Notes under the pieces: model-generated
What the model saw: the letters and a program-made list of their open reading frames with translations, nothing else
Told to the model about the DNA's origin: nothing
Databases searched by the model: none
NCBI GenBank assembly: GCA_964432835.1
Contig: CAYSPA010000001.1
Coordinates: 1-49,204 of the forward strand
Length of the DNA: 49,204 bases
Direction: 5' to 3'
Source of the DNA: an uncultured Thermoplasmatales archaeon
Lineage (GTDB): Archaea > Thermoplasmatota > E2 > DHVEG-1 > B18-G2
Program-made: the position numbers and the translations under genes
In this document: positions 1-49,204 of the stretch, piece by piece
How positions within the stretch are numbered: position 1 is the stretch's first letter
How the letters are laid out: every line of letters begins with the position of its first letter

Positions 1-153
1 GATGAGAGGAAAAGGTACTATGATAGGATTTTCAGGGAGGTCGAAAAATGGTGCAGGAGATATAACATTAAATTTGAAAGGGCTTTTTGAAGGCATTTTG
101 CTGGATTTGGACAATCAGATCCATCCTGACAAATGGTGAGAAAACGCTAAACT

Positions 154-1131
154 TCAACACTCCTCAATCGAAACACCCAAAGCAAAACCAAGATAGAAAA
201 TATCCAACTCGGTGGGAGAGGAGCTTGTCGGTATGGAGAGACCAGAAAACCCAACTATTCCTATACAAGATAGAAGAGGTAGCAGATACTGCAAGAAAAA
301 GGCAATTTGAATCGGTCCGCAAGATCTATAGCCCCCAATAAAACTGCCATTCCACATCTTTATCCCTTTAAGACCAATCGTGAACAACCATCCCTCGGAT
401 GGATAAACAGAGGGTATTTCGAATCCGATAAATTCTGTGCCAATGGAGACAAACGCCCCAAGATATGGCAAGGGTAATAATTGGGGGGCAAGGATAGGAT
501 ATAAAATGATTAGTGCTGCAGCGATTCCAAAAAAATCCGCCATCCGCGAAATAAAACTAAAATTCGTATATTGATCGAGGGTACAGAAAATTATGAAAAG
601 AACTTCCAGAATAGGTAACAGAGTGATGCGAGCAAGGGTATTAATAAGAAATCGTATGGGTGGCAACGTTAACGTATTGGTCATCCTTCCGCACACAAGG
701 CACACGAGATTATCGCTCATCCCAAACTGTTGTGATTTATTTACAATTGGTTGAAGTAGATGGAAAAATCTACTTTCACCCGTTACTAAACTCTGTATCT
801 CCTTTATGCGATGACGTGGTAGAAAACCATAATCTGCGAGCCTCTCAACGGTTTCATTGAATATCTTCTTTACTTCAAACATGCTTGAAGCATTTTTCAG
901 CTTCCACTTGGTCTCGTTGATGATTTTATTGAGATTTTGAATATCTTCTCCAGATACCTCCACGGTGAAGTTTTCTACACCAAATGGTGTAAGGAGTTGT
1001 ATGGTGATATTTTGTGCAGATACTGGTACATCATCTTGGATATTCCCTCGATTCTCTATTCCAATTGCTGGTACTGAAACTGAGAGTAAAATCAAAATCA
1101 CCATGAAGACCGAAGTTAGTAACCTCTTCAT
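154..1131 (-). CDS. Hypothetical membrane protein (N-terminal signal/anchor, N-x-S/T-rich extracytoplasmic domain, polytopic C-terminal half)
   Basis: 325-aa ORF with hydrophobic N-terminus MKRLLTSVFMVILILLSVSVPAIG and several hydrophobic segments in the C-terminal half. No catalytic motif recognised. Shares an NITI...YG[FI]L module with ORF 5871..6575. Confidence 0.6.
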   Translation of the reverse strand: MKRLLTSVFMVILILLSVSVPAIGIENRGNIQDDVPVSAQNITIQLLTPFGVENFTVEVSGEDIQNLNKIINETKWKLKNASSMFEVKKIFNETVERLADYGFLPRHRIKEIQSLVTGESRFFHLLQPIVNKSQQFGMSDNLVCLVCGRMTNTLTLPPIRFLINTLARITLLPILEVLFIIFCTLDQYTNFSFISRMADFFGIAAALIILYPILAPQLLPLPYLGAFVSIGTEFIGFEIPSVYPSEGWLFTIGLKGIKMWNGSFIGGYRSCGPIQIAFFLQYLLPLLSCIGIVGFSGLSIPTSSSPTELDIFYLGFALGVSIEEC

Positions 1132-1241
1132 GTTTCAATATCAAAATATGAGTTTAATTATTTATACTTTGCTAAGGATTTTCGGTGGAGAATGAAAAAA
1201 GACGGACAGACTTTAAAAAGTGCTTACCTTTTCAAAAAATC

Positions 1242-1658
1242 ATGAAAGCAGAAGTGGTGAACGTTAAGGGTCTTACATTCGTCGGAAAGGCAGAGAGCAA
1301 CCACTGGATGGTGATGGATGGAAGCAAGGAATTTGGTGGATTTGAAGCAGGAATCAAACCAATGGAAGCGATTCTTGTTGCACTCGGCGGATGTACGGGC
1401 ATGGATGTGGTATCGATCCTCAACAAAATGAAGGTAAACTTCGACTCCTTTGAGATAACAATCGATGCCGAGAGAGCGAAAGAACATCCAAAGGTTTTCA
1501 CAAAGATTCATCTCACCTACCGATTCAAGGGCAAAAATCTACCAAGAGACAAGATAGAAAAAGCAGTGAGATTGTCTCAGGAGAGATACTGCTCTGTCTC
1601 GGCGATGCTGGGAAAGGGCGCAGATATCGATTGGGAGATTGAGATAGCAGAGGAATAA
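1242..1658 (+). CDS. OsmC/Ohr-family peroxiredoxin-like protein
   Basis: ORF 1185..1658; ATG 1242 preferred (MKAEVVNVKG...). Two family-typical Cys contexts, LGGCTGMD and ERYCSVS. TATA-like CTTTAAAAAG lies about 26 nt upstream of 1242, suggesting a leaderless mRNA. Confidence 0.8.
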   Translation: MKAEVVNVKGLTFVGKAESNHWMVMDGSKEFGGFEAGIKPMEAILVALGGCTGMDVVSILNKMKVNFDSFEITIDAERAKEHPKVFTKIHLTYRFKGKNLPRDKIEKAVRLSQERYCSVSAMLGKGADIDWEIEIAEE

Positions 1659-1804
1659 AAAACTCCCACTAACTTCGATTTCCTCTATCTCCCGGCGCCG
1701 GCGCAAAGGTTGGAATTCAATAACATCCAGTAATTCTCATCTGTCGTGTGCGATGCGTTAACATTTAAATAGGAGCAGTATTATTGGTATTACGGGGGAT
1801 AAAA

Positions 1805-2347
1805 ATGAAAGTGAAATGGTTGGCTGTATCTGTGATATTGATGTTGTCTCTTTTCAGTCAGATTCCCGTGCAGGGGATCCAAAGTTCTGAAAGCAGAACC
1901 GGAGGCACAGTAGAAACAGTACATGTAGATGCTGGCAAGACAATCATTTACCTGGCACCATATCTTGATCTCCAAATATTCAACCCATGTCCATATGAAA
2001 TTAACAAAACGGTAGATATAAACAGGGATACCAATGTCTCACTGTATTTGGATGTGAGATGGGACGTACAACTCGATATGAACTACAATTTTCCAATTGC
2101 ATTGCTCTTCCTGAAAATGCAACTGTGCGATGAGTGGGGATTAGAGATAGACGCCGACAGAACCATACTCGTTGGTATAAGAGGTACGGAAAAGAAGGTG
2201 TATCTGGAAACGGAATATCTGGTGACTAACGTGAGTGAAAATTCAACCCTGTTTAACAGAGCACTCCTTTATGTGACAGCTATACCAGCGGGACCATTGA
2301 TGAGGACGAGGGTGATTGGTAGAGTAATAAATATCCATATCGTATGA
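1805..2347 (+). CDS. Secreted hypothetical protein (tandem paralogue 1)
   Basis: ORF 1784..2347; ATG 1805 gives the signal-peptide-like MKVKWLAVSVILMLSLFSQIPVQG with GGGGGAT upstream. Several N-x-S/T sequons. Aligns by eye with 2388..2942 (W[DN]V[QE][LV], FLK.[QE]L...[WK]G, C-terminal R....H[IF]V). Confidence 0.7.
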   Translation: MKVKWLAVSVILMLSLFSQIPVQGIQSSESRTGGTVETVHVDAGKTIIYLAPYLDLQIFNPCPYEINKTVDINRDTNVSLYLDVRWDVQLDMNYNFPIALLFLKMQLCDEWGLEIDADRTILVGIRGTEKKVYLETEYLVTNVSENSTLFNRALLYVTAIPAGPLMRTRVIGRVINIHIV

Positions 2348-2387
2348 TAACGGTGATACTTAGTAGAATGTAAAGGGGGTTGAGTGG

Positions 2388-2942
2388 ATGAGATGGTTGT
2401 TTGCACTTGCGGTTGCTTTTATTCTACCCCTTTCTACTGGCACCGCCGGCACCGCACCACACGGGCAGAAAACACTCTGTGGAGTGAGCACAGATTTTGA
2501 TATCTCAGTTATCGTCGAGCTCGACCCAGGGCTAGAACCCAATATTCTGAGTGAGAGAAACCTCACCATAGAAAAGGAAATCCCGGTCAACTGGTCGATG
2601 GATGGCCATGTGAACTGCACTTGGGCAAGTTCATATCACGTCTGCTGGAACGTGGAGGTCGTTCCCGCATGTCTTGCGCCATTCGTTATCGGTTTCCTGA
2701 AAGCAGAGCTCTACAACGAAAAAGGTGAACAGGAAGATATCTGTTTTGCAGTTGCATTCACCCCAGCAGTCAATACGGGTGCAGAGAAATTAGTGAAGAT
2801 GAACCTCCTAAGTAAAGGCTTCCTCATAGAGAAAAACATGACCGTGACCATGAAGACGAGGTTTGTTGCTTTCCTGTTCCCGAGCTTACCGCCTTTCAAG
2901 ACACCAACTATCGAGAGAACACTGGTTGCTCACTTCGTATAA
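2388..2942 (+). CDS. Secreted hypothetical protein (tandem paralogue 2)
   Basis: 184-aa ORF with AAAGGGGGT upstream of the ATG, signal-like MRWLFALAVAFILPLSTGTAG, and several Cys and N-x-S/T sequons. Similar by eye to 1805..2347. Confidence 0.7.
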   Translation: MRWLFALAVAFILPLSTGTAGTAPHGQKTLCGVSTDFDISVIVELDPGLEPNILSERNLTIEKEIPVNWSMDGHVNCTWASSYHVCWNVEVVPACLAPFVIGFLKAELYNEKGEQEDICFAVAFTPAVNTGAEKLVKMNLLSKGFLIEKNMTVTMKTRFVAFLFPSLPPFKTPTIERTLVAHFV

Positions 2943-2967
2943 CGTCATCGACAGCATTCTCTTTTCT

Positions 2968-4050
2968 TTATGACAACTGATCAGATTCCATACCAGATAA
3001 CTCAATAAACCTTTTCAAAATCCTGCAGAGGTCTAAAAGATCGTCAACAGCGATACTTTCTCTCTCAGTATGAGCCAGACTCAAATCTCCCGCACCGAAC
3101 ACAACAGATGGTATCCCTTTTTCAATCAGATTCGCCGCATCGGTCCACGCGGGCATACCCGAATATCTAACTCTTCTGATTCCCCTCATCGCCCTCTCGA
3201 GGAGTTTCACCACATTCTCATCCCTTGAGATTTCAACCGGCTGATCAAAGATCTTGACCTGCGCGCCGGCGCCGTACTTGGCGAGTATCTCATCGACCTG
3301 ATCCTTTATTGCTGAGATATCATCTCCCGGAAATATGGGAATATCTATCTCTCCAACGCATCTATCTGGAACAACCTGGCAATCTCTTCCTCCCCTGATC
3401 CATCCCAGAGTGACTCCAGATTCTTTGAAATCCTTTGGTCTGTTTTTGATATGTTCCATGGATTTGAGAGCAAGATAGATTTCGATGAATACATCGATGG
3501 CATTTTTTCCTGCAAGAGGCGTTGCGCCGTGCGATGACCTTCCTCTCGTTTCCAATCTGATCTCTATGCTCCCCGCCTGTCTTGTACAGATCGCAAAGTT
3601 TGTCGGCTCGAGAACGAGGGCTCCATCGAATTTCCATCTTGGTGTGAATCTATCAGAACCTTCTGCATCCCTCTCTTCGTCCACGAAGAGTGCAATGGCG
3701 CAGGGCGCATCTGTATTTTCCAGAGCAACAAGAAGGGATGCAATTTGACCCTTTGTATCTACTGCTCCTCTGCCAAAAATCCTTTCGTCTCCGAATCTTG
3801 GTTTAAATGCTCTCCTGAATCCCCACGGTGGTACAGTATCGACGTGAGTTGCTATCAGATATCTGGCTTTTCCACGATATGCAAAAAGATTGTATCTTGA
3901 ATCAATCTCTTCTCTTCCGACATTCAAACCAATCTCAAGAAGATGTTTTTCCAGAAAATCCACTAACCTATTTTCTTCTCCAGTTACGCTCCTTATCGAT
4001 ATCAGCTTTTCCAACATTTCTATCAATCTTCTCTTATCATCCTGAGCCAT
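2968..4050 (-). CDS. M20-family metallohydrolase (ArgE/DapE/LysK-like deacylase)
   Basis: 360 aa. THVDTVPP metal-ligand motif, VDEERDAEGS (catalytic/metal Glu pair), GAGDLSLAHTERE near the C-terminus. Overall ArgE/DapE-like layout. Confidence 0.8.
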   Translation of the reverse strand: MAQDDKRRLIEMLEKLISIRSVTGEENRLVDFLEKHLLEIGLNVGREEIDSRYNLFAYRGKARYLIATHVDTVPPWGFRRAFKPRFGDERIFGRGAVDTKGQIASLLVALENTDAPCAIALFVDEERDAEGSDRFTPRWKFDGALVLEPTNFAICTRQAGSIEIRLETRGRSSHGATPLAGKNAIDVFIEIYLALKSMEHIKNRPKDFKESGVTLGWIRGGRDCQVVPDRCVGEIDIPIFPGDDISAIKDQVDEILAKYGAGAQVKIFDQPVEISRDENVVKLLERAMRGIRRVRYSGMPAWTDAANLIEKGIPSVVFGAGDLSLAHTERESIAVDDLLDLCRILKRFIELSGMESDQLS

Positions 4051-4487
4051 ACACCCACCTTACCAACCACACGAAATCCCATTCTTCCATAGAATCTGAT
4101 CGCCTTGAAATTTTTCTCTCCGACCCACAGGCCGATGGTGTCATGATATCTTTTCAGGATTTCAATCTCCCTCTCCAGCAGTCCTCTCCCTATTCCCTTT
4201 CCCTGAAACTCCTTCCTGACAACGAGCTCGTGAATCTCCCCTATGTCGCCATAGGTCTTGTCCCACCAGTTTCTCGCTCCTGCTATGAAACCAATGATTT
4301 TTTCATCTTCTATAGCTACAAGGAAAACCTCCGGATCACAGCGGTAGAGCCATTTCAGATATCTCCTTGCATCTCCTCTCGTTCTGTAGGCATACTCTTC
4401 CATATCCCTGTATCCGTCCATGTACACATCTATAAGTTCGCCAAGTATTTCTCTGAATTTGCCCTCATCGACCCTCTCTACCCTCAT
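4023..4487 (-). CDS. GNAT-family N-acetyltransferase
   Basis: 154 aa with the acetyl-CoA binding motif VVRKEFQGKGIGRGLL. Directly abuts the EndoQ stop and overlaps the M20 gene start. Confidence 0.8.
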   Translation of the reverse strand: MRVERVDEGKFREILGELIDVYMDGYRDMEEYAYRTRGDARRYLKWLYRCDPEVFLVAIEDEKIIGFIAGARNWWDKTYGDIGEIHELVVRKEFQGKGIGRGLLEREIEILKRYHDTIGLWVGEKNFKAIRFYGRMGFRVVGKVGVWLRMIRED

Positions 4488-5708
4488 CTAAAAGTCCAGT
4501 AAGCTTTTCTGACGATTAAAGTTTACAGGTATGTACTCCTCAGATGGGTGAATTTCTATCACACCATACTTCCCGCCGCCGCCTGGTATGATTTTTACTT
4601 TACCCCTTCTAAAAAGGTCTATCGCCTCCGCCACTGCTGGATTGCTATATATGGCTATTTCATCGATACTTGCATCTACGAGGACATTAACTTCACTGCC
4701 GAAATGAGAAACCAGATTCTCCCACAAACTCTCAACTTTCTTGGTGAAGACACTGCTCTGACCTATGGCTTTGGCAATGATCTCCGTTAGAGGGATGATG
4801 TGCAGATAGGGTGGCCTGTGATCTGGATGCCTTGGTTCTTCAAGGTCGGCAAGTTCTCTGACTCTATCCTTCACTCCCTTCTTTATTCTTCCCCCGCATG
4901 GGCATTTCCAGCCTCTTGCTATGGCTTCTTCAAGGGAGAAATGCCTGTAACATTTTATGCAGGCGGTTTCATTGTACTTTCCTTCCTGGGGTGGAAAGCC
5001 AACGTTGAGTACAACTTTGTTACCTCCTCTCCTCAGTATGGCTTTTCTGATTTCTTCGAATGTTGCATCTTTAACTTCCATTCTATTAAATTCTCTTGCG
5101 AGCCTGACCGGATGAGGAGAATGTGAATCGGAATTGGTGAGGAATGTTAGTCTGTGCAATTCTGAGATTCTATCCGCATAGTCTGAATCTGCACTCAATC
5201 CGAGTTCGAGGAAAGAGACATAATCTGCGAGGTCACCATAGCAATCTTTCAGAGAGTTGTGGTAGGCATACATTGCAGTCCATGGTGTAAAGGCATGAGC
5301 GGGTCCTATGAGAATGTCGAGATCTTTCGCGATCTGTGCTATTTCAATTCCGCTTAACCTAATCTTTGGTCTGCCATCACCATCGAGATCCGTTGAGAAC
5401 TTCTCTACCCTTTTTCTGAACTCCTCAACCTGGGAGAATGAGGGAAAATACAGAAGATGATGCACCCTGTTCATATCTTCAACTTCGGTGCTCAGTATGA
5501 ATCTCGTCCCCCTCTTTTCGAAAGTTCCATCATCGATTTTCTTGCATTCCTTTATTTCCTTCTGCCATTCCCCGTGTAAACAATCACCCGTTGCGAGAAT
5601 ATCTATGCCTTTCTTTGGAGCCGATTCTGCGAGTTTTTTAATGGTCATAGAGCTGCTTGTTGCCCCAGAGAATCTGGAATGAATGTGGAGATCCGCATTG
5701 ATCTGCAT
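4488..5708 (-). CDS. endoQ: Endonuclease Q (PHP-domain deaminated-base endonuclease)
   Basis: 406 aa. N-terminal PHP motif DLHIHSRFSGA, then GPAHAFTPWTAMY, LELGLSADSDYADRI, NSDSHSPHPVRLAREFNRMEVKDATFEEIRKAI, Zn-finger CIKC...CPCGG, IPGGGGKYG and C-terminal QKSLLDF. Closely resembles Thermococcales EndoQ as I remember it. Confidence 0.85.
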   Translation of the reverse strand: MQINADLHIHSRFSGATSSSMTIKKLAESAPKKGIDILATGDCLHGEWQKEIKECKKIDDGTFEKRGTRFILSTEVEDMNRVHHLLYFPSFSQVEEFRKRVEKFSTDLDGDGRPKIRLSGIEIAQIAKDLDILIGPAHAFTPWTAMYAYHNSLKDCYGDLADYVSFLELGLSADSDYADRISELHRLTFLTNSDSHSPHPVRLAREFNRMEVKDATFEEIRKAILRRGGNKVVLNVGFPPQEGKYNETACIKCYRHFSLEEAIARGWKCPCGGRIKKGVKDRVRELADLEEPRHPDHRPPYLHIIPLTEIIAKAIGQSSVFTKKVESLWENLVSHFGSEVNVLVDASIDEIAIYSNPAVAEAIDLFRRGKVKIIPGGGGKYGVIEIHPSEEYIPVNFNRQKSLLDF

Positions 5709-5870
5709 TTCCCAACAGATGCATCCAGAGAGATGTATATAGTGGTTGTTATTTCAAAAATCCGCAAATTCGCAGGTAACATTAAAACTGGATACGATGC
5801 ACGATGGGGTAGCCATCAGAACATATCCACATTGATATCAATTAAATTTAAATATCGAAGATTTAATTAG

Positions 5871-6575
5871 ATGATATCCATGCTTAGGATATACCGTATG
5901 GGTTTGGTTGCGGCTACGTTTTTCCTGCTTATTGGAGCAACCATCTATCAAGCCGTTGGGCTGAATGGTGTAGAGAAACAAAAAAGCGATATCGAGGATG
6001 GAAATGATGGATTTTACAATATAACGATTTACAAATTCAAAAATGGAGCGATTGAAAAGGTTGTGAAAAAGCTTTCTTATAAAGAAGCGGAAGAAATCAA
6101 AAGGCAATTTTCACTTGTAGACCGCTCTCAAGATAACTATCTGGAAAAGACTTTGAAGAAACTTAATGTATTGATACAGTATGGTATCTTATCGAGGGAT
6201 GATATAGGCTGGAGAAATGGATCTTTGCCACCGCATATTTCATCTAAAACGCGTTGTGCAGAAAAACCATTCATTTACGGTGTGATGGGTTTAATTCTCG
6301 GAATATGCGAACTTTCCTCAGACGTTTACTTTAACTTCGGGATGTGGGTATTTTCCATTTGTCCTTTCGTCGTGTATGGACACGGTAATGGCACCGTAAG
6401 ATATCTTGAACTTCCCGACTCCCCCCTTCCCTCAGAGTACTATGTGCTGAATTTTAACGAATGGATTTTCGCAGCTTCGTTCACGTTAGTTGGTGTTTTT
6501 CTTTTCATCCCGTTTGCATCTCCAGCTGGGCTTTTCGCAGGTTTTACAATCTTCACCATGGTGGCGGGAGAGTAG
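5871..6575 (+). CDS. Hypothetical membrane protein
   Basis: 234 aa with an N-terminal anchor (GLVAATFFLLIGATIY), a soluble K/E-rich segment and a hydrophobic C-terminal half. Start could be 5871, 5880 or 5898. Module similarity to 154..1131. Confidence 0.6.
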   Translation: MISMLRIYRMGLVAATFFLLIGATIYQAVGLNGVEKQKSDIEDGNDGFYNITIYKFKNGAIEKVVKKLSYKEAEEIKRQFSLVDRSQDNYLEKTLKKLNVLIQYGILSRDDIGWRNGSLPPHISSKTRCAEKPFIYGVMGLILGICELSSDVYFNFGMWVFSICPFVVYGHGNGTVRYLELPDSPLPSEYYVLNFNEWIFAASFTLVGVFLFIPFASPAGLFAGFTIFTMVAGE

Positions 6576-6685
6576 GAGAATTTACGTATCCGCTAATTGT
6601 GGATTTTACAGATATAAACCCAAGTTGAGCGGAAACCGGATACAAAGGGGAACGAAACCTTTACAGCAAAATCATTTGGGCAAGA

Positions 6686-6757
6686 TGGACTCGTGGGGAT
6701 TCGAACCCCAGGCCTCCCCCATGCCAAGGGGGCGATCTACCGCTGATCTACGAGCCC
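6686..6757 (-). tRNA. tRNA-Ala (anticodon GGC)
   Basis: The reverse complement folds as a canonical 72-nt cloverleaf: GGGCTCG/TA/GATC-AGCGGTA-GATC/G/CCCCC-TTGGCAT-GGGGG/AGGCC/TGGGG-TTCGAAT-CCCCA/CGAGTCC/A. G3:U70 alanine identity pair present. No encoded CCA and no intron. Confidence 0.95.
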
Positions 6758-6783
6758 ACTATTCTATAATAAAGGAAAGCGGG

Positions 6784-6791
6784 TATATAAA
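6784..6791 (-). promoter_or_regulatory. TATA box for tRNA-Ala
   Basis: The minus strand reads TTTATATA, centred about 30 nt upstream of tRNA position 1. Confidence 0.6.
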
Positions 6792-6834
6792 AATTTACAG
6801 AGGACATTTCCCATAATGTTCATAAAAATCTTTA

Positions 6835-7166
6835 GCGGGCGCAGGAGAACCGGAGGTGGACACGCTGGTATAGGGGCGATTTAGCCCACCCACCTTCTTA
6901 ACCCCGTTTACCCCCAGAGCATCGGCGGTCCGCGATGAGGCTGCTCCCTTCCGGGCCTGACCCGGTTTTCGCGGCAAAGGCGGGCATGTTGCCCTCCGAC
7001 AACATGCTACCGCCACCCCCAATCCCTGGGGACGAGGTCTCATCGTTGATGGGTGGATCGCCCCTTACACCAGTGTGCCGCCCTCCGGCTTTCGGCTCCG
7101 GCGTATAGGGGATTTCCGGTTGCAGGGGACCCCTAACCCCCCAGCCTATCCTGCGCCTTTCGCCGG
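6835..7166 (-). ncRNA. Signal recognition particle RNA (archaeal 7S RNA)
   Basis: About 320-330-nt GC-rich block in an AT-rich context. The minus strand contains the helix-8 signature GGTCAGGCCCGGAAGGGAGCAGCC. The termini pair (GGCGCAGGA ... TCCTGCGCC), and the long helix-5 arms pair (GGGGCGATCCACCCATC ... GGTGGGTGGGCTAAATCGCCCC). A T5 tract follows the 3' end. Ends are good to about +/-10 nt. Confidence 0.9.
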
Positions 7167-7167
7167 A

Positions 7168-7416
7168 CTATAAGGTTTTTTTGTTCCAATTCTTAAAAAA
7201 CCTTACGAATATCCATGTCATTGATACTGAGAGAGGTGCTATGCATGCCCCTGCATACATCAGATATGTCTGTGCAAATCCAACACTTCCATTTCCAAAG
7301 TAGAAGCCGGCTCTGTAGAAGTTCAACGACATTAGAATTATCGATATCACGGCGATGACAAACATGATGATATCCACTATTAAGATTATACCTTCTCTCG
7401 TATCTCTCAATGGCAT
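7168..7416 (-). CDS. Small hypothetical membrane protein (uncertain)
   Basis: 82-aa ORF with 2-3 hydrophobic helices. Its 3' end would have to contain the SRP RNA promoter (TTTTTTAAGAA on the minus strand near 7190), so it may not be real. Confidence 0.35.
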   Translation of the reverse strand: MPLRDTREGIILIVDIIMFVIAVISIILMSLNFYRAGFYFGNGSVGFAQTYLMYAGACIAPLSVSMTWIFVRFFKNWNKKTL

Positions 7417-7488
7417 ACTCTGAAATAGACGGAATGCTATTTGAAAGTTGTGCCGGGCCGATGGTTTGGTATTGCGAAAACATGAGGG

Positions 7489-8976
7489 GTGTGGAACTTG
7501 AAAATAAAAGATGCCCTGAAAATCGTATCCGACAAACAGAGGGAACTTTTCCTCATTGGGGGAGTGATATCTCTCCTGGACTGGGACCAGAAGACATATA
7601 TGCCAAGGAAAGCCCTCACCGATAGGTCCAAACAGCTCTCTCTTCTATCTAAAAGAGCACATGAGATACTGCTCTCGGATGAGCTCTGGAAAAGCGTGAC
7701 CTTCCTGTCAGATAAAGAGAATATAGAAAGGCTCCATCAGAAGGACAGAATCATAGTTGAAAGGTTGAAGAAAGATGCCGAAAAGGCGAGGAAGATTCCC
7801 GCAGATTTCATAGAGAGGTTGAGCAGGGCGGAGGCGCTCTCCTACTCCGCCTGGGAAGTTGCAAAGAAGAGGTCGAGGTTTGATATCTTTCTTCCACATC
7901 TGGAAAAACTGGTGGAACTGAAAAGAGAATACTGCGATTATATTGGTCTGAAAGGACATATCTACAACAACCTCCTGGATGATTACGAGGAAGGAATGAC
8001 TTATGAAAGGTTAAAAAACGCCTTCGATTATCTAAGGAGTAGATTATCAAAACTTCTGGATAGATTTGAAAGCGAAGAAGATACCGAGATACATATCGGC
8101 ATAAGATCTCAGGAAAAACTGTGCAAAATCATACTCAAATATCTCGGTTTAGGCAGGGATAGTTTCAGAATCGATATCTCGGAGCACCCTTTCACAACCA
8201 GATTATCTACGTTCGATGTCAGGATAACCACGAGATTCTCCAAGAAAAATCCATTATCGTCTCTTTTCTCAACTTTACACGAAGCGGGACACGCCATATA
8301 CGAGTTGAACCTCCCAAAGGGTAAATTCAGATACACCGTTATATCCGATGCTCCATCCCTGGGCTTACACGAATCTCAATCAAGATTCTGGGAAAACGTG
8401 ATCGGCAGGAGTTACAATTTCTGGAAATTCTTCTACCCCATTCTCAGAAAAGTAGAATCCCGAATCAATCTGGATATGGAGGATGTTTACAGGCATGTCA
8501 ATACAGTGAAAAGGTCGATGATAAGAACCGATGCGGATGAAATCAGTTACAATCTACATATAATCCTGAGATTCGAGCTGGAAACGAAACTAATCGAGGG
8601 AAAAATAGAAGCAAAGGAGTTGCCGGACTTATGGAATGAAAAGATGGAGGAACTCATGGGAGTCCGTCCAAAAACCGATAGAGAGGGAGTTCTGCAGGAC
8701 ATGCACTGGAGCACCGGAGATTTTGGATATTTTCCGAGCTACACGATTGGAAATATATATTCTGCCCAGCAATTATACTCGATGAGAAGGGATCTCGGAG
8801 AGATGGATTCGATGGTGGAGAGCGGAAACTTTGAGGAAATCAAAAAGTGGCTCAACACAAATATCCACAGATATGGCAGAATGTACACATCTGAAGAGAT
8901 AATGAAGATATGCTGTGGCGAGGGCTTGAATCCGAGAATCTTTATAAGATATCTCGAGGAAAAGTTCGGTAAGTGA
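7489..8976 (+). CDS. M32 carboxypeptidase (thermostable carboxypeptidase 1 / Taq type)
   Basis: 495 aa with HEXXH as LHEAGHAIYE, plus HESQSRFWEN and DEISYNLHIILRFELE. Start ambiguous (GTG 7489 or TTG 7498 behind GAGGGGTG). Confidence 0.9.
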   Translation: MWNLKIKDALKIVSDKQRELFLIGGVISLLDWDQKTYMPRKALTDRSKQLSLLSKRAHEILLSDELWKSVTFLSDKENIERLHQKDRIIVERLKKDAEKARKIPADFIERLSRAEALSYSAWEVAKKRSRFDIFLPHLEKLVELKREYCDYIGLKGHIYNNLLDDYEEGMTYERLKNAFDYLRSRLSKLLDRFESEEDTEIHIGIRSQEKLCKIILKYLGLGRDSFRIDISEHPFTTRLSTFDVRITTRFSKKNPLSSLFSTLHEAGHAIYELNLPKGKFRYTVISDAPSLGLHESQSRFWENVIGRSYNFWKFFYPILRKVESRINLDMEDVYRHVNTVKRSMIRTDADEISYNLHIILRFELETKLIEGKIEAKELPDLWNEKMEELMGVRPKTDREGVLQDMHWSTGDFGYFPSYTIGNIYSAQQLYSMRRDLGEMDSMVESGNFEEIKKWLNTNIHRYGRMYTSEEIMKICCGEGLNPRIFIRYLEEKFGK

Positions 8977-9047
8977 CTCGCTCAAAAAATCCGAAATCGA
9001 TATTAATAAATATTGACAAAAGTTATCATTAGGCAAAGGTTGAAAAA

Positions 9048-9350
9048 ATGGGGATCAGCATCAAGATTTACAAGAAAGGTGAGGATATCCTCATAGGAGC
9101 ATGCGACGAGGAACTACTCGGCAAGAGATTAAAAGAAGGAAAATTCAGGTTACACGTCAAAAAGACTTTTTATGGTGGGAGAATCGTCGATGAAAAAACA
9201 TTCGCTGCCTATCTGAAAGAAGCCACTATCGCAAATCTCGTTGGAAAAAGAACAGTCGAGTGTGCAATAAAGATGGGGTACGTGAATCCCAGATGTGTGC
9301 TCTATATCCAGGGAGTCCCTCATGCCCAGATGGTGAAGATGCTGGAGTGA
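9048..9350 (+). CDS. DUF424-family protein
   Basis: 100 aa. ILIGACDEELLGKRLKEGKFRLHVKKTFYGG matches the conserved archaeal DUF424 pattern. Confidence 0.7.
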   Translation: MGISIKIYKKGEDILIGACDEELLGKRLKEGKFRLHVKKTFYGGRIVDEKTFAAYLKEATIANLVGKRTVECAIKMGYVNPRCVLYIQGVPHAQMVKMLE

Positions 9351-9377
9351 ATTGCAAATCAAATCGGACAGGCATTA

Positions 9378-9857
9378 TCATTCTGTTTTCCCATCGCTGT
9401 TCACCTTCTCTATCCTTGATTTCATGTTATCCCAGTGGGTTCCTTTCCAGTATATTCTACCGCAATTCTCACAGTACCAGAACTCATCATGTCTGTTATA
9501 GACCCTATCCGGCACCTTACCTTTAACCTTCTCTTTATCTATCTTAGCCAAGATATTATTGCAAACAGAACATCTGGAGAGAATCTTATTCTCATCAATC
9601 GGATATTCTGATATCACTGCTCTTATCTGCTCATCCAGGTCTGTACTCTTTATCTCCACAGCAGAGATATTTTCCCTTTTTGCTCTCCTGACAAGATATT
9701 TATCTCTGGTAAGGATAACTCTCCCTTCTCTCTTTGCTCTCTCGATGATCTCATCATCACTCTCTATCCTATCAGCAAAACAGACATCGAATCCCAGAAT
9801 CCTCAACCACTTTGCAAGCGTGCCCAGCATCTGGTCACACAGAAATTTCACTTCCAT
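9378..9857 (-). CDS. Mut7-C RNase-domain protein (PIN-like domain plus C-terminal zinc ribbon)
   Basis: 159 aa. N-terminus FLCDQMLGTLAKWLRILGFDV is typical of Mut7-C/DUF82. C-terminal CSVCN...CENCG zinc ribbon. Overlaps the upstream reductase gene by 10 nt. Confidence 0.75.
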   Translation of the reverse strand: MEVKFLCDQMLGTLAKWLRILGFDVCFADRIESDDEIIERAKREGRVILTRDKYLVRRAKRENISAVEIKSTDLDEQIRAVISEYPIDENKILSRCSVCNNILAKIDKEKVKGKVPDRVYNRHDEFWYCENCGRIYWKGTHWDNMKSRIEKVNSDGKTE

Positions 9858-10507
9858 GGCTCATACCTTATCAGCAAGCCATCTCCAAGTTTTTTAACTT
9901 CCTTCAACCTGAGTTTTATAATTTCATTCTCGTTTTTCACACCTTCACCATCCGCTATAGTAGGCGTACTGGCTCCGCCGATTATGATGGGCGAGATGTA
10001 TATGTTAAACTCATCGAAAAGCCCCTCTTTCAAGAAGTTCCATATAACCGTTGCCCCTCCCTCGACGAGCAACCTTTTTATTCCCTTCTCTCTCAGCAGT
10101 TTCATTGCTTCCTTTAAATCTATGAGTCCATCTTTGCTCAGATTACATCTCAGAACCTCTACATCTTCCTTCTCAATGGTTCTTTCGGCATCCTTTCCTG
10201 TTAGAATGTAAACCTTTGTGCCACCTTTGAAAACCTCAGCATCCTCTGGTATCCTCAATTTTGTATCGAGCACCACCTTTGCGGGCTGTTTTGGAGTATC
10301 GTACTTCACATTGAGCTTTGGATCATCGGTAAGCACCGTTCCTATTCCAACAAGAACCGCATCACATTCCTCTCTCAATCTCATCACTCTATCAAAATCC
10401 TCTTTCGATGATATTCTGACCTGTCTTTTATCTGGTAAGGCTATCTTTCCATCAGCGGAGGCGGCGCAGTTTATTATTATGTACGGTCTTTCTTCTTTGG
10501 ATACCAT
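9848..10507 (-). CDS. 2,5-diamino-6-ribosylamino-4(3H)-pyrimidinone 5'-phosphate reductase (RibD C-terminal-domain type, riboflavin/F420 pathway)
   Basis: ORF 9848..10654. The N-terminal 49 codons overlap thyX and look non-protein-like, so I prefer ATG 10507 (MVSKEERPYIIINCAASADGKIA). GTVLTDDPKLN and LLVEGGATVIWNF are typical RibD_C motifs. Confidence 0.8.
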   Translation of the reverse strand: MVSKEERPYIIINCAASADGKIALPDKRQVRISSKEDFDRVMRLREECDAVLVGIGTVLTDDPKLNVKYDTPKQPAKVVLDTKLRIPEDAEVFKGGTKVYILTGKDAERTIEKEDVEVLRCNLSKDGLIDLKEAMKLLREKGIKRLLVEGGATVIWNFLKEGLFDEFNIYISPIIIGGASTPTIADGEGVKNENEIIKLRLKEVKKLGDGLLIRYEPWK

Positions 10508-11157
10508 GGGCAATCCTCCCTTTTCTCTGGACATATACCTCTGGTCTTGCAAGGAGGACCTGCCTTCCTGAAAATCGTTGGTGCTATCTTCTTCACCTCG
10601 TTCAGCATCCTCCATGCGAGTTCTCTGATTTCCCACTGGGCATGCATACAGCATCTCAGCTCAAAGAAATTCAAAAGAGACCTTGCGTTCATGGTTACAA
10701 TGATGTTCGTCTTTGCGGCATTTGGGAGAACGTATCTCGCATCCTCTTCGGGTATTCCTTCATCGATCAGATGGTTGTATTCGTCCCATACTTTTTTCAT
10801 GAAATCTTCGTATCTCCTTTTCAAATTTTCATCCTTCTCCACAGAGGGAGGCATAACATACTCGGCATCTTCAAACCTCACATACCTCTGACTCTGCTGA
10901 GAATAACTTGCTATTCTATGTCTAACAAGTTGATGGGTTAGCGCTCTACTCACTCCAGATATCGCAAATGTAAAACTCGCGTGCTCTACAACACTCAGAT
11001 GACCAAGGTCCATGACATGAGAGAGTATATTCCTGAGAGAATCGTCGTCCATCTTCTCTACTTCTTCCGGCTTCTTTTTGCTGTGTGTCAGTGCTGCTGC
11101 TATGGCGCAGACCTTCTCTGGATCTGGAGTATGGGATATGATTCTGACATCCATCAC
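10477..11157 (-). CDS. thyX: FAD-dependent thymidylate synthase
   Basis: 226 aa with the ThyX signature LVRHRIASYSQQSQRY (RHR-x7-S-x-R). Confidence 0.9.
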   Translation of the reverse strand: MMDVRIISHTPDPEKVCAIAAALTHSKKKPEEVEKMDDDSLRNILSHVMDLGHLSVVEHASFTFAISGVSRALTHQLVRHRIASYSQQSQRYVRFEDAEYVMPPSVEKDENLKRRYEDFMKKVWDEYNHLIDEGIPEEDARYVLPNAAKTNIIVTMNARSLLNFFELRCCMHAQWEIRELAWRMLNEVKKIAPTIFRKAGPPCKTRGICPEKREDCPWYPKKKDRT

Positions 11158-11190
11158 TTCGGGATTGTCTCTATACTTATTATTTTTTGG

Positions 11191-11871
11191 CTAAACGATA
11201 ACAACCGCTATTATGCCAAATACCGCAAAAACATCATCTCCAGTGGCAACAAGTTTTTCCAGAATATTCTCTCTGTTGGCAACGTCGAGAACATCCACAT
11301 AAAACAGGAAAGGTTTGCCTTTATTCTCTCCTATCCTCCAGTATCTCTTTTTATCCTTCTCTATCTTTTCCCTCCTCTCCTTCAGTATAAATCCAATATC
11401 CTTCCCCTCTTTGATCCGGGTGAACGCCTGGCGCACCGCCCATGTATAAAAATCAAGAACAGTGTAATCTGCAATTCTCATGTGGAGTTTCCAATCTTTA
11501 TCGGTGAGTTCCTTTGATGTTTTTACCTCGCTCAACTTCAAATCTTCAAAATCTTCAGGTGAATTTGTAATAACGGGCGAGATGTATACAGAGGAGAGGC
11601 AGAGAACCTCGCTGATCATTTCATTGAGAACATCGGAGAACACATCCTTTGCCATTCTTATACATTCATTTGGATAAGAAAGCACCACCAGATTTTTTCT
11701 TTCGGGAATTTTTCCCTTCATCAGGGGAGTGACACCCAGATTTCTGTATCTGAACCTCGACAGGAGCCATTTCAATCTCTCTCCAGATTTTTCTTTTTCC
11801 TTCCAGTGAATAACCCCTCTGAGGTTTTTGACGATCGCCGCATAGTTGTAAAAGGATATCATTTCTTCCAT
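11191..11871 (-). CDS. Hypothetical protein, no family recognised (C-terminal hydrophobic tail)
   Basis: ORF 11191..12027. The first 52 codons would overlap the divergent mrpE-like gene, so ATG 11871 (MEEMISFYNY...) is preferred. K/E-rich with a hydrophobic tail VFAVFGIIAVVIV. Confidence 0.5.
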   Translation of the reverse strand: MEEMISFYNYAAIVKNLRGVIHWKEKEKSGERLKWLLSRFRYRNLGVTPLMKGKIPERKNLVVLSYPNECIRMAKDVFSDVLNEMISEVLCLSSVYISPVITNSPEDFEDLKLSEVKTSKELTDKDWKLHMRIADYTVLDFYTWAVRQAFTRIKEGKDIGFILKERREKIEKDKKRYWRIGENKGKPFLFYVDVLDVANRENILEKLVATGDDVFAVFGIIAVVIV

Positions 11872-11989
11872 GTGCTGACACCAAATGGTGTATGAAATGG
11901 CGTAATGTAATACTAACGCTCTGGAGATATCAAAAAACGATAAAGTTTTAAAAGACTCTTTTGTTTCAGCAAAACTGGAGGCAAGAGAG

Positions 11990-12505
11990 ATGAAGAAGTT
12001 TATAGTTACATCATTCATCTGTTTCATCGCTTACCTGATATTCACGGCGGGAAGTGGCAACATAGGCTTCTGGAGCATCGAAGAGATCCTCTTTGGTATA
12101 ATGGTTGCCGTCCTGGTTGGCTATATATCCAGGAACATCTTCATCAAAAACGATTTTCGAATGCTCAATCCCAAAAGATGGTTATACGGTATAGCTTATC
12201 TGTTTCCCTTTTTCTTGGCGATGGCGAAGGCAAACTTTGATGTTGCGTATAGAGTTATTACTGGAAAAATCAGACCCGGAATAGTGAAAATCTCTCCCAA
12301 TCTGAAAACCGATTTAGGCATAACCATGCTCGCCAACTCGATAACATTAACGCCGGGAACACTCAGTGTTGATATAGATGAGAAAACCAACAATCTCTAC
12401 GTTCACTGGATAAATGTCAAGGATGCTGCTCTCAAAAAGAAGCCGAGACCATACGAGTATGTATGCGGTAAATTCCCCAAATGGATAAGGAGGATTGCCG
12501 AATGA
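11990..12505 (+). CDS. Mrp/Mbh membrane arm: MrpE/MnhE (MbhA)-like subunit
   Basis: 171 aa with two N-terminal TM helices and a MnhE-like core (LANSITLTPGTLSVDID). First gene of a 10-gene overlapping operon. Confidence 0.75.
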   Translation: MKKFIVTSFICFIAYLIFTAGSGNIGFWSIEEILFGIMVAVLVGYISRNIFIKNDFRMLNPKRWLYGIAYLFPFFLAMAKANFDVAYRVITGKIRPGIVKISPNLKTDLGITMLANSITLTPGTLSVDIDEKTNNLYVHWINVKDAALKKKPRPYEYVCGKFPKWIRRIAE

Positions 12506-12762
12506 TGGATGCATTTCTGCTCTCGATAATAATTCTCCTGATATCCATACTCCTTGCAGCGATAAGACTCATACTGGGTCCTACAGTCCCGGATAGAGTC
12601 GTTGGTCTCGACACCATAAACACTCTTGTGATAGTTCTGATGATACTGTTCGGAGCGTACTATCGCGAGATAATCTACATAGATGTGGCTATAGTATATG
12701 CTCTCCTGTCATTTGTTACGACCATACTCATAGCGAAATATCTGGAGGGTGGTAGGATATGA
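12502..12762 (+). CDS. MrpF/MnhF (MbhB)-like subunit
   Basis: AAGGAGG lies 8 nt upstream of ATG 12502. RLILGPTVPDRVVGLDTIN is the MrpF signature. The start overlaps the previous stop. Confidence 0.8.
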   Translation: MMDAFLLSIIILLISILLAAIRLILGPTVPDRVVGLDTINTLVIVLMILFGAYYREIIYIDVAIVYALLSFVTTILIAKYLEGGRI

Positions 12763-13115
12763 TCGTTACTGCACTGATTTACATATTTCTTGCCATAGGT
12801 GTTACCTTTAACCTGCTTGGGTCTCTTGCCCTGCTGAGATTTCCAGATGTATATACAAGGTTGCATGGCGGCACAAAATGCACAACATTTGGTTCCATAT
12901 TTCTCTCAGGTGCAGTGATAGTATATGGATTGAAAGAATGGTATCTTCATCCTACCGTCTCCTCCCCGATACTGCCAATTCATGCCCTCGTTGCTTTGAT
13001 AGCTATATTAATAACCAACCCAACAGGAGCTCACGCGATTGCAAGAGCCGCCCACAGAAGCGGCATCAAGCCGGTAAAAGCCGTTGTTGATGACCTTGAG
13101 GAGGAGAAAAAATGA
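12759..13115 (+). CDS. MrpG/MnhG (MbhC)-like subunit
   Basis: 118 aa. LGSLALLRFPDVYTRLHGGTK is typical of MnhG. 4-nt overlap with the previous gene. Confidence 0.8.
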   Translation: MIVTALIYIFLAIGVTFNLLGSLALLRFPDVYTRLHGGTKCTTFGSIFLSGAVIVYGLKEWYLHPTVSSPILPIHALVALIAILITNPTGAHAIARAAHRSGIKPVKAVVDDLEEEKK

Positions 13116-13360
13116 TGGAGATACTTCACGCCATACTTCCGATATTCATAGTGATAGCCGCGATATTTGCAATTTATTTTAGAGATCTGATATCAGCAAC
13201 GATAGCTCTTGCCGCGATGAGCTTGATTCTTTCGCTGGAATTCTACATCCTGCAGGCGCCGGATGTGGCGATAGCAGAAGCAGGAGTGGGGGCATGTTTA
13301 ACAACAGCCATCTTGATATTTGCAATTAAAGCCACAAGGAGGATGGAGGAGAGAAGATGA
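13112..13360 (+). CDS. DUF4040 / MbhD-like small membrane subunit (MrpB N-terminal-like)
   Basis: 82 aa with LQAPDVAIAEAGVGACLTT (APDVALTE-type motif). 4-nt overlaps on both sides. Confidence 0.7.
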   Translation: MMEILHAILPIFIVIAAIFAIYFRDLISATIALAAMSLILSLEFYILQAPDVAIAEAGVGACLTTAILIFAIKATRRMEERR

Positions 13361-13626
13361 ATAAGATAGCGATCCTGATAGCCTTCGTTATATTCTCCTG
13401 TGCACTGATTTCAACCACTTTAATATTGAGACCATTTGGAGAACCCAGATCTACGGAGATGGACGATTACATAATAAAAAATGCCCAGAACGAAACCGGG
13501 GCAAACAATGCAGTTACCAGCGTAGTGTTTGATTACAGAGGATTTGATACCCTTGGAGAGGCTACGGTTTTGTTTACCGCGGTTGCTGGGGTTTTAGCTG
13601 TGTTAAGGAGGTATGCTCATGAATGA
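13357..13626 (+). CDS. MbhE-like small membrane subunit (MnhB-related)
   Basis: 89 aa with NAVTSVVFDYRGFDTLGEATVLF (the DYRGFDTLGE motif of MnhB-related proteins). Confidence 0.7.
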   Translation: MNKIAILIAFVIFSCALISTTLILRPFGEPRSTEMDDYIIKNAQNETGANNAVTSVVFDYRGFDTLGEATVLFTAVAGVLAVLRRYAHE

Positions 13627-14104
13627 ACCATCAAAGATCGTTAAGACTATTGCATCGATAATCTTTCCATTCATAACCGTTTACGGATTGTATATAATCG
13701 TTCATGGTCATCTCACTCCAGGAGGAGGTTTTCAGGGCGGAGCAATCACAGCTTCTGGCATAGTTCTCCTTCTCGTAGCATTCGGCTCTGCTGAGATCGC
13801 TAAAAAAATCAAAGAATCTCATCTGTCCATTTTGGAAAGCATAGGTGCTTTAAGCTTCATATCATTGGCCCTCCTTGGATTATCGGCAACTTTCTTCTAC
13901 AACTTTCTGGCGGGATCAAACTTCATATTTGGGAGAATACCTCCGTTTGGGAGCAACCCCGGAGATATGAATACCGGTGGTGTGCTTCCTCTGATGAACA
14001 TAAGCGTTGGTTTAAAGGTGATAGCGGGTCTCTCAGCCATGGTGCTTGCATTGGCACTCTTTGCAAGGTTAAAGAGGGGTAGAAAGGGGGTCAGGAAGAA
14101 ATGA
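13613..14104 (+). CDS. MrpB/MnhB (MbhF)-like subunit
   Basis: 163 aa with HGHLTPGGGFQGGAI (the PGGGFQGG motif). Confidence 0.8.
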   Translation: MLMNEPSKIVKTIASIIFPFITVYGLYIIVHGHLTPGGGFQGGAITASGIVLLLVAFGSAEIAKKIKESHLSILESIGALSFISLALLGLSATFFYNFLAGSNFIFGRIPPFGSNPGDMNTGGVLPLMNISVGLKVIAGLSAMVLALALFARLKRGRKGVRKK

Positions 14105-14460
14105 TATACAATATTCCTTACATGGCATCTGCAATCCTTGTGATAGTAGGTCTCTATGCGGTCCTGTTCAAGAGAAATCTAATAAAGATCGCCATAGGTA
14201 TCACCGTTCTGGAGAGTGGGGTCAATCTATTTCTCATAACTTTAGGATACAGAGAAAATGCGGTTGCACCCATCTACACAAATCTTCCGGAAGGCACAAG
14301 TATACCTGAAGGAATGACACTCCCAGTTCCTCAAGCGTTGACACTGACGAGCATAGTGATAGGGGTTGCGGTGCTGGCTTTGATCCTTTCCTTTGCGGTA
14401 AAGATATATCAGCATTATGGAACGCTCGATTCCAGAGAGGTAAGGAGGTTGAGGGAGTGA
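14101..14460 (+). CDS. MrpC/MnhC / NuoK (MbhG)-like subunit
   Basis: 119 aa, three TM helices, GITVLESGVNLFLITLG (NuoK-like Glu-containing helix). Confidence 0.8.
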   Translation: MIYNIPYMASAILVIVGLYAVLFKRNLIKIAIGITVLESGVNLFLITLGYRENAVAPIYTNLPEGTSIPEGMTLPVPQALTLTSIVIGVAVLALILSFAVKIYQHYGTLDSREVRRLRE

Positions 14461-16019
14461 ATATGAGCTATGTGCTATTGCATGCGCCCGCCCTATTGAT
14501 TGCGATACCGCTGTTTGCGGCATTTCTCACGCCTATCATAGATCGATTTAGCAAAAGAGTGAGAAACATCTTTGTTTTAGCTGTATTGATAATTGAAGAG
14601 ATACTCATGATAATTTTTGCATGGGATGTTTTTACAAACGGCATCCATGTCTACACGATGGGCGCGCCTAATCCAACTTCTACGGTACCATTGCAGTCTG
14701 CAGTTCCAGTGAGAATAGTTCTAGAAGTTGATGGAATGAGTGCTTTCATGGGATTGATAAGTACAACCGTTTCGCTCGCTGCGGGATTTTATTCAATTGC
14801 TTTCGTGAGAAAGGAAACGGGGCAGGGAAAATTTTACACCTTGCTTTTGCTCATGCTGGTTGGCATGCTCGGTATGGAGTTCACCGGCGATATGTTCAAT
14901 CTTTTTGTCTTCTTTGAGATTCTCTCAATAGCATCGGCAGCTCTTGTAGCATATCGCTCTTATTACGGTGATGCGGTAGAGGGTGCTTTCAAGTACCTGA
15001 TCATCTCTTCAATTGCAGGATCGATAGTCCTCTTTGCCATAGCCATTCTTTATGGACAGTACGGCGTGCTGAACATAGCTGCCCTCGCAAAAGCCATGAA
15101 GTCTACTACTCTTGATATGATAGCACTTGTTTTGCTTATCTCGGCATTTGCCATGAAATGTGGCTCTGTACCAATGCATTTCTGGATTCCCGATAGCTAT
15201 ACGGTCGCTCCCGCTTCGATAACCGCAATGCTCGTTGTTGCAAGCCAGGCGAGTTTGTATGCCCTATTCAGGATATGCTTCTCACTTTACGGAAACACCT
15301 CATATGTGGCAACATCTGGTGCAATCTTAATTCTTTTTGGACTTCTTTCGATGTTTATTGGAGTAACCATGGCTATACCTCAGAAGGATATCAAACGCTT
15401 GATGTCATACCATGCAATCAGCCAGACGGGATACATGCTCCTCGGCGTCGGCGCAGGGCTTTATCTCCTTGGAAACCCGGATTTCAGCACCCATGGAATG
15501 GCTGCGATGGAGGGAGGCATATTTCACATCTTCAACCATGCTCTCTACAAAGGTCTTCTTTTCCTCACCGCGGGTGCAATATTCTACAAGACCAAAACGC
15601 GCAATCTGAATGAGATAAGGGGCTTAGCGCATTCCATGAAGTTCACGACGATCTTCTTTTTGATAGGTGCATTCTCGATCGCCGGCTTGCCTCCATTCAA
15701 TGGATTTGCCTCAAAATTACTCATTTATGAGTCTGTTTATCATGTCAATCCAATCCTGTCTATAATTGCGATGCTCGTCTCAATATTAACGCTCGCATCT
15801 TTCATGAAGGTATTCCATTCGGCATTCATGGGTCCACCCATGAAGGATGTTGAGAGGGGAGATGTGCCGAAGAGCATGTTATTCGGGATGATGGTTCTAA
15901 CGGCGGGTATAATCCTGTTCAGCATAATTCCCGGGTGGGTTGTTGGTCATATCGTCCATCCGGCTGCTCAATCTCTCGCAAATCAGTCAGCATATATACG
16001 GGCGGTGATGGGTGATTAG
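14457..16019 (+). CDS. MrpD/MnhD / NuoM-N (MbhH)-like proton-conducting antiporter subunit
   Basis: 520 aa, polytopic. FFEILSIASAALVA, KCGSVPMHFWIPDSY and HALYKGLLFLTAG are typical of the NuoL/M/N-MrpD family. Start GTG 14457 or ATG 14463. Confidence 0.9.
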   Translation: MNMSYVLLHAPALLIAIPLFAAFLTPIIDRFSKRVRNIFVLAVLIIEEILMIIFAWDVFTNGIHVYTMGAPNPTSTVPLQSAVPVRIVLEVDGMSAFMGLISTTVSLAAGFYSIAFVRKETGQGKFYTLLLLMLVGMLGMEFTGDMFNLFVFFEILSIASAALVAYRSYYGDAVEGAFKYLIISSIAGSIVLFAIAILYGQYGVLNIAALAKAMKSTTLDMIALVLLISAFAMKCGSVPMHFWIPDSYTVAPASITAMLVVASQASLYALFRICFSLYGNTSYVATSGAILILFGLLSMFIGVTMAIPQKDIKRLMSYHAISQTGYMLLGVGAGLYLLGNPDFSTHGMAAMEGGIFHIFNHALYKGLLFLTAGAIFYKTKTRNLNEIRGLAHSMKFTTIFFLIGAFSIAGLPPFNGFASKLLIYESVYHVNPILSIIAMLVSILTLASFMKVFHSAFMGPPMKDVERGDVPKSMLFGMMVLTAGIILFSIIPGWVVGHIVHPAAQSLANQSAYIRAVMGD

Positions 16020-16356
16020 GATGTTGCGCACACCTGGTGGATATTGGGATCCTCTGATATGGTTGCTGGTATTTGTAGTTGCAATCCTCATAGTATATAT
16101 AATACGCGCATTTGGGAGATCAGACTATAAGGGGGGAGAGCAAACCAAGCCCTTCCTCTCCGGTATGGATGTTCCCGATGAGGACGCCCTCCACATCAGG
16201 GCGGGAAACATATACTGGGGATTTATGCGGGCTTTGGAGGGATACTACGATGTTCTGAGGAAGTATCATACCGGGATAGTAAATGACTATGTTGCGTGGT
16301 TTGTGGGCGTATCTGTGATTCTGCTCGTGATCTTTTTCATCGTGGGGGTGATCTGA
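16012..16356 (+). CDS. MbhI-like small membrane subunit
   Basis: 114 aa with an N- and a C-terminal TM helix flanking an amphipathic segment (YWGFMRALEGYYDVLRKYHTGIVNDY). Its position after the MrpD-like gene matches mbhI. Assignment is from memory of the Mbh operon, not from a search. Confidence 0.5.
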   Translation: MIRMLRTPGGYWDPLIWLLVFVVAILIVYIIRAFGRSDYKGGEQTKPFLSGMDVPDEDALHIRAGNIYWGFMRALEGYYDVLRKYHTGIVNDYVAWFVGVSVILLVIFFIVGVI

Positions 16357-16381
16357 TACAGATGGCAAGGGGGTTGATCAG

Positions 16382-17407
16382 TTGATAGAGGTGATAGATC
16401 AGTTATTCAAAGCCGTGTTTGGAGAGATAGTAATAGGGGTTTTCGCAATCATTATCGCTCTACTTTATAAGGGTATTGATAGAAAGATAGCCGCCCGTAT
16501 GCAGTCCAGGGTCGGACCGCCTGTGAGACAACCATTCAGAGATGTGATAAAGCTTTTCCTCAAAGAGAACGTTGTGCCGAGACATGCCACGAAGTGGCTA
16601 TTCAATTTATCCCCCGTAATTGCACTTGCATCTTCTATGACTATTCTGTTATACCTGCCAATGGGGAGTTTTGGACCCATACTTTCTACAGAAGGTGATC
16701 TTATACTTATTCTATATCTTTTGATCATACCATCCCTTGCCATGGTACTGGGTGGATTTGCATCAGGTTCACCTTACGCTACAGTCGGTGCACAGAGGGA
16801 GATGGTCCTGATGATGTCTCTGGAATTCCCCCTCGCCGTTGTTATCGTATCTCTGGCATGGAGACTGAAAGAAGTGGGGGTTTCAAACCCATTTTCACTC
16901 GTATCAATATCCTCAAATCCGATATGGAACAACGTCGGGGTTGTTGGTATAGTGGGATGTTCGATATTGCTATTGGTCCTTCTCCTGATAACACCTGGAG
17001 AGCTATCAAAGATACCGTTTGATGTGCCGGAGGCGGAGACGGAGATAGCGGGAGGTCTGCTTGCGGAATACTCTGGCAGAAATCTGGCCATGTTCTATCT
17101 CACCGATGCGGTGAAGACCGTAGTGGTGGCATCACTTATCGTGACTCTCTTCTTCCCCTACAATCTCTCGCCTTTCCTTTCGTTTTCCGGAATAACAGCT
17201 TACATCGTTGATTTCCTGTTCTATCTGTTCAAACTATTCCTTGTGATACTTTTTGCCGTCACCATGGTGAGGGTTGGCGTGGCGAGACTCAAGATAGACC
17301 AGGTAACAGCTGTGTACTGGATTAACTTAACATTGCTTGCGCTGATCGGACTGGTTCTCCTGATGTTCGACAAAATCCTGGTCATGAAAGGAATCTCGAT
17401 TTTTTGA
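16382..17407 (+). CDS. NuoH / HycD / MbhM-like membrane subunit
   Basis: 341 aa with a TTG start. DRKIAARMQSRVGPPVRQPFRDVIKLFLKE is the NuoH/HycD N-terminal signature; about 8 TM helices. Confidence 0.8.
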   Translation: MIEVIDQLFKAVFGEIVIGVFAIIIALLYKGIDRKIAARMQSRVGPPVRQPFRDVIKLFLKENVVPRHATKWLFNLSPVIALASSMTILLYLPMGSFGPILSTEGDLILILYLLIIPSLAMVLGGFASGSPYATVGAQREMVLMMSLEFPLAVVIVSLAWRLKEVGVSNPFSLVSISSNPIWNNVGVVGIVGCSILLLVLLLITPGELSKIPFDVPEAETEIAGGLLAEYSGRNLAMFYLTDAVKTVVVASLIVTLFFPYNLSPFLSFSGITAYIVDFLFYLFKLFLVILFAVTMVRVGVARLKIDQVTAVYWINLTLLALIGLVLLMFDKILVMKGISIF

Positions 17408-17676
17408 AAATGCCTGAAAATGGTACCATCGACATCTGTCCAGAGAATAACAATCGCACTTCATTCTTTCCTTTGTTTGAGATGATGTCAGGTGAGGAAT
17501 GGGTGCAATTGTTAAAATATTTGTTGGAGAAAAAATCATCATTATGAGGTGCTGTGAGACATTTGTTGATATTTATCCCAAAGGATAAAAAACAACTCAT
17601 CCATGGTATGATCTTGGAACACCATCGACCGATACACATATATAAGGCATGAATCTATTTATATCTGTTCGGTGAT

Positions 17677-18519
17677 ATGAGAATGAGCCGGGGTGGATTT
17701 GTTTTTGTGGTTGTGGCGCTACTGCTCTGCGCAATATGGGTGGATGAACAAACCCTATGTATAGTTGGATTTCCATTAAGTGGAACAGATGAAAACGATG
17801 CATCACAGGGTGATGATGCAACGAATGAGGTATGGAACCTGGGGTATGTCAGGGTTATTCATTTCTGGACATTCGTGAGACGCATGGATTCTTTTCACCG
17901 AAACGAAACAACAAAGACGTGGGTAACCGATAGAAGTGCAGGAAGTGTAGAAGTAGATGCAGTTGTTAAGTGTAAAGTTGTGGAATTTCCACACATAACA
18001 CTTTCTCCTTTGCCAATGCCGGTGGTTCTCCATTGGCATCTCCACTCCACCAACGGTAGGGGAAGCGGTTTTTGCATATTCTGGCCACCTTTCGAAGATT
18101 GGTTCACTTACAACTGCCACCCATATCCCATCTCCATCCCGGGTAAAGTTAGAGTACATCTGCCAGAGAATTTCACTGGGAATAGCATGAACCTGACATT
18201 CAGAGGCAGGGTTTGGGCAAACCTACATTCTCGCCCAATGGGAACATTTACCTTGCACATAATAGTGAAAAATGACACCGGCAATGAATCGAATGGTAAC
18301 AGCAATTCCAATTCGGAGTATAACTGGTACCGGGAGAAAGGTGTTGCCTACTATGCAAAACCATCCTACAATATTGTCGCAACATCCTTCACCGATGAAA
18401 ATGGCATAACAACAGCTAAATTGAACATAGCCAATTATCTTAGAAACATGGGAGATGATGAAATCATATACACCTATGGTGCTGACACAGGTGATTACAG
18501 AGTGGATATCGATGGATAG
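17677..18519 (+). CDS. Secreted/anchored hypothetical protein with Asn/Ser-rich linker
   Basis: 280 aa with N-terminal anchor GGFVFVVVALLLCAIWV, many N-x-S/T sequons and a low-complexity stretch NDTGNESNGNSNSNSEYN. TATA-like ATATATAAGG and CTATTTATATC upstream. Confidence 0.65.
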   Translation: MRMSRGGFVFVVVALLLCAIWVDEQTLCIVGFPLSGTDENDASQGDDATNEVWNLGYVRVIHFWTFVRRMDSFHRNETTKTWVTDRSAGSVEVDAVVKCKVVEFPHITLSPLPMPVVLHWHLHSTNGRGSGFCIFWPPFEDWFTYNCHPYPISIPGKVRVHLPENFTGNSMNLTFRGRVWANLHSRPMGTFTLHIIVKNDTGNESNGNSNSNSEYNWYREKGVAYYAKPSYNIVATSFTDENGITTAKLNIANYLRNMGDDEIIYTYGADTGDYRVDIDG

Positions 18520-18531
18520 AGAAGTGATAAC

Positions 18532-19152
18532 ATGAACAACAGAGTATTATTTCCTTTCTTTATCATTTTTCTTTTGATATCTCCAGTGATATATCCAGCC
18601 ATATCTGAAGGAGTTTATATGGAAAAGACGGTGAAAGAGAACGATGCTGAGGAGACAGAAAAGTTGGTTCATCATATCATAGTATTCCCATATTCACAAC
18701 CAATACCTCTGCAGATAATAAACCTCCTTTATATACATGGTGTGCAGTTCGGTACCGCTGATTTCTACGATATCACGGATGATGAACCGATAACCGTGCA
18801 TGTTAACTATTCGGTGATATGGCAGGATAACCACGCAGTACTCCTCAGTCGTTCCGAGAAGCATAGAATATCTACACACTATGCCTTTGCAATTGCACCA
18901 GATGCATTTGTCAGAGATATAAACAAAAAAATAAAAACACCGGTGGGTTTTTACACCCTCAGAATAGAACTATATGTTGAGGAAGATAATTCGAGTAAAG
19001 TTGTGGAAATACCTGGAGTGATGTTTTATTATATATGCATGCTATCAACCGGTCCATCTCTGCTCACCTATCTGAAGGTCGTTCTGAGCTATATACCATG
19101 GGTAAAGGAGTATCTGCACGATTTCATATACAGTAATGTCTGGGATCCATGA
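18532..19152 (+). CDS. Secreted/anchored hypothetical protein
   Basis: 206 aa with signal-like NNRVLFPFFIIFLLISPVIYPAISEG. The motif FYTLRIELYVEEDNS resembles FLKAELYNEKGE in 2388..2942. Lies 12 nt after the previous gene. Confidence 0.65.
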   Translation: MNNRVLFPFFIIFLLISPVIYPAISEGVYMEKTVKENDAEETEKLVHHIIVFPYSQPIPLQIINLLYIHGVQFGTADFYDITDDEPITVHVNYSVIWQDNHAVLLSRSEKHRISTHYAFAIAPDAFVRDINKKIKTPVGFYTLRIELYVEEDNSSKVVEIPGVMFYYICMLSTGPSLLTYLKVVLSYIPWVKEYLHDFIYSNVWDP

Positions 19153-19248
19153 CGTCAATATCCTGACATAGCATTTCCATGATTTGCAACTTTTTGACCT
19201 AAACGTGGATCAATATACCCTACAAGGGTGCACTTACTTTTGTTTGAG

Positions 19249-19256
19249 TATATAAA
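19249..19256 (+). promoter_or_regulatory. Strong TATA box (TATATAAA), candidate promoter for the nrdJ leader transcript
   Basis: It is the only good TATA element I see between 19153 and 19470. It predicts a TSS near 19280 and a leader of about 190 nt. Confidence 0.5.
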
Positions 19257-19309
19257 GATGCCATGGTTGATGTATCATTTAACAACGAAATAGAAAACCT
19301 CATTGCAGC

Positions 19310-19331
19310 ATCACGAGATAAAACTCGTGAT
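19310..19331 (+). other. Perfect 8-bp hairpin in the nrdJ leader
   Basis: ATCACGAG-ataaaa-CTCGTGAT, read directly from the sequence. Confidence 0.6.
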
Positions 19332-19392
19332 ATCTGAGTTGACAGCGCCTGAAACCAACCAAAATCATTAAATCTCGGTAGCCGCTTTTATC

Positions 19393-19456
19393 GATGGATG
19401 ATGAGCGAACCCTCGCTGAGCGTACAGCAATGATGAGGATCTTGAGTTCTGACATC
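19393..19456 (+). ncRNA. Candidate C/D-box sRNA (or K-turn element) in the nrdJ 5' leader
   Basis: GATG-g-[ATGATGA C box 19398-19404]-11 nt-[CTGA D' 19416-19419]-10 nt-[ATGATGA C' 19430-19436]-12 nt-[CTGA D 19449-19452]-CATC. The terminal 4-bp stem is GATG/CATC. C-to-D length is 55 nt. Caveat: the D' guide region can self-pair (AGCGA-accc-TCGCT). Confidence 0.55.
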
Positions 19457-19470
19457 TGAGAGGGGGTAGG

Positions 19471-22110
19471 ATGGGTAAAATAAAGAAAATAGAGAAGAGA
19501 GACGGGAGAATAGTTGATTTCGACCAGGAAAAAATAACAAACGCAATCTTTAAAGCGGCGCAGGCGGTGGGGGGCAGGGACAGAGAGAGAGCAAAATATC
19601 TATCGGACCAGGTAGTTAAGGAACTTGAGAAAAAATATGGAGAAAAGAGAATACCCACCGTCGAGGAAATCCAGGACATAGTTGAAAAGATACTGATAGA
19701 GCACGGTCATGCGAGAACCGCAAAGGCTTATATTCTCTACAGGCAGAAGAAAGCGGAGATAAGGGAAGAGAAGAAAAAAATCCTGAATAAAGAAAGTTTG
19801 GACGAGATAGACAAAAAGTTCAGTATAAATGCTCTCAGGGTACTTGCGTATCGCTATTTAATAAGGGATGAGGAAGGAAATATTATAGAATCTCCAAAAG
19901 AACTTTTCCAGAGGGTTGCGATCACCATTGTTCTACCCGAAATCCTGTACGATGAGAGGATTTACAGTAAAGATGGAGGTTACAAGCCACCTATAGCTTT
20001 GTCATCTTATCTCAGCAATCTCGATGCTCTCGATAGAAAGATAAGCATAGGTAAATACAAACTCACAAAATGGCATCTGGAGAGGTTCATCTCTGCCTAT
20101 GAAGAACTCGCAAACGAGGGGAAGATGAAGGTGAGCTTCGATGAACTCATGGCGATGTTGAAAAGTGGGGCTTTTGACAGGTATGAACAACTCGCAGACA
20201 AATACTTCGACCTGATGGTAAACCAGATTTTCTTACCAAACACACCAACTCTGGTCAATGCCGGAAGAAGGCTGGGGATGTTATCTGCATGCTTTACTCT
20301 CGACATAGAGGACAGCATAGAATCCATAATGGAAACGGCAAAGGAGGTTGCCCTCATCCAGAAGGCCGGCGGCGGCACGGGAATAAATTTCTCCAATATA
20401 AGACCGGAAGGGGATCTGGTAAAATCTACCATGGGAAAGGCATCCGGGCCGGTTTCATTCATGAAAATCATAGATGTCGTATCGGATGTCGTTAAACAGG
20501 GGGGTGTGAGAAGAGGGGCAAACATGGGTATTCTGGAGATATGGCATCCCGACATAGAAAAGTTCATTTCGGCAAAGGAGAGAGAGGGTATCTTGGAGAA
20601 TTTCAACATATCCGTTGGCATATGGGATGACTTCTGGGAGTATCTTGCCAACAATGCGAATTATCCCCTGATCAATCCAAGAACCAGAAAGGTGTGGAAG
20701 GAAGTTAATGCAAACACCCTGTTTCATTCAATAGCGTACCATGCTTGGTTATCCGCTGACCCAGGAGTTCTGTTCTTTGACAATATAAACAGAAGAAACA
20801 TTCTGATGAATGCGAGAGGTGGCCCTATAAGAGTGACAAACCCGTGTGGAGAGGAGCCACTGTATCCATACGAATCCTGCAATCTTGCAAGCATAAATGT
20901 TGCAAAATTTGTCAAGAAGGAAGGAGGGGGAGAGGAGTTTGACTGGGAATTTTTCAGAGAAGTTATACATCTCGCCACAAGAGCACTTGACAATCTGATA
21001 ACGATAAACAACTATCCCGTAAAAGCCATTGATAGGGCAACCAAGGAAACAAGGAGGATAGGTCTCGGAATAATGGGACTCGCCGACCTTCTGTTCAAAC
21101 TGGGCATAAGATACAATTCTGAAGAGGGTTTTGATTTCATGAGGAAGCTGGCGGAATTCCTGACATACAATGCATATGAGGAATCTGTGAAACTCGCTCG
21201 TGAGAGGGGAGAGTTTCCGCTGTTCAGAGAAACCGACTATCCGGAAGGAAAACTTCCTATAGAAATCTACTACCGGAGAGAACTCTGGAGCCAGGACTGG
21301 GATAAACTCGTTACGAAGATAAGGAAATACGGTCTCAGAAATGCGATGGTCACCACGATGGCACCCACGGGTTCGATATCAATGATAGCGGATACAAGCA
21401 ACGGAATAGAGCCAATATTCGCCCTCGTTTACGAAAAGAAGGTAACTGCCGGAACGTTCTTCTATGTTGATCCCGTTTTTGAGGAAAAACTCAAGGAAAG
21501 AGGTCTGTACAGTGAAGAATTGCTTAAGAAGATAGCCGAGAACCACGGTAGCATACAGGGTCTGAACGAAATCCCGAAAAGTTTGAGGGAGGTTTTTGTG
21601 ACATCCTATGATATCCACTGGCTTGACCATCTCGTGGCTCAATCCGTTCTGCAGATGGCCACGACCGATTCGATCTCCAAGACGATTAACATGCCCAACG
21701 ATGTTAGTGTTGAAGATGTGAAGCAGGCTTATCTAATCGCTCACGCTCTCGGATGCAAGGGAGTCACGATATACAGGGATGGTTCAAAGAGCAAACAGGT
21801 TCTGACAGTACCCTCGAGCAGGGAAGCGAAATACAGAGCAAAACCCTCAAAGTATGCGATAAAACTGTTGAGAGAAATCCTGGACAAGAACAAATGGATG
21901 AAGAGATACATAAAAATCAGGGAGGAGGGTAAGGATATCGAGGTCAAGCCTCCGGTGATTTCAGCAGAAGAAGGGGTGGAGAGAGAAAAAATCCCGAAGA
22001 GAAGCGAGAAGGTGGAGAGATGTCCGATCTGTGGAAGCATATATCTCATCCATGAGGGAAACTGCGTGGTTTGTAAGGAATGTGGGTGGAATGAGTGCAT
22101 CGTTGCATAA
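19471..22110 (+). CDS. nrdJ: Adenosylcobalamin-dependent ribonucleoside-triphosphate/diphosphate reductase (class II) with N-terminal ATP-cone and C-terminal zinc ribbon
   Basis: 879 aa. ATP-cone (KRDGRIVDFDQEKITNAIFKA), class II core motifs (LSACFTL, GGGTGINFSNIRPEG, NPCGEEPL, TMAPTGSIS), C-terminal CPICGS...CVVCKECG. GAGAGGGGG SD upstream. Confidence 0.9.
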   Translation: MGKIKKIEKRDGRIVDFDQEKITNAIFKAAQAVGGRDRERAKYLSDQVVKELEKKYGEKRIPTVEEIQDIVEKILIEHGHARTAKAYILYRQKKAEIREEKKKILNKESLDEIDKKFSINALRVLAYRYLIRDEEGNIIESPKELFQRVAITIVLPEILYDERIYSKDGGYKPPIALSSYLSNLDALDRKISIGKYKLTKWHLERFISAYEELANEGKMKVSFDELMAMLKSGAFDRYEQLADKYFDLMVNQIFLPNTPTLVNAGRRLGMLSACFTLDIEDSIESIMETAKEVALIQKAGGGTGINFSNIRPEGDLVKSTMGKASGPVSFMKIIDVVSDVVKQGGVRRGANMGILEIWHPDIEKFISAKEREGILENFNISVGIWDDFWEYLANNANYPLINPRTRKVWKEVNANTLFHSIAYHAWLSADPGVLFFDNINRRNILMNARGGPIRVTNPCGEEPLYPYESCNLASINVAKFVKKEGGGEEFDWEFFREVIHLATRALDNLITINNYPVKAIDRATKETRRIGLGIMGLADLLFKLGIRYNSEEGFDFMRKLAEFLTYNAYEESVKLARERGEFPLFRETDYPEGKLPIEIYYRRELWSQDWDKLVTKIRKYGLRNAMVTTMAPTGSISMIADTSNGIEPIFALVYEKKVTAGTFFYVDPVFEEKLKERGLYSEELLKKIAENHGSIQGLNEIPKSLREVFVTSYDIHWLDHLVAQSVLQMATTDSISKTINMPNDVSVEDVKQAYLIAHALGCKGVTIYRDGSKSKQVLTVPSSREAKYRAKPSKYAIKLLREILDKNKWMKRYIKIREEGKDIEVKPPVISAEEGVEREKIPKRSEKVERCPICGSIYLIHEGNCVVCKECGWNECIVA

Positions 22111-22621
22111 AGATGAGAAGGGAAGGGTCATGGTTTTCACCGGCGAGGGTCAGGGTAAAACTACCGCAGCCCTTGGAATGGCGCTCAGAAGCGTGGCTCA
22201 TGGTAAAAGAGTTGTCATTATCCAGTTTATGAAGGGATGGGAAAATACGGGAGAATACATGATAAGGAAGATTCTACCCAACTACGAGATATACCAGTTC
22301 GGGAGAAGAAAATTCGTTAATCTGGAAAAACCCGATGAGGAGGATATGCAGAGAGCCAGGGAAGCCATTTCGTTTGCAAAGAAAAAAATCGAAGAAAAAC
22401 CATTCCTCATGATACTGGATGAGGTGAACATAGCCGTTCATACCGGTTTAATAGAAGTTGATGATGTTGTGGATTTAATAAAAAATAAACCAGAAGAAAC
22501 CAACCTCATCCTCACCGGAAGATACGCAAATGAAAAAGTTATAGAACTGGCAGATATTGTCACCGAAATGAAAGAGATCAAAAGAACCGAAATAGTGAGC
22601 GTAGAGGGCATAGAGTATTGA
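22091..22621 (+). CDS. cobA: Cob(I)yrinic acid a,c-diamide / cob(I)alamin adenosyltransferase (CobA/CobO/BtuR type)
   Basis: GRVMVFTGEGQGKTTAALGMALRSVAHGKRVVIIQFMKG is the CobA-type P-loop region. Start ambiguous: 22091 (overlapping the nrdJ end) or 22130. Confidence 0.85.
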   Translation: MSASLHKDEKGRVMVFTGEGQGKTTAALGMALRSVAHGKRVVIIQFMKGWENTGEYMIRKILPNYEIYQFGRRKFVNLEKPDEEDMQRAREAISFAKKKIEEKPFLMILDEVNIAVHTGLIEVDDVVDLIKNKPEETNLILTGRYANEKVIELADIVTEMKEIKRTEIVSVEGIEY

Positions 22622-22630
22622 GGTGTTATT

Positions 22631-23557
22631 GTGAACAAAAACTATGAACTTGCAATCATAGGGGCGGGCGCCGCGGGATGCACCGCGGCAATCTATGCTG
22701 GCAGGTCGGGAGTTAAAACCGTGGTTTTCGACAGAGGTTCTGGTGGAGGTTTGATGTTTACGGCACCAAAGATAGAAAATTACCCGGGATTTAAGGAGAT
22801 AACGGGAATGGAGCTGGCAACCAGATTCGTTGAGCATGCCAGACGGTATGCGGATATTCATCTGGGCGAGGAAGTTAAGAACATCACAAAAACAAATGAT
22901 GCTTTTCTGATAGAGACCGATAAAGATATCTATGAAATCAAGGCAGTTATACTTTCTACGGGCAGTAACCCCCGAAAATTGGGTGTTGATGGAGAGGAAA
23001 AACTGGCGGGAAAGGGAGTAAGCTACTGTGCAACCTGTGATGGTTTCTTCTTCAGAGGGAAAAAGGTTGCCGTCGTTGGCGGAGGAAACACCGCTCTTCT
23101 CGATGCCATCTATCTCAAACAAATCGGCTGCAAGGAAGTCTATCTCATACACAGGAGGGATGCATTGAGGGGAGAAAAAGCTCTCCAGATAGAGGCTGAG
23201 GAAAAAGGAATAAAAATCCTTTTGAGCAGAAAGGTCAAGAAGATAGAGGGCAGAGAGAATCTCGAGAGTATAGTTATGGAAAATATTGACGATGGCAAAG
23301 AAGAAACTCTTGATATCGATGGAGTATTCATAGCAGTCGGAGAAGAACCGGAAAACAAACTGGCAAAGATGCTGAATCTGGATATGGATGAAGAGGGATA
23401 TGTCAAGGTTGATAGGTTTCAGAGAACCAGTGTGAGAGGAGTATATGCGGCTGGAGATATAACAGGTGGCATCAGACAGGTTATAACATCTGCTGCCGAA
23501 GGCGCAATAGCGGCGCTGACATCCCTCGAGGTGCTCGGGAAGAAGTATCCGTACTGA
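22631..23557 (+). CDS. trxB: Thioredoxin-disulfide reductase
   Basis: 308 aa, GTG start. FAD motif IIGAGAAGCTAA, redox-active CATCDG, NAD(P) motif VVGGGNTA, C-terminal AAGDITGG. Confidence 0.9.
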   Translation: MNKNYELAIIGAGAAGCTAAIYAGRSGVKTVVFDRGSGGGLMFTAPKIENYPGFKEITGMELATRFVEHARRYADIHLGEEVKNITKTNDAFLIETDKDIYEIKAVILSTGSNPRKLGVDGEEKLAGKGVSYCATCDGFFFRGKKVAVVGGGNTALLDAIYLKQIGCKEVYLIHRRDALRGEKALQIEAEEKGIKILLSRKVKKIEGRENLESIVMENIDDGKEETLDIDGVFIAVGEEPENKLAKMLNLDMDEEGYVKVDRFQRTSVRGVYAAGDITGGIRQVITSAAEGAIAALTSLEVLGKKYPY

Positions 23558-23559
23558 TA

Positions 23560-26500
23560 TTATATACGGGTTATCTCCTCATACATCTCTCGCAGAGCAT
23601 CTCTGTAATCGAGTTTGCCCTCCTCTATTTCGTCTATCTTTCTGTAAAGCACGCGCGTCCTATCTTCGGAAACAAAATCGCGGTATCTGCTGTTTAGATA
23701 GTGATTTACTCTCTTGCCGAGGGATGTCGAAAACAGAAGCCTGTTCCTCTCATAAATGTACTTCCTTTCGAACAGTTTTTCCAGGATGGTGGCATAGGTC
23801 GAGGGTCTTCCCAGACCTCTCTCCTTCATCAATCTAACAACATCCGCCTGAGTGTAGGGATACCCCTCTGGAACAAATCTCGTTTCAACCCTTGTTCTGT
23901 ACTTCCCGACGGGTATCTCTCTCTTGAGGTGTACGTTTCGATATAGGTCAAACGCCCTGCCGCTTGCGGCAACTATTCTTTCATCCTCGATCTCTCTTCC
24001 ATCTATCTTTATGAGATAACTCTTAACCCTGACGGTGAAATCTCTGCACTGACTTGCCATGAACCTTTTGAAAATCAAATCGTACAGTGCCAGATGTTTC
24101 TTTGTTATATTTTCTGGAGATATCACCCGCTCGTAAATCATTCTCTGCAGCATATATCTATCCCATGCCCTGGTTGGTCTTATGCACTCGTGAGCTCCCT
24201 CATCTGCGCCGGTGCCCCATCGTCTGCCTTGAAAATCATCGCCCAGATACTCTCTGGCAATCCTGAGACCAACATCACTCACTCTATTTGAATCTGTTCT
24301 GTGGTATGTTATGAGACCATTCTCGAAGAGGTCCTGTGCCAGTTTCATGGTTTCGCCGGATGAGAGTTTGAGGATTCTGCTGGCATCTCTGAGGAGTTCA
24401 TCCGTTGTGTGTGGTGGAAGAGGGGATCTCAACTCTTCTCTATCAGAGGAAAGGATAACCTCCACATCCACCTCTTTATCAAAATCTCCCTCAACCTCTA
24501 TATCCAGTTCGGGCAGGATATTGACCTTTCTTCTCTTCCTGTATTTGTTCTCCTGTTCGATAATCCAGCCCAGAACGGGCGTCTGCACCCTGCCGGCGGA
24601 GAGATTCGTTTTGTTGAATTTTTCCCATAACTTATGTGATAGAGTAAAGCCGATCCATCTATCCTCAATCCTTCTCACGATCTGGGCTTTGACCCTGTTC
24701 AGGTCTATATCCCTGAGGTTCTGAAGAGCCTCTCTTATGGCTCTTGCGGTAACCTCGTGAAATTCCGCTCTTTTCACTTCGGCCAGTGGGGAAACGAAAT
24801 TATGAATATCCCATGCTATCTTCTCCCCCTCAGCATCGGGGTCTGTCCCGATTATCACCAATCCCGCCTGCGATGCCAGTTTTCTGATATCTTCTATCCT
24901 GTCCTTAGAGTCAAGAATATCATTGCTTCCACATTTCGGGCAGGCGCCCTCTGATGTGTACTGATAGTTGCATTTTTTACATCTCTTGATGGAAGAATAG
25001 ATCGGCACAAAATCCTCTCCAATCTCCACGCCGTAAAAGCCTCTATCCGTGGAGAGGTCAACAACGTGACCAAGACATGCTGTCACGATGAGAATGAACT
25101 TTTCTGTGGGGATTTCATATGCAATTATACTCCCATATATCTTCACGCTGGGCTTTCCAAAGAATCTCGATATGAGCCGGGCTTTTGTCGGGCTTTCAAC
25201 TATAAACAGGGCGGGTCTTATTAGATCAATACTTTCAACCTTTCTGCTCCTGCTTTCCTCGATCTCTCTCCTTAAACTTTCAAAATCGACATCTTTGAGA
25301 TTTTTTATCTCGATGTCATAGTACGATGCCCTTTCCCTGAATGCCCGGATGACTTTTTCGTTATTTTCAAATATAAAGGAAGCACCTTTCGTTAGACCTC
25401 TCACGGTTAATCTCGAAGCCCTGCCGGAACCCTGAATATACGTTCTCACATCCGGGAAGATTATGTGCTTTCCCTCAATAACAAAATCCCTGCTAACATC
25501 CTCTTTATAAATCTCTCTTATCAGCTCTTTAAGTTCCTGTATTTTATCCGGATAATTTTCCAGTTTTGGTAGAATTGGAAGATAATCTCTTATCCTCTCA
25601 TCATCCTTTGCTGAAAGTGCCAGTATTCTGAGCAGAGAGGGCGATATTCTATCGTAATCCGTTCTTATAACGGGTACACCGATGAAAATCACGTATCTTA
25701 TCTTTTCCGGCAAATCCAGACCCCTCACAAGAGTACCATAGTGTGATGCCGTACCTATCAGAAAGTCAACCTCGCCATTTTCAAACTTCTCATATTCGTT
25801 CTTTTTCTTCGATATGGATATCCCTATCCTGAAGTGCTTTTTTAACTCTTCATAGTACTTTTCAGCTTCTTCGGAAGACCTTGCATATATGATGCCTCCC
25901 TTCCCCATGGTTCTCATGACCTCTCTTATTGCATTTACATCTTCTCTGCCCACGAATATGTCTTCTATATTTCTTATGGAGAAGAAAGAAGAGCCAACGT
26001 CGAAATCCAGCAACTCTCTGAAGAGGATGGTTGCCCTTCCCTTCTTTGCCGTTGCGGTCGAGACCATCAGCACGCCTTTTCTCTCTCCCTTCCATTCCTT
26101 TCCCACTTTTCTGAAACCCAATAGAGAAAGAATCCTGTCCACATTTCTCGATGCCTTCAGTATGGCATCGACATCATCAACGAAGATGAAATCAAAAACA
26201 AAGTCCTTCAGCATATCAAAATTTCTGGATAGAAACTGTGTCGTTGTTACCAGTATCTCAAATTTCCCTTCTTTCACGATGCTCTCAAACTTTTCCCTCT
26301 CCTTTTTTCCCAACTTCCCATGATAGAATGCTATTCTGACATCACCGTCATCATTTATCCCGATACTCTTTCCCATTTTTTCGCAGAACCTTTCCAGATT
26401 CTCTTTGCACTGCTTTGCAAGAATCGTCGTTGGAACCAGTATGTAACTTCTTTTTCCTTTCAGAGAAAAGAAAAGAGAGACCACCAGCCCAAAAACCGTC

Positions 26501-26751
26501 TTACCTATGCCGGTGGGCGCAACCGCAGCAAAACTTTCCCCCCTGGATATCCTCCTTATCCAGAACCTCTGAATCTCTCTCGGCTTCCCTATTACATCCC
26601 TGAATAGATTTTCTATTTCATCTTCTATCTTGTTATGGTAAACCGATGGCAGAGGTTTTCCCTTGATCAAACACTTTCCCGCATCTATATCCCTGTCTCT
26701 CAAATCGCTGCCACACACTGGACAGAGATTCTCGTAGACCGCCGGAAGCAT
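23560..26751 (-). CDS. rgy: Reverse gyrase
   Basis: 1063 aa. N-terminal zinc finger CPVCGS, helicase motifs APTGIGKT and FVDDVD, internal zinc ribbon CKKCN...CPKCGS, topoisomerase IA domain with TOPRIM IIGTDPDAEGEKIAWD and active-site GLITYHRTDS. Confidence 0.95.
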   Translation of the reverse strand: MLPAVYENLCPVCGSDLRDRDIDAGKCLIKGKPLPSVYHNKIEDEIENLFRDVIGKPREIQRFWIRRISRGESFAAVAPTGIGKTVFGLVVSLFFSLKGKRSYILVPTTILAKQCKENLERFCEKMGKSIGINDDGDVRIAFYHGKLGKKEREKFESIVKEGKFEILVTTTQFLSRNFDMLKDFVFDFIFVDDVDAILKASRNVDRILSLLGFRKVGKEWKGERKGVLMVSTATAKKGRATILFRELLDFDVGSSFFSIRNIEDIFVGREDVNAIREVMRTMGKGGIIYARSSEEAEKYYEELKKHFRIGISISKKKNEYEKFENGEVDFLIGTASHYGTLVRGLDLPEKIRYVIFIGVPVIRTDYDRISPSLLRILALSAKDDERIRDYLPILPKLENYPDKIQELKELIREIYKEDVSRDFVIEGKHIIFPDVRTYIQGSGRASRLTVRGLTKGASFIFENNEKVIRAFRERASYYDIEIKNLKDVDFESLRREIEESRSRKVESIDLIRPALFIVESPTKARLISRFFGKPSVKIYGSIIAYEIPTEKFILIVTACLGHVVDLSTDRGFYGVEIGEDFVPIYSSIKRCKKCNYQYTSEGACPKCGSNDILDSKDRIEDIRKLASQAGLVIIGTDPDAEGEKIAWDIHNFVSPLAEVKRAEFHEVTARAIREALQNLRDIDLNRVKAQIVRRIEDRWIGFTLSHKLWEKFNKTNLSAGRVQTPVLGWIIEQENKYRKRRKVNILPELDIEVEGDFDKEVDVEVILSSDREELRSPLPPHTTDELLRDASRILKLSSGETMKLAQDLFENGLITYHRTDSNRVSDVGLRIAREYLGDDFQGRRWGTGADEGAHECIRPTRAWDRYMLQRMIYERVISPENITKKHLALYDLIFKRFMASQCRDFTVRVKSYLIKIDGREIEDERIVAASGRAFDLYRNVHLKREIPVGKYRTRVETRFVPEGYPYTQADVVRLMKERGLGRPSTYATILEKLFERKYIYERNRLLFSTSLGKRVNHYLNSRYRDFVSEDRTRVLYRKIDEIEEGKLDYRDALREMYEEITRI

Positions 26752-26753
26752 GA

Positions 26754-27341
26754 TTAACCGATAACCTCTTTTATCTTTCTTAAAACTTCTGCCGGACTGT
26801 TCACTGGAAACTCCATCTTCTCGATAATTTCCTCAAAGGGTTTGCCCTTTATCATCACGCCTTTCAATCTTTCCATGAGCTGTTCTCTGTCGAGCGGAAA
26901 GTCAGCGCCTCTCAATCTCGTCAGAACCTTTATCGCCCAGTCCACACCGAGAACCTCTAATTCATTCTGTTTCATCGTTATTCTCCCTTCCTTCTTCACC
27001 CTCTCGTAAGCGAGTTTTGCTATGCCTCCAGCCTTGTGCTCATCCACCTTTTCGACCTCACCCTTTATGTATCTCTCAACCTCCTCCGCATCCGCTCTGA
27101 GTATGTTCTGTACGGTTTGCGGAGTCAATCCGAGGTCAAATGCTATTTCCTTGTGCGTTTTCATCAGTTCTTCCTTCATAACCACAGCATATGCCGCCTC
27201 CGCCAGGCTTGGTAGCCAAGTGAGATTTCTGTACTCTATGAGTTTTCTGAGTCCACCCAGTATGTTTATGGATTCGTAAAACACCTGCTCCGCCAAAGCA
27301 TCAATATCTATATCCTTCACCGGGGCGTTTATAACCTCCAT
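26754..27341 (-). CDS. Putative HTH regulatory protein
   Basis: 195 aa with an HTH-like segment THKEIAFDLGLTPQTVQNILR. Lies 2 nt upstream of rgy and 1 nt downstream of the KaiC-like gene. Family not securely recognised. Confidence 0.55.
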   Translation of the reverse strand: MEVINAPVKDIDIDALAEQVFYESINILGGLRKLIEYRNLTWLPSLAEAAYAVVMKEELMKTHKEIAFDLGLTPQTVQNILRADAEEVERYIKGEVEKVDEHKAGGIAKLAYERVKKEGRITMKQNELEVLGVDWAIKVLTRLRGADFPLDREQLMERLKGVMIKGKPFEEIIEKMEFPVNSPAEVLRKIKEVIG

Positions 27342-27342
27342 C

Positions 27343-28209
27343 TCACATCACCTCCTTCCTCCTTATAAACTCCTCAAGTGGGGAGATTATGTTTATGGTT
27401 CCACCTTCGGTGATCTCAAAAACCCATGTTCTCGTATCATGACCCGTGAGTCTGCATCCATCTATTCTTATGGTTCTCAGAACACTTCCCAGAGGCAATT
27501 TGAACGTCGTTATATCCCATCTGGTCTCTATGAGTTTCTTATCCATGACGATGCTTCCATCCACTATATGTGCTACCGCCAGACCTCCGGCTGCTTCTGC
27601 TGTCTCTGCGCCCTGTGCAGATCTTTTCTGAGAAACAAACAGAGCGGTCTGCTTCCATTTCTTCAGGAAGTTGAAGAACTGCCTCACTATCTGGCGCGCC
27701 ATCATCTCCTTGTGCTCGTATAAGCCAGTTATACTGTCTATTATGACGTTCGTTGTTTTCTTCTCTCTTATGGCGTATGCCATCGTATCCATGAGCGCCC
27801 TCGGGTCTTCTCTCAACTCGGGATTCTCGGATGCATCTATGACAACGATGTTTTTCGATATTCTGTCAAAGTCCATCCCCAGATACGCTGATTTTGCCTT
27901 GAGAGATGTGTAAAGGAAGTTTGCTGGAGATTCAACCGTTATGAATAACACTTTATAACCCTCATTGGCCTGATAGAGAGCAAACTGCTCCGCAAGCAAA
28001 CTTTTTCCGCTATCTGGAACGCCTGTAAGATTGATGATTGATAGATGGGGTATTCCTCCAAGTGGTTTCTTTACAGGTTTGTCTCCCTCAATTTCCACCT
28101 TCCAGAACATCTCATCAAGTTTTGTTCCGGTTGGTATTCCGAACAGTTTTGGTGCCCTTTCCTTCAGTTCGCTGAGTTCATAGTATACTCTCTCCTCGCT
28201 GCCCTGCAC
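27343..28209 (-). CDS. KaiC-like / RecA-superfamily ATPase
   Basis: 288 aa with Walker A GVPDSGKS, Walker B-like NVIIDSITG and a single KaiC/RadA-like domain. Confidence 0.8.
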   Translation of the reverse strand: MQGSEERVYYELSELKERAPKLFGIPTGTKLDEMFWKVEIEGDKPVKKPLGGIPHLSIINLTGVPDSGKSLLAEQFALYQANEGYKVLFITVESPANFLYTSLKAKSAYLGMDFDRISKNIVVIDASENPELREDPRALMDTMAYAIREKKTTNVIIDSITGLYEHKEMMARQIVRQFFNFLKKWKQTALFVSQKRSAQGAETAEAAGGLAVAHIVDGSIVMDKKLIETRWDITTFKLPLGSVLRTIRIDGCRLTGHDTRTWVFEITEGGTINIISPLEEFIRRKEVM

Positions 28210-28394
28210 CTTACCACCTCCCTAAAATTATCTAATGAAATATGTTAGAGGTTATTTAAATAGTTTTCCATCGAGGTACAGGGAGACGTTTGCATCATTA
28301 TCCACACACAACCGGGTTGAATCAATATCGGTTTAACGTTGTCTCCAGTCAACAGGACAAAACTATTTTATATTTCTTCACTATCCGATGGAAG

Positions 28395-29141
28395 ATGAAG
28401 GTCCTTGATTACATAATGGAAGAGCTGGAGAAATATCCTCTGCATTTTTCACTCATAGATCCAGATAAACAACCACCTGAAGATGCTGGAGAAATGGCAG
28501 AGATTGCGGAGAGAGTAGGGAGCACAGCCATCATGGTGGGTGGTTCAACGGTATCTGATGAGAAACTGGTTGACGATACCGTCAAGGAGATAAAATCAGC
28601 ATCGTCACTTCCTGTAATTCTATTTCCAAGCAGCGCAAACTCCCTGAGCAGGTATGCGGATGCCATTTTCTTCATGTCTCTACTGAACTCTAAAAATCCG
28701 AGGTACATAATCGGAGAGCAGATGAAAGGCGCCATGACCATCAAAAAACTCGGGATAGAACCAATATCTATGGGATATATAGTTGTGGAGCCAGGCATGA
28801 AAGTTGGAGAGGTCGGTGAGGTTGAGCTGATAAAGAGAAACGATTTTATCACGGCAGCAGGGTATGCGCTCGCCGCCCAGTATCTGGGAATGAAATTTGT
28901 CTATCTCGAAGCAGGCTCTGGGGCGAATGAACCCGTTCCAAGCGAAATGATAGTTTTTGTCAAGAAGAATATAGAGATTCCCCTGATAGTGGGTGGTGGT
29001 ATAAGAGATCCATCAACTGCGAGAGAGAAAGTCATGGCTGGCGCAGATATAATAGTGACGGGTACAGCTCTCGAGGAGCTGTTCTTTGAGAGGAAACTGT
29101 CAAGTATAGTCAAAACAATAAAGGAATGCAAAAGAGTATGA
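28395..29141 (+). CDS. Geranylgeranylglyceryl phosphate synthase (PcrB/GGGPS family)
   Basis: ORF 28290..29141; ATG 28395 preferred (MKVLDYIMEELEK...). HFSLIDPDK, IMVGGS, VYLEAGSGA and LIVGGGIR match the GGGPS TIM-barrel motifs. Confidence 0.85.
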   Translation: MKVLDYIMEELEKYPLHFSLIDPDKQPPEDAGEMAEIAERVGSTAIMVGGSTVSDEKLVDDTVKEIKSASSLPVILFPSSANSLSRYADAIFFMSLLNSKNPRYIIGEQMKGAMTIKKLGIEPISMGYIVVEPGMKVGEVGEVELIKRNDFITAAGYALAAQYLGMKFVYLEAGSGANEPVPSEMIVFVKKNIEIPLIVGGGIRDPSTAREKVMAGADIIVTGTALEELFFERKLSSIVKTIKECKRV

Positions 29142-29701
29142 GAATAGTAGTCGGCATAAGTGGCGCATCCGGAGCTATATATGCTGTGAGGCTTCTGGAA
29201 GAACTCAGTAAGAGAAGTATTGACACAATTCTTCTGGTCTCCGAAACCGGAGAGAAAATTCTGGAAGATGAGACGGGAATAAAGAAAGAGGATCTCCGTA
29301 AACTCGTGAATGCAATGTATGATAATGATGATTTTTTCTCACCCCTCGCCAGCGGTACATTCGGGGTAGATGGAATGGTTATCGTGCCATGCAGCGTTAA
29401 AACCCTATCTGCGGTGGCAAATGGATACGCCGATACACTGATGGCAAGATCGGCCATAAACTGCCTCAAGGAAGGAAGAAAACTTATACTGGTATTGAGA
29501 GAAACACCCCTTGATTTGATAACCATAAAGAACATGCTTGCCGCAAGGGAGGCGGGAGCAGTTATACTGCCTGCTATGCCCGCATTTTACCATAAACCTT
29601 CCACCATAGACGATATGGTGAATTTCGTGGTTGGAAAGATACTTGACCAGTTAAATATCGAGCACGAGCTTTTCCCGAGGTGGGAAGGAAGAAAAAGATG
29701 A
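29138..29701 (+). CDS. ubiX: UbiX-family flavin prenyltransferase (prFMN synthase)
   Basis: MRIVVGISGASGAIYAVRLL N-terminus, MVIVPCSVKTLSAVANG. ATG 29138 overlaps the GGGPS stop (ATGA); alternative start 29126. Confidence 0.85.
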   Translation: MRIVVGISGASGAIYAVRLLEELSKRSIDTILLVSETGEKILEDETGIKKEDLRKLVNAMYDNDDFFSPLASGTFGVDGMVIVPCSVKTLSAVANGYADTLMARSAINCLKEGRKLILVLRETPLDLITIKNMLAAREAGAVILPAMPAFYHKPSTIDDMVNFVVGKILDQLNIEHELFPRWEGRKR

Positions 29702-29705
29702 TTTT

Positions 29706-30281
29706 TCACTCCTTGCACATCTCGATAAAGTTCTCAAAAATCTGTGCCCCGTACTCGGTGTGTTCCACCTCGGGATGAAACTGCAAACCAACAATAGCTC
29801 TCTCTTTATGCGCCATGGCTTCCACTCTGCAACTTTCTGAGTGCGCGAGTATTACAAAATCCCGTGGAACGACGGTAACTTCATCGTTGTGAGACGCCCA
29901 TGCTATGCTCCTTTCCGGTATTCCTTTGAAAATCGGATGCTCCGCATCGATAATTATCTCGACCTTCCCAAACTCGGGAACCTCGGCAGGCTGAACTTCA
30001 CCTCCAAAGTGTCTTGCTATGAACTGATGACCTGCACATATTCCGAGTACAGGAAAATCCGCCCTATCGAGATACTCGGCACATCTGCCCAGCTCTTCCT
30101 TCAGACCTATCCTGGGCGCTCCTCCAGATAATACTAGTCCATCAACTCCCTCTTCAACCAGTTTTTCAAAGGGTGTATTGTTCGGAAAGATGCGAGCATC
30201 CACGCCAAGATATTTCAACACGCGCCATTCCCTGTGCGTCCACTGTCCACCATTATCTATAACAAATACCCTGGTCACCAT
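29706..30281 (-). CDS. guaAA: GMP synthase (glutamine-hydrolysing) subunit A, amidotransferase
   Basis: 191 aa, class I GATase with GICAGHQ catalytic Cys and a HPE triad element. Confidence 0.9.
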   Translation of the reverse strand: MVTRVFVIDNGGQWTHREWRVLKYLGVDARIFPNNTPFEKLVEEGVDGLVLSGGAPRIGLKEELGRCAEYLDRADFPVLGICAGHQFIARHFGGEVQPAEVPEFGKVEIIIDAEHPIFKGIPERSIAWASHNDEVTVVPRDFVILAHSESCRVEAMAHKERAIVGLQFHPEVEHTEYGAQIFENFIEMCKE

Positions 30282-30282
30282 A

Positions 30283-31239
30283 CTACTCCCACTCTATCGT
30301 TGCAGGGGGCTTGTTTGTTATGTCATAAACAACTCTCGTCACTTTATCTCCCATCTCATTAGATATTCTGGTGGCAATCCTGTCCAGCACATCGTAAGGA
30401 ACTCTGCTGAAGGAACCGCTCATCGCATCGACGCTATCTATCGCCCTGACCGCTATCGTGTATCCATAGGCTCTCTTGTCTCCATGCACACCAACGGTCT
30501 TTACAGGTATCAGAACGGCGAAGTACTGCCATGGTCTCTTTATCTTCCCACTCTCACTGGCTTTTTCTATCTCTTCTTCCACAATTGAGCATGCTTCCCT
30601 GACTATCTCAACCCTCTCTCTGGTGACTTCCCCCACGACCCTGATGGCCAACCCCGGTCCCGGAAAAGGTTGTCTTTCGGAAATTGGCAGGTTCAGATAT
30701 CGGGCAACCTTTCTGACCTCGTCTTTATAGAGATCTCTCAAAGGCTCGACTATTTTGAGTTTTACGTTTTCTGGAAGACCGCCGACATTGTGATGACTCT
30801 TAATGGTCTCTCTTAATTCATCTCCCGACTCTATCCAGTCGGGTGCTATCGTCCCCTGTATCAGATACTCTATGCCATGTCGCTCTGCAAATTCCTCAAA
30901 AATTCTTATGAACAACTCTCCGATGATCTTTCTCTTCTCTTCAGGGTCAACAACTCCCTTCAAGGCTTCAAAAAATCTGTCGCTCTCATCGAGATAGTAC
31001 AGTTTTATACCCAGTTGCTCAAACAGTTTTTTAACCTCTTCACTTTCACCCTTCCTCAGAAGGCCGGTGTTTACATGAAGTGCATACAGATCATCTCCCA
31101 GCGCTCTATTCGCCAGAACGGCACACACCGTTGAATCTACACCTCCAGAGCACGCGATGAGAGCCTTTCCTTTGATCTGTTCTTTCAAATCTTTCACAGC
31201 CTCATCGACAAATCTGTCAGGATCGAACATCGACTTCAC
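30283..31239 (-). CDS. guaAB: GMP synthase subunit B, ATP pyrophosphatase
   Basis: 318 aa with PP-loop SGGVDS, a GMP synthase C-terminal domain and the terminal PPATIEWE. Confidence 0.9.
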
Positions 31240-31681
31240 CTATGGCTTTTCTTCTCATCTCTTCCCTGTATTCTTTCAATTTATCTTCGAGTTCCCCATA
31301 TTTCAGGGATAGTATCTCCACGGCAAGTAGAGCGGCATTTTCTCCTCTATCCAGGCCAACCGCCGCAACCGGTATGCCCGGCGGCATCTGCACTATCGAT
31401 AATATAGCATCAAGATTCACCTTGCCACTCACCGGAACCCCAATAACTGGCTTTGTGGTGTGAGCCGCGATAGCTCCGGGGAGAGCGGCAGACAATCCGG
31501 CTATTCCTATGAACACATCTGCATCGCTCTTTTCAACTATCTCTTTAAGCCTGTCCGGTGTTCTGTGAGCGGATGCGACATCTACCCTGTAATCCACTCC
31601 GAATTTCTCGAGCATCTCCACGGCTTTATCCGCGACCTTTTGATCCGATTTGGAACCCATTATGAGATGCACCTTCATCAA
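31217..31681 (-). CDS. purE: 5-(carboxyamino)imidazole ribonucleotide mutase
   Basis: 154 aa with [19 protein letters not shown] and [14 protein letters not shown]. Confidence 0.9.
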
Positions 31682-31717
31682 GTGAGGTATAGTACATCAG
31701 TTTATTAATTATTATCT

Positions 31718-31760
31718 AAAAATGCACACAAAATCTTTCGTACGGAGCTTCGAAAGATTT
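31718..31760 (-). terminator. Hairpin plus T5 tract immediately after thiC
   Basis: The minus strand reads TGA-AATCTTTCG-aagctccgta-CGAAAGATTT-tgtgtgca-TTTTT. The inverted repeat is a perfect 10 bp (31731-31740 / 31751-31760). Confidence 0.6.
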
Positions 31761-33076
31761 CACTCGGTGGACTTTCTCGATGCCGTCTCCTCCTGCCGAT
31801 TCACCCTGAGATACCTATTTACTATCTTTATGGCGCACAATTTTCCGCACATTGTACATGTTGATGGGTCTTCAAGAGGTGGCCTCCTTGACCTGTATTC
31901 CTTGGCTTTCTCAGGGTCTATAGCCAGTTCAAACATCCTTTTCCAGTCCAGTCTGTCTCTCGCTCTGCTGAATTCATCATCTATATCTTTATCTATTCCT
32001 CTCGCAAGATCTGCAGCATGAGCGGCGATTCTGGCAGTTATCACACCTTCCTTGACATCATTCACATCTGGCAGAGACAGGTGCTCTGCGGGTGTAACGT
32101 AGCAGAGAAAATCAGCTCCATAGTATCCCGCGATCGCCCCTCCTATTGCACCTACCACGTGATCATATCCGGGTGCAATATCTGTAACAAGGGGTCCGAG
32201 CACGAAATAAGGCGCATCATTGGTTACGGTCTTCATCACCCTGATGTTTGCTTCGATGTGATTCAGGGGCATGTGACCGGGTCCTTCTACCATTGTTTGA
32301 ACACCCTTTTCCCTTGCTCTCTCCACCAGTTCTCCGATTATAAGGAGTTCCTGAAACTTGGCTCTATCGTTGGAGTCTGCCGTCGCTCCGGACCTCATCC
32401 CATCTCCTAAGCTGAGGGTGAGGTCATACTCCTTAGCTATCTCAAGAAGATAATCAAAATTCTTGTAAAGGGGATTTTCCTCATCGTTATGTATTATCCA
32501 CGCGGTGTGAAAAGCTCCTCCTCTTGAGACCATAGGTATGATTCTCTCCTGTCTTTTCAATCTCTCCACACTCTCTTTTGTCACCCCAACATGGGCCACG
32601 GCAAAATCCACACCCTGTTTCGCCTGATGCTCAAAAACATTTAGCATATCGTCTTCACTCATATCGACTATACTGCCATATTTTTTTATAGCTTCAACCG
32701 CGGCCTGATAGATTGGCACGGTACCAAAAGGCACATCAACCACATCGAGAAGAGATCTTCTTATCTTATCTAGGTCTCCACCTGTTGATAAATCCATGAC
32801 CGCATGGGCTCCATATTTTATCGCTACTTTTGCCTTTTCAATCTCTTCTTCCAGATTACAGTGGTCTCTGGATGTTCCTATATTTGCATTGATTTTTACT
32901 CTCAATCCTTTGCCTATGCCAAGGGAACGTGGGGAATGTATCGGGTTGTATGGTATAACTATCTTTCCGGCGGCGACCCTCCGCCTTATGACTTCTACAT
33001 CGATATACTCTTCCTTTGCAACATCCTTCATCTGCTCCGTAATATGACCAAGTTTTGCTTCTGATATCTGGGTCAT
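31760..33076 (-). CDS. thiC: Phosphomethylpyrimidine synthase
   Basis: 438 aa with GTVPIYQA, MVSRGG, MVEGPGH and the C-terminal cluster CTMCGKLC. Confidence 0.9.
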   Translation of the reverse strand: MTQISEAKLGHITEQMKDVAKEEYIDVEVIRRRVAAGKIVIPYNPIHSPRSLGIGKGLRVKINANIGTSRDHCNLEEEIEKAKVAIKYGAHAVMDLSTGGDLDKIRRSLLDVVDVPFGTVPIYQAAVEAIKKYGSIVDMSEDDMLNVFEHQAKQGVDFAVAHVGVTKESVERLKRQERIIPMVSRGGAFHTAWIIHNDEENPLYKNFDYLLEIAKEYDLTLSLGDGMRSGATADSNDRAKFQELLIIGELVERAREKGVQTMVEGPGHMPLNHIEANIRVMKTVTNDAPYFVLGPLVTDIAPGYDHVVGAIGGAIAGYYGADFLCYVTPAEHLSLPDVNDVKEGVITARIAAHAADLARGIDKDIDDEFSRARDRLDWKRMFELAIDPEKAKEYRSRRPPLEDPSTCTMCGKLCAIKIVNRYLRVNRQEETASRKSTE

Positions 33077-33128
33077 CTCAACCCTTTATACAGTAAGGAG
33101 TATATATCTTTTTTATAGTTTTGAACTT

Positions 33129-34361
33129 TTACGGAAGCATCCTGGTTATCCAGACATTTCCCTCTCCATCCAAATCCACGGAAATCCTCTGTTCACCGTC
33201 TAGCCATGATATGGAGCCATTGACGGCACATTTTCCTACCTTGAAGCCAACATATGTTGGAAATTTCCACACCTTCTGATAGGTTGATGTAGTCTTTATA
33301 TCCAGGCTCATGGTGAGATCGATTCTTTCGAGCAGGATATTGTGTGTTTTCTTTGCCGAAAGATAGAATCTTGTTGGAAACTTCGTGAAGAGAAATATTT
33401 TCTCCGATGTCTTGGGTTCGAGGTTAAAAACTTTGAACTCCGTGACCGAGTCTCCTCCCGTGGATATTATGAGGGTTCCAAATGGATTTATACTGGCCAA
33501 TACTTTGGAGGATGGGTAGAATTTACTTATGTAGAGCACCCATCCGTTTGACAATCTAACCTGCATCCAGTCCCAGCCACCTATCAAGAACTTTCTCATG
33601 TAGATGGGCGACCAGGAATGCCCATGGAACCCGGTGCCTCCAACGCTGTAAGTTTTTCCGTCTATTGTTACCTGTCCACTGACCTCACATCCAAGTATAA
33701 CATAGCTTGCAAACTTACTCTTTGACTCGTTGAATAATCTCGTGTTAAATGTCCATATCGGAAGAGCATGGGCAAAGAAATCGAGATCTATAACAACTGT
33801 ATGCCCCGTATATCCCACATCCCTAGTCTCGGCATGAACATGCCATCTTGGATACTTCCCCTCTGCCCACGAGTTTCTGAATTTCACGTCAACGCCCGGG
33901 GTCGTCGCCTTCAGCGTCCCTCTGAAATCATTCTTCATCCCTCCATAAACGTTGCCACCATCATCATAGAGAACAACGGTTAGAAGGTCTGGTTTGAACT
34001 GCCCAAATAAATCACCATATGCCATGTGATTGAAACTTACTATAACCCCCCAGCCATCCAATTCAGAACTCTCGTTGAATATGGCGGAGAAGTACCACCA
34101 CTCTCTGTTCACCAGGATGGATTTGTAGTGACATCCCTCATCTATGGATGTCAGGGTTCTCCTTGAAGGTATGATAAAAGAAGATGGCGGCTCCGGGGGT
34201 TTCTGAACAGTGAGATTCTCCTGAGGAATCTGCTTCTCTACGGGTTCCTCCTCTATGACCTCTGGAGGAACGTATCCCGCCCTGTAGAAAAGAACAGAAG
34301 CAATCAGGACGGTTATGATCATTATTGCTAAGTCGGATTTCTTCATTTTCATACCCATCAT
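33129..34361 (-). CDS. Membrane-anchored lipocalin-like / CrtC-AttH-family domain protein
   Basis: 410 aa with N-terminal anchor LAIMIITVLIASVLF. REWWYFSAIF and GTGFHGHSWSP resemble the EWWY and G.G.HDH.WG motifs of hydroxyneurosporene-synthase-like (CrtC/AttH) proteins. Assigned by eye only. Confidence 0.5.
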   Translation of the reverse strand: MMGMKMKKSDLAIMIITVLIASVLFYRAGYVPPEVIEEEPVEKQIPQENLTVQKPPEPPSSFIIPSRRTLTSIDEGCHYKSILVNREWWYFSAIFNESSELDGWGVIVSFNHMAYGDLFGQFKPDLLTVVLYDDGGNVYGGMKNDFRGTLKATTPGVDVKFRNSWAEGKYPRWHVHAETRDVGYTGHTVVIDLDFFAHALPIWTFNTRLFNESKSKFASYVILGCEVSGQVTIDGKTYSVGGTGFHGHSWSPIYMRKFLIGGWDWMQVRLSNGWVLYISKFYPSSKVLASINPFGTLIISTGGDSVTEFKVFNLEPKTSEKIFLFTKFPTRFYLSAKKTHNILLERIDLTMSLDIKTTSTYQKVWKFPTYVGFKVGKCAVNGSISWLDGEQRISVDLDGEGNVWITRMLP

Positions 34362-34542
34362 TTAATTACAACTATTTGAATAATTCTCTGAAATTTTTAT
34401 TTATTAAAGCTTTTGTAACATCCGTTGCCTCCACGGAGAATATAAGGATGTTTGCCAAGGATAGATTCTCGAGATGACCCTCAAGGTACACAAAAGAACA
34501 AAGAGCAACTCTCTTCACAGGTCACTAGAATAGATCCGGCTC

Positions 34543-35015
34543 CATGATGGTTGCATTCATTCTGATGCTTCAGCCGATTCGAGTTTTGACCTCATAGTGA
34601 TAGATTACTCAAGAGATGGAAGTGAGGAAGGCAGATATTCTCCTGATGAATTTCAGAAGACGAAGGATAAAGGAATCATACCCATAGCATATCTCAGCAT
34701 AGGCGAAGTGGAGGACCACCGATTCTACTGGAATGAAAGCTGGTACGAGAATCCCCCAGAATGGCTTGGAAGAGAAAACCCGGAGTGGGAAGGTAATTAT
34801 GCAGTGAAGTACTGGAGCAATGAACAAACCCGTGTTCAGTGTTGATTATGTAGATGATAGCTCTGGATATGCTGGCGAAAATAAACAGAGAATCGATGAT
34901 TACATAGAACTGTGCCGGAGGCAAGGGTTACATACCGTACGCTGCCCTATCAGATAGAGAACTTGACGAGATAAACCCAATTGAAGACATTCAACCCGGC
35001 ACTTCGAGCTCGTAA
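34543..35015 (+). pseudogene. Degraded GH114 / TM1410-like (endo-alpha-1,4-polygalactosaminidase family) gene remnant
   Basis: Frame 1 (34543..34845) reads FDLIVIDYSRDG...IPIAYLSIGEVEDHRFYWNESW...NPEWEGNYAVKYW, then stops. The family-like continuation (VDYVDDSSGY...YIELCRRQG) is in another frame with further stops. The total length is far shorter than an intact member. Confidence 0.5.
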
Positions 35016-35059
35016 CAGAAAACATCAACTATTTAATATGATAGAGAAATTACGATTCG

Positions 35060-35587
35060 ATGACGCCAACAGAAGACCTTGAAAAGCTCATTCCCGAACT
35101 GCAGTGGATAGATGACGAAGATTTGAAGGAAAAGGTTATCAGAGTGTGGATAGAAGCTACAAGGAGAGGTGGATGGAATAATGTACAGGAAATTCCTTTT
35201 ACCCTATCTTTCAAGAACTCGGGAACACTGATCGAGCATACGAGGAGGGTCGCTAAACTGGTCAAAAGTGTGGCTTCACAGAGAGACGAGGAGATCAATA
35301 TGAACCATCTCATTGCTGGCGCCCTGCTGCACGATATCGGCAAAGCCCTGGAATACGAGAAAGTTGGAAACGAGATAAGGGTAAGCGAATACGGGAAAAA
35401 GGTGAGACACCCCATATCCGGAGCAAATCTGGCAAGAGAACTCGGTGTACCAGAGGAGGTTGCTCATATCATAGAGAGTCATTCTCATGAAGGGGACAAA
35501 ATGAAGAGGAGCAGGGAATCCATCATCGTTCATCACTGCGATTTCATCGATTTTGAGTTGAGGAGGAGAGAGGTTGAAGGAGATTAA
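35060..35587 (+). CDS. HD-domain metal-dependent phosphohydrolase
   Basis: 175 aa with the H...HD motif as LLHDIGKALEYE plus downstream His residues (IIESHSHEGD). Overlaps the next gene by 14 nt. Confidence 0.75.
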   Translation: MTPTEDLEKLIPELQWIDDEDLKEKVIRVWIEATRRGGWNNVQEIPFTLSFKNSGTLIEHTRRVAKLVKSVASQRDEEINMNHLIAGALLHDIGKALEYEKVGNEIRVSEYGKKVRHPISGANLARELGVPEEVAHIIESHSHEGDKMKRSRESIIVHHCDFIDFELRRREVEGD

Positions 35588-36707
35588 AGTTGGCACCGAA
35601 AACGAGAGGGATTGTCTTGTAACGGTCAGAGATGGTAAAGGCGTAAATATCAATGCCGAGGCAAAGGTGGAGCTGACCAGAGAAGATATCGTCGATGTCA
35701 TCGAGGAATGTATAAATCTCTACGATGTTGATAACATAAATGTAACGGTGCGAGAATTTGGCGCCCTCGATTACGTAATAAGAGCGAGAACCTGCTGCGC
35801 CCTCTACAAATTCACCGGAAAAAAGGTGAAAGAGGAGGTCTTCACCAGAAAAGAAACAGAAAGAGACAAACTCAGGAGAAGCAGGCTGTATGTTCCCGGA
35901 AACAACCCGAGATTGCAGATAAATGCGGGTATATTTGGAAGTGATTGTATCATTCTCGACCTTGAAGATTCCGTACCTCCCGAGCAGAAGGAGGCAGCCA
36001 GATTCCTCGTTAAGGAGGCGCTGAAAACCCTCGATTTTGAAGAGACGGAGGTGTGGGTGAGAGTGAACAGAGAGTTTCTCGAGGAGGATATCGAGCAGGT
36101 GCTCGTGGGAAATCCACACGGAATATGCCTGCCAAAAAGCGAGTGCGCGGAGGATGTAAAAGAGGTTGAGAGAATCATAGGGAAATACGAAAAGATGTAC
36201 TCCATAAAGGGTACAAAACTGATGCCAATAATAGAGAGCGCAAGAGGTATATTGAATCTCGAGGAAATCGCGGGAGCAAGTGATAGAATAGTTGCCCTCG
36301 CTTTTGGTGCCGAGGATTTCACCAGAGATATCGGAGGAGAGAAGAGCTGGGATACTTTACTGTATGCACGCTCAAAGCTCGTTACAGTTGCAAAATCCTT
36401 CGATATACAGGCTCTCGATACAGTTTATAGTAGAATTGATGATATCGAGGGGCTCATGGAAGAAACGAGAAGAATCATAAAGATGGGCTTCGATGGTAAG
36501 GGTGCAATCCATCCGGAGCAGATAAGATACATACACGAGTGCTTTACACCCACGGAAGAGGAAATCGAATATGCCAAGAGAGTTATGGAAGCTATAGAGG
36601 AAGCTAAAAAGCGAGGCCTTGGTACAATCTCTCTTGACGGTAGGATGATAGACAAACCAATCGTCAAAAGAGCGGAGAGAATATTGAGATTGGGAGGTGT
36701 GCTATGA
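35574..36707 (+). CDS. citE: Fusion of citrate lyase acyl-carrier (CitD-like) domain and citrate (pro-3S)-lyase beta / citryl-CoA lyase (CitE)
   Basis: TTG start behind GAGGAGGAGAGAGG. The N-terminal ~90 aa is CitD-like (VGTENERDCLVTV..., FGALDYVIRAR). The rest is CitE/HpcH-like (RRSRLYVPGNNPR, IILDLEDSV, AFGAEDFT). Confidence 0.75.
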   Translation: MKEIKVGTENERDCLVTVRDGKGVNINAEAKVELTREDIVDVIEECINLYDVDNINVTVREFGALDYVIRARTCCALYKFTGKKVKEEVFTRKETERDKLRRSRLYVPGNNPRLQINAGIFGSDCIILDLEDSVPPEQKEAARFLVKEALKTLDFEETEVWVRVNREFLEEDIEQVLVGNPHGICLPKSECAEDVKEVERIIGKYEKMYSIKGTKLMPIIESARGILNLEEIAGASDRIVALAFGAEDFTRDIGGEKSWDTLLYARSKLVTVAKSFDIQALDTVYSRIDDIEGLMEETRRIIKMGFDGKGAIHPEQIRYIHECFTPTEEEIEYAKRVMEAIEEAKKRGLGTISLDGRMIDKPIVKRAERILRLGGVL

Positions 36708-38239
36708 TAAACGCTGCCGGTAGAGAAATACCATCAGAGCTTGCGGGAAGAAAACTCAAACCATACAGAGGTCCGTTTTCAACCCGTCCCTCCGGCAGGC
36801 GCAAGGCACCGAGGATAAAATTCCATGACCCGAGAAAAAGCAAGGTGCTTAAATCCATAAGAGAGGCGATCAAAAAGGTTGGTCTGAAAGATGGGGATAC
36901 CATCTCGTTCCATCATCACCTCAGGAACGGAGATCATGTTGTTAACATGGTACTTGATACTATAGCCAGGATGGGGATAAAAGATATTCGCTTGGCTGCC
37001 ACCGCTCTGTTTCCAATTCATGATAAGGTTATACAGCACATAAAGAACGGGGTTGTTACCAGAATAGAGGGTAGTATGAATGGACCGGTTGGGGCATTTG
37101 TATCGGAGGGAGGCAAACTGAAGGAGCCAGCCATCCTGAGGTCTCATGGCGGGAGAGCCAGAGCGGTTGCGAGCGGTGAACTGGATATAGATGTCGCTTT
37201 TATTGCTGCACCAATATGCGATGACTATGGTAATTGCAACGGAAGATATGGAAAATCAGCATTCGGTGCGATGGGATACGCTTACACAGATACTGTATAT
37301 GCAGAACATACCGTTGTTATAACGGATAATATCCAACCTTACCCCGTTACTCCTCCCATAGTCCAGCAGACCTTTGTGGATTATATCGTAAAGGTCGATT
37401 CGATAGGCGACCCTTCCGGCATCCAGACGGGAACTCTGAGGATAACCAGAAGTCCTGCCCGTCTCAAGATCGCAAGAGAAGCCATCAATGTCCTTGCGGC
37501 AGCTGGAATTCTGAAAAACGGCGTATCCATCCAAGCGGGTGCCGGCGGTATAAGTCTGGCTGCCACAAAGTTCGTACACGAGTACATGAAGAAACATGGT
37601 ATGGTCGGAAGCTTTGTTATGGGAGGGACAACCAAGTATGTCGTTGATATGCTGAGAGAAGGAACCATGATGAAGATACTCGATGGACAGACGTTTGATC
37701 TTGCTGCAATAGAATCCTTGAGAACCAACCCGATGCACGTTGAGATAAATAACACATTCTATGCCGATATCCATTCTGGCGGATGCGCCGTAGACAAGCT
37801 CGATGCGGCTTTTCTCGGTGGAACAGAGATAGATATCAACTTCAACGTGAATGTGAACACTCACTCGGACGGAAAACTTCTGCACGGTATAGGGGGTCAT
37901 CAAGACGTTGCGGCTGGGGCAGGGGTAACGATTTTGCTCATGCCCACAGTCAGGGGAAGGATACCCACGATAAGAAAAGAAGTTACAACCGTAACCACGC
38001 CGGGAGAAACAGTGGATGTTCTCGTTACTGAGAGGGGAGTCGCTGTAAATCCAAGGAGGGAAGATCTCATTGAAGACCTTAAGGGAAAGGTTCCGCTTGT
38101 TGATATCGAGGACCTTTACAAAAGAGTGAGAAGATTCTGCAAAGAACCAAGAGAACCAGAACTCGGAGATGAAATCGTTGCGATTATAGAATATAGAGAC
38201 GGAACGGTCATAGATGTCGTCAGGGCTGTGAAATCCTAA
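36704..38239 (+). CDS. citF: Citrate lyase alpha subunit / citrate CoA-transferase
   Basis: 511 aa. N-terminus NAAGREIPSELAGRKLKPYRG, with ISFHHHLRNGD and LGGTEIDINFNVNV typical of CitF. ATGA overlap with the previous gene. Confidence 0.8.
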   Translation: MINAAGREIPSELAGRKLKPYRGPFSTRPSGRRKAPRIKFHDPRKSKVLKSIREAIKKVGLKDGDTISFHHHLRNGDHVVNMVLDTIARMGIKDIRLAATALFPIHDKVIQHIKNGVVTRIEGSMNGPVGAFVSEGGKLKEPAILRSHGGRARAVASGELDIDVAFIAAPICDDYGNCNGRYGKSAFGAMGYAYTDTVYAEHTVVITDNIQPYPVTPPIVQQTFVDYIVKVDSIGDPSGIQTGTLRITRSPARLKIAREAINVLAAAGILKNGVSIQAGAGGISLAATKFVHEYMKKHGMVGSFVMGGTTKYVVDMLREGTMMKILDGQTFDLAAIESLRTNPMHVEINNTFYADIHSGGCAVDKLDAAFLGGTEIDINFNVNVNTHSDGKLLHGIGGHQDVAAGAGVTILLMPTVRGRIPTIRKEVTTVTTPGETVDVLVTERGVAVNPRREDLIEDLKGKVPLVDIEDLYKRVRRFCKEPREPELGDEIVAIIEYRDGTVIDVVRAVKS

Positions 38240-38421
38240 TCCCTGGATGCCCCTTCGCTCTTTTGTTTTTCCAGGTATCTCTTCCTTATTTCCCTGGCGA
38301 GCTCACCATCCTCTATGACTAAAGCTCCTTCATATCCGCAATCTCTGCATCTCCATTTGCTCCAGGTCTGGGGCAAAACCCACTCTATGTTCGATGAACC
38401 GCAGTTTGGACAGTACTTCAT
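38236..38421 (-). CDS. Small zinc-ribbon protein
   Basis: 61 aa with CPNCGS...CRDCG. Convergent with citF, overlapping it by 4 nt. Confidence 0.6.
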   Translation of the reverse strand: MKYCPNCGSSNIEWVLPQTWSKWRCRDCGYEGALVIEDGELAREIRKRYLEKQKSEGASRD

Positions 38422-38491
38422 TATGTAACACTATGGGTATCATACAATTTAAAAATTCCGCAGGAGAGCAGATAACATCCCATGGGGTAAC

Positions 38492-38499
38492 TTTTTATA
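38492..38499 (+). promoter_or_regulatory. TATA-like element (TTTTTATA) for the RHH/sulfation operon
   Basis: About 50 nt upstream of the RHH start and immediately 5' of the 16-bp palindrome. Confidence 0.45.
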
Positions 38500-38508
38500 C
38501 CAGAACTG

Positions 38509-38524
38509 TAATTACATGTAATTA
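38509..38524. promoter_or_regulatory. Perfect 16-bp palindrome TAATTACATGTAATTA, candidate operator
   Basis: Read directly. It sits between the TATA-like element and the SD (GGGGGTGA) / TTG start of the RHH gene, over the expected TSS. Confidence 0.6.
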
Positions 38525-38550
38525 AAAATAATTAAACCGGGGGTGAATGG

Positions 38551-38784
38551 TTGTCCGAAAAGAATGAGAAAAAGTTCACCACGATATCCATACCAACTGC
38601 TCTGGCGGAGAAGATAAAGAAGAAGATAGAGGGTACGGGCTTTCACTCCCTCTCATCGTATGTGACGTATGTTCTGAGGGAGTTGCTCGCCAGCATGGAA
38701 GAGGAGGGAGCGGGTGAAGCACTGACGAAGGAAGAAGAGGAGAAGATAAAGGAGAGATTGAGAGCCCTTGGTTATCTGGACTGA
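38551..38784 (+). CDS. Ribbon-helix-helix (CopG-like) DNA-binding protein
   Basis: 77 aa with a TTG start. KKFTTISIPTALAEKIKKKIE... fits the beta-strand/helix/helix pattern of RHH proteins. Acidic C-terminal tail. Confidence 0.65.
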   Translation: MSEKNEKKFTTISIPTALAEKIKKKIEGTGFHSLSSYVTYVLRELLASMEEEGAGEALTKEEEEKIKERLRALGYLD

Positions 38785-38801
38785 TTGAGAGGGTGATTTG
38801 C

Positions 38802-39929
38802 GTGACAAAACCTCATGGAGGCAAACTGATCAACAGATGTGTGTTCAGGGATGTTGATCTGGATGATGCCAACGTTGTAAGAGTTAATGCGGATAGAGCA
38901 GAGGATATCGAGAATATAGCGCACGGCGTATTTTCTCCTCTCGAGGGATTCCTGTGTCGTAATGATCTGGAAAGCGTGCTGGACGATAAAAGATTGGACA
39001 ACGATATTCCATGGACGATACCCATACTCCTTGACCTCGATGAGAAAGAACTCGCCGGCGCAAAGGAAGGGGATACCATCTTTCTGGCACACGAAAATGG
39101 AATGGTATCGGAGATGGAAATCGAAGAGATATACACTATCGATAAAAAGAGGGTCGCGGAGAAGGTCTATGGAACCACAGATCCGTCTCATCCAGGAGTA
39201 AGCATGACCTTCAACATGAAAGACCTTATAATCGGAGGCAGAATAACTCTGCTGAAAGAAGGGAAAAAACCTTTTGATGAATTTCTCCTGTGGCCGAAGG
39301 AAACGAGGGTTCTCTTCAGGGAGAAGGGATGGAAGGAGGTTGTTGCTTTCCAGACGAGAAATCCTCCTCACATCGGACATGAATACGTTCAGAAAACGGC
39401 GCTGACCTTTGTAGATGGACTATTCATCAACCCTCTGATAGGCAGGAAGAAAAAGGGGGATTTCAGAGACGACGTTATACTTAAGGCATACGAGACACTC
39501 ATCCAGAACTATTACCCAAAGGACAGGGCTGTGCTGTCGATACTCTGCACCTCAATGAAATACGCGGGTCCGAGAGAGGCGATACACCATGCCATAATGA
39601 GGAAAAACTTCGGATGCACGCATTTCATAGTTGGTAGAGACCATGCCGGCGTTGGTAACTTTTATCCGCCTTACGCCGCTCACGAGATATTCAGAGAATT
39701 TCCGGACCTCGGAATTAAACCCGTGTTCTTCAGATCTTTCTTCTACTGCAAGAAATGTGGAGGCGTCGTGAACGAAAAGATATGTCCTCACCGCGGTGAT
39801 GATATCATCAACTTCAGCGGAACAGCCATAAGAAAGATGCTGAAAAATGGAGAGGTTCCACCATCTACGATGATGAGAAAGGAGGTCGCAGAAACAATCC
39901 TCGGATTTGACAGAATGTTCGTGGAGTGA
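38802..39929 (+). CDS. sat: Sulfate adenylyltransferase (ATP sulfurylase)
   Basis: QTRNPPHIGHEY and HFIVGRDHAGVG motifs. N-terminus VTKPHGGKLINR. GTG 38802 preferred over GTG 38793 because of GAGGGTGA spacing. C-terminal zinc-like CKKCG...CPH. Confidence 0.9.
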   Translation: MTKPHGGKLINRCVFRDVDLDDANVVRVNADRAEDIENIAHGVFSPLEGFLCRNDLESVLDDKRLDNDIPWTIPILLDLDEKELAGAKEGDTIFLAHENGMVSEMEIEEIYTIDKKRVAEKVYGTTDPSHPGVSMTFNMKDLIIGGRITLLKEGKKPFDEFLLWPKETRVLFREKGWKEVVAFQTRNPPHIGHEYVQKTALTFVDGLFINPLIGRKKKGDFRDDVILKAYETLIQNYYPKDRAVLSILCTSMKYAGPREAIHHAIMRKNFGCTHFIVGRDHAGVGNFYPPYAAHEIFREFPDLGIKPVFFRSFFYCKKCGGVVNEKICPHRGDDIINFSGTAIRKMLKNGEVPPSTMMRKEVAETILGFDRMFVE

Positions 39930-39935
39930 ATCGAT

Positions 39936-40895
39936 ATGGGAGACATTCTCATACACCACTGGGACACAGATGGGATATGCTCCGCTCATCTGCTCATGAA
40001 ACATCTTGGAGAGAAAATCAGAAACATAACTCCCCAAATAGGAAACTACTGCCTCACCGATGAAGAGATGGATATGCTCGGGGGATTTGACGGGATTTTC
40101 ATTGTCGATATGGCTCTGCCAGAGGACAACATAAAGAGGTTATCCCGATCTTCTGAAGTTACCGTCTATGACCATCACGTACAGAGCTACATGGATTTCA
40201 TACATCACATAAATCCCGTTGCGAAGGGTTCCAGACAGGAGGATTATCCATCATGCACATGGGTACTCAAAGAGCACTTTAAAATCGATACAGATCTGCA
40301 GGTCATTCTCGGAATAATCGGGGATAACGAACACAAGATAAAAGAGAATGGGAGATTCTATGAAATAGTAAGGAAGTTCTGCGAGAGATCTTCCACAACT
40401 CTGGAAGACCTCGTGAGAGCCGTTCATCTCATAGATTCCAACTACAAACTCGGCAAAAAGGATGCCGTTGAGAAAATTCCCCATTATATAGGAGAGATGA
40501 GCATAGATGACATACTGAATTGCGAGGACTGGAACAGAAATCTGGAGACGATAGAGAAAGAGATAGAAGGAGCGATGAATAAAAGACGATCCGTTGGGAA
40601 AAACCTAGAGATGATAGATATAGAATCGCCTTACAATGTGATATCTGAGATAACAAGGCGCCTGGCGTGGAGCACGGGAAAGAATGCGGTGGTGATAAAC
40701 AGGGGTTTCTTTCCAGATAAATCCCAGATTTATGTGAGAACGTCAACCATGGATCTATCAAATCTCATAGGCAAACTGAAATCCATGGGTTATAACGTTG
40801 GTGGTAAACCAAAGGTTCTGGGTGCAATCGTACCCAAAAAATCTACTGATATGGTGGTGAATGAAGTCCTTAAATTCTTGGAGGGTGAGAATTGA
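39936..40895 (+). CDS. DHH/DHHA1-family phosphoesterase (candidate pAp phosphatase / nanoRNase)
   Basis: 319 aa with motif I HHWDTDG, motif II IVDMA, motif III VYDHHV and a degenerate DHHA1 glycine motif NVGGKPKVLGA. Confidence 0.7.
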   Translation: MGDILIHHWDTDGICSAHLLMKHLGEKIRNITPQIGNYCLTDEEMDMLGGFDGIFIVDMALPEDNIKRLSRSSEVTVYDHHVQSYMDFIHHINPVAKGSRQEDYPSCTWVLKEHFKIDTDLQVILGIIGDNEHKIKENGRFYEIVRKFCERSSTTLEDLVRAVHLIDSNYKLGKKDAVEKIPHYIGEMSIDDILNCEDWNRNLETIEKEIEGAMNKRRSVGKNLEMIDIESPYNVISEITRRLAWSTGKNAVVINRGFFPDKSQIYVRTSTMDLSNLIGKLKSMGYNVGGKPKVLGAIVPKKSTDMVVNEVLKFLEGEN

Positions 40896-41455
40896 TGGTG
40901 AATTATATTGTGTCTGGTCTTGAGAGAAGTGGAACATCGATGATGATGCAGATTTTATACAGAGGCGGGGCGCCGGTGGCATTTGATGACAAGAGAAAAC
41001 CGGATTATCACAATCCCAAAGGATACTTTGAGCTGGAAGGTGGCAAAATCATCAACAAACTCATGGAGGGCTCCTTTCCGATAGAGAAGTACGATGGGAA
41101 GTTTATAAAGGTGACAGCTTACGGTTTGAGATTCCTCCCGCGGAGGGATTACAAGATTATATACATGACGAGAAACATCGATGAAATAATAGATTCCATG
41201 GAGAAGATGTGTGGTCCAATAAATAGGGAAGAGGAAAAGCCGCTGCTGGAAAAACTCAACAGATTGACAATCAAACTCATGGATGAAAGAGAAGATATGA
41301 CGTATATAATTGTCAGGTACAACGATGTTATAAGGAATCCAAGAAAAGAGATCGAGAGGGTAAACGAGTTCCTTGGAGGCATGCTCGATGTGGATGAAGC
41401 TGTAAAGGCCGTGGATAAGAAGCTTTATAGAAATGTGAGGGAGGTGAGACCATAA
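40895..41455 (+). CDS. Small PAPS-dependent sulfotransferase-family protein
   Basis: About 186 aa. 5'-PSB-like loop IVSGLERSGTSMMMQ, 3'-PB-like KIIYMTRNIDEIIDSM. GGAGGGTGAG SD. The ATG overlaps the previous stop by 1 nt. Confidence 0.7.
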   Translation: MVNYIVSGLERSGTSMMMQILYRGGAPVAFDDKRKPDYHNPKGYFELEGGKIINKLMEGSFPIEKYDGKFIKVTAYGLRFLPRRDYKIIYMTRNIDEIIDSMEKMCGPINREEEKPLLEKLNRLTIKLMDEREDMTYIIVRYNDVIRNPRKEIERVNEFLGGMLDVDEAVKAVDKKLYRNVREVRP

Positions 41456-41460
41456 GTGGA

Positions 41461-41970
41461 GTGACGGTATGGTTTACCGGTTTGCCGTGCTCCGGTAAAA
41501 CAACGATAGCGAGAGAAGTTATGAAAAGACTGGAAGGCAAATATGATGTCGAGTTGCTGGATGGTGATACCGTAAGAGATTACATAAGAAACAGGGATTT
41601 TTCGAGGGAAGGTAGAAACAAACACCTGAGATACATAGCGCTGATGGCGAGATTACTCTCAAAGAGAGGGGTGATCGTCCTCTGCTCCTTCGTGAGTCCA
41701 TACAGGGAGAATAGGGATTTTGCCAGAAAGATAAACGATAACTTCGTGGAGGTCTACGTGAAGGCACCTTTGGAGGTTTGCATAGAGAGGGATGTGAAGG
41801 GCATGTACAAAAAGGCACTGAACGGAGAGATAAAGGGCTTTACCGGTATAGATGACCCCTACGAAGAGCCAGATGATCCCGAACTGGTCATCGAGACGGA
41901 TAAAGAGACACTTGAGGAATCCACAAATAAGGTTCTAAACAAACTTCGAGAACTTGGCTATATAGATTAA
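41461..41970 (+). CDS. cysC: Adenylyl-sulfate (APS) kinase
   Basis: 169 aa, GTG start. VWFTGLPCSGKTTIA P-loop, LDGDTVR, SFVSPYRENR, FTGIDDPYEEP. Confidence 0.9.
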   Translation: MTVWFTGLPCSGKTTIAREVMKRLEGKYDVELLDGDTVRDYIRNRDFSREGRNKHLRYIALMARLLSKRGVIVLCSFVSPYRENRDFARKINDNFVEVYVKAPLEVCIERDVKGMYKKALNGEIKGFTGIDDPYEEPDDPELVIETDKETLEESTNKVLNKLRELGYID

Positions 41971-41971
41971 A

Positions 41972-42757
41972 ATGTTCACCATAGACATCGGTGGCTTGGA
42001 GATAGGAATTTCCATCACCATAGTGTTACTCGCATTCATATGCGAACTCATAAACTCATTACTTGGCGGAGGGCACGGAACCCTGATGACTCCTCTCCTG
42101 ATACTATTGGGCTATACTCCACTTTCCATAGTACCTGCGGTCCTGCTTGCTGAAATAGTGAGTGGCTTCCTCGTGAGCGTGGCCCATCACAAGTACGGTA
42201 ACGTAAACTTCAGGATGGACTCAAACCATCTCAACGTCGCTCTCGTTCTCGGTGTATGCAGTGTGATCGGCGTGGTTATTGCGGTTGTAACCGCCATAAA
42301 CATCTCCACCTATATCTTGGAGATGTATATTGGCATTCTCCTTACCGCGGTGGGCATTATTATGATAACGAGCATGAAGATCAAGTCCACCTTCTCATGG
42401 AGAAAGGTGCTCGCCCTCGGAATCTTTGCATCTTTTAACAAGGGCATAAGTGGAGGAGGGTATGGACCTATAATCACCGTTGGTCAGCTCCTTACAGGAT
42501 TCAACAGTAAAGAATCCGTGAGCATCAGTTCACTGGCCAAGAGTATAACGTGTGTTGTGGGATTCATCGCCTATATCCTGCTGTACAGAAATATAGACAC
42601 CGTTCTTCTTCCCTCTCTTGTAATGGGTTCGATATTCTCCGTTCCAATATCTGTATTTGTTGTCAAAAGATTGCATGAAAAGAAACTCAGGATACTCATA
42701 GGTGCTGTCACAATAATCTTGGGTTCATCTACTCTCATCAGGTTGTTGCTGTTCTGA
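41972..42757 (+). CDS. TauE/SafE (TSUP) family anion permease
   Basis: 261 aa, about 8 TM helices, two-repeat layout with G-rich helix starts (LLGGGHGTLMTP, GISGGGYGPI). Confidence 0.75.
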   Translation: MFTIDIGGLEIGISITIVLLAFICELINSLLGGGHGTLMTPLLILLGYTPLSIVPAVLLAEIVSGFLVSVAHHKYGNVNFRMDSNHLNVALVLGVCSVIGVVIAVVTAINISTYILEMYIGILLTAVGIIMITSMKIKSTFSWRKVLALGIFASFNKGISGGGYGPIITVGQLLTGFNSKESVSISSLAKSITCVVGFIAYILLYRNIDTVLLPSLVMGSIFSVPISVFVVKRLHEKKLRILIGAVTIILGSSTLIRLLLF

Positions 42758-42820
42758 TCGATATGAAGTTGATACTCACAAAAACCCTCTTAAAACAATT
42801 TTACCATTTATGGTGATGCC

Positions 42821-43834
42821 ATGAGAGCGATGGTTTTAGAGAAGATCACCCGGGTTGAGAATGAACCGCTCAAACTCAGGGAAGTGAAGATACCGGAGAT
42901 ATCGGAAAATGAGATCCTCGTTAAGATATCTGTATGCGGTGTATGCCATACAGAGCTTGATGAGATAGAGGGGAGGGTGAAGCCAAAACTCCCGGTAATT
43001 CCGGGACACGAGATAGTGGGATACGTCGAGAAGACGGGAAGCGGAGTGAAAAGATTCGATACGGGCGACAGGGTGGGAATAGGATGGATATACTCCGCAT
43101 GTGGAGAATGTAAGTTCTGCAAAAGCGGTAGAGAAAACCTGTGCTACAATTTCAGAGCCACGGGATGTGATGAAAATGGCGGTTATGCGGAATACATCAA
43201 GATAAATGAGAACTTCGCCTATCCAATTCCCGACACCTTTTCTGATTCAGAGGCTGCTCCTCTGATGTGCGCCGGCGCCATAGGCTACAGGGCGCTGAGA
43301 CTTACACAGATGAGGGATGGAGATACCATAGCACTCTATGGTTTTGGTGCATCGGCACATATAGTGATACAGATCGTTAAGCATCTTTATCCAGACTCTC
43401 AGGTATTTGTGTTCACAAAACGAAGGGATGATGAGCCGAGCAAACTCGCAAGAAAGATGGGAGCTGACTGGGTTGGGATTACTGGAGATACACCTCCAGA
43501 GAAATTTGATAGAGCCATAGATACAACCCCCGTGGGTATTCCGGTTGCAGAAGCTCTGAGGAACATGGAGAGGGGAGGGAGGCTTGTGATAAACGCCATC
43601 AGGAAAGAGACAAAGATTCCAGAGATGGACTATGCCAACCATCTGTGGGAGGAGAAGGAGGTAAAGAGCGTTGCGAATATAACAAGGAAGGACATAGAGG
43701 AATTTCTCAAGATAGCTGCTGAGATACCGATAAAGCCAGAGGTGAAAGAATTCAAACTCGAAGAGGCAAACAGGGCACTTGTTATGTTGAAACATGGAAA
43801 ATACAGAGGGGCTGGCGTTTTGAAAGTAATTTAA
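42821..43834 (+). CDS. Zinc-dependent alcohol dehydrogenase (MDR family)
   Basis: 337 aa with CGVCHTELDE, GHEIVGYV, the structural-zinc Cys cluster CGECKFCKSGRENLC and GFGASAH. Confidence 0.9.
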   Translation: MRAMVLEKITRVENEPLKLREVKIPEISENEILVKISVCGVCHTELDEIEGRVKPKLPVIPGHEIVGYVEKTGSGVKRFDTGDRVGIGWIYSACGECKFCKSGRENLCYNFRATGCDENGGYAEYIKINENFAYPIPDTFSDSEAAPLMCAGAIGYRALRLTQMRDGDTIALYGFGASAHIVIQIVKHLYPDSQVFVFTKRRDDEPSKLARKMGADWVGITGDTPPEKFDRAIDTTPVGIPVAEALRNMERGGRLVINAIRKETKIPEMDYANHLWEEKEVKSVANITRKDIEEFLKIAAEIPIKPEVKEFKLEEANRALVMLKHGKYRGAGVLKVI

Positions 43835-45525
43835 CCGAATGAAACCCCCATTTCCAGAAATTTCCTGGTCACATCCGCATCATCCAGGATGCGGAACAGC
43901 TCATCTTCATTTCTGATGGGTCTATTCATGATTATTCTTAGTGCCCTTTTTTCTCCTATACCGGGAATAGCCTTCAGTGTTTCAACGGGGACGCTGTTTA
44001 TTTTTATGGGATATGGCAGAGCGGTAACCGAGCGGTAACCGTGGTCTGTGATTTTGACATCCATGAATTTTCCGAGTTCGATCTTTCCGGGAATACCGAC
44101 TAGGATGGGATAACTTCCGAGTTGTCTTGCAAAGGTAATTTTTCCGATATGGATTTCCGTGTAAACATCCCTCATAATGGTTCCCTCTGGAACCACCCTT
44201 CTCAGCATCTCTCTGTCTATCTTTTCCCTCACCATTCTCTTGAATCGTTTGAACAACTCCATGTGCCTCTTCATTATCCTGTTTCCCACTTCATACATCC
44301 TCGTTCCGGGCAGAGGAATAACCTGTCTGAGATTTATCCTGCGAATCAGCAAACCTCTATCCAGTATCTCTTTCAGAAGATCAAGATCGCGAACGAACGT
44401 TTCTTTACTTTCTCCCTTCAATCCAAAAACGAAGTTCAATCCCGGCAGAAACTCGGGCAGACCATTGTATCCCCTTTTTGAGCCAACCTCATTTATTATG
44501 CTGACCGCTTTGATAACATCTTCGGGATATGCCTTCAGATTGTTTTCCCTTATTACTTTTGGGTCTGCACTCTCCACACCAAAGGCTGCAACATCCCCCG
44601 GAGTGTGATACTTGATGATGATCTTTGCTATCCTTTTGCACTCATCCGGATATCTGGCTATCACTCCAGGATTTGCGTTATCCACATGTAGCGTTTTTAT
44701 ATCGGGGGCAACATTCCTTATGCCTCGAAAAAGCCTCTCGATCTCATCGGGGGATGGTTTTGGAAATTCTTCCCTGCCGGTATCGATGGCTCTGTACGAG
44801 AATATGCAGGGTTGATTACCTATCCTGAAATGTCTGATTCCATGCCGGTAGAGAGAGGAGATCTCCGCCACTATGTCTTTTACTTCTCTGAAGACGGGCA
44901 AACCTTTCAAAGGCTCTATGCAAAAAGAACAGCCTCCCGTTATAGATCTCGGACAACCCCTGTAGGTTTCTATCTCCGCTATGATATAATCCGGGTAGTT
45001 TGGATGCTGTTTGACAATACCCGCCCCTCTTATGGCAAACTCTCTTATCTCTGTGTAATCTTCTCTCGTTGCATCAGGGTCAGCATCTCCACCCTTCAGA
45101 AATTCTTTCAGAAAAATCTCTCCATCTCCTTTCACAACAAAATCAAATACATCCCTGACCTCCCTCGGCTTTACTCCTCCAGCCACACCGAAACCGAATC
45201 TGCCCGCAGGTCCGCACAGTATCTTTACCGGTCTGTTTACCTTTTCCAGATATTTTCTTATCTCCTTGGGGTGGGCGGGATACGTGGAGAGATACCTTCC
45301 CGGTACAGCCATTCCCGCTATTACAGCAATGATATCAAAGACATCGAGTTCCCGAATCGTTACATTACCTCTTCTCAAATCATCGATGGTGATGTATCTC
45401 ACATCTGCGTCTCTATCAATGCTCCAGGCGGCGCCTGCAAGGTATCGCGGATATGGGCTTATGTAGGGAGGTACACCGAGGCATGTGGGCTCATCCACGT
45501 ATCCATCGAGAATCGCTATCCTCAT
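43831..45525 (-). CDS. Radical SAM protein with N-terminal B12-binding-like domain and C-terminal helix-hairpin-helix (MJ_1487-like family)
   Basis: ORF 43831..45558; ATG 45525 preferred (MRIAILDGYVDEPTCLGVPPYISPYPRY), which overlaps the upstream small-ORF stop as ATGA. Cys cluster YRGCPRSITGGCSFC. C-terminal LKAIPGIGEKRALRI HhH. Family name is from memory. Confidence 0.8.
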   Translation of the reverse strand: MRIAILDGYVDEPTCLGVPPYISPYPRYLAGAAWSIDRDADVRYITIDDLRRGNVTIRELDVFDIIAVIAGMAVPGRYLSTYPAHPKEIRKYLEKVNRPVKILCGPAGRFGFGVAGGVKPREVRDVFDFVVKGDGEIFLKEFLKGGDADPDATREDYTEIREFAIRGAGIVKQHPNYPDYIIAEIETYRGCPRSITGGCSFCIEPLKGLPVFREVKDIVAEISSLYRHGIRHFRIGNQPCIFSYRAIDTGREEFPKPSPDEIERLFRGIRNVAPDIKTLHVDNANPGVIARYPDECKRIAKIIIKYHTPGDVAAFGVESADPKVIRENNLKAYPEDVIKAVSIINEVGSKRGYNGLPEFLPGLNFVFGLKGESKETFVRDLDLLKEILDRGLLIRRINLRQVIPLPGTRMYEVGNRIMKRHMELFKRFKRMVREKIDREMLRRVVPEGTIMRDVYTEIHIGKITFARQLGSYPILVGIPGKIELGKFMDVKITDHGYRSVTALPYPIKINSVPVETLKAIPGIGEKRALRIIMNRPIRNEDELFRILDDADVTRKFLEMGVSFG

Positions 45526-45776
45526 TCTCTCATCGTAATGGCTTTTATTGAGCAACAACCTCTCTTTTCATCAAACCACTCGCATCTCACCCCAAGACAT
45601 CTCACCAGATTCCCATGCCTGCTCATAACCGGACAGTACCCGTTCATGATGGAGAAATGGACAATGGTGTAGATTTTGGTTTCCATCACCTTCGACAGAG
45701 GGAGAATGACCATCTCATCCACACCCTTCAATCTTTCATCTCCTTTCGCATATCTGCGATTCAATGGGCACGGCAT
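45522..45776 (-). CDS. Small Cys-rich hypothetical protein, translationally coupled to the radical SAM gene
   Basis: The C-terminal part (...YCPVMSRHGNLVRCLGVRCEWFDEKRGCCSIKAITMRE) is in an open frame ending in ATGA with the rSAM start. Start uncertain: 45776 behind GGGGA, 45713 behind GGGTG, or 45686. The 126-aa version from 45902 is unlikely (see findings). Confidence 0.45.
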   Translation of the reverse strand: MPCPLNRRYAKGDERLKGVDEMVILPLSKVMETKIYTIVHFSIMNGYCPVMSRHGNLVRCLGVRCEWFDEKRGCCSIKAITMRE

Positions 45777-45948
45777 CGAATCCCCGATTTCTTCTCGCCC
45801 TTTTTGCGAAAGGTCAGCGCGATCGGGAGGGAGGTCGCTCGTCTGGTTATAGCTTCGCTCACAATTCCGTTTATCGGAAAACCCACATCGAAAGCGAGCC
45901 ATTCCCGTGATGTGTATATAAGTTCCCGGGAGAAATCCATGACAAGCG

Positions 45949-46254
45949 TCATTTCTTTTCTCCCAACCTTCTTTTAATCTCTTTGCATATCTTGCATACC
46001 TCGCTGTCTATGGATGACGACCCCCTGAATATCCGGTCGGCAGATTCTCTCAACATTGTGCGAATCTCTTCATCCGGCTCAAAACCTTTTCCCCTTTTCT
46101 CTGTCAGATACTGGGAAACCGCTGCATCGGTGAGTCCCAACCTTCTGGCTATGTCCCTGTTACACATCCCGTAGTCCTCGGAAAGTATCTTTACCACTTC
46201 CTTTCTGATGGATGGTATCACATTCTTAACGATAAACTCACACGGCGGGCTCAT
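45949..46254 (-). CDS. HTH transcriptional regulator with C-terminal CxxC
   Basis: 101 aa with HTH CNRDIARRLGLTDAAVSQYL and C-terminal CKICKE. Confidence 0.7.
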   Translation of the reverse strand: MSPPCEFIVKNVIPSIRKEVVKILSEDYGMCNRDIARRLGLTDAAVSQYLTEKRGKGFEPDEEIRTMLRESADRIFRGSSSIDSEVCKICKEIKRRLGEKK

Positions 46255-46269
46255 GTTTCACCAAAAGTT

Positions 46270-46290
46270 TAAATAGAGTAATACTATTTA
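46270..46290. promoter_or_regulatory. Inverted repeat TAAATAG-n7-CTATTTA in a divergent promoter region
   Basis: Read directly. Each arm is TATA-like for one of the two divergent genes (HTH regulator and DUF1858 gene). It could also be an operator. Confidence 0.45.
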
Positions 46291-46327
46291 GAGTTAACGC
46301 CGTTAATATGGATGTAGGGATGAGAAA

Positions 46328-46525
46328 ATGAAAATAACAAAGGATATGACAATTGCAGAAGCCCTCAAATACCCGGGTGTGGGGGAGGTCTTAGCTAAAT
46401 ATGGAATAGGCTGTTTCATGTGTCCCATGATGAGCCTGGAGAGGATAGAGGATATAGCAAGGGTTCACGGCATTGATATAGATACCCTGCTCAAGGAACT
46501 CAACGATGCCGTAAACAAAAAATAA
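46328..46525 (+). CDS. DUF1858-type small redox-disulfide protein
   Basis: 65 aa. TIAEALKYPGVGEVLAKYGIGCFMCPMMSLERIEDIA matches the DUF1858 / hybrid-cluster-associated CxxC domain pattern. Confidence 0.7.
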   Translation: MKITKDMTIAEALKYPGVGEVLAKYGIGCFMCPMMSLERIEDIARVHGIDIDTLLKELNDAVNKK

Positions 46526-46585
46526 AACCTGACAACATTTCTTTACTCCGGTATCCGCTTTCCTCTCATATGGAGATGGTGAGCA

Positions 46586-47809
46586 ATGAGACGCGGATAT
46601 CTGTTCATCGCCCTCGTAATCACCGCAGTCCTCCTCTCATTGATCGCGAGCTCTGCGGATGATAAAAAGGTGGTTCTCGAATTCTTTTATTCGTCTCACT
46701 GTGGGGATTGTGAAGAGAAGATGCCCGTGATAGATGAGATAGAGCGGGAGTACGGAGACCAGATCATCGTCTACAGGAAAGACATCTCGACGAGTGAAGA
46801 GTATCTGGAGGAGTGGCAGAGGTATGGTCTCTACGATGTGCCGGCCGTGGTGATAAATGGAAGGACAAAAGTCGATTACTACGGGATCACAAAGGAAAAT
46901 CTCGAGAGTATAATAGACGCCTACCTCTCTGGAAATATAACGTGGGAAGAAAACGCAACCCGCATAGAGCTACCTTTCTTCGGAGTTGTAGATGAAAAGG
47001 AACTCTCCCGCCTCTCCTTACCACTCCTCGCGATCGTCCTCGGTTCGATCGATGGTTTCAATCCATGTTCCTTTTTTGTTCTCATAGTGTTGCTGAACTT
47101 GCTCATCTATGCGGGTTCTAAAAGAAAAATTGCCCTTATAGGAGGAATCTTTATTTTCTTCTCAGGTTTCATATATTTTATCTTCATGTCCGCCCTGCTC
47201 AACATATTCGCACTGACCTCGCACATCGCTATCATCACAGTGCTTGCTGGAGTTATAGCGTTATTTCTGGGTTCGCTCAACATAAAGGACTTCTTTTTCT
47301 TCAAGAAAGGGATAAGTGCGAGCATACCGGATAGCAAAAAGCCAAAACTGTACAAGCGCATGCGCTCCCTGCTAAAAACATCGAGATTATCATCTGTAAT
47401 CGCTGGAACGATCGTTCTCGCGATATCCGCAAATACTTATGAACTGTTCTGCACGCTCGGTTTCCCGATGATCTTCACGAGAGCGCTGACTTTGCATGAC
47501 CTGCCCACCGCGGTATATTATTTCTACCTGATTCTGTACAACATCGCGTATGTTATTCCTCTGATCGTCATTGTCACAATATTTGCCGTCACCCTTGGGA
47601 GAAAAAAACTCACCCGATCGCATGGCAGGTTTTTGAAACTGGTGTCAGGCACCCTAATGTTCTCGCTTGGAATCGTCCTTCTCGTAAATCCACCTCTCCT
47701 TAACAACCCCATCGCATCGGTGGCGATCCTCGTTTCCGCAATATCGGTATCTGCAATTCTGCATCTCATCTGGGAAAAATTCAGAGTATCATCTGAAGGG
47801 ACTGCTTGA
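46586..47809 (+). CDS. Thioredoxin-fold domain fused to a CcdA/DsbD-type thiol:disulfide transporter membrane domain
   Basis: 407 aa with a signal/anchor, thioredoxin-like FFYSSHCGDCEE, then a polytopic domain with GFNPCSFFVL (CcdA-type NPC motif) and a second Cys (ELFCTLGFP). Confidence 0.75.
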   Translation: MRRGYLFIALVITAVLLSLIASSADDKKVVLEFFYSSHCGDCEEKMPVIDEIEREYGDQIIVYRKDISTSEEYLEEWQRYGLYDVPAVVINGRTKVDYYGITKENLESIIDAYLSGNITWEENATRIELPFFGVVDEKELSRLSLPLLAIVLGSIDGFNPCSFFVLIVLLNLLIYAGSKRKIALIGGIFIFFSGFIYFIFMSALLNIFALTSHIAIITVLAGVIALFLGSLNIKDFFFFKKGISASIPDSKKPKLYKRMRSLLKTSRLSSVIAGTIVLAISANTYELFCTLGFPMIFTRALTLHDLPTAVYYFYLILYNIAYVIPLIVIVTIFAVTLGRKKLTRSHGRFLKLVSGTLMFSLGIVLLVNPPLLNNPIASVAILVSAISVSAILHLIWEKFRVSSEGTA

Positions 47810-47821
47810 AAGAAAATGCAG

Positions 47822-49138
47822 CTAACCCATCCTCTTGAGGGGTTTACTGAGATGGCGCCTGGCGCACGGCGGCACCTCGTAGAAACCTTCCTTTAAATCC
47901 CTGTCGAGAATCTCATACCTGGCATCCTTTTCATCCTTTGTGGAGCCGCACCTCTTGCATCTGTAACCTTTGCCTTTACCCATGGATTTCATGTGGATTC
48001 CGCACTTCTCACAGACCGGATTTTCAACCTTAACTCTTACAGTTGAGAGATTCTTTATACGAATCTTCTCTATATTGATGGTGAAGGGCTTTTCTCTCAC
48101 ACCTCCATAGACCTCTACTCTATCACCCCTTTTCAATTTCCTTATGATATTCCTGAATCCTTTTGTTGGTTCATAAGCTGTGCAATCTATTGAACCGGTT
48201 CCATCACCGATACTAAATATAACATGTCCACCCTCTATTGTGAAGGGCTCTCTATCCACTGTCCCCTCAATGATGACAGATTGGTAAGGTTTCACTTCGG
48301 ATATCTTCTTTCTCTGCAGGTGCTCATCCGTTCCCTGATTCGTTTCGTAAATCATCCAGCCCAGGTAGTTCTCTGATATCACCATTTCTTTTGCCTTCAT
48401 AAGATCACCTGGCTCATCACCCCTGATTCCGAAAAGTATTGGGCAAGGCGAGTTCGGGGTTATGAGTATCCTCTTTTCTTCATAGTCATAGTTGTCGAAA
48501 GTTGAATTGATAGCTTTGTCCATTTTTATGACGGATTCCTCTTTCACATCCCTCTCTTTACCCCATTTTTCCCTGTGCCTGTAGGATATCAGCTCGTAGG
48601 TTTTATCCCCGGGTTCCCATGAGATCGCAGCTGTGGCTCCTATGAGACCTCTTCCGTTTTTATACCCTCTGTATACGACGCCATTACTGTCCAGCACCCT
48701 TATAACATCATTCAGATGAAGCACATCCTTCACTCCTCGCTCATAGAGAGTTCTATCAAACCTTTTTCCCGTTATCACAAAACCCGGATTCGTTTTTTCA
48801 TCCGCCAGAAAAGCCTGTTTCTCCACCTCTTCTCTAACTATGTTTTCGATCACCGCAATATCTGCATCATCATTTCCATTCGTGAAGGCGAACAGTTTTT
48901 TACCTTCGAACTCCCCTATCAGTATCTCTCTGCCATTCCCTCTTCCTGCTCTTATGGCGACGGCACCATTACCCCTCGTTTTCCATGGGATGTTGGGATT
49001 CAGTCTCACCAGTCTCGGATATCCTATTATATCTATCCCATTCTCAATAAGTTTCTTGACAATCGTGTAACAGATGTATGTGGTACATCCCCCATCCTTG
49101 GAATCCGTGTCATCTATCCCTATCCAGACCATTTCCAT
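47822..49138 (-). CDS. tiaS: tRNA(Ile2) 2-agmatinylcytidine synthetase
   Basis: ORF to 49189; ATG 49138/49132 preferred (MEMVWIGIDDTDSKDGGCTTY, the TiaS N-terminal signature). OB-fold region and C-terminal zinc ribbon CEKCG...CKRCGS. Confidence 0.85.
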   Translation of the reverse strand: MEMVWIGIDDTDSKDGGCTTYICYTIVKKLIENGIDIIGYPRLVRLNPNIPWKTRGNGAVAIRAGRGNGREILIGEFEGKKLFAFTNGNDDADIAVIENIVREEVEKQAFLADEKTNPGFVITGKRFDRTLYERGVKDVLHLNDVIRVLDSNGVVYRGYKNGRGLIGATAAISWEPGDKTYELISYRHREKWGKERDVKEESVIKMDKAINSTFDNYDYEEKRILITPNSPCPILFGIRGDEPGDLMKAKEMVISENYLGWMIYETNQGTDEHLQRKKISEVKPYQSVIIEGTVDREPFTIEGGHVIFSIGDGTGSIDCTAYEPTKGFRNIIRKLKRGDRVEVYGGVREKPFTINIEKIRIKNLSTVRVKVENPVCEKCGIHMKSMGKGKGYRCKRCGSTKDEKDARYEILDRDLKEGFYEVPPCARRHLSKPLKRMG

Positions 49139-49204
49139 TCCGTTAGTTCTTCCTCCATATAAATCTTTACACGGGTTCTTTGCATCCAACAGAAAGATTT
49201 ATAT

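Follow-up and report, generated by a model that had tools for sequence, protein, structure and literature searches.

An Mbh-type membrane-arm operon of an uncultured Thermoplasmatales archaeon and its probably unlinked peripheral arm

Described systems and the layout of the locus

The Mrp (CPA3) antiporters comprise MrpA to MrpG and include two antiporter-like proteins, MrpA and MrpD. Among the Thermoplasmata, a complex-I-like module without its usual input/output module is known from the Methanomassiliicoccales, in which the Fpo-like complex, together with HdrD, is thought to couple ferredoxin oxidation to heterodisulfide reductase. The MBH of Pyrococcus furiosus (6CFW), a membrane-bound [NiFe] hydrogenase of group 4d, is encoded by 14 genes, mbhA-N. 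It has ten membrane-arm subunits with a single H and an MbhI, and its J, K and L genes lie between I and M, with N after M. In the MBH structure, MbhI extends a loop as far as the catalytic chamber in the peripheral arm (PMC8679088). The MBS/Mbx sulfane-sulfur reductase of P. furiosus (6U8Y) has both H and H′ and carries J, K, L and N after M. A split MBH has been published for Subgroup E of the Thermoprofundales (MBG-D), which are related archaea from sediments (Zhang et al. 2022, Mol Biol Evol; PMC9585477). By itself, its membrane arm is reported to rescue an E. coli strain that is deficient in Na+/H+ antiport; the authors argue for independent function of the two arms and describe the split as unique to the mesophilic Subgroup E, with reverse gyrase confined to Subgroups B and D.

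We analyzed a stretch of 49,204 nucleotides (the window) from an uncultured Thermoplasmatales archaeon. Performing Pfam and NCBIfam searches, we find that the plus-strand region 11990-17407 holds ten co-directional ORFs, MbhA to MbhI plus an MbhM/NuoH-like protein. In both gene content and order (MbhABCDEFGHIM), these ten match the split MBH of Subgroup E, a group from within the same broad lineage, and J, K, L and N are lacking in both cases; as in that gene order, mbhI is directly followed by mbhM, with no N after M. The operon is thus of an already described layout (PMC9585477), here in a further lineage. Since the window carries a reverse gyrase gene, the split here reaches into a thermophilic lineage.

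The other systems differ in composition. Like the P. furiosus MBH, the locus encodes the ten membrane-arm subunits with a single H and an MbhI, but it is without the J, K, L and N of that cluster. Unlike MBS/Mbx, it has one H and separate D, E and I, and none of J, K, L and N follows its M; the arm is thus not MBS-type. With the Mrp antiporters it shares homologues of MrpB, C, D, E, F and G and the C-terminal pieces of MrpA (MbhD, MbhE). However, it has one PF00361 protein and no MrpA antiporter-like domain, and I and the NuoH-like M are additional to the Mrp set, so that it is not an Mrp antiporter in composition. The arm of the Methanomassiliicoccales is Fpo/Nuo-type, whereas that of the window is Mbh/Mrp-type.

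The operon, its flanks and the rest of the window

The family searches bore out the gene assignments of the original prediction, from MrpE-like to NuoH-like, for all ten genes. The MrpE-like mbhA (11990..12505, 171 aa) matched PF01899 MNHE/MrpE at 5.8e-37 and NF006245 at 4.6e-65, above the cutoff. The MrpF-like mbhB (12502..12762, 86 aa) matched PF04066 at 3.6e-21. Its longest ORF starts at 12481, while the NF009242 alignment begins at residue 8 of that long ORF (position 12502) and the called gene in the related locus L001 is also 86 aa. Next come the MrpG-like mbhC (12759..13115, 118 aa; PF03334 MnhG 1e-23, NF009312 6.5e-52), mbhD, a DUF4040 protein equivalent to a C-terminal MrpA piece (13112..13360, 82 aa; PF13244 8.3e-18, NF006242 4.9e-29), and mbhE (13357..13626, 89 aa; PF20501 MbhE 5.4e-13). 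The MrpB-like mbhF (13619..14104, 161 aa; PF04039 MnhB 2.5e-29, NF006248 2.1e-51) could start at 13613 in its longest ORF, the called gene of L001 being again 161 aa. The MrpC/NuoK-like mbhG (14101..14460, 119 aa) matched PF00420 Oxidored_q2 at 4.6e-25. The MrpD/NuoN-like mbhH (14457..16019, 520 aa) is the only antiporter-like subunit of the operon; it matched PF00361 Proton_antipo_M at 2.2e-54 and scored 692 bits against NF006240, whose cutoff is 662. The last two genes are mbhI (16012..16356, 114 aa; NF053600 MbhI 3.2e-37, above the cutoff) and mbhM, the NuoH/ND1-like membrane anchor (16382..17407, 341 aa, TTG start; PF00146 NADHdh 3.2e-70).

The genes are closely packed, mostly by the 4-nt overlaps that had been noticed in the sequence: the B/C, C/D, D/E, F/G and G/H junctions all overlap by 4 nt, as does A/B if mbhB starts at 12502. 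The H/I overlap is 8 nt, as is E/F if mbhF starts at 13619, and a 25-nt gap separates I from M. Upstream of mbhA, a TATA-box-like element, TTTTAAAA (11946..11953, plus strand), was read from the sequence 37-44 nt before the ATG, and a GGAGG motif occupies 11977-11981. These two elements may represent the promoter and the ribosome-binding site of the operon.

After the mbhM stop, the expected stretch of about 270 nt without a convincing ORF proved to be a spacer of 269 nt (17408..17676), in which no Rfam or tRNA match and no relic of mbhN or mbhL was found, the J/K/L/N HMMs being silent in every frame. T-rich runs lie at 17400-17405 and 17460-17479. Beyond the spacer are two ORFs with hydrophobic N-termini (17677-18519 and 18532-19152), neither of which matched a Pfam or NCBIfam family. 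On the other side, the slot between thyX and mbhA is occupied by a minus-strand ORF (11191..12027, 278 aa at longest), also without a Pfam or NCBIfam match. A homologue of this ORF is present at the same position in L001, and L091, which has the same flanking order, carries a j,k,l,n module in that slot.

The original prediction held that no NuoB/C/D/I-like module stands beside the operon, and this is true of the whole window: no NuoB/C/D/I homologue was found anywhere in its 49,204 bases. With the L007 MbhJ/K/L/N proteins as queries, tblastn produced no match under E=0.7, and J/K/L/N HMMs built from 60-72 sequences gave nothing at E<1 against all stop-to-stop ORFs. Pfam and NCBIfam scans of those ORFs that were taken for probable genes, some of which (e.g. 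9048-11157) were annotated solely via L001 homologues, returned no NuoB/C/D/I-type family. The J, K, L and N of a 14-subunit MBH cluster, with four NiFe cysteines in L, are thus absent from these 49 kb.

Conservation of the arm and the same locus in relatives

The 341-aa product of mbhM was correctly placed in the NuoH/HycD family. Besides the PF00146 match, its best PDB match is 6cfw_M of MBH (220 bits, versus 107 bits for 6u8y_M of MBS), and the window's M is MBH-type by this sequence comparison. The alignment that the original prediction had proposed for the cytoplasmic loops of M shows that 12 lineages of the A-I,M type preserve both the TM1-2 and the TM5-6 loop. E148, the equivalent of E141 in PfMbhM, is conserved as well.

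We checked the selection acting on the operon. Compared with L004, dN/dS is 0.12 for mbhM and 0.06 for mbhI. Compared with L001, it is 0.08 for mbhB, 0.12 for mbhD, 0.09 for mbhE, 0.07 for mbhF and 0.12 for both mbhG and mbhH; for mbhA, dS was saturated, so that only dN (0.18) is given. The divergence of M relative to H amounts to 0.80 in loci of the A-I,M type and to 1.05 in canonical loci; M is therefore no less constrained than in canonical operons, and is not relaxed. Loci of the SG8-52-3 type share a clade with the window's M, and Aciduliprofundum lies next to this clade. The closest non-conspecific M is that of L005 (76%), a locus at which JKLMN is canonical and the set of four NiFe cysteines is complete.

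A thyX-linked A-I,M operon is found across a whole clade of Thermoplasmata. The shared order, DUF424, Mut7-C, RibD_C, thyX and then A-I,M, is seen in L001, L008, L010, L012, L013, L016, L020, L091 and L098, and the thyX linkage is present in low-GC relatives. L008, with this arrangement, is a complete chromosome. Canonical relatives (L007, L011, L037 and others) have the order I-J-K-L-M-N, and the L subunits of L005 and L007 carry RICGICN and DPC.SCTNR. In L026, a relic of about 50 codons of the 3′ end of a canonical mbhL lies between I and M (E 2.5e-6), which shows that the A-I,M order arose by deletion of hydrogenase genes.

Peripheral modules in relatives and the probable partner of the arm

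Relatives carry jkln modules in several positions. The module lies directly upstream of A in L091/L092 (jkln-ABCDEFGHI-M), in L091 at the thyX-linked position. L026 has ABCDEFGHIM followed by convergent n,l,k,j, L161 has M-jkln, and L175-L180 (partial: L171, L173, L174, L178 and L181) have ABCDEFGHI-jkln-M-I-JKLMN. The MAG CAZTMK01 (GCA_964615235.1) holds both halves on different contigs, thyX-ABCDEFGHIM on contig 17 (L010) and a stand-alone j,k,l,n operon on contig 16 (L104); the tetranucleotide correlation of the two is r=0.98, and their assignment to one MAG depends on binning. At 15 JGI loci with a stand-alone jkln operon, the flanks, of at least 3 kb on each side, contain no NuoH gene, and the stand-alone operons of L085 and L093-L097 likewise lack one. 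In L086-L089, jkln is followed by hdrA(mvhD)-hdrC-hdrB; no hdr genes were found in the window.

The L proteins of these modules keep only two of the four NiFe cysteines, the equivalents of C85 and C385, as in the MBS of P. furiosus. All 12 that we checked carry SLN.CPAD[ML]DR and miss the E21 equivalent, and 11 carry DR[ILV]C..E; in one L protein (P0004), the first N-terminal Cys is also lost. Among PDB chains, 6u8y_L comes closest, with 318 bits versus 160 bits for 6cfw_L. The cluster loop of J is 4 residues shorter than in MbhJ, in agreement with the description of MBS (PMC7684303). Judged by these residues and scores, the jkln module of the relatives is of an MBS-like, non-hydrogenase NuoB/C/D/I type. 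Since 318 bits, against a self-score of about 840, is only moderate similarity to MbsL, these L proteins form a distinct subfamily.

About 100 jkln loci were retrieved, using MBS-like L queries only; none matched the window in composition. The best tetranucleotide correlation to the window was 0.84 (the 7.9-kb L186), versus 0.93-0.95 for window chunks of that size. Protein accessions were screened as well, and by these no L-like protein could be assigned to a MAG of the same species as the window.

We consider a split operon with an unlinked peripheral arm, most likely an MBS-like module, to be the best explanation, with a probability of about 0.6. Of the three readings offered in the original prediction, a split system, a decayed respiratory complex and an Mrp-type translocator keeping its NuoH-like subunit for a different partner, the first is best supported: the halves lie on separate contigs in CAZTMK01, the module stands upstream of A in L091, and the layout is published (PMC9585477). 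The prediction had added that an unlinked JKLN operon would make this an ordinary split operon; such an operon is seen in the relative CAZTMK01, and the finding reduces to that. We infer that this genome, too, has a partner operon elsewhere and, from its relatives, that this partner is MBS-like. The ten genes would encode a membrane arm that is complete and functional, belonging to a complex-I-like respiratory complex of the MBH family, with A-G as an Mrp-type Na+/H+ module, H as the one proton-translocating antiporter-like subunit, and I and the NuoH-like M docking and coupling the peripheral arm. A four-subunit, ferredoxin-oxidising arm of the NuoB/C/D/I type would be encoded in this genome too, unlinked to the operon, and, judging from relatives, would be MBS-like and not a [NiFe] hydrogenase. 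The assembled enzyme would oxidise ferredoxin and pump ions through the Mbh-type arm, its acceptor being probably a sulfane-sulfur or disulfide-type substrate and not protons.

The ten proteins might alternatively work without any peripheral arm, as an autonomous Mrp-like Na+/H+ antiporter, which is the view of Zhang et al. (2022). In their experiments, an MbhABCDEFGHIM cluster from a Subgroup E MAG let E. coli KNabc grow better at 0.1-0.2 M NaCl, and the transcript levels of the two arms differ (PMC9585477). The cytoplasmic MBS subcomplex is active alone in vitro (PMC7684303), so a stand-alone jkln need not dock to a membrane arm, and no partner for this genome turned up in the window or among the jkln loci screened. 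Yet M and I, for which an Mrp antiporter has no use, are under strong purifying selection, and M shows a higher relative conservation than its counterparts in canonical operons and keeps both its loops facing the peripheral arm and the E141 equivalent. Moreover, jkln repeatedly adjoins the same membrane genes in relatives, and antiport in E. coli is compatible with docking in the native host. We regard an autonomous antiporter as unlikely. Decay after hydrogenase gene loss, the second of the earlier readings, would fit the absence of J, K, L and N, and L026 shows that such operons arise by J-K-L deletion; but the ten ORFs are intact and tightly coupled in translation, and lineages that share only 58-92% identity in M keep the arrangement at one conserved locus. 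A decaying remnant was rejected on dN/dS values of 0.06-0.12, and we give it hardly any credence.

The other alternatives concern the nature of the partner. If the unlinked partner were a true [NiFe] MbhJKLN, the complex would be an ordinary MBH that evolves H2 and whose genes are simply separated. This would agree with the MBH-type M of the window and with the separate arm of Subgroup E, which is called a [NiFe] hydrogenase of group 4d with conserved catalytic residues (PMC9585477). The nearest canonical relatives, L005 and L007, have the hydrogenase motifs, and the nearest non-conspecific M (L005) sits beside a four-cysteine NiFe L, which makes an MBS-like partner less certain for this lineage. 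In contrast, the modules found beside A-I,M or in the same MAG (L026, L091/L092, L104), retrieved with MBS-like L queries only, are all MBS-like, and a true hydrogenase seems to us improbable. The last of the earlier readings, a different partner, stood in part: the partner in relatives is not the MbhJKLN hydrogenase, but it is still of the NuoB/C/D/I type, and the prediction was judged right in its general rule that a subunit like NuoH calls for a partner of the NuoB/D type. Docking of a protein non-homologous to NuoB/D could be imagined from the lack of such genes in the window and from the uncharacterized flanks (11191-12027, 17677-19152). However, the flanking proteins are not conserved beside the operon in relatives, whereas NuoB/C/D/I-type modules are, which makes such a partner very improbable.

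Returning to the split operon with an MBS-like partner, its possible origin is that, in these thermophilic and sedimentary Thermoplasmata, the Mbh arm was taken over by an MBS-like, non-hydrogenase head after deletion of the hydrogenase genes, giving a hybrid complex, the halves being often encoded apart; we put this forward tentatively. The series of loci, canonical, with both modules, with a relic and split, pictures the swapping of peripheral modules on one membrane arm, the process invoked for the transition from MBH to MBS to complex I. Metabolic reconstructions score 'Mbh' genes as H2 production, which this operon alone does not justify. With the head that relatives use for this arm, which lacks the NiFe site, the electron sink would shift from protons to a sulfur or disulfide compound. 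If the hybrid origin is true, the 'split hydrogenase' of the Thermoprofundales would, at least partly, not evolve H2 but act as a ferredoxin:sulfane/disulfide oxidoreductase pump, and the split would reach beyond Subgroup E.

The membrane arm in the window

Ten co-directional ORFs occupy positions 11990-17407 (+), and we assigned their families by Pfam and NCBIfam. The first three encode MrpE-, MrpF- and MrpG-like proteins on the (+) strand, followed on the same strand by MbhD and MbhE, an MnhB-like protein and a NuoK/MrpC-like protein. The series ends with H, a 520-aa MrpD-like protein (NF006240, 692 bits), MbhI (NF053600, 3e-37) and M, a 341-aa member of the NuoH family (PF00146, 3e-70), all on the (+) strand. 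M is of the MBH type, scoring 220 bits to 6cfw_M of the Pyrococcus furiosus MBH structure versus 107 bits to 6u8y_M of the MBS structure. These matches bear out both the original prediction of a ten-gene MbhA-I plus NuoH-like operon and its reading of the 341-aa protein as NuoH/MbhM-like. Most junctions are 4-nt overlaps, and the I-M gap is 25 nt. After the mbhM stop at 17407 comes a 269-nt spacer matching no RNA family and no tRNA, and then two proteins with hydrophobic N-termini and no family match.

Homologues of NuoB/C/D/I were not found anywhere in the 49-kb window. When J, K, L and N from a canonical operon related to this one were run against the window by tblastn, nothing below E=0.7 was obtained, and HMMs built from 60-72 homologues gave nothing at E<1 against all stop-to-stop window ORFs. 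The other ORFs scanned in the window had unrelated assignments or none, with no NuoB/C/D/I, and relics of L or N were found neither in the I/M gap nor in the 269-nt spacer. The predicted absence of a peripheral module thus holds across the window.

Elsewhere, the window carries a sulfate-activation cluster at 38793-42757 (+), consisting of ATP sulfurylase, a DHH-family protein, a sulfotransferase, APS kinase and a TauE/SafE exporter. Citrate-lyase genes lie at 35574-38239 (+), where a CitE-like beta subunit with an ACP (gamma) domain fused at its N-terminus precedes CitF. At 6684-7156 (-), tRNA-Ala(GGC) adjoins the archaeal SRP RNA (218 bits).

Peripheral modules in the relatives

Among 80 genome loci with M relatives, the majority have the canonical mbhA-N order; these come from Aciduliprofundum/DHVE2, Thermococci, Atribacterota and Synergistaceae. 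The A-I,M order without nearby J, K, L or N occurs in one Thermoplasmata clade (loci L004, L006, L008, L009, L010, L012, L013, L016, L019 and L020), including a complete chromosome (L008, CP070798.1). The upstream order DUF424, Mut7-C, RibD_C, thyX is common to the window and the Thermoplasmata A-I,M loci, and because of this we regard the arrangement as old and inherited at one locus.

Starting from locus L026, we traced an MBS-like four-gene peripheral module, jkln, by protein and genome searches with an MBS-like query, which sampled modules of that type. L026 has its N, L, K and J in convergent orientation, 97 nt past M. In L091/L092 (GCA_027076135.1), whose M is 68% identical to that of the window, jkln directly fills the interval from thyX to mbhA, and the genes around it follow the order seen in the window; a 46-aa ORF in the I/M interval of L091 is no detectable relic. 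The module follows M in L161, precedes a complete canonical operon in L084, and lies between I and M, ahead of a second I-JKLMN set, in L175-L180 and fragments. An apparent L pseudogene in L084 was rejected as a 100-N scaffold gap. L175-L180 are JGI contigs of 47-49% GC (for example, L175 1-16200), and in their order ABCDEFGHI-jkln-M-I-JKLMN one antiporter module is followed by an MBS-like and a NiFe-type peripheral module. Each of these peripheral modules has an M of its own, and the neighbour-joining tree puts the two copies in separate clades.

The thyX-mbhA slot varies. In the window it holds an ORF at 11191-12027 (-), 278 aa at longest and without family match, which, if its first ATG is used, shares 38 nt with the start of mbhA. 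L001 has a homologue of this ORF plus a further 315-aa unknown gene, L091 has jkln, and L098 has a mere 212-nt gap.

The jkln module also stands alone, in L085, L093-L097, L102-L104, L186 and 15 JGI loci, the last with unrelated genes for at least 3 kb on both sides. Neighbours recurring in L085, L093-L097 and L102-L103 are DUF134, DUF5320, FeoAB, a radical SAM protein, two CbiA/ParA-ferredoxin ATPases, Nitro_FeMo-Co (NifX-like) proteins and a metallo-beta-lactamase-fold protein. In L086-L089, a stand-alone jkln is followed by hdrA(mvhD)-hdrC-hdrB: directly 3' of jkln comes a 768-aa fusion of HdrA with an MvhD/FlpD domain, and HdrC-like and HdrB-like (CCG) genes come after it (in L086, the whole series from jkln on is at 4042-10284). 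This order hints at a link between an MBS-like head and heterodisulfide-type chemistry. In the MAG CAZTMK01, both halves are binned together on separate contigs, each >50 kb: thyX-ABCDEFGHIM is on contig 17 (L010) and jkln on contig 16 (L104), with a tetranucleotide correlation of 0.98 between the two.

We examined the cysteine motifs of 12 jkln L proteins. All 12 have SLN.CPAD[ML]DR where MbhL has DPC..C..R, and the Glu21 equivalent is absent from every one; 11 have DR[ILV]C..E in place of R.CG.C, and P0004 lacks the first Cys too. In MbsL the pattern is the same, C85 and C385 being the only two of these cysteines retained (PMC7684303). Among solved structures, jkln L scores highest against 6u8y_L (318 bits); Nqo4 reaches 250 bits and MbhL 160 bits. 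The cluster loop of jkln J is 4 residues shorter than that of MbhJ, a shortening likewise described for MbsJ. Judged by these features, the relatives' module is not a hydrogenase; this head is MBS-like, in contrast to the MBH-type M of the window.

At 6642-6854 of L026, between mbhI and mbhM, about 50 codons remain from the 3' end of a canonical mbhL (E 2.5e-6), matching the canonical MbhL C-terminus, SIDLCIGHMDRVAVVD...KTRRLMK. This relic is a deletion scar of hydrogenase genes, and the A-I,M order there therefore arose by J-K-L deletion. The closest non-conspecific M (L005, 76%) belongs to a canonical operon, and the L005 and L007 canonical operons keep all four NiFe cysteines.

Selection on the operon and the search for its partner

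The original prediction had allowed for a decayed respiratory complex. With L004 (M 92% identical) as the reference, M has a dN/dS of 0.12 and I one of 0.06; the comparison with L001 yields values of 0.07-0.12 for B, D, E, F, G and H. Conservation of the cytoplasmic loops of M, which the prediction had proposed to check, was found in 12 lineages sharing the A-I,M arrangement, whose M proteins retain a TM1-2 loop of the form GIDRK..ARMQ.R.GPP.RQPF.D..K...KE, a TM5-6 loop of the form PFD.PEAE.EI..G.L.EYSGR and the equivalent of PfMbhM Glu141. The M/H divergence ratio is 0.80 in A-I,M loci versus 1.05 in canonical loci. Thus M and I, the two subunits that serve only to hold and couple the peripheral arm (PMC8679088; PMC7684303), are not relaxed, and the selection analysis excludes a decaying remnant to the point that we give it hardly any credence.

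Set against L001 5600-11026, the operon proves to be a mosaic, with 97-100% identity for H, I and M (dS 0.01-0.05), an intermediate level for F-G (dS about 0.4) and no more than 72-80% for A-E, where dS is saturated. Such a pattern suggests either a recombination breakpoint within the operon or a chimeric metagenome contig.

The peripheral-arm operon of the window's own genome was not found among the retrieved jkln loci. When every such locus, JGI scan included, was screened by tetranucleotide composition, the best r was 0.84 (7.9-kb L186), while window chunks of that size give 0.93-0.95; L188 (r=0.81, GC 40%) is inside the 2.2-kb control range and too short to discriminate. By accession proximity, no L-like protein compared (RLF46323.1, RLF41381.1, HEC87636.1) was in range of the window-species M proteins (RLF50699.1, KAA0008058.1, MCD6542024.1, HHF58990.1). 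RLF40995 (M) and RLF41381 (L) have neighbouring numbers but were rejected as a same-genome pair, being from separate JGI assemblies with GC 34% vs 47%. The OsmC near the window start was also rejected as a counterpart of the OsmC downstream of jkln in L102/L103, with only 49% identity and no corresponding gene order.

A probable split operon and its rivals

We favour a split operon, with a probability of roughly 0.6. A-G would form an Mrp-type Na+/H+ module, H would provide a proton path, and I and M would dock a ferredoxin-oxidising NuoB/C/D/I-type head encoded by an unlinked operon. Such a head is probably present in the window's genome and, if it exists there, is somewhat more apt to be of the MBS-like type than not. 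The split system named in the original prediction stands for relatives (CAZTMK01; PMC9585477), but the JKLN-like genes of the window's genome were not found among the loci retrieved. The main rival, argued by Zhang et al. (PMC9585477), has the arm acting as an antiporter by itself. In their work, the cluster for the membrane arm restored an E. coli strain deficient in antiporters, and this complementation is real evidence; however, M and I are conserved, and relatives repeatedly place jkln beside these membrane genes, so we hold this rival unlikely. Docking of a non-homologous partner found no support and seems very improbable.

The split into MbhABCDEFGHIM and MbhJKLN is already published, for Thermoprofundales Subgroup E (Zhang et al. 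2022, PMC9585477), where it is called unique to that subgroup, its separate arm is described as a [NiFe] hydrogenase whose catalytic residues are conserved, and reverse gyrase is reported from no subgroups but B and D, the thermophilic ones. The unlinked arm of L104 (CAZTMK010000016.1), the one MAG checked, which is low-GC and probably Subgroup-E-like, differs in lacking two NiFe cysteines. The window shares the Subgroup E layout but has a reverse gyrase at 23560-26751 (-), along with GGGP synthase and the archaeal SRP RNA; the genomes nearest to it are Thermoplasmata MAGs of the Auka and Guaymas vents, and its organism is a thermophilic archaeon. With its reverse gyrase, the window therefore carries the split layout into a thermophilic lineage, and the locus itself is new solely in this extension. 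Beyond PMC9585477, the second point comes from the relatives, in which the head for this arm would be MBS-like rather than a hydrogenase.

What the first reader, a model, noticed from the sequence alone, without database searches (positions are those of the whole stretch)
19393..19456. C/D-box sRNA-like element ending 19 nt upstream of the class II RNR start codon
SEEN: ATGATGA (C) - 11 nt - CTGA (D') - 10 nt - ATGATGA (C') - 12 nt - CTGA (D), flanked by GATG / CATC that can form a terminal stem. The C-to-D span is 55 nt. The D box ends at 19452, the SD GAGAGGGGG follows at 19458-19466 and the nrdJ ATG is at 19471. I see no TATA element between the element and the ATG. ESTABLISHED: archaeal C/D sRNAs are about 50-60 nt with exactly this box order and 10-12-nt guides, and the boxes form K-turns bound by L7Ae. 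C/D sRNAs overlapping mRNA UTRs, and L7Ae-bound K-turns in mRNA leaders, have been reported in archaea. INFERENCE: either a methylation guide is processed out of the nrdJ leader, or the K-turn/L7Ae (Nop5-fibrillarin) assembly modulates nrdJ translation, since it sits right next to the SD. CAVEAT: the D' guide can fold on itself (AGCGA-accc-TCGCT), and the D'-C' spacer is on the long side.
Basis: partly seen in the sequence, partly recalled or inferred. Interest (0 to 1): 0.6.

Follow-up and report, generated by a model that had tools for sequence, protein, structure and literature searches.

The report
tRNA-wobble C/D guide RNA before nrdJ
The element is a real archaeal box C/D guide RNA, kept across a whole class of sediment and vent archaea, that aims ribose methylation at the wobble base of tRNA-Leu and whose second guide pairs with the introns of two other tRNA precursors; its place just upstream of the nrdJ gene is a local gene-order accident of this family.

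Summary
Observation confirmed at the stated coordinates. Window 19398-19452 has canonical C, D', C' and D boxes with 11- and 12-nt guides. It is the only such pattern in the 1.18-Mb genome; ten simulated genomes gave none. The genome encodes fibrillarin, Nop5 and L7Ae.

The RNA is conserved in 98 of 118 genomes of the order and 129 of 197 of the class. Boxes and guides are kept. The D'-C' spacer is a variable hairpin. A TATA box ends 22-25 nt upstream of box C.

The D guide pairs with tRNA-Leu(CAA) nt 30-41 and puts C34 at N+5, a target type known from Pyrococcus. It also fits tRNA-Leu(UAA), and partly elongator tRNA-Met.

The D' guide pairs over 8-11 bp with a motif inside the introns of pre-tRNA-Met and pre-tRNA-Leu(UAA). 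Guide and introns show matched compensatory changes, and one lineage appears to have lost both. I read this as intron-borne docking; plain methylation of an intron G is the rival.

nrdJ follows within 18-25 nt only in part of two families. Elsewhere the sRNA stands alone. Co-transcription with nrdJ is likely; a regulatory role is untested. No expression data could be obtained.

The parts
19367..19373 (+). TATA box (ATTAAAT) of the sRNA promoter. It predicts a transcription start at about G19396/G19397.
   Evidence: A TATA-like heptamer ends 22-25 nt upstream of box C in the homologues of the order and of other orders. Homology with the 99% relative begins only at about 19347, so this is the conserved promoter, not TATATAAA at 19249. 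The start site is inferred, not mapped.
19398..19404 (+). Box C (ATGATGA)
   Evidence: [AG]TGATGA in all 40 homologues.
19405..19415 (+). D' guide GCGAACCCTCG. It pairs with a motif inside the introns of pre-tRNA-Met(CAU) and pre-tRNA-Leu(UAA).
   Evidence: Perfect 11-nt complement (12 nt counting the last A of box C) at C2:19509-19520 inside the 26-nt intron of tRNA(CAU). Pairing of 8-11 bp in 24 of 24 order genomes and in 9 of the 10 other-order genomes with both guide and intron in hand, with compensatory changes. The same motif and the same changes occur in the Leu(UAA) introns.
19416..19419 (+). Box D' (CTGA)
   Evidence: invariant.
19420..19429 (+). D'-C' spacer, a short hairpin that would close the C'/D' K-turn
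   Evidence: Terminal stem of 2-14 bp in 40 of 40 homologues, with differing sequences such as GCC/GGC, GAC/GTC, GGCT/AGCC and ACCAC/GTGGT.
19430..19436 (+). Box C' (ATGATGA)
19437..19448 (+). D guide GGATCTTGAGTT, antisense to the anticodon arm of tRNA-Leu(CAA). N+5 is C34. It also fits tRNA-Leu(UAA) and partly tRNA-Met.
   Evidence: 10 Watson-Crick plus 2 G.U pairs with C64:364-449 nt 30-41. Guide positions n2-n11 are invariant and n1 and n12 are free in 98 order genomes. The tRNA-Leu(CAA) segment nt 29-41 is invariant in the relatives retrieved. Duplex energies.
19449..19452 (+). Box D (CTGA)
19458..19466 (+). Shine-Dalgarno-like GAGAGGGGG of nrdJ, 5 nt after box D
   Evidence: A G-rich SD-like stretch also lies between box D and the ATG in the nrdJ-linked relatives.
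19471..22110 (+). nrdJ, class II ribonucleotide reductase with an ATP-cone. It probably shares the sRNA promoter.
   Evidence: Pfam PF02867, PF03477 and PF00317. It follows the sRNA directly in L028-L032, L035 and L036.

Best explanation
Window 19398-19452 encodes a genuine trans-acting archaeal box C/D sRNA of about 55-58 nt. It is transcribed from its own TATA box at 19367-19373, starting 1-2 nt before box C. It should assemble with L7Ae, Nop5 and fibrillarin.

The D guide pairs with the anticodon arm of tRNA-Leu(CAA) and places the wobble C34 at the N+5 position for 2'-O-methylation. The same guide also fits tRNA-Leu(UAA), with G.U at U34. It fits elongator tRNA-Met less well, with C34 at N+5 and two mismatches at positions 36/37.

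The D' guide pairs with a conserved motif, R-A-R-G-G-U-U-C-G, in the apical part of the introns of exactly those two precursors. I think the most likely role is an intron-borne docking site. It would hold the imperfectly matched precursors on the RNP so that position 34 is methylated before splicing. The intron G at N+5 may be methylated as well.

In this family the nrdJ-cobA-trxB genes have come to lie 18 nt behind box D with no promoter of their own. nrdJ is therefore most likely read through from the sRNA promoter, with the sRNA forming the 5' end of the transcript and being trimmed out or kept as an RNP.

Shown here: the sequence features, the conservation, the complementarities, the covariation and the presence of the protein genes. 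Inferred: expression, RNP assembly, the methylations, the docking role and co-transcription.
For: - Canonical boxes and spacing. The pattern is unique in the genome and absent from 10 simulated genomes. It is the best C/D covariance-model hit by 18 bits.
- Fibrillarin, Nop5 and L7Ae genes are present.
- The half-pattern TGATGA-N3-TCTTGAG-N2-CTGA occurs exactly once in 98 of 118 order genomes (45 of 45 genera) and in 129 of 197 class genomes. The reversed control gave zero.
- In the homologues, boxes and guides are kept while spacer and flanks diverge, and a TATA box ends 22-25 nt upstream of box C.
- D guide versus tRNA-Leu(CAA): 10 WC plus 2 G.U, C34 at N+5, -17.0 kcal/mol. The guide positions that vary (n1, n12) are those at the duplex ends.
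- D' guide versus Met intron: 8-11 contiguous bp in 24 of 24 order genomes. At n4 the pairs are C:G in 18 and T:A in 6, with none discordant. G007 has G:C at n7 and G196 has T:A at n6. G173's D' guide is degenerate and its intron lacks the motif.
- The Leu(UAA) introns carry the same motif with the same changes in the same genomes. Own introns of Glu, Arg and Tyr tRNAs lack it.
- Only 18 nt separate box D from the ATG, with no TATA-like sequence there. The same tight spacing is seen in three genera of two families.
Against: - No RNA-level evidence of any kind.
- The Rfam score is below the gathering cut-off.
- Under the plain N+5 rule the D' guide points at an intron G, which has no known use. 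The docking idea is an inference from topology and from the identity of the two precursors.
- A G.U pair at the target nucleotide (Leu-UAA) and two mismatches next to it (Met) may prevent methylation.
- The number of independent evolutionary events behind the covariation was not established on a tree.
- A weak promoter for nrdJ inside the sRNA cannot be formally excluded.
Confidence: 0.8

Rival explanations
1. The D' guide is an ordinary methylation guide. It directs 2'-O-methylation of the intron G at N+5 in pre-tRNA-Met and pre-tRNA-Leu(UAA), for example to stabilise or mark the excised intron or to time splicing. It does not help position-34 methylation. Only tRNA-Leu(CAA) is a D-guide substrate.
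For: The canonical N+5 rule applies. The C:G pair at n5 is invariant in every guide-intron pair examined. The duplexes of 8-11 bp are of normal guide length. The D guide has only 5-6 contiguous bp with pre-tRNA-Met (-6.0 kcal/mol).
Against: No function is known for a ribose methyl group inside a tRNA intron. The two precursors carrying the motif are exactly the ones whose anticodon loops also fit the D guide with nt 34 at N+5. They are also the ones known as C/D-guided Nm34 substrates in Pyrococcus (PMC7994747). The two pairing sites are collinear across the C'/D' motif.
Confidence: 0.35
2. The element exists here mainly as a cis-regulatory K-turn in the nrdJ leader. L7Ae or full C/D RNP assembly 5 nt from the SD would repress or tune nrdJ translation.
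For: Box D ends 5 nt before the SD. The tight arrangement recurs in g1, g4 and g6. L7Ae-bound leader K-turns regulate translation in Sulfolobus (PMC5539422, PMC6298567). C/D genes overlapping 5' ends of ORFs lowered reporter expression (Tripp 2017, as summarised in PMC7994747).
Against: The same sRNA, with both guides under selection for tRNA pairing, is conserved in most of the order and in other orders with no nrdJ nearby. Genus g2 has 138 nt and its own TATA between the two, and g3 has another gene downstream. Nothing in the element is specific to the nrdJ-linked lineages. A side effect on nrdJ remains possible.
Confidence: 0.15
3. The D' guide targets the T-arm of mature tRNAs, at nucleotide G52 of tRNA-Thr(CGU/UGU) and others. 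The resemblance of the intron motif to a T-loop is incidental.
For: 10 bp with the tRNA-Thr(CGU) T-arm (-18.7 kcal/mol) and 9 bp plus a G.U with tRNA-Thr(UGU) in the own genome.
Against: Where the guide changed (CCCT to CCTT, GAACC to GAGCC, GAACC to GAATC), the introns changed in step to restore Watson-Crick pairs. The universally fixed T-loop GGTTCG cannot do that. No Gm52 is known to me in archaeal tRNA (own knowledge).
Confidence: 0.05
4. nrdJ has its own promoter, either upstream of the sRNA (TATATAAA at 19249) or hidden inside it. The sRNA is then not the 5' end of the nrdJ mRNA, or it is only a passenger in a long leader.
For: TTTTATCG at 19386-19393 is weakly TATA-like.
Against: Sequence upstream of about 19347 is unrelated in the 99% relative L021. 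TTTTATCG is not kept in sister species. The TATA box at the fixed distance from box C is conserved class-wide.
Confidence: 0.2

Closest known systems
[quoted passage not shown] 2001, as summarised in PMC7994747)
   Same: A box C/D guide whose antisense element covers the anticodon loop and puts nt 34 at N+5. The set of tRNAs is the same. The tRNA-Trp intron guide is also present in this genome.
   Different: Pyrococcus uses a separate RNA for each tRNA. Here one trans-acting sRNA fits Leu(CAA) perfectly, fits Leu(UAA) and Met imperfectly, and has a second guide complementary to the introns of the latter two. Sequence homology to the Pyrococcus RNAs was not tested, because the paper is not held.
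Haloferax volcanii sR-tMet (Joardar et al. 2011, listed in PMC4033218; details from my own knowledge)
   Same: A C/D-guided wobble methylation of elongator tRNA-Met that works on the intron-containing precursor and needs intron nucleotides for pairing.
   Different: There a single guide duplex spans the exon-intron junction with C34 at N+5. Here the intron pairing is a separate duplex with the other guide, 10-15 nt into the intron, and the guide that faces C34 is only partly matched.
Extra base-pairing of eukaryotic box C/D snoRNAs (van Nues et al. 2011, PMC3116282)
   Same: Additional complementarity next to the guide duplex that helps methylation of a weakly paired site.
   Different: That case is eukaryotic, concerns rRNA substrates, and uses accessory sequences rather than a full second guide. 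No intron is involved.
Archaeal C/D sRNA genes abutting or overlapping the 5' end of ORFs (Tripp et al. 2017, as summarised in PMC7994747)
   Same: An sRNA gene less than 25 nt from a downstream ORF, sharing a transcript. Maturation depends only on the box motifs.
   Different: Here the sRNA brings its own conserved promoter, and the ORF appears to borrow it.
L7Ae-binding K-turns in mRNA leaders (Daume et al. 2017, PMC5539422; Huang et al. 2019, PMC6298567)
   Same: A K-turn-forming element close to a ribosome-binding site.
   Different: Those are single K-turns without guides. This is a complete dual-guide sRNA conserved independently of the downstream gene.

Membership tests
Archaeal box C/D sRNA | Box C (RUGAUGA) near the 5' end and box D (CUGA) near the 3' end | tested here: met
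   ATGATGA at 19398-19404 and CTGA at 19449-19452. Conserved in 40 homologues.
Archaeal box C/D sRNA | Internal D' and C' boxes, with guides of about 10-12 nt between C-D' and C'-D | tested here: met
   CTGA at 19416-19419 and ATGATGA at 19430-19436. The guides are 11 and 12 nt, and the same lengths hold in all homologues.
Archaeal box C/D sRNA | Guide complementary to a stable RNA, with a plausible modification site at N+5 | tested here: met
   D guide to tRNA-Leu(CAA) nt 30-41, with C34 at N+5.
Archaeal box C/D sRNA | Boxes and guides conserved among relatives while spacer and flanks drift | tested here: met
Archaeal box C/D sRNA | Core proteins L7Ae, Nop5 and fibrillarin encoded by the organism | tested here: met
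   Fibrillarin at C20:15135-15716 (240 bits). Nop domain at C22:3698-4582 (141 bits). L7Ae at C31:5599-5868 (108 bits).
Archaeal box C/D sRNA | Match to a curated covariance model at its gathering score | tested here: not met
   snoPyro_CD scores 34.7 bits against a gathering score of 45. The model is built on Pyrococcus RNAs and no control archaeon reached the cut-off either, so this test weighs little.
Archaeal box C/D sRNA | Expressed as a discrete small RNA, assembled into an RNP, and target methylated | not testable with these tools
tRNA wobble (Nm34) guide sRNA of the Pyrococcus type | Antisense element covering the anticodon loop, with nt 34 paired to the fifth guide nucleotide upstream of box D | tested here: met
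   Leu(CAA): C34 pairs with n5 G in a Watson-Crick pair. Leu(UAA): U34 forms G.U with n5 G. Met: C34 pairs with n5 G but with mismatches at 36/37.
sR-tMet-type guide (exon-intron junction duplex on pre-tRNA-Met) | One continuous guide duplex that spans the 5' splice junction with C34 at N+5 | tested here: not met
   The D' duplex lies wholly inside the intron, starting 10-15 nt after A37. The D guide has only 5-6 contiguous bp on pre-tRNA-Met. No other candidate guide for the junction was found in the genome.
L7Ae K-turn translational operator in an mRNA leader | K-turn in the 5' leader close to the SD or start codon, conserved with the regulated gene | tested here: inconclusive
   The position fits, with box D 5 nt from the SD. 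However, the element is conserved without nrdJ in most lineages, and no regulatory effect could be tested.

The most novel reading that the evidence does not exclude
One box C/D sRNA serves three tRNAs. Besides its perfect target, tRNA-Leu(CAA), it would methylate position 34 of pre-tRNA-Leu(UAA) and elongator pre-tRNA-Met. This would work because their introns carry a co-evolving docking motif for the second (D') guide, so that substrate and sRNA pair collinearly across the C'/D' K-turn. That would give these two introns a concrete function and explain why they are retained across a whole archaeal class. It would be an archaeal, two-guide form of the 'extra base-pairing' known for eukaryotic snoRNAs.
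Probability: 0.4. Interest if true: 0.75.

Novelty: new variant of a known kind. Interest (0 to 1): 0.55.

Why it matters
C/D sRNAs that methylate tRNA wobble positions are known, so the element itself is ordinary. Three things are not.

First, this hot-sediment lineage seems to run its fibrillarin machinery with very few detectable guide RNAs. I found only this sRNA and the tRNA-Trp intron, and both are aimed at tRNA anticodons.

Second, the second guide of the sRNA co-evolves with a motif inside two different tRNA introns. To my knowledge no guide wholly complementary to an intron interior has been described. If the docking reading is right, it gives a direct and testable reason why these tRNA genes keep their introns.

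Third, it shows how a housekeeping operon (nrdJ-cobA-trxB) can end up depending on an sRNA promoter. That matters for annotating transcription units and 5' UTRs in uncultured archaea.

Tried and rejected
- **rRNA targets.** The MAG has no 16S or 23S genes. In rRNAs of the same order, the D guide has no sense-strand match of two or fewer defects inside an rRNA gene.
- **D' candidates in rRNA.** The only hits were 23S domain III CGAGGGTTAGT (8 bp, then a mismatch) and 16S helix 6 GAGGGTTCGG. Helix 6 has a different sequence in the same-genus 16S (L018), so it was rejected. The 23S site pairs poorly with the guide versions of family f2.
- **T-arm of tRNA-Leu(CAA) or its variable arm as D' target.** Mismatch at the N+5 nucleotide in the own genome.
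- **A dedicated guide for C34 of pre-tRNA-Met.** None with C/D boxes was found.
- **Terminal stem GATG/CATC and the D' self-hairpin.** Not conserved.
- **Conserved 'hairpin' AGATATGC..GCATATCT after the sRNA in family f2.** It is the coding 3' end (..DMLSEHI) of a convergent gene (reading it as GAF-domain, msrC-like rests on the translated sequence alone), not an RNA element.
- **n12 of the D guide versus intron nt 4 of pre-tRNA-Met.** No covariation.
- **Aragorn annotations.** It calls the intron tRNA(CAU) 'Ser(cga)' and tRNA-Trp 'Arg(cct)'. I re-read both by hand from the bulge-helix-bulge fold and the anticodon loop.
- **Tools and papers not available.** PMC92551 (Clouet-d'Orval 2001) is not held.

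Full report
**1. The observation**

- box C ATGATGA 19398-19404
- D' guide, 11 nt
- box D' CTGA 19416-19419
- spacer, 10 nt
- box C' ATGATGA 19430-19436
- D guide, 12 nt
- box D CTGA 19449-19452
- an SD-like GAGAGGGGG 19458-19466
- the ATG of an 879-aa class II ribonucleotide reductase with an ATP-cone at 19471

The full four-box pattern occurs once in the 1.18-Mb genome that holds the window. It occurs in none of ten simulated genomes of the same size and dinucleotide make-up.

Rfam's general Pyrococcus C/D model scores it at 34.7 bits (E 8e-6). That is below the curated cut-off of 45, but 18 bits above anything else in the genome.

The simple count of box C followed by box D at sRNA distance is at chance level genome-wide: 68 observed against 62-85 simulated. 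This organism therefore has very few detectable canonical C/D RNAs.

**2. Organism and machinery**

The genome is a 96%-complete MAG of a Thermoplasmatota archaeon. Its nearest public relatives come from the Auka and Guaymas vent sediments.

The MAG has no rRNA genes. It encodes fibrillarin (next to a Trm56-HD gene), a Nop5 homologue and L7Ae.

**3. Conservation**

*Close relatives.* Upstream of nrdJ in the closest relatives, the boxes and both guides are kept. The spacer and flanks have diverged.

*Order and class.* The half-pattern TGATGA-N3-TCTTGAG-N2-CTGA occurs exactly once in 98 of 118 genomes of the order, covering 45 of 45 genera. It occurs in 129 of 197 genomes of the class. The reversed control pattern was never found.

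*Homologues read in full.* I read forty. All share:
- box C [AG]TGATGA
- an 11-nt D' guide with the core CGAACC[CT]T
- CTGA
- a spacer of 10-74 nt whose ends pair over 2-14 bp, with many different stem sequences
- TGATGA
- a 12-nt D guide
- CTGA

*Promoter.* A TATA-like heptamer ends 22-25 nt upstream of box C. In the window this is ATTAAAT at 19367-19373, which predicts a start at G19396/G19397.

*Upstream region.* Homology with the 99% relative starts only at about 19347. The TATATAAA at 19249 and the hairpin at 19310-19331, noted by another first-stage finding, are therefore not the conserved promoter or leader.

*Terminal stem.* GATG/CATC is not conserved and lies mostly upstream of the predicted start.

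**4. D guide**

GGATCTTGAGTT is complementary to nt 30-41 of the genome's tRNA-Leu(CAA) at C64:364-449. There are 10 Watson-Crick pairs flanked by two G.U pairs, at -17.0 kcal/mol. The fifth guide nucleotide upstream of box D faces the wobble C34.

Across the order, guide positions n2-n11 never change, while n1 and n12 do. The tRNA segment 29-41 is likewise invariant in the relatives retrieved. The conserved part of the guide is thus exactly the part that pairs.

The same guide also fits two other tRNAs:
- tRNA-Leu(UAA), which differs in the loop only at nt 34. It gives G.U at the target, at -14 to -17 kcal/mol.
- Elongator tRNA-Met, less well. It gives 6 bp including C34 at N+5, a 2x2 mismatch at positions 36/37, then 3 bp, at -9.4 kcal/mol for the mature form.

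**5. D' guide**

*Met intron.* The only perfect complement in the genome is CGAGGGTTCGC(T) at C2:19509-19520. It lies inside a tRNA gene that aragorn misses without its intron option and then mislabels. Read by hand, it is an elongator-type tRNA(CAU) with a 26-nt intron at 37/38 in a canonical bulge-helix-bulge fold.

*Covariation with the Met intron.* I fetched the orthologous gene from 23 relatives of the order; with the window's own genome that makes 24.
- Every intron contains the motif, starting 10-15 nt after A37.
- It pairs with that genome's own D' guide over 8-11 contiguous bp.
- Changes are compensated. Guides with CCCT face AGGG in 18 genomes, and guides with CCTT face AAGG in 6. 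None is discordant.
- The one guide with GAGCC (G007) faces GGCTC.

*Other orders of the class*. The pairing persists. The one guide with GAATCC (G196) faces GGATTC. In G173 the D' guide is degenerate and the intron is short, without the motif.

*Leu(UAA) intron.* The genome's tRNA-Leu(UAA) also has an intron, and it carries GGGGTTCG. In 17 relatives the Leu(UAA) intron carries the motif with the same lineage-specific changes as the Met intron:
- GGGCTCG in G007
- AAGGTTCG in the CCTT-guide genomes that were sampled

The own introns of tRNA-Glu, -Arg and -Tyr lack the motif.

*Conclusion on pairing.* The D' guide and two unrelated introns co-evolve, so the pairing is under selection. The number of independent events was not counted on a tree.

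**6. What the D' pairing does**

This step is inference. By the N+5 rule the D' guide points at an intron G. That rule-book reading cannot be excluded and is listed as a rival.

I favour a docking role, for three reasons:
- The two precursors with the motif are exactly those whose anticodon loops fit the D guide imperfectly with nt 34 at N+5.
- They complete the set of four Nm34 substrates known from Pyrococcus. The fourth, tRNA-Trp, has its own C/D-like intron here (C42:175-318).
- The topology fits. The anticodon arm pairs with the D guide and the intron motif pairs with the D' guide, collinearly, joined by a short linker across the C'/D' K-turn where the two guide ends meet.

Accessory pairing that boosts methylation is documented for eukaryotic snoRNAs (PMC3116282). 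Intron-dependent C34 methylation of pre-tRNA-Met is documented in Haloferax (PMC4033218). No separate guide for the Met junction was found in the genome.

**7. Relation to nrdJ**

*Where they are linked*. nrdJ follows the sRNA within 18-25 nt in:
- the window's genus (L028-L032)
- genus g4 (L035)
- the one sampled genome of family f3 (L036)

*Where they are not*.
- In genus g2 there are 138 nt with a separate TATA box between the two.
- Genus g3 and all sampled loci of family f2 have no nrdJ within about 1.5 kb downstream. Where I read the flanks, the sRNA stands alone, after purL in several loci and facing a convergent gene.
- None of the 14 loci from other orders has nrdJ within about 1.2 kb downstream.

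*Inference.* The linkage is lineage-specific. In the linked genomes there is no room and no TATA-like sequence for a separate nrdJ promoter. nrdJ, and the cobA and trxB genes behind it, are therefore most likely transcribed from the sRNA promoter, with the sRNA as the 5' end of the transcript.

*Published context.* This layout is a known, rarer arrangement for archaeal C/D genes. Maturation is reported to need only the box motifs, and a 5' overlap lowered reporter expression (PMC7994747).

*Regulation.* An effect of RNP assembly on the adjacent SD is possible (compare PMC5539422 and PMC6298567). It is not what maintains the element.

**8. Limits**

- No expression, end-mapping or modification data could be obtained.
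- rRNA of this exact organism is not available.
- The phylogenetic independence of the compensatory changes was not quantified.
- Families of the class without the sRNA could not be checked for loss of the intron motif.

**9. Verdict**

This is a genuine box C/D sRNA and a new member of the tRNA-wobble guide group. It has one unusual and well-supported feature, a second guide that co-evolves with two tRNA introns. Its neighbourhood to nrdJ is best explained by promoter sharing.

Noticed in passing
own genome C42:175-318 (outside the window): tRNA-Trp(CCA), which aragorn labels Arg(cct), has an intron of about 68 nt with C/D-like boxes (GATGATTGA .. CTGA .. GTGATGA .. ATGA). Its D guide TTAACTGGAGCC pairs across the exon-intron junction with C34 at N+5. 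This is the classic euryarchaeal tRNA-Trp intron guide, with non-canonical C and D boxes.
   Followed up: partly
own genome C11:8225-8344 (-), and L163-L180: tRNA-Leu(UAA) carries a 32-nt intron at 37/38. Its first three nucleotides (AUC) repeat exon positions 38-40, so the D guide pairs equally with precursor and mature forms. D-guide position n12 pairs with intron nt 4 in 11 of the 18 relatives' genes read (A:T 8, G:C 2, T:A 1) and with G:T in one more; the window's own gene has a G/G mismatch there.
   Followed up: partly
L122, L123, L126 (other orders of the class): These homologues have long D'-C' spacers (26-74 nt). The 3' arm of the spacer (..AAAGGGTT..) repeats the D' target motif, so it could pair with the D' guide in cis. 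This may be self-masking, or a duplication of the guide region.
   Followed up: no
L037-L057 (family f2), just downstream of box D: A conserved palindrome AGATATGC-N5-7-GCATATCT looks like an RNA hairpin. It is in fact the coding 3' end (..DMLSEHI stop) of a convergent gene of about 149 aa that looks GAF-domain (msrC-like) from its translated sequence (no profile search was run).
   Followed up: yes
window 19249-19346: The TATATAAA box and the 8-bp hairpin (19310-19331) flagged by another first-stage note are absent from the 99% relative L021. Homology starts at about 19347, so they are unlikely to belong to the nrdJ/sRNA transcription unit.
   Followed up: yes
own genome C20:14076-15788 (L019:379-2091): The fibrillarin gene lies directly after a gene fusing aTrm56 (the tRNA Cm56 methyltransferase) to an HD domain. 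Nop5 is elsewhere (C22:3698-4582), not next to fibrillarin as in many archaea.
   Followed up: partly
window 6686-7156 (-): Archaeal SRP RNA (218 bits) lies directly upstream of a tRNA-Ala(GGC) on the same strand. Both have 64-65% G+C in a 44% G+C genome, consistent with a thermophile.
   Followed up: no
L135 (G173, another order of the class): The pre-tRNA-Met intron is short and lacks the GGTTCG motif. The D' guide of the same genome's sRNA is degenerate (AAGAATTCCTT), while its D guide is intact. This looks like co-loss of the two partners.
   Followed up: partly
Even so, no excess of C/D-like box pairs over chance was found, and no rRNA-directed guide was detected. C/D sRNA number usually rises with growth temperature.
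   Followed up: partly

Follow-up and report, generated by a model that had tools for sequence, protein, structure and literature searches.

A six-gene operon in an uncultured Thermoplasmatales archaeon probably constitutes a self-contained, transcriptionally regulated sulfation module. The operon occupies positions 38551–42757 on the + strand of the 49,204-nt stretch of DNA analyzed here (the window) and consists of six co-directional genes, as read from the ORF listing and the sequence, encoding a CopG-like RHH protein, Sat, a DHH-type PAP phosphatase (PAPP), a small sulfotransferase (ST), CysC, and a TauE permease (Table 1). In the proposed scheme, sulfate would be imported by the TauE permease and converted via APS to PAPS by Sat and CysC, the cytosolic 186-aa ST would transfer the sulfuryl group of PAPS to an acceptor, and the inhibitory by-product PAP would be converted to AMP and phosphate by the DHH enzyme. 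The operon would be controlled by the RHH protein, which is proposed to bind three tandem TAATTA-type 10-bp repeats 5′ of its own start codon. The sequence-only reading was not aware of a characterized PAPS-dependent sulfotransferase pathway in a reverse-gyrase-bearing archaeon, but this pathway is not unreported: the cluster was drawn by Jin et al. (2021; PMC8268124), a sulfation route was proposed by Jespersen and Wagner (2023; PMC10322725), and the sulfation hypothesis appears in both papers.

Gene content and proposed regulation of the operon

Table 1. Features of the operon and its upstream region (window coordinates).
Feature	Coordinates	Strand	Basis
TATA-like box (TTTTTATA), putative operon promoter	38492..38499	+	read from sequence
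Putative RHH operator, three tandem 10-bp units	38507..38536	+	repeat search
CopG-like RHH protein, 77 aa	38551..38784	+	TTG start; weak HMM, homologue names, AF2 helices
sat, homo-oligomeric ATP sulfurylase, 375 aa	38802..39929	+	Pfam, NCBIfam, motifs
DHH/DHHA1 PAP phosphatase, MtPAPP/PyapApase type	39936..40895	+	phmmer vs. PDB, metal ligands
PAPS-type sulfotransferase (ST), minimal, 186 aa	40895..41455	+	Pfam, motifs, AF2, Foldseek
cysC, APS kinase	41461..41970	+	APS_kinase, TIGR00455, P-loop
TauE/TSUP membrane permease, putative sulfate importer	41972..42757	+	Pfam TauE

The six co-directional genes and the gaps between them (17, 6, −1, 5, and 1 nt) are exactly as the sequence-only reading had given them, with the ST ATG overlapping the DHH stop codon by one base (TGATG), and all the motifs that it quoted are found in the translations of Sat, CysC, ST, and DHH. 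It was right that the operon is real, but the position where it began the span, 38492, is that of the TATA-like box and not a start codon. Sat matches the Pfam ATP-sulfurylase (7.9e-94) and PUA_2 (9e-44) models and NCBIfam NF003166 (517 bits vs. a cutoff of 387) and contains the motifs QTRNPPHIGHEY, HFIVGRDHAGVG, and GRDHAG. Its GTG start at 38802 is preceded by GAGGGTGA, and an alternative GTG at 38793 would give a protein of 378 aa. CysC is recognized by Pfam APS_kinase (6.1e-54) and TIGR00455 (199.9 bits vs. a cutoff of 138.7), and its P-loop is GLPCSGKTT. The permease belongs, as had been proposed, to the TauE family (Pfam, 3.5e-30; 105.8 bits vs. a cutoff of 32.6). Proteins of this family are usually annotated as sulfite or sulfonate exporters; here we infer that the substrate is sulfate and that transport is inward. 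TauE also follows cysC in Thermococcus and M. thermolithotrophicus, and a DASS Na+/sulfate symporter takes its downstream position in 35–36 other loci. When tested, one locus (L078) proved to have CysD/CysN in place of Sat, and in another (L053) a gap from RHH to PAPP is likewise unfilled. These non-orthologous displacements, of Sat by CysDN and of TauE by the DASS symporter, keep the supply of PAPS intact.

The DHH protein has a Pfam DHH match (8.7e-7), as the earlier family assignment had led one to expect, contains the motifs HHWDTDG and YDHH, retains the DHHA1 GGK, and in a phmmer search of the PDB aligns over residues 4–311 with 8A8K (MtPAPP; E 3.8e-44). The residues aligned with the Mn ligands of MtPAPP (PMC10322725) are all kept, with His6/Asp8/Asp10/Asp57/His76/His77/Asp127 corresponding to H8, D10, D12, D58, H80, H81, and D130. 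Judged by its sequence, the protein is related at the level of orthologues to MtPAPP and PyapApase (PMC8268124), two archaeal enzymes whose PAP phosphatase activity is biochemically proven. The match to 8A8K agrees with the pAp-removing role first assigned to it, but its type is that of MtPAPP/PyapApase and not the classical NrnA that had been named.

The 186-aa ST exceeds the gathering cutoffs of both Sulfotransfer_1 (5.2e-10; 39.6 bits vs. 22) and Sulfotransfer_3 (5.7e-9; 37 vs. 27), and its translation contains SGLERSGTSMM and TRNIDEIIDS. Residues G8-x-E10-R11-S-G13-T14-S15 (5′-PSB-like) and R93...S101 (3′-PB-like) are invariant in the family, and in the family profile alignment KIIYMxRxxxxxxxS of ST pairs with KIIYVARNAKDVVVS of the SULTs. 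The best Foldseek matches of its AF2 model (pLDDT 89, pTM 0.87) are StaL, TPST2, Teg12, SULTs, and the CurM/OLS sulfotransferases, and its sequence-level PDB matches are nearly all sulfotransferases. A P-loop-like fold is common to ST and StaL/Teg12 (glycopeptide), TPST1/2 (protein tyrosine), cytosolic SULTs, and the CurM/OLS ST domains, as are the 5′-PSB loop after strand 1 and the 3′-PB Arg...Ser strand-helix, although the fit is moderate (TM about 0.5–0.63, 12–22% identity) and ST is ~60–110 residues shorter. The Sulfotransfer_1 match spans positions 5–195 of 255, the C-terminal third of the model being missing in ST. In cytosolic SULTs this third holds the GxxGxxK motif and the substrate-covering loops, and its absence points to an acceptor site that is open. 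The invariant residue E46 lies in a loop modeled with low confidence and is only a candidate for the catalytic base. The profiles and the predicted fold thus bear out the earlier proposal for this small protein and argue for a PAPS-dependent sulfotransferase.

The 77-aa product of the first gene gives a weak HMM match (RHH_1, 13.2 bits vs. 20.5, E 0.088), and its homologues are named CopG family regulators (NCBI) or Arc/MetJ-type RHH regulators (JGI). Its sequence pattern, strand TTISIP followed by two helices, and the helices of a low-confidence AF2 model (16–26, 34–52, and 60–72; the monomer model is poor) are compatible with RHH. Its acidic C-terminal tail, ...KEEEEKIKERLRALGYLD, is almost invariant and is kept in archaea and bacteria. 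A search for direct and inverted repeats found three units, TGTAATTACA, TGTAATTAAA, and AATAATTAAA, in the stretch that separates the TATA box from the RHH start codon. The pattern TAATTAMANNTAATTAMANNTAATTA occurs nowhere else in the window and was found in 0 of 100 shuffles. Of 55 archaeal loci, 45 have paired TAATTA-like cores, spaced 10–11 bp, upstream of the RHH gene, compared with 15 of 4706 background 130-nt windows. In most of the orthologous loci from archaea and in a Thermococcus locus (L086), the operator repeats also follow a T-rich box like TTTTTATA, the putative operon promoter. RHH is therefore likely to be a DNA-binding autoregulator of the operon, and the putative TAATTA-repeat operator is new relative to the published cluster.

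Conservation and relation to known clusters

Neighborhoods were compared in 84 loci fetched around ST homologues, where ST is adjoined by sat in 57, PAPP in 59, cysC in 65, and RHH in 67, contig ends having cut many of the loci that lack a given neighbor. The arrangement is far beyond chance. The core order RHH-sat-PAPP-ST-cysC (or with cysC-ST) recurs across Thermoplasmatota, including Aciduliprofundum/DHVE2, and it is also seen in one "Thermococci" MAG and one Methanomicrobia MAG. Median identities to the window proteins (46 loci) are 67% for ST, 64% for Sat, 54% for CysC, and 40% for PAPP, which points to stronger constraint on ST than on the PAPS-making enzymes.

The cluster of Jin et al. 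was drawn for P. yayanosii (pych_17520-17570), F. placidus, A. boonei (aboo_0230-0235), and others, including A. pernix and I. hospitalis, and has the order of the window operon: CopG-like regulator, ATP sulfurylase, DHH pApase, a variable gene, APS kinase, and an adjacent DUF81/TauE (PMC8268124). It was treated as assimilatory, with only the pApase characterized and the adjacent sulfotransferase mentioned in one sentence; the adjacent TauE was mentioned as well. The "non-canonical sulfo-transferase" route was put forward, as speculation only, for archaea that make PAPS but do not grow on sulfate (PMC10322725). The Thermococcus and Aciduliprofundum boonei-type versions were confirmed directly. 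The latter is orthologous to the window operon (ST 72% identical) and has a DASS transporter and both ST and a gene for an NPP-like protein, while in Pyrococcus and Thermococcus a type I phosphodiesterase/NPP-like protein, and not ST, is encoded between pApase and CysC. The M. thermolithotrophicus locus shares the sat-PAPP-cysC-TauE core, with a homologous PAP phosphatase having identical metal ligands; its contig has only 70 bases upstream of sat, too short to show an RHH gene. What comes after the core in that locus is an APS-reductase-like PAPS reductase (alpha/beta), without ST, whereas the window has ST and no reductase. Hence the PAPS-consuming gene is the variable module, filled by ST here, by PAPS reductase alpha/beta in M. 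thermolithotrophicus, and by the NPP-like protein in Thermococcus.

A private sulfate activation system encoded with a PAPS-dependent sulfotransferase for a sugar-containing acceptor is familiar from rhizobial nodP/nodQ and nodH (Nod-factor sulfation), and the same logic applies to mycobacterial CysDNC, Stf0, and CysQ, where the PAP phosphatase clears the inhibitor. The enzyme families are different, however: most of the archaeal loci use homo-oligomeric Sat in place of CysDN, the PAP phosphatase is of the DHH and not the CysQ type, and the minimal 186-aa ST is no more than a distant relative of NodH or Stf0. The control, by RHH, would be archaeal.

Fate of PAPS and alternative explanations

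A Pfam scan of gene-like ORFs of at least 100 aa, with the remainder covered by precomputed Pfam matches of near-identical contigs, found no reductive enzymes in the 49-kb window. A local phmmer search of 0.98 Mb (window and loci), for which the queries were CysH/CysI/CysJ of E. coli and the two MtPAPSR subunits (alpha/beta), found no PAPS, APS, or sulfite reductase (CysH, CysI/J, or AprAB-like PAPSR) in the window or within ~7 kb of ST in the other 84 loci. This supports the initial view that PAPS is used here to donate sulfuryl groups and that the reductive branch is absent in cis. The operon might nevertheless mainly feed assimilatory sulfate reduction through PAPS and sulfite reductases encoded elsewhere, with ST as a side branch. 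The same core is assimilatory in M. thermolithotrophicus, thioredoxin-type APS/PAPS reductases are scattered in archaeal genomes at a distance from sat and cysC, and the reductase data cover the window and the ST loci; by analogy with Palaeococcus pacificus, where sat and cysC are together and cysH is distant, a PAPS reductase of the thioredoxin type might be encoded in trans. We nonetheless consider assimilation an unlikely main function, as in the one proven assimilatory case the reductase is inside the operon, in the slot filled here by ST, and conservation is higher for ST than for Sat and CysC. Moreover, sulfite-to-sulfide enzymes were not found in P. yayanosii by KEGG (Jin et al., PMC8268124), M. 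infernus cannot grow on sulfate even though a complete reductive set is predicted for it (PMC10322725), and the source habitat, going by isolate names, is a sulfidic hydrothermal vent. Instead of supplying sulfuryl groups, PAPS and pAp could be signaling nucleotides of a regulatory circuit, an idea raised by Jin et al. for P. yayanosii, where the cluster proteins increase under high pressure (PMC8268124), and the dedicated regulator with its conserved tail would suit such a role. This is very improbable, in that it leaves unexplained both the dedicated sulfate transporter and a conserved sulfotransferase with intact PAPS-binding motifs. To our knowledge, pAp signaling is known only as a by-product of PAPS use.

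That the 186-aa protein is instead a P-loop kinase-like or nucleotide-binding protein, such as a PAPS/APS sensor or pathway chaperone, has little to recommend it beyond its unusual shortness, the missing C-terminal third, the candidate status of its catalytic base, and Foldseek matches to sugar and guanylate kinases at similar E-values. Its P-loop is RSGTS, as in TPST and bacterial sulfotransferases, and not GKS/T, and the two invariant PAPS-binding motifs, both Pfam models, and the PDB sequence matches likewise make this highly doubtful. A protein acceptor was also considered, in which ST would sulfate the invariant tyrosine in the C-terminal ...LGYLD of RHH and the PAPS level would feed back on transcription. 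ST and RHH are the two best-conserved genes, the pair moves into bacteria without sat or cysC, the tail, with Tyr beside an acidic run, is almost invariant across 67 loci, the closest structural neighbors of ST include tyrosylprotein and phenol sulfotransferases, and fusions to TPR peptide-binding repeats occur in distant homologues of ST. However, a Thermococcus cluster without ST is headed by an RHH with an identical tail, no RHH is found near ST in the loci of Archaeoglobaceae and Dehalococcoidia, and the operator repeats give RHH an ordinary explanation. A similar C-terminal ...LGY[IL] is also present in many APS kinases, so that the motif could have a structural or docking role, and sulfation of RHH seems a very slim prospect.

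Possible acceptor of the sulfuryl group

For the sulfation module itself, the genes around ST hint at a glycan acceptor, and this recurrence of nucleotide-sugar neighbors is new here. Eight or nine Thermoplasmatota loci have co-directional NTP-transferase-GlmS-NTP-transferase(-Wzx) genes 3′ of the operon, GlmS adjoins ST in Archaeoglobaceae, and Aminicenantes loci have an ST-RHH-epimerase-UGDH-UGDH operon. In addition, WbqC/PIG-L/UGDH/GT4/AglH-like genes abut the operon in an Aciduliprofundum boonei-type locus, and GT2-GT2-second ST-Wzx genes are divergent from it in locus L026. From these neighbor genes, taken without a proper background control, the acceptor is most likely a sugar, either in the form of a nucleotide sugar or as a glycan, lipid-linked or nascent, at the cytoplasmic face. 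A gene-fusion link between ST and the NPP-like protein is also new, and this alkaline-phosphatase-superfamily enzyme, encoded elsewhere, may be a partner in the pathway.

Composition of the operon and identities of its products

The sequence-only reading of the window claimed an operon for PAPS synthesis, sulfotransfer and pAp recycling that has no reductive branch; what it observed is confirmed, and how it interpreted this finds support. The six genes, encoding an RHH-like protein, Sat, a DHH protein, a small sulfotransferase-like protein (ST), CysC and a TauE permease, are co-directional ORFs on the plus strand between 38551 and 42757, their intergenic spacings of 17, 6, −1, 5 and 1 nt are the same as claimed, and the protein motifs quoted are all found in the translations. 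The permease, Sat and CysC are what they had been taken to be, as their Pfam and NCBIfam scores are well over the curated cutoffs: Sat scores 517 bits with NF003166 (cutoff 387) and 383 bits with TIGR00339 (cutoff 323) and contains the motifs QxRNxxHxxH and GRDHAG, CysC scores 199.9 bits with TIGR00455 (cutoff 138.7) and has the P-loop GLPCSGKT, and TauE scores 105.8 bits with PF01925 (cutoff 32.6) over residues 18-252 of 261.

Coordinates of the operon, its upstream elements and other features, in the window and in loci (L-numbers) fetched around ST homologues or related clusters
Feature	Sequence	Position	Strand	Remark
Membrane subunits, Mrp/Mbx type	window	11990-17407		MnhE, MnhB, NuoK-like, NuoL/M-like and NuoH-like, in a row
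Reverse gyrase, 1063 aa	window	23560-26751	−	helicase, Toprim and topoisomerase IA (Pfam on window ORFs)
HD-domain protein	window	35060-35587		precedes citrate lyase genes
Citrate lyase genes	window	35574-38239		immediately upstream of operon
ORF, 61 aa	window	38236-38421	−	between citF and RHH promoter
Putative promoter element (TATA-like box) TTTTTATA	window	38492-38499		upstream of RHH gene
Three tandem 10-bp units TGTAATTACA, TGTAATTAAA, AATAATTAAA	window	38507-38536		TAATTA type, downstream of TTTTTATA
RHH-like protein, 77 aa	window	38551-38784	+	TTG start preceded by GGGGGTGA
RHH C-terminal end	window	38733-38784	+	last 17 residues ...SKEDEEKVKERLRALGYLD
Sat	window	38802-39929	+	GTG start preceded by GAGGGTGA; upstream GTG 38793 also possible
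DHH protein, 319 aa	window	39936-40895	+	ORF listing
ST, 186 aa	window	40895-41455	+	ATG overlaps preceding TGA by one base
CysC	window	41461-41970	+	ORF listing
CysC C-terminal end	window	41941-41970	+	...NKLRELGYID
TauE permease, 261 aa	window	41972-42757	+	ORF listing
Zinc-type alcohol dehydrogenase	window	42821-43834		downstream of operon
Radical SAM, ThiS-like, ThiF-like and thioredoxin-domain genes	window	43831-47809
GT2-GT2-second ST-flippase cluster	L026	125-4675	−	'Thermococci' MAG
ST-DUF2061 fusion and adjacent APS kinase	L035	2835-4536		contig labelled Dehalococcoidia
CysD and CysN	L078	3140-5339		between RHH and PAPP
NPP-like (PF01663)	L086	7930-9345
NPP-like (PF01663)	L089	13111-14643
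NPP-like (PF01663)	L036
NPP-like (PF01663)	L025

The DHH protein had been read as a pAp hydrolase of the NrnA type. The first part of this guess holds because the protein matches the type of MtPAPP and PyapApase, the PAP phosphatases of M. thermolithotrophicus and P. yayanosii, while the classical NrnA label does not, since these two archaeal enzymes are its nearest kin. Among all PDB sequences the sole real match is MtPAPP (8A8K_A, E 3.8e-44, 308/319 residues), and the Pfam score of the N-domain is barely above the cutoff. The Mn ligands known from the MtPAPP structure, His6, Asp8, Asp10, Asp57, His76/His77 and Asp127 (Jespersen and Wagner, 2023; PMC10322725), are H8, D10, D12, D58, H80/H81 and D130 here, and in the same alignment the GGK of DHHA1 is kept within the stretch YNVGGKPKVLG. 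The P. yayanosii enzyme, of the same family, was characterised in 2021 (PMC8268124). By homology, the DHH protein is thus a predicted PAP phosphatase (PAPP) of the characterised archaeal type.

That the small protein is a PAPS-type sulfotransferase is borne out by its passing both Pfam models (Sulfotransfer_1, PF00685, 39.6 bits, cutoff 22; Sulfotransfer_3, PF13469, 37 bits, cutoff 27), with which its predicted fold and its phosphosulfate- and phosphate-binding motifs agree; no NCBIfam model matched it. Across 25 homologues (60-87% identity) the residues G8, E10, R11, G13, T14, S15, R93 and S101 are invariant, the loop G-x-E-R-S-G-T-S after the first strand being the 5′-phosphosulfate motif and R93...S101 the 3′-phosphate motif; in a family profile KIIYMxR...S of the latter aligns to KIIYVARNAKDVVVS of the SULTs and Y-x-D-V-x-x-N-P to its SULT counterpart. 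The AlphaFold2 model (pLDDT 89, pTM 0.87) has as best PDB neighbours by Foldseek StaL, TPST2, Teg12, cytosolic SULTs and the CurM/OLS sulfotransferase domains (TM about 0.5-0.63), with top matches at E 3.5e-5 to 1e-3, a score range that also includes a few nucleotide kinases. ST is some 60-110 residues shorter than these neighbours, and the last third of the Pfam sulfotransferase model has no counterpart at the ST C-terminus, so that the acceptor site of this predicted minimal sulfotransferase may be open. Residues 31-50 form a conserved loop of low pLDDT with the invariant N40, Y44 and E46; acceptor binding and the catalytic base are probably to be placed here. About 2200 close members of the family are in the database; at the level of 50% clusters, 25 have E < 1e-30 and about 1360 have E < 1e-10. 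Over the 46 loci with a full set of five genes, identities to the window proteins have medians of 72% for RHH, 67% for ST, 64% for Sat, 54% for CysC and 40% for PAPP; ST, conserved more than the PAPS-making enzymes Sat and CysC, is not a decaying passenger.

The reverse gyrase encoded in the window confirms a (hyper)thermophilic source, and the window has its nearest public relative in a Thermoplasmata MAG of hydrothermal origin, whose ST is 99% identical. Upstream of the operon, the citrate lyase genes encode a CitE-like beta subunit (377 aa) with a fused N-terminal ACP domain and then a CitF alpha subunit (511 aa). The 61-aa ORF that follows has two CxxC pairs, is zinc-ribbon-like, has no Pfam match and is called as a gene in 4/4 near-identical public contigs. 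An ST-HD fusion (P0125) was considered as a tie to the upstream HD-domain gene and rejected, the likeness being that of generic HD motifs alone at 22% identity. The Mrp/Mbx-type run probably belongs to a respiratory or antiporter complex of the membrane. Downstream, beyond the alcohol dehydrogenase gene, a radical SAM protein of 575 aa and a thioredoxin-domain protein of 407 aa are encoded, along with ThiS-like and ThiF-like genes that were seen in L001, a near-identical contig; these sulfur-carrier genes do not co-travel with the operon in other lineages.

Conservation of the operon and the gene that consumes PAPS

Scanning one genome per species gave 168 ST relatives, and the best 80 of the 168, which were fetched, are mostly from Thermoplasmatota, including Aciduliprofundum/DHVE2, with others from Archaeoglobaceae and from one 'Thermococci' and one Methanomicrobia MAG; 13 loci are in MAGs labelled bacterial, where the neighbourhoods inspected are those of Aminicenantes/Acidobacteriota and Dehalococcoidia. 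By local search with the window proteins, most archaeal loci have the block RHH-sat-PAPP-ST-cysC or a cysC-ST variant. RHH is present in 67 of 84 loci, cysC in 65, PAPP in 59 and sat in 57, with many of the other loci on truncated contigs. What recurs of the six-gene neighbourhood is this five-gene core. Of these loci, TauE follows the block only in close relatives of the window and in one Methanomicrobia locus, and in 35-36 loci its place is taken by a DASS Na+/sulfate symporter and a Usp-like protein, which favours sulfate uptake as the predicted substrate and direction of TauE. Sat is also replaceable. In L078, CysD (a PAPS_reduct protein of 303 aa) and CysN (an EF-Tu-like GTPase of 428 aa) occur between RHH and PAPP instead of Sat, a non-orthologous ATP sulfurylase swap in the same operon frame. 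Both displacements keep the ability to import sulfate and make PAPS, and hence they support the proposed logic of supply, activation, transfer and by-product removal.

Several loci depart from this arrangement. L053 has a gap at the sat position like that of L078, and CysDN is probably there. The ST of L035 continues at its C-terminus into a DUF2061 membrane segment, and the APS kinase beside it has a cytidylyltransferase-like domain at the N-terminus. Four loci of Archaeoglobaceae and related MAGs (L031, L034, L039 and L040) have a lone ST with no RHH, sat, PAPP or cysC within 7 kb; ST there always follows a conserved 250-aa protein without a Pfam match, is adjoined by a transglutaminase-like gene and GlmS, and has a conserved GAAAAATATTAAAGAC box upstream.

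A Pfam scan of gene-like window ORFs of at least 100 aa, with precomputed Pfam results for near-identical contigs covering the remainder, revealed neither a PAPS or APS reductase nor a sulfite reductase. All ORFs of the window and 90 loci (0.98 Mb) were also searched with E. coli CysH, CysI and CysJ and with the alpha and beta subunits of the M. thermolithotrophicus PAPS reductase (PAPSR), giving generic flavoprotein and ferredoxin likenesses and one protein with a PAPS_reduct domain, that of L078, which is CysD of the alternative ATP sulfurylase CysD/CysN because an EF-Tu-like GTPase comes next. Neither CysI/J, NIR_SIR, AprAB-like PAPSR nor any PF01507 protein other than this CysD was found in the window or the 84 ST loci. 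The claim that no reductive branch accompanies the activation genes therefore stands in cis, and together with the presence of ST as the predicted PAPS consumer this supports PAPS as a sulfuryl donor.

The operon is not a new kind of system because the cluster type has already been described in outline. Jin et al. (2021; PMC8268124) drew it for P. yayanosii, F. placidus, A. boonei, A. pernix and I. hospitalis, naming CopG, ATP sulfurylase, DHH pApase, an NPP-like protein, APS kinase and an adjacent DUF81/TauE and mentioning a neighbouring sulfotransferase, and sulfite-to-sulfide enzymes were not recognisable in P. yayanosii. Methanogens that have sat, cysC and PAPP and are unable to grow on sulfate may use a 'non-canonical sulfo-transferase' to move the sulfo group onto an acceptor (Jespersen and Wagner, 2023; PMC10322725), and both papers explicitly left open the purpose of archaeal PAPS. 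The pathway has accordingly been reported before; no paper was found, in a search that covered few subscription journals, on this ST family or on any characterised archaeal PAPS-dependent sulfotransferase.

The RHH-sat-DHH-ST-cysC-TauE order of the window matches the cluster type of Jin et al. (2021), and the known clusters differ in what consumes PAPS. Thermococcus paralvinellae has RHH-sat-PAPP-NPP-like-(TA pair)-cysC-TauE, with an NPP-like protein (type I phosphodiesterase/NPP-like, of the alkaline phosphatase superfamily) where the window has ST. The Aciduliprofundum boonei-type order, RHH-sat-DHH-ST-cysC-DASS-x-NPP, has ST as in the window but differs in DASS and NPP. In M. thermolithotrophicus, the only archaeon in which the core is proven to serve assimilation (PMC10322725), the order is sat-PAPP-cysC-TauE-PAPSR alpha-PAPSR beta without ST, whereas the window has ST and no PAPSR. 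Judged by these gene orders, the PAPS-consuming gene would be a variable cassette, which here is ST.

RHH and its putative operator

The RHH-like protein, a candidate ribbon-helix-helix regulator of the CopG/Arc/MetJ kind, has sub-threshold matches to RHH_1 (13.2 bits, cutoff 20.5, E 0.088) and YlcI_YnfO_N (13.1 bits, cutoff 30), and its AlphaFold2 monomer, a poor model (pLDDT 65), has two helices and a third C-terminal helix. An operator for an RHH protein is expected to consist of short tandem repeats located between TATA box and gene start. The three-unit TAATTA pattern upstream of its gene is unique in the window and occurred in 0/100 shuffles, and in 45 of 55 archaeal loci the RHH gene is preceded by paired TAATTA-like cores at 10-11 bp spacing, compared with 15 of 4706 control windows; such cores are also found in Thermococcus. 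Upstream of bacterial ST genes, where a TAATTA-like operator was looked for, only A/T-rich −10-like stretches were seen. A scan for sigma-70 promoters and intrinsic terminators, models that are inapplicable to archaea, gave no more matches than shuffles. Since the tandem repeats are between the TATA box and the start, RHH is most simply a predicted autoregulator acting via this putative TAATTA operator.

The 17 C-terminal residues of RHH are almost invariant in archaea and bacteria (67 loci) and are conserved more than the DNA-binding part; this tail could sense an effector or act as a docking site. RHH ends in ...KERLRALGYLD and CysC of the same operon has a similar end (see the table); an ...LGY[IL]-like tail is present in 39 of 65 APS kinases of the fetched loci and in those of M. 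thermolithotrophicus and Thermococcus. The LGY tail common to RHH and CysC could be a common docking helix.

Clues to the sulfotransferase acceptor

Nucleotide-sugar and glycan genes recur beside ST in independent lineages. In eight or nine Thermoplasmatota loci, NTP-transferase-GlmS-NTP-transferase(-Wzx) genes are downstream of the operon in the same direction; WbqC/PIG-L/UGDH/GT4/AglH-like genes abut it in an Aciduliprofundum boonei-type locus; GlmS adjoins ST in Archaeoglobaceae; and Aminicenantes have an operon of ST-RHH-epimerase-UGDH-UGDH. In L026, two GT2 genes, a second, larger ST (350 aa) and a Wzx-type flippase are divergent from RHH-sat-PAPP-ST-cysC, an arrangement that resembles a cluster for sulfated glycans drawing on the same PAPS supply. 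The neighbour counts, taken over the fetched loci, are suggestive only, and for this reason a sugar or glycan is only the leading guess for the acceptor, one with somewhat less than an even chance of being correct. A protein acceptor was also considered, namely the tyrosine in the RHH tail, given the invariant ...RLRALGYLD end and the pairing of ST with RHH in bacteria. This was downgraded because RHH heads the Thermococcus cluster that lacks ST, ST loci of Archaeoglobaceae and Dehalococcoidia are without RHH, and the operator repeats already explain the presence of RHH.

Another clue to the acceptor is a link to the NPP-like protein, for which no PDB sequence relative and no NCBIfam model was found. 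Many distant ST homologues are C-terminal domains behind an N-terminal NPP-like domain and TPR repeats, and in at least 22 fusions the N-domain is homologous to the NPP-like protein of the Thermococcus cluster (E down to 1e-34). The NPP-like gene is the last gene of the ST-containing operon in Aciduliprofundum. Fusion in distant homologues and a common operon in Aciduliprofundum thus tie ST and the NPP-like enzyme together functionally. The two would form a conserved two-enzyme module, encoded as a fusion in many bacteria and within one operon in Aciduliprofundum, its members being alternative occupants of one slot in Thermococcales. That such a module, under RHH/TAATTA control, sulfates a cytoplasmic sugar (a nucleotide sugar or dolichol-linked glycan) with its private PAPS is a tentative and rather doubtful proposal.

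New here are the putative operator, the comparison of the consumer slot, the displacement of Sat by CysDN and of TauE by DASS, the link of ST to the NPP-like protein through fusions and the recurrent sugar-nucleotide neighbourhood. Many anaerobic archaea, among them Thermococcales, Methanococcales, Archaeoglobi and Thermoplasmatota, have sat, cysC and a PAP phosphatase, yet of the two that were tested or examined M. infernus does not grow on sulfate and P. yayanosii has no recognisable reductive pathway. A gene of the sulfotransferase family standing exactly at the PAPSR slot of M. thermolithotrophicus makes the open question of their PAPS experimentally approachable. RHH and its TAATTA repeats are a compact regulon that is testable for the sensing of sulfate, PAPS or pAp, and equally testable are the acceptor of this very well conserved minimal ST and its relation to the NPP-like enzyme. 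We know of no sulfotransferase identified as the source of sulfate esters in archaeal glycans or lipids, the literature search yielded none, and ST would be a first candidate for such an enzyme. If the proposal is true, the ST/NPP-like module would supply anaerobic archaea able to activate but not to reduce sulfate with their missing 'non-canonical' PAPS sink, and would make the sulfation of archaeal glycans accessible to genetics for the first time.
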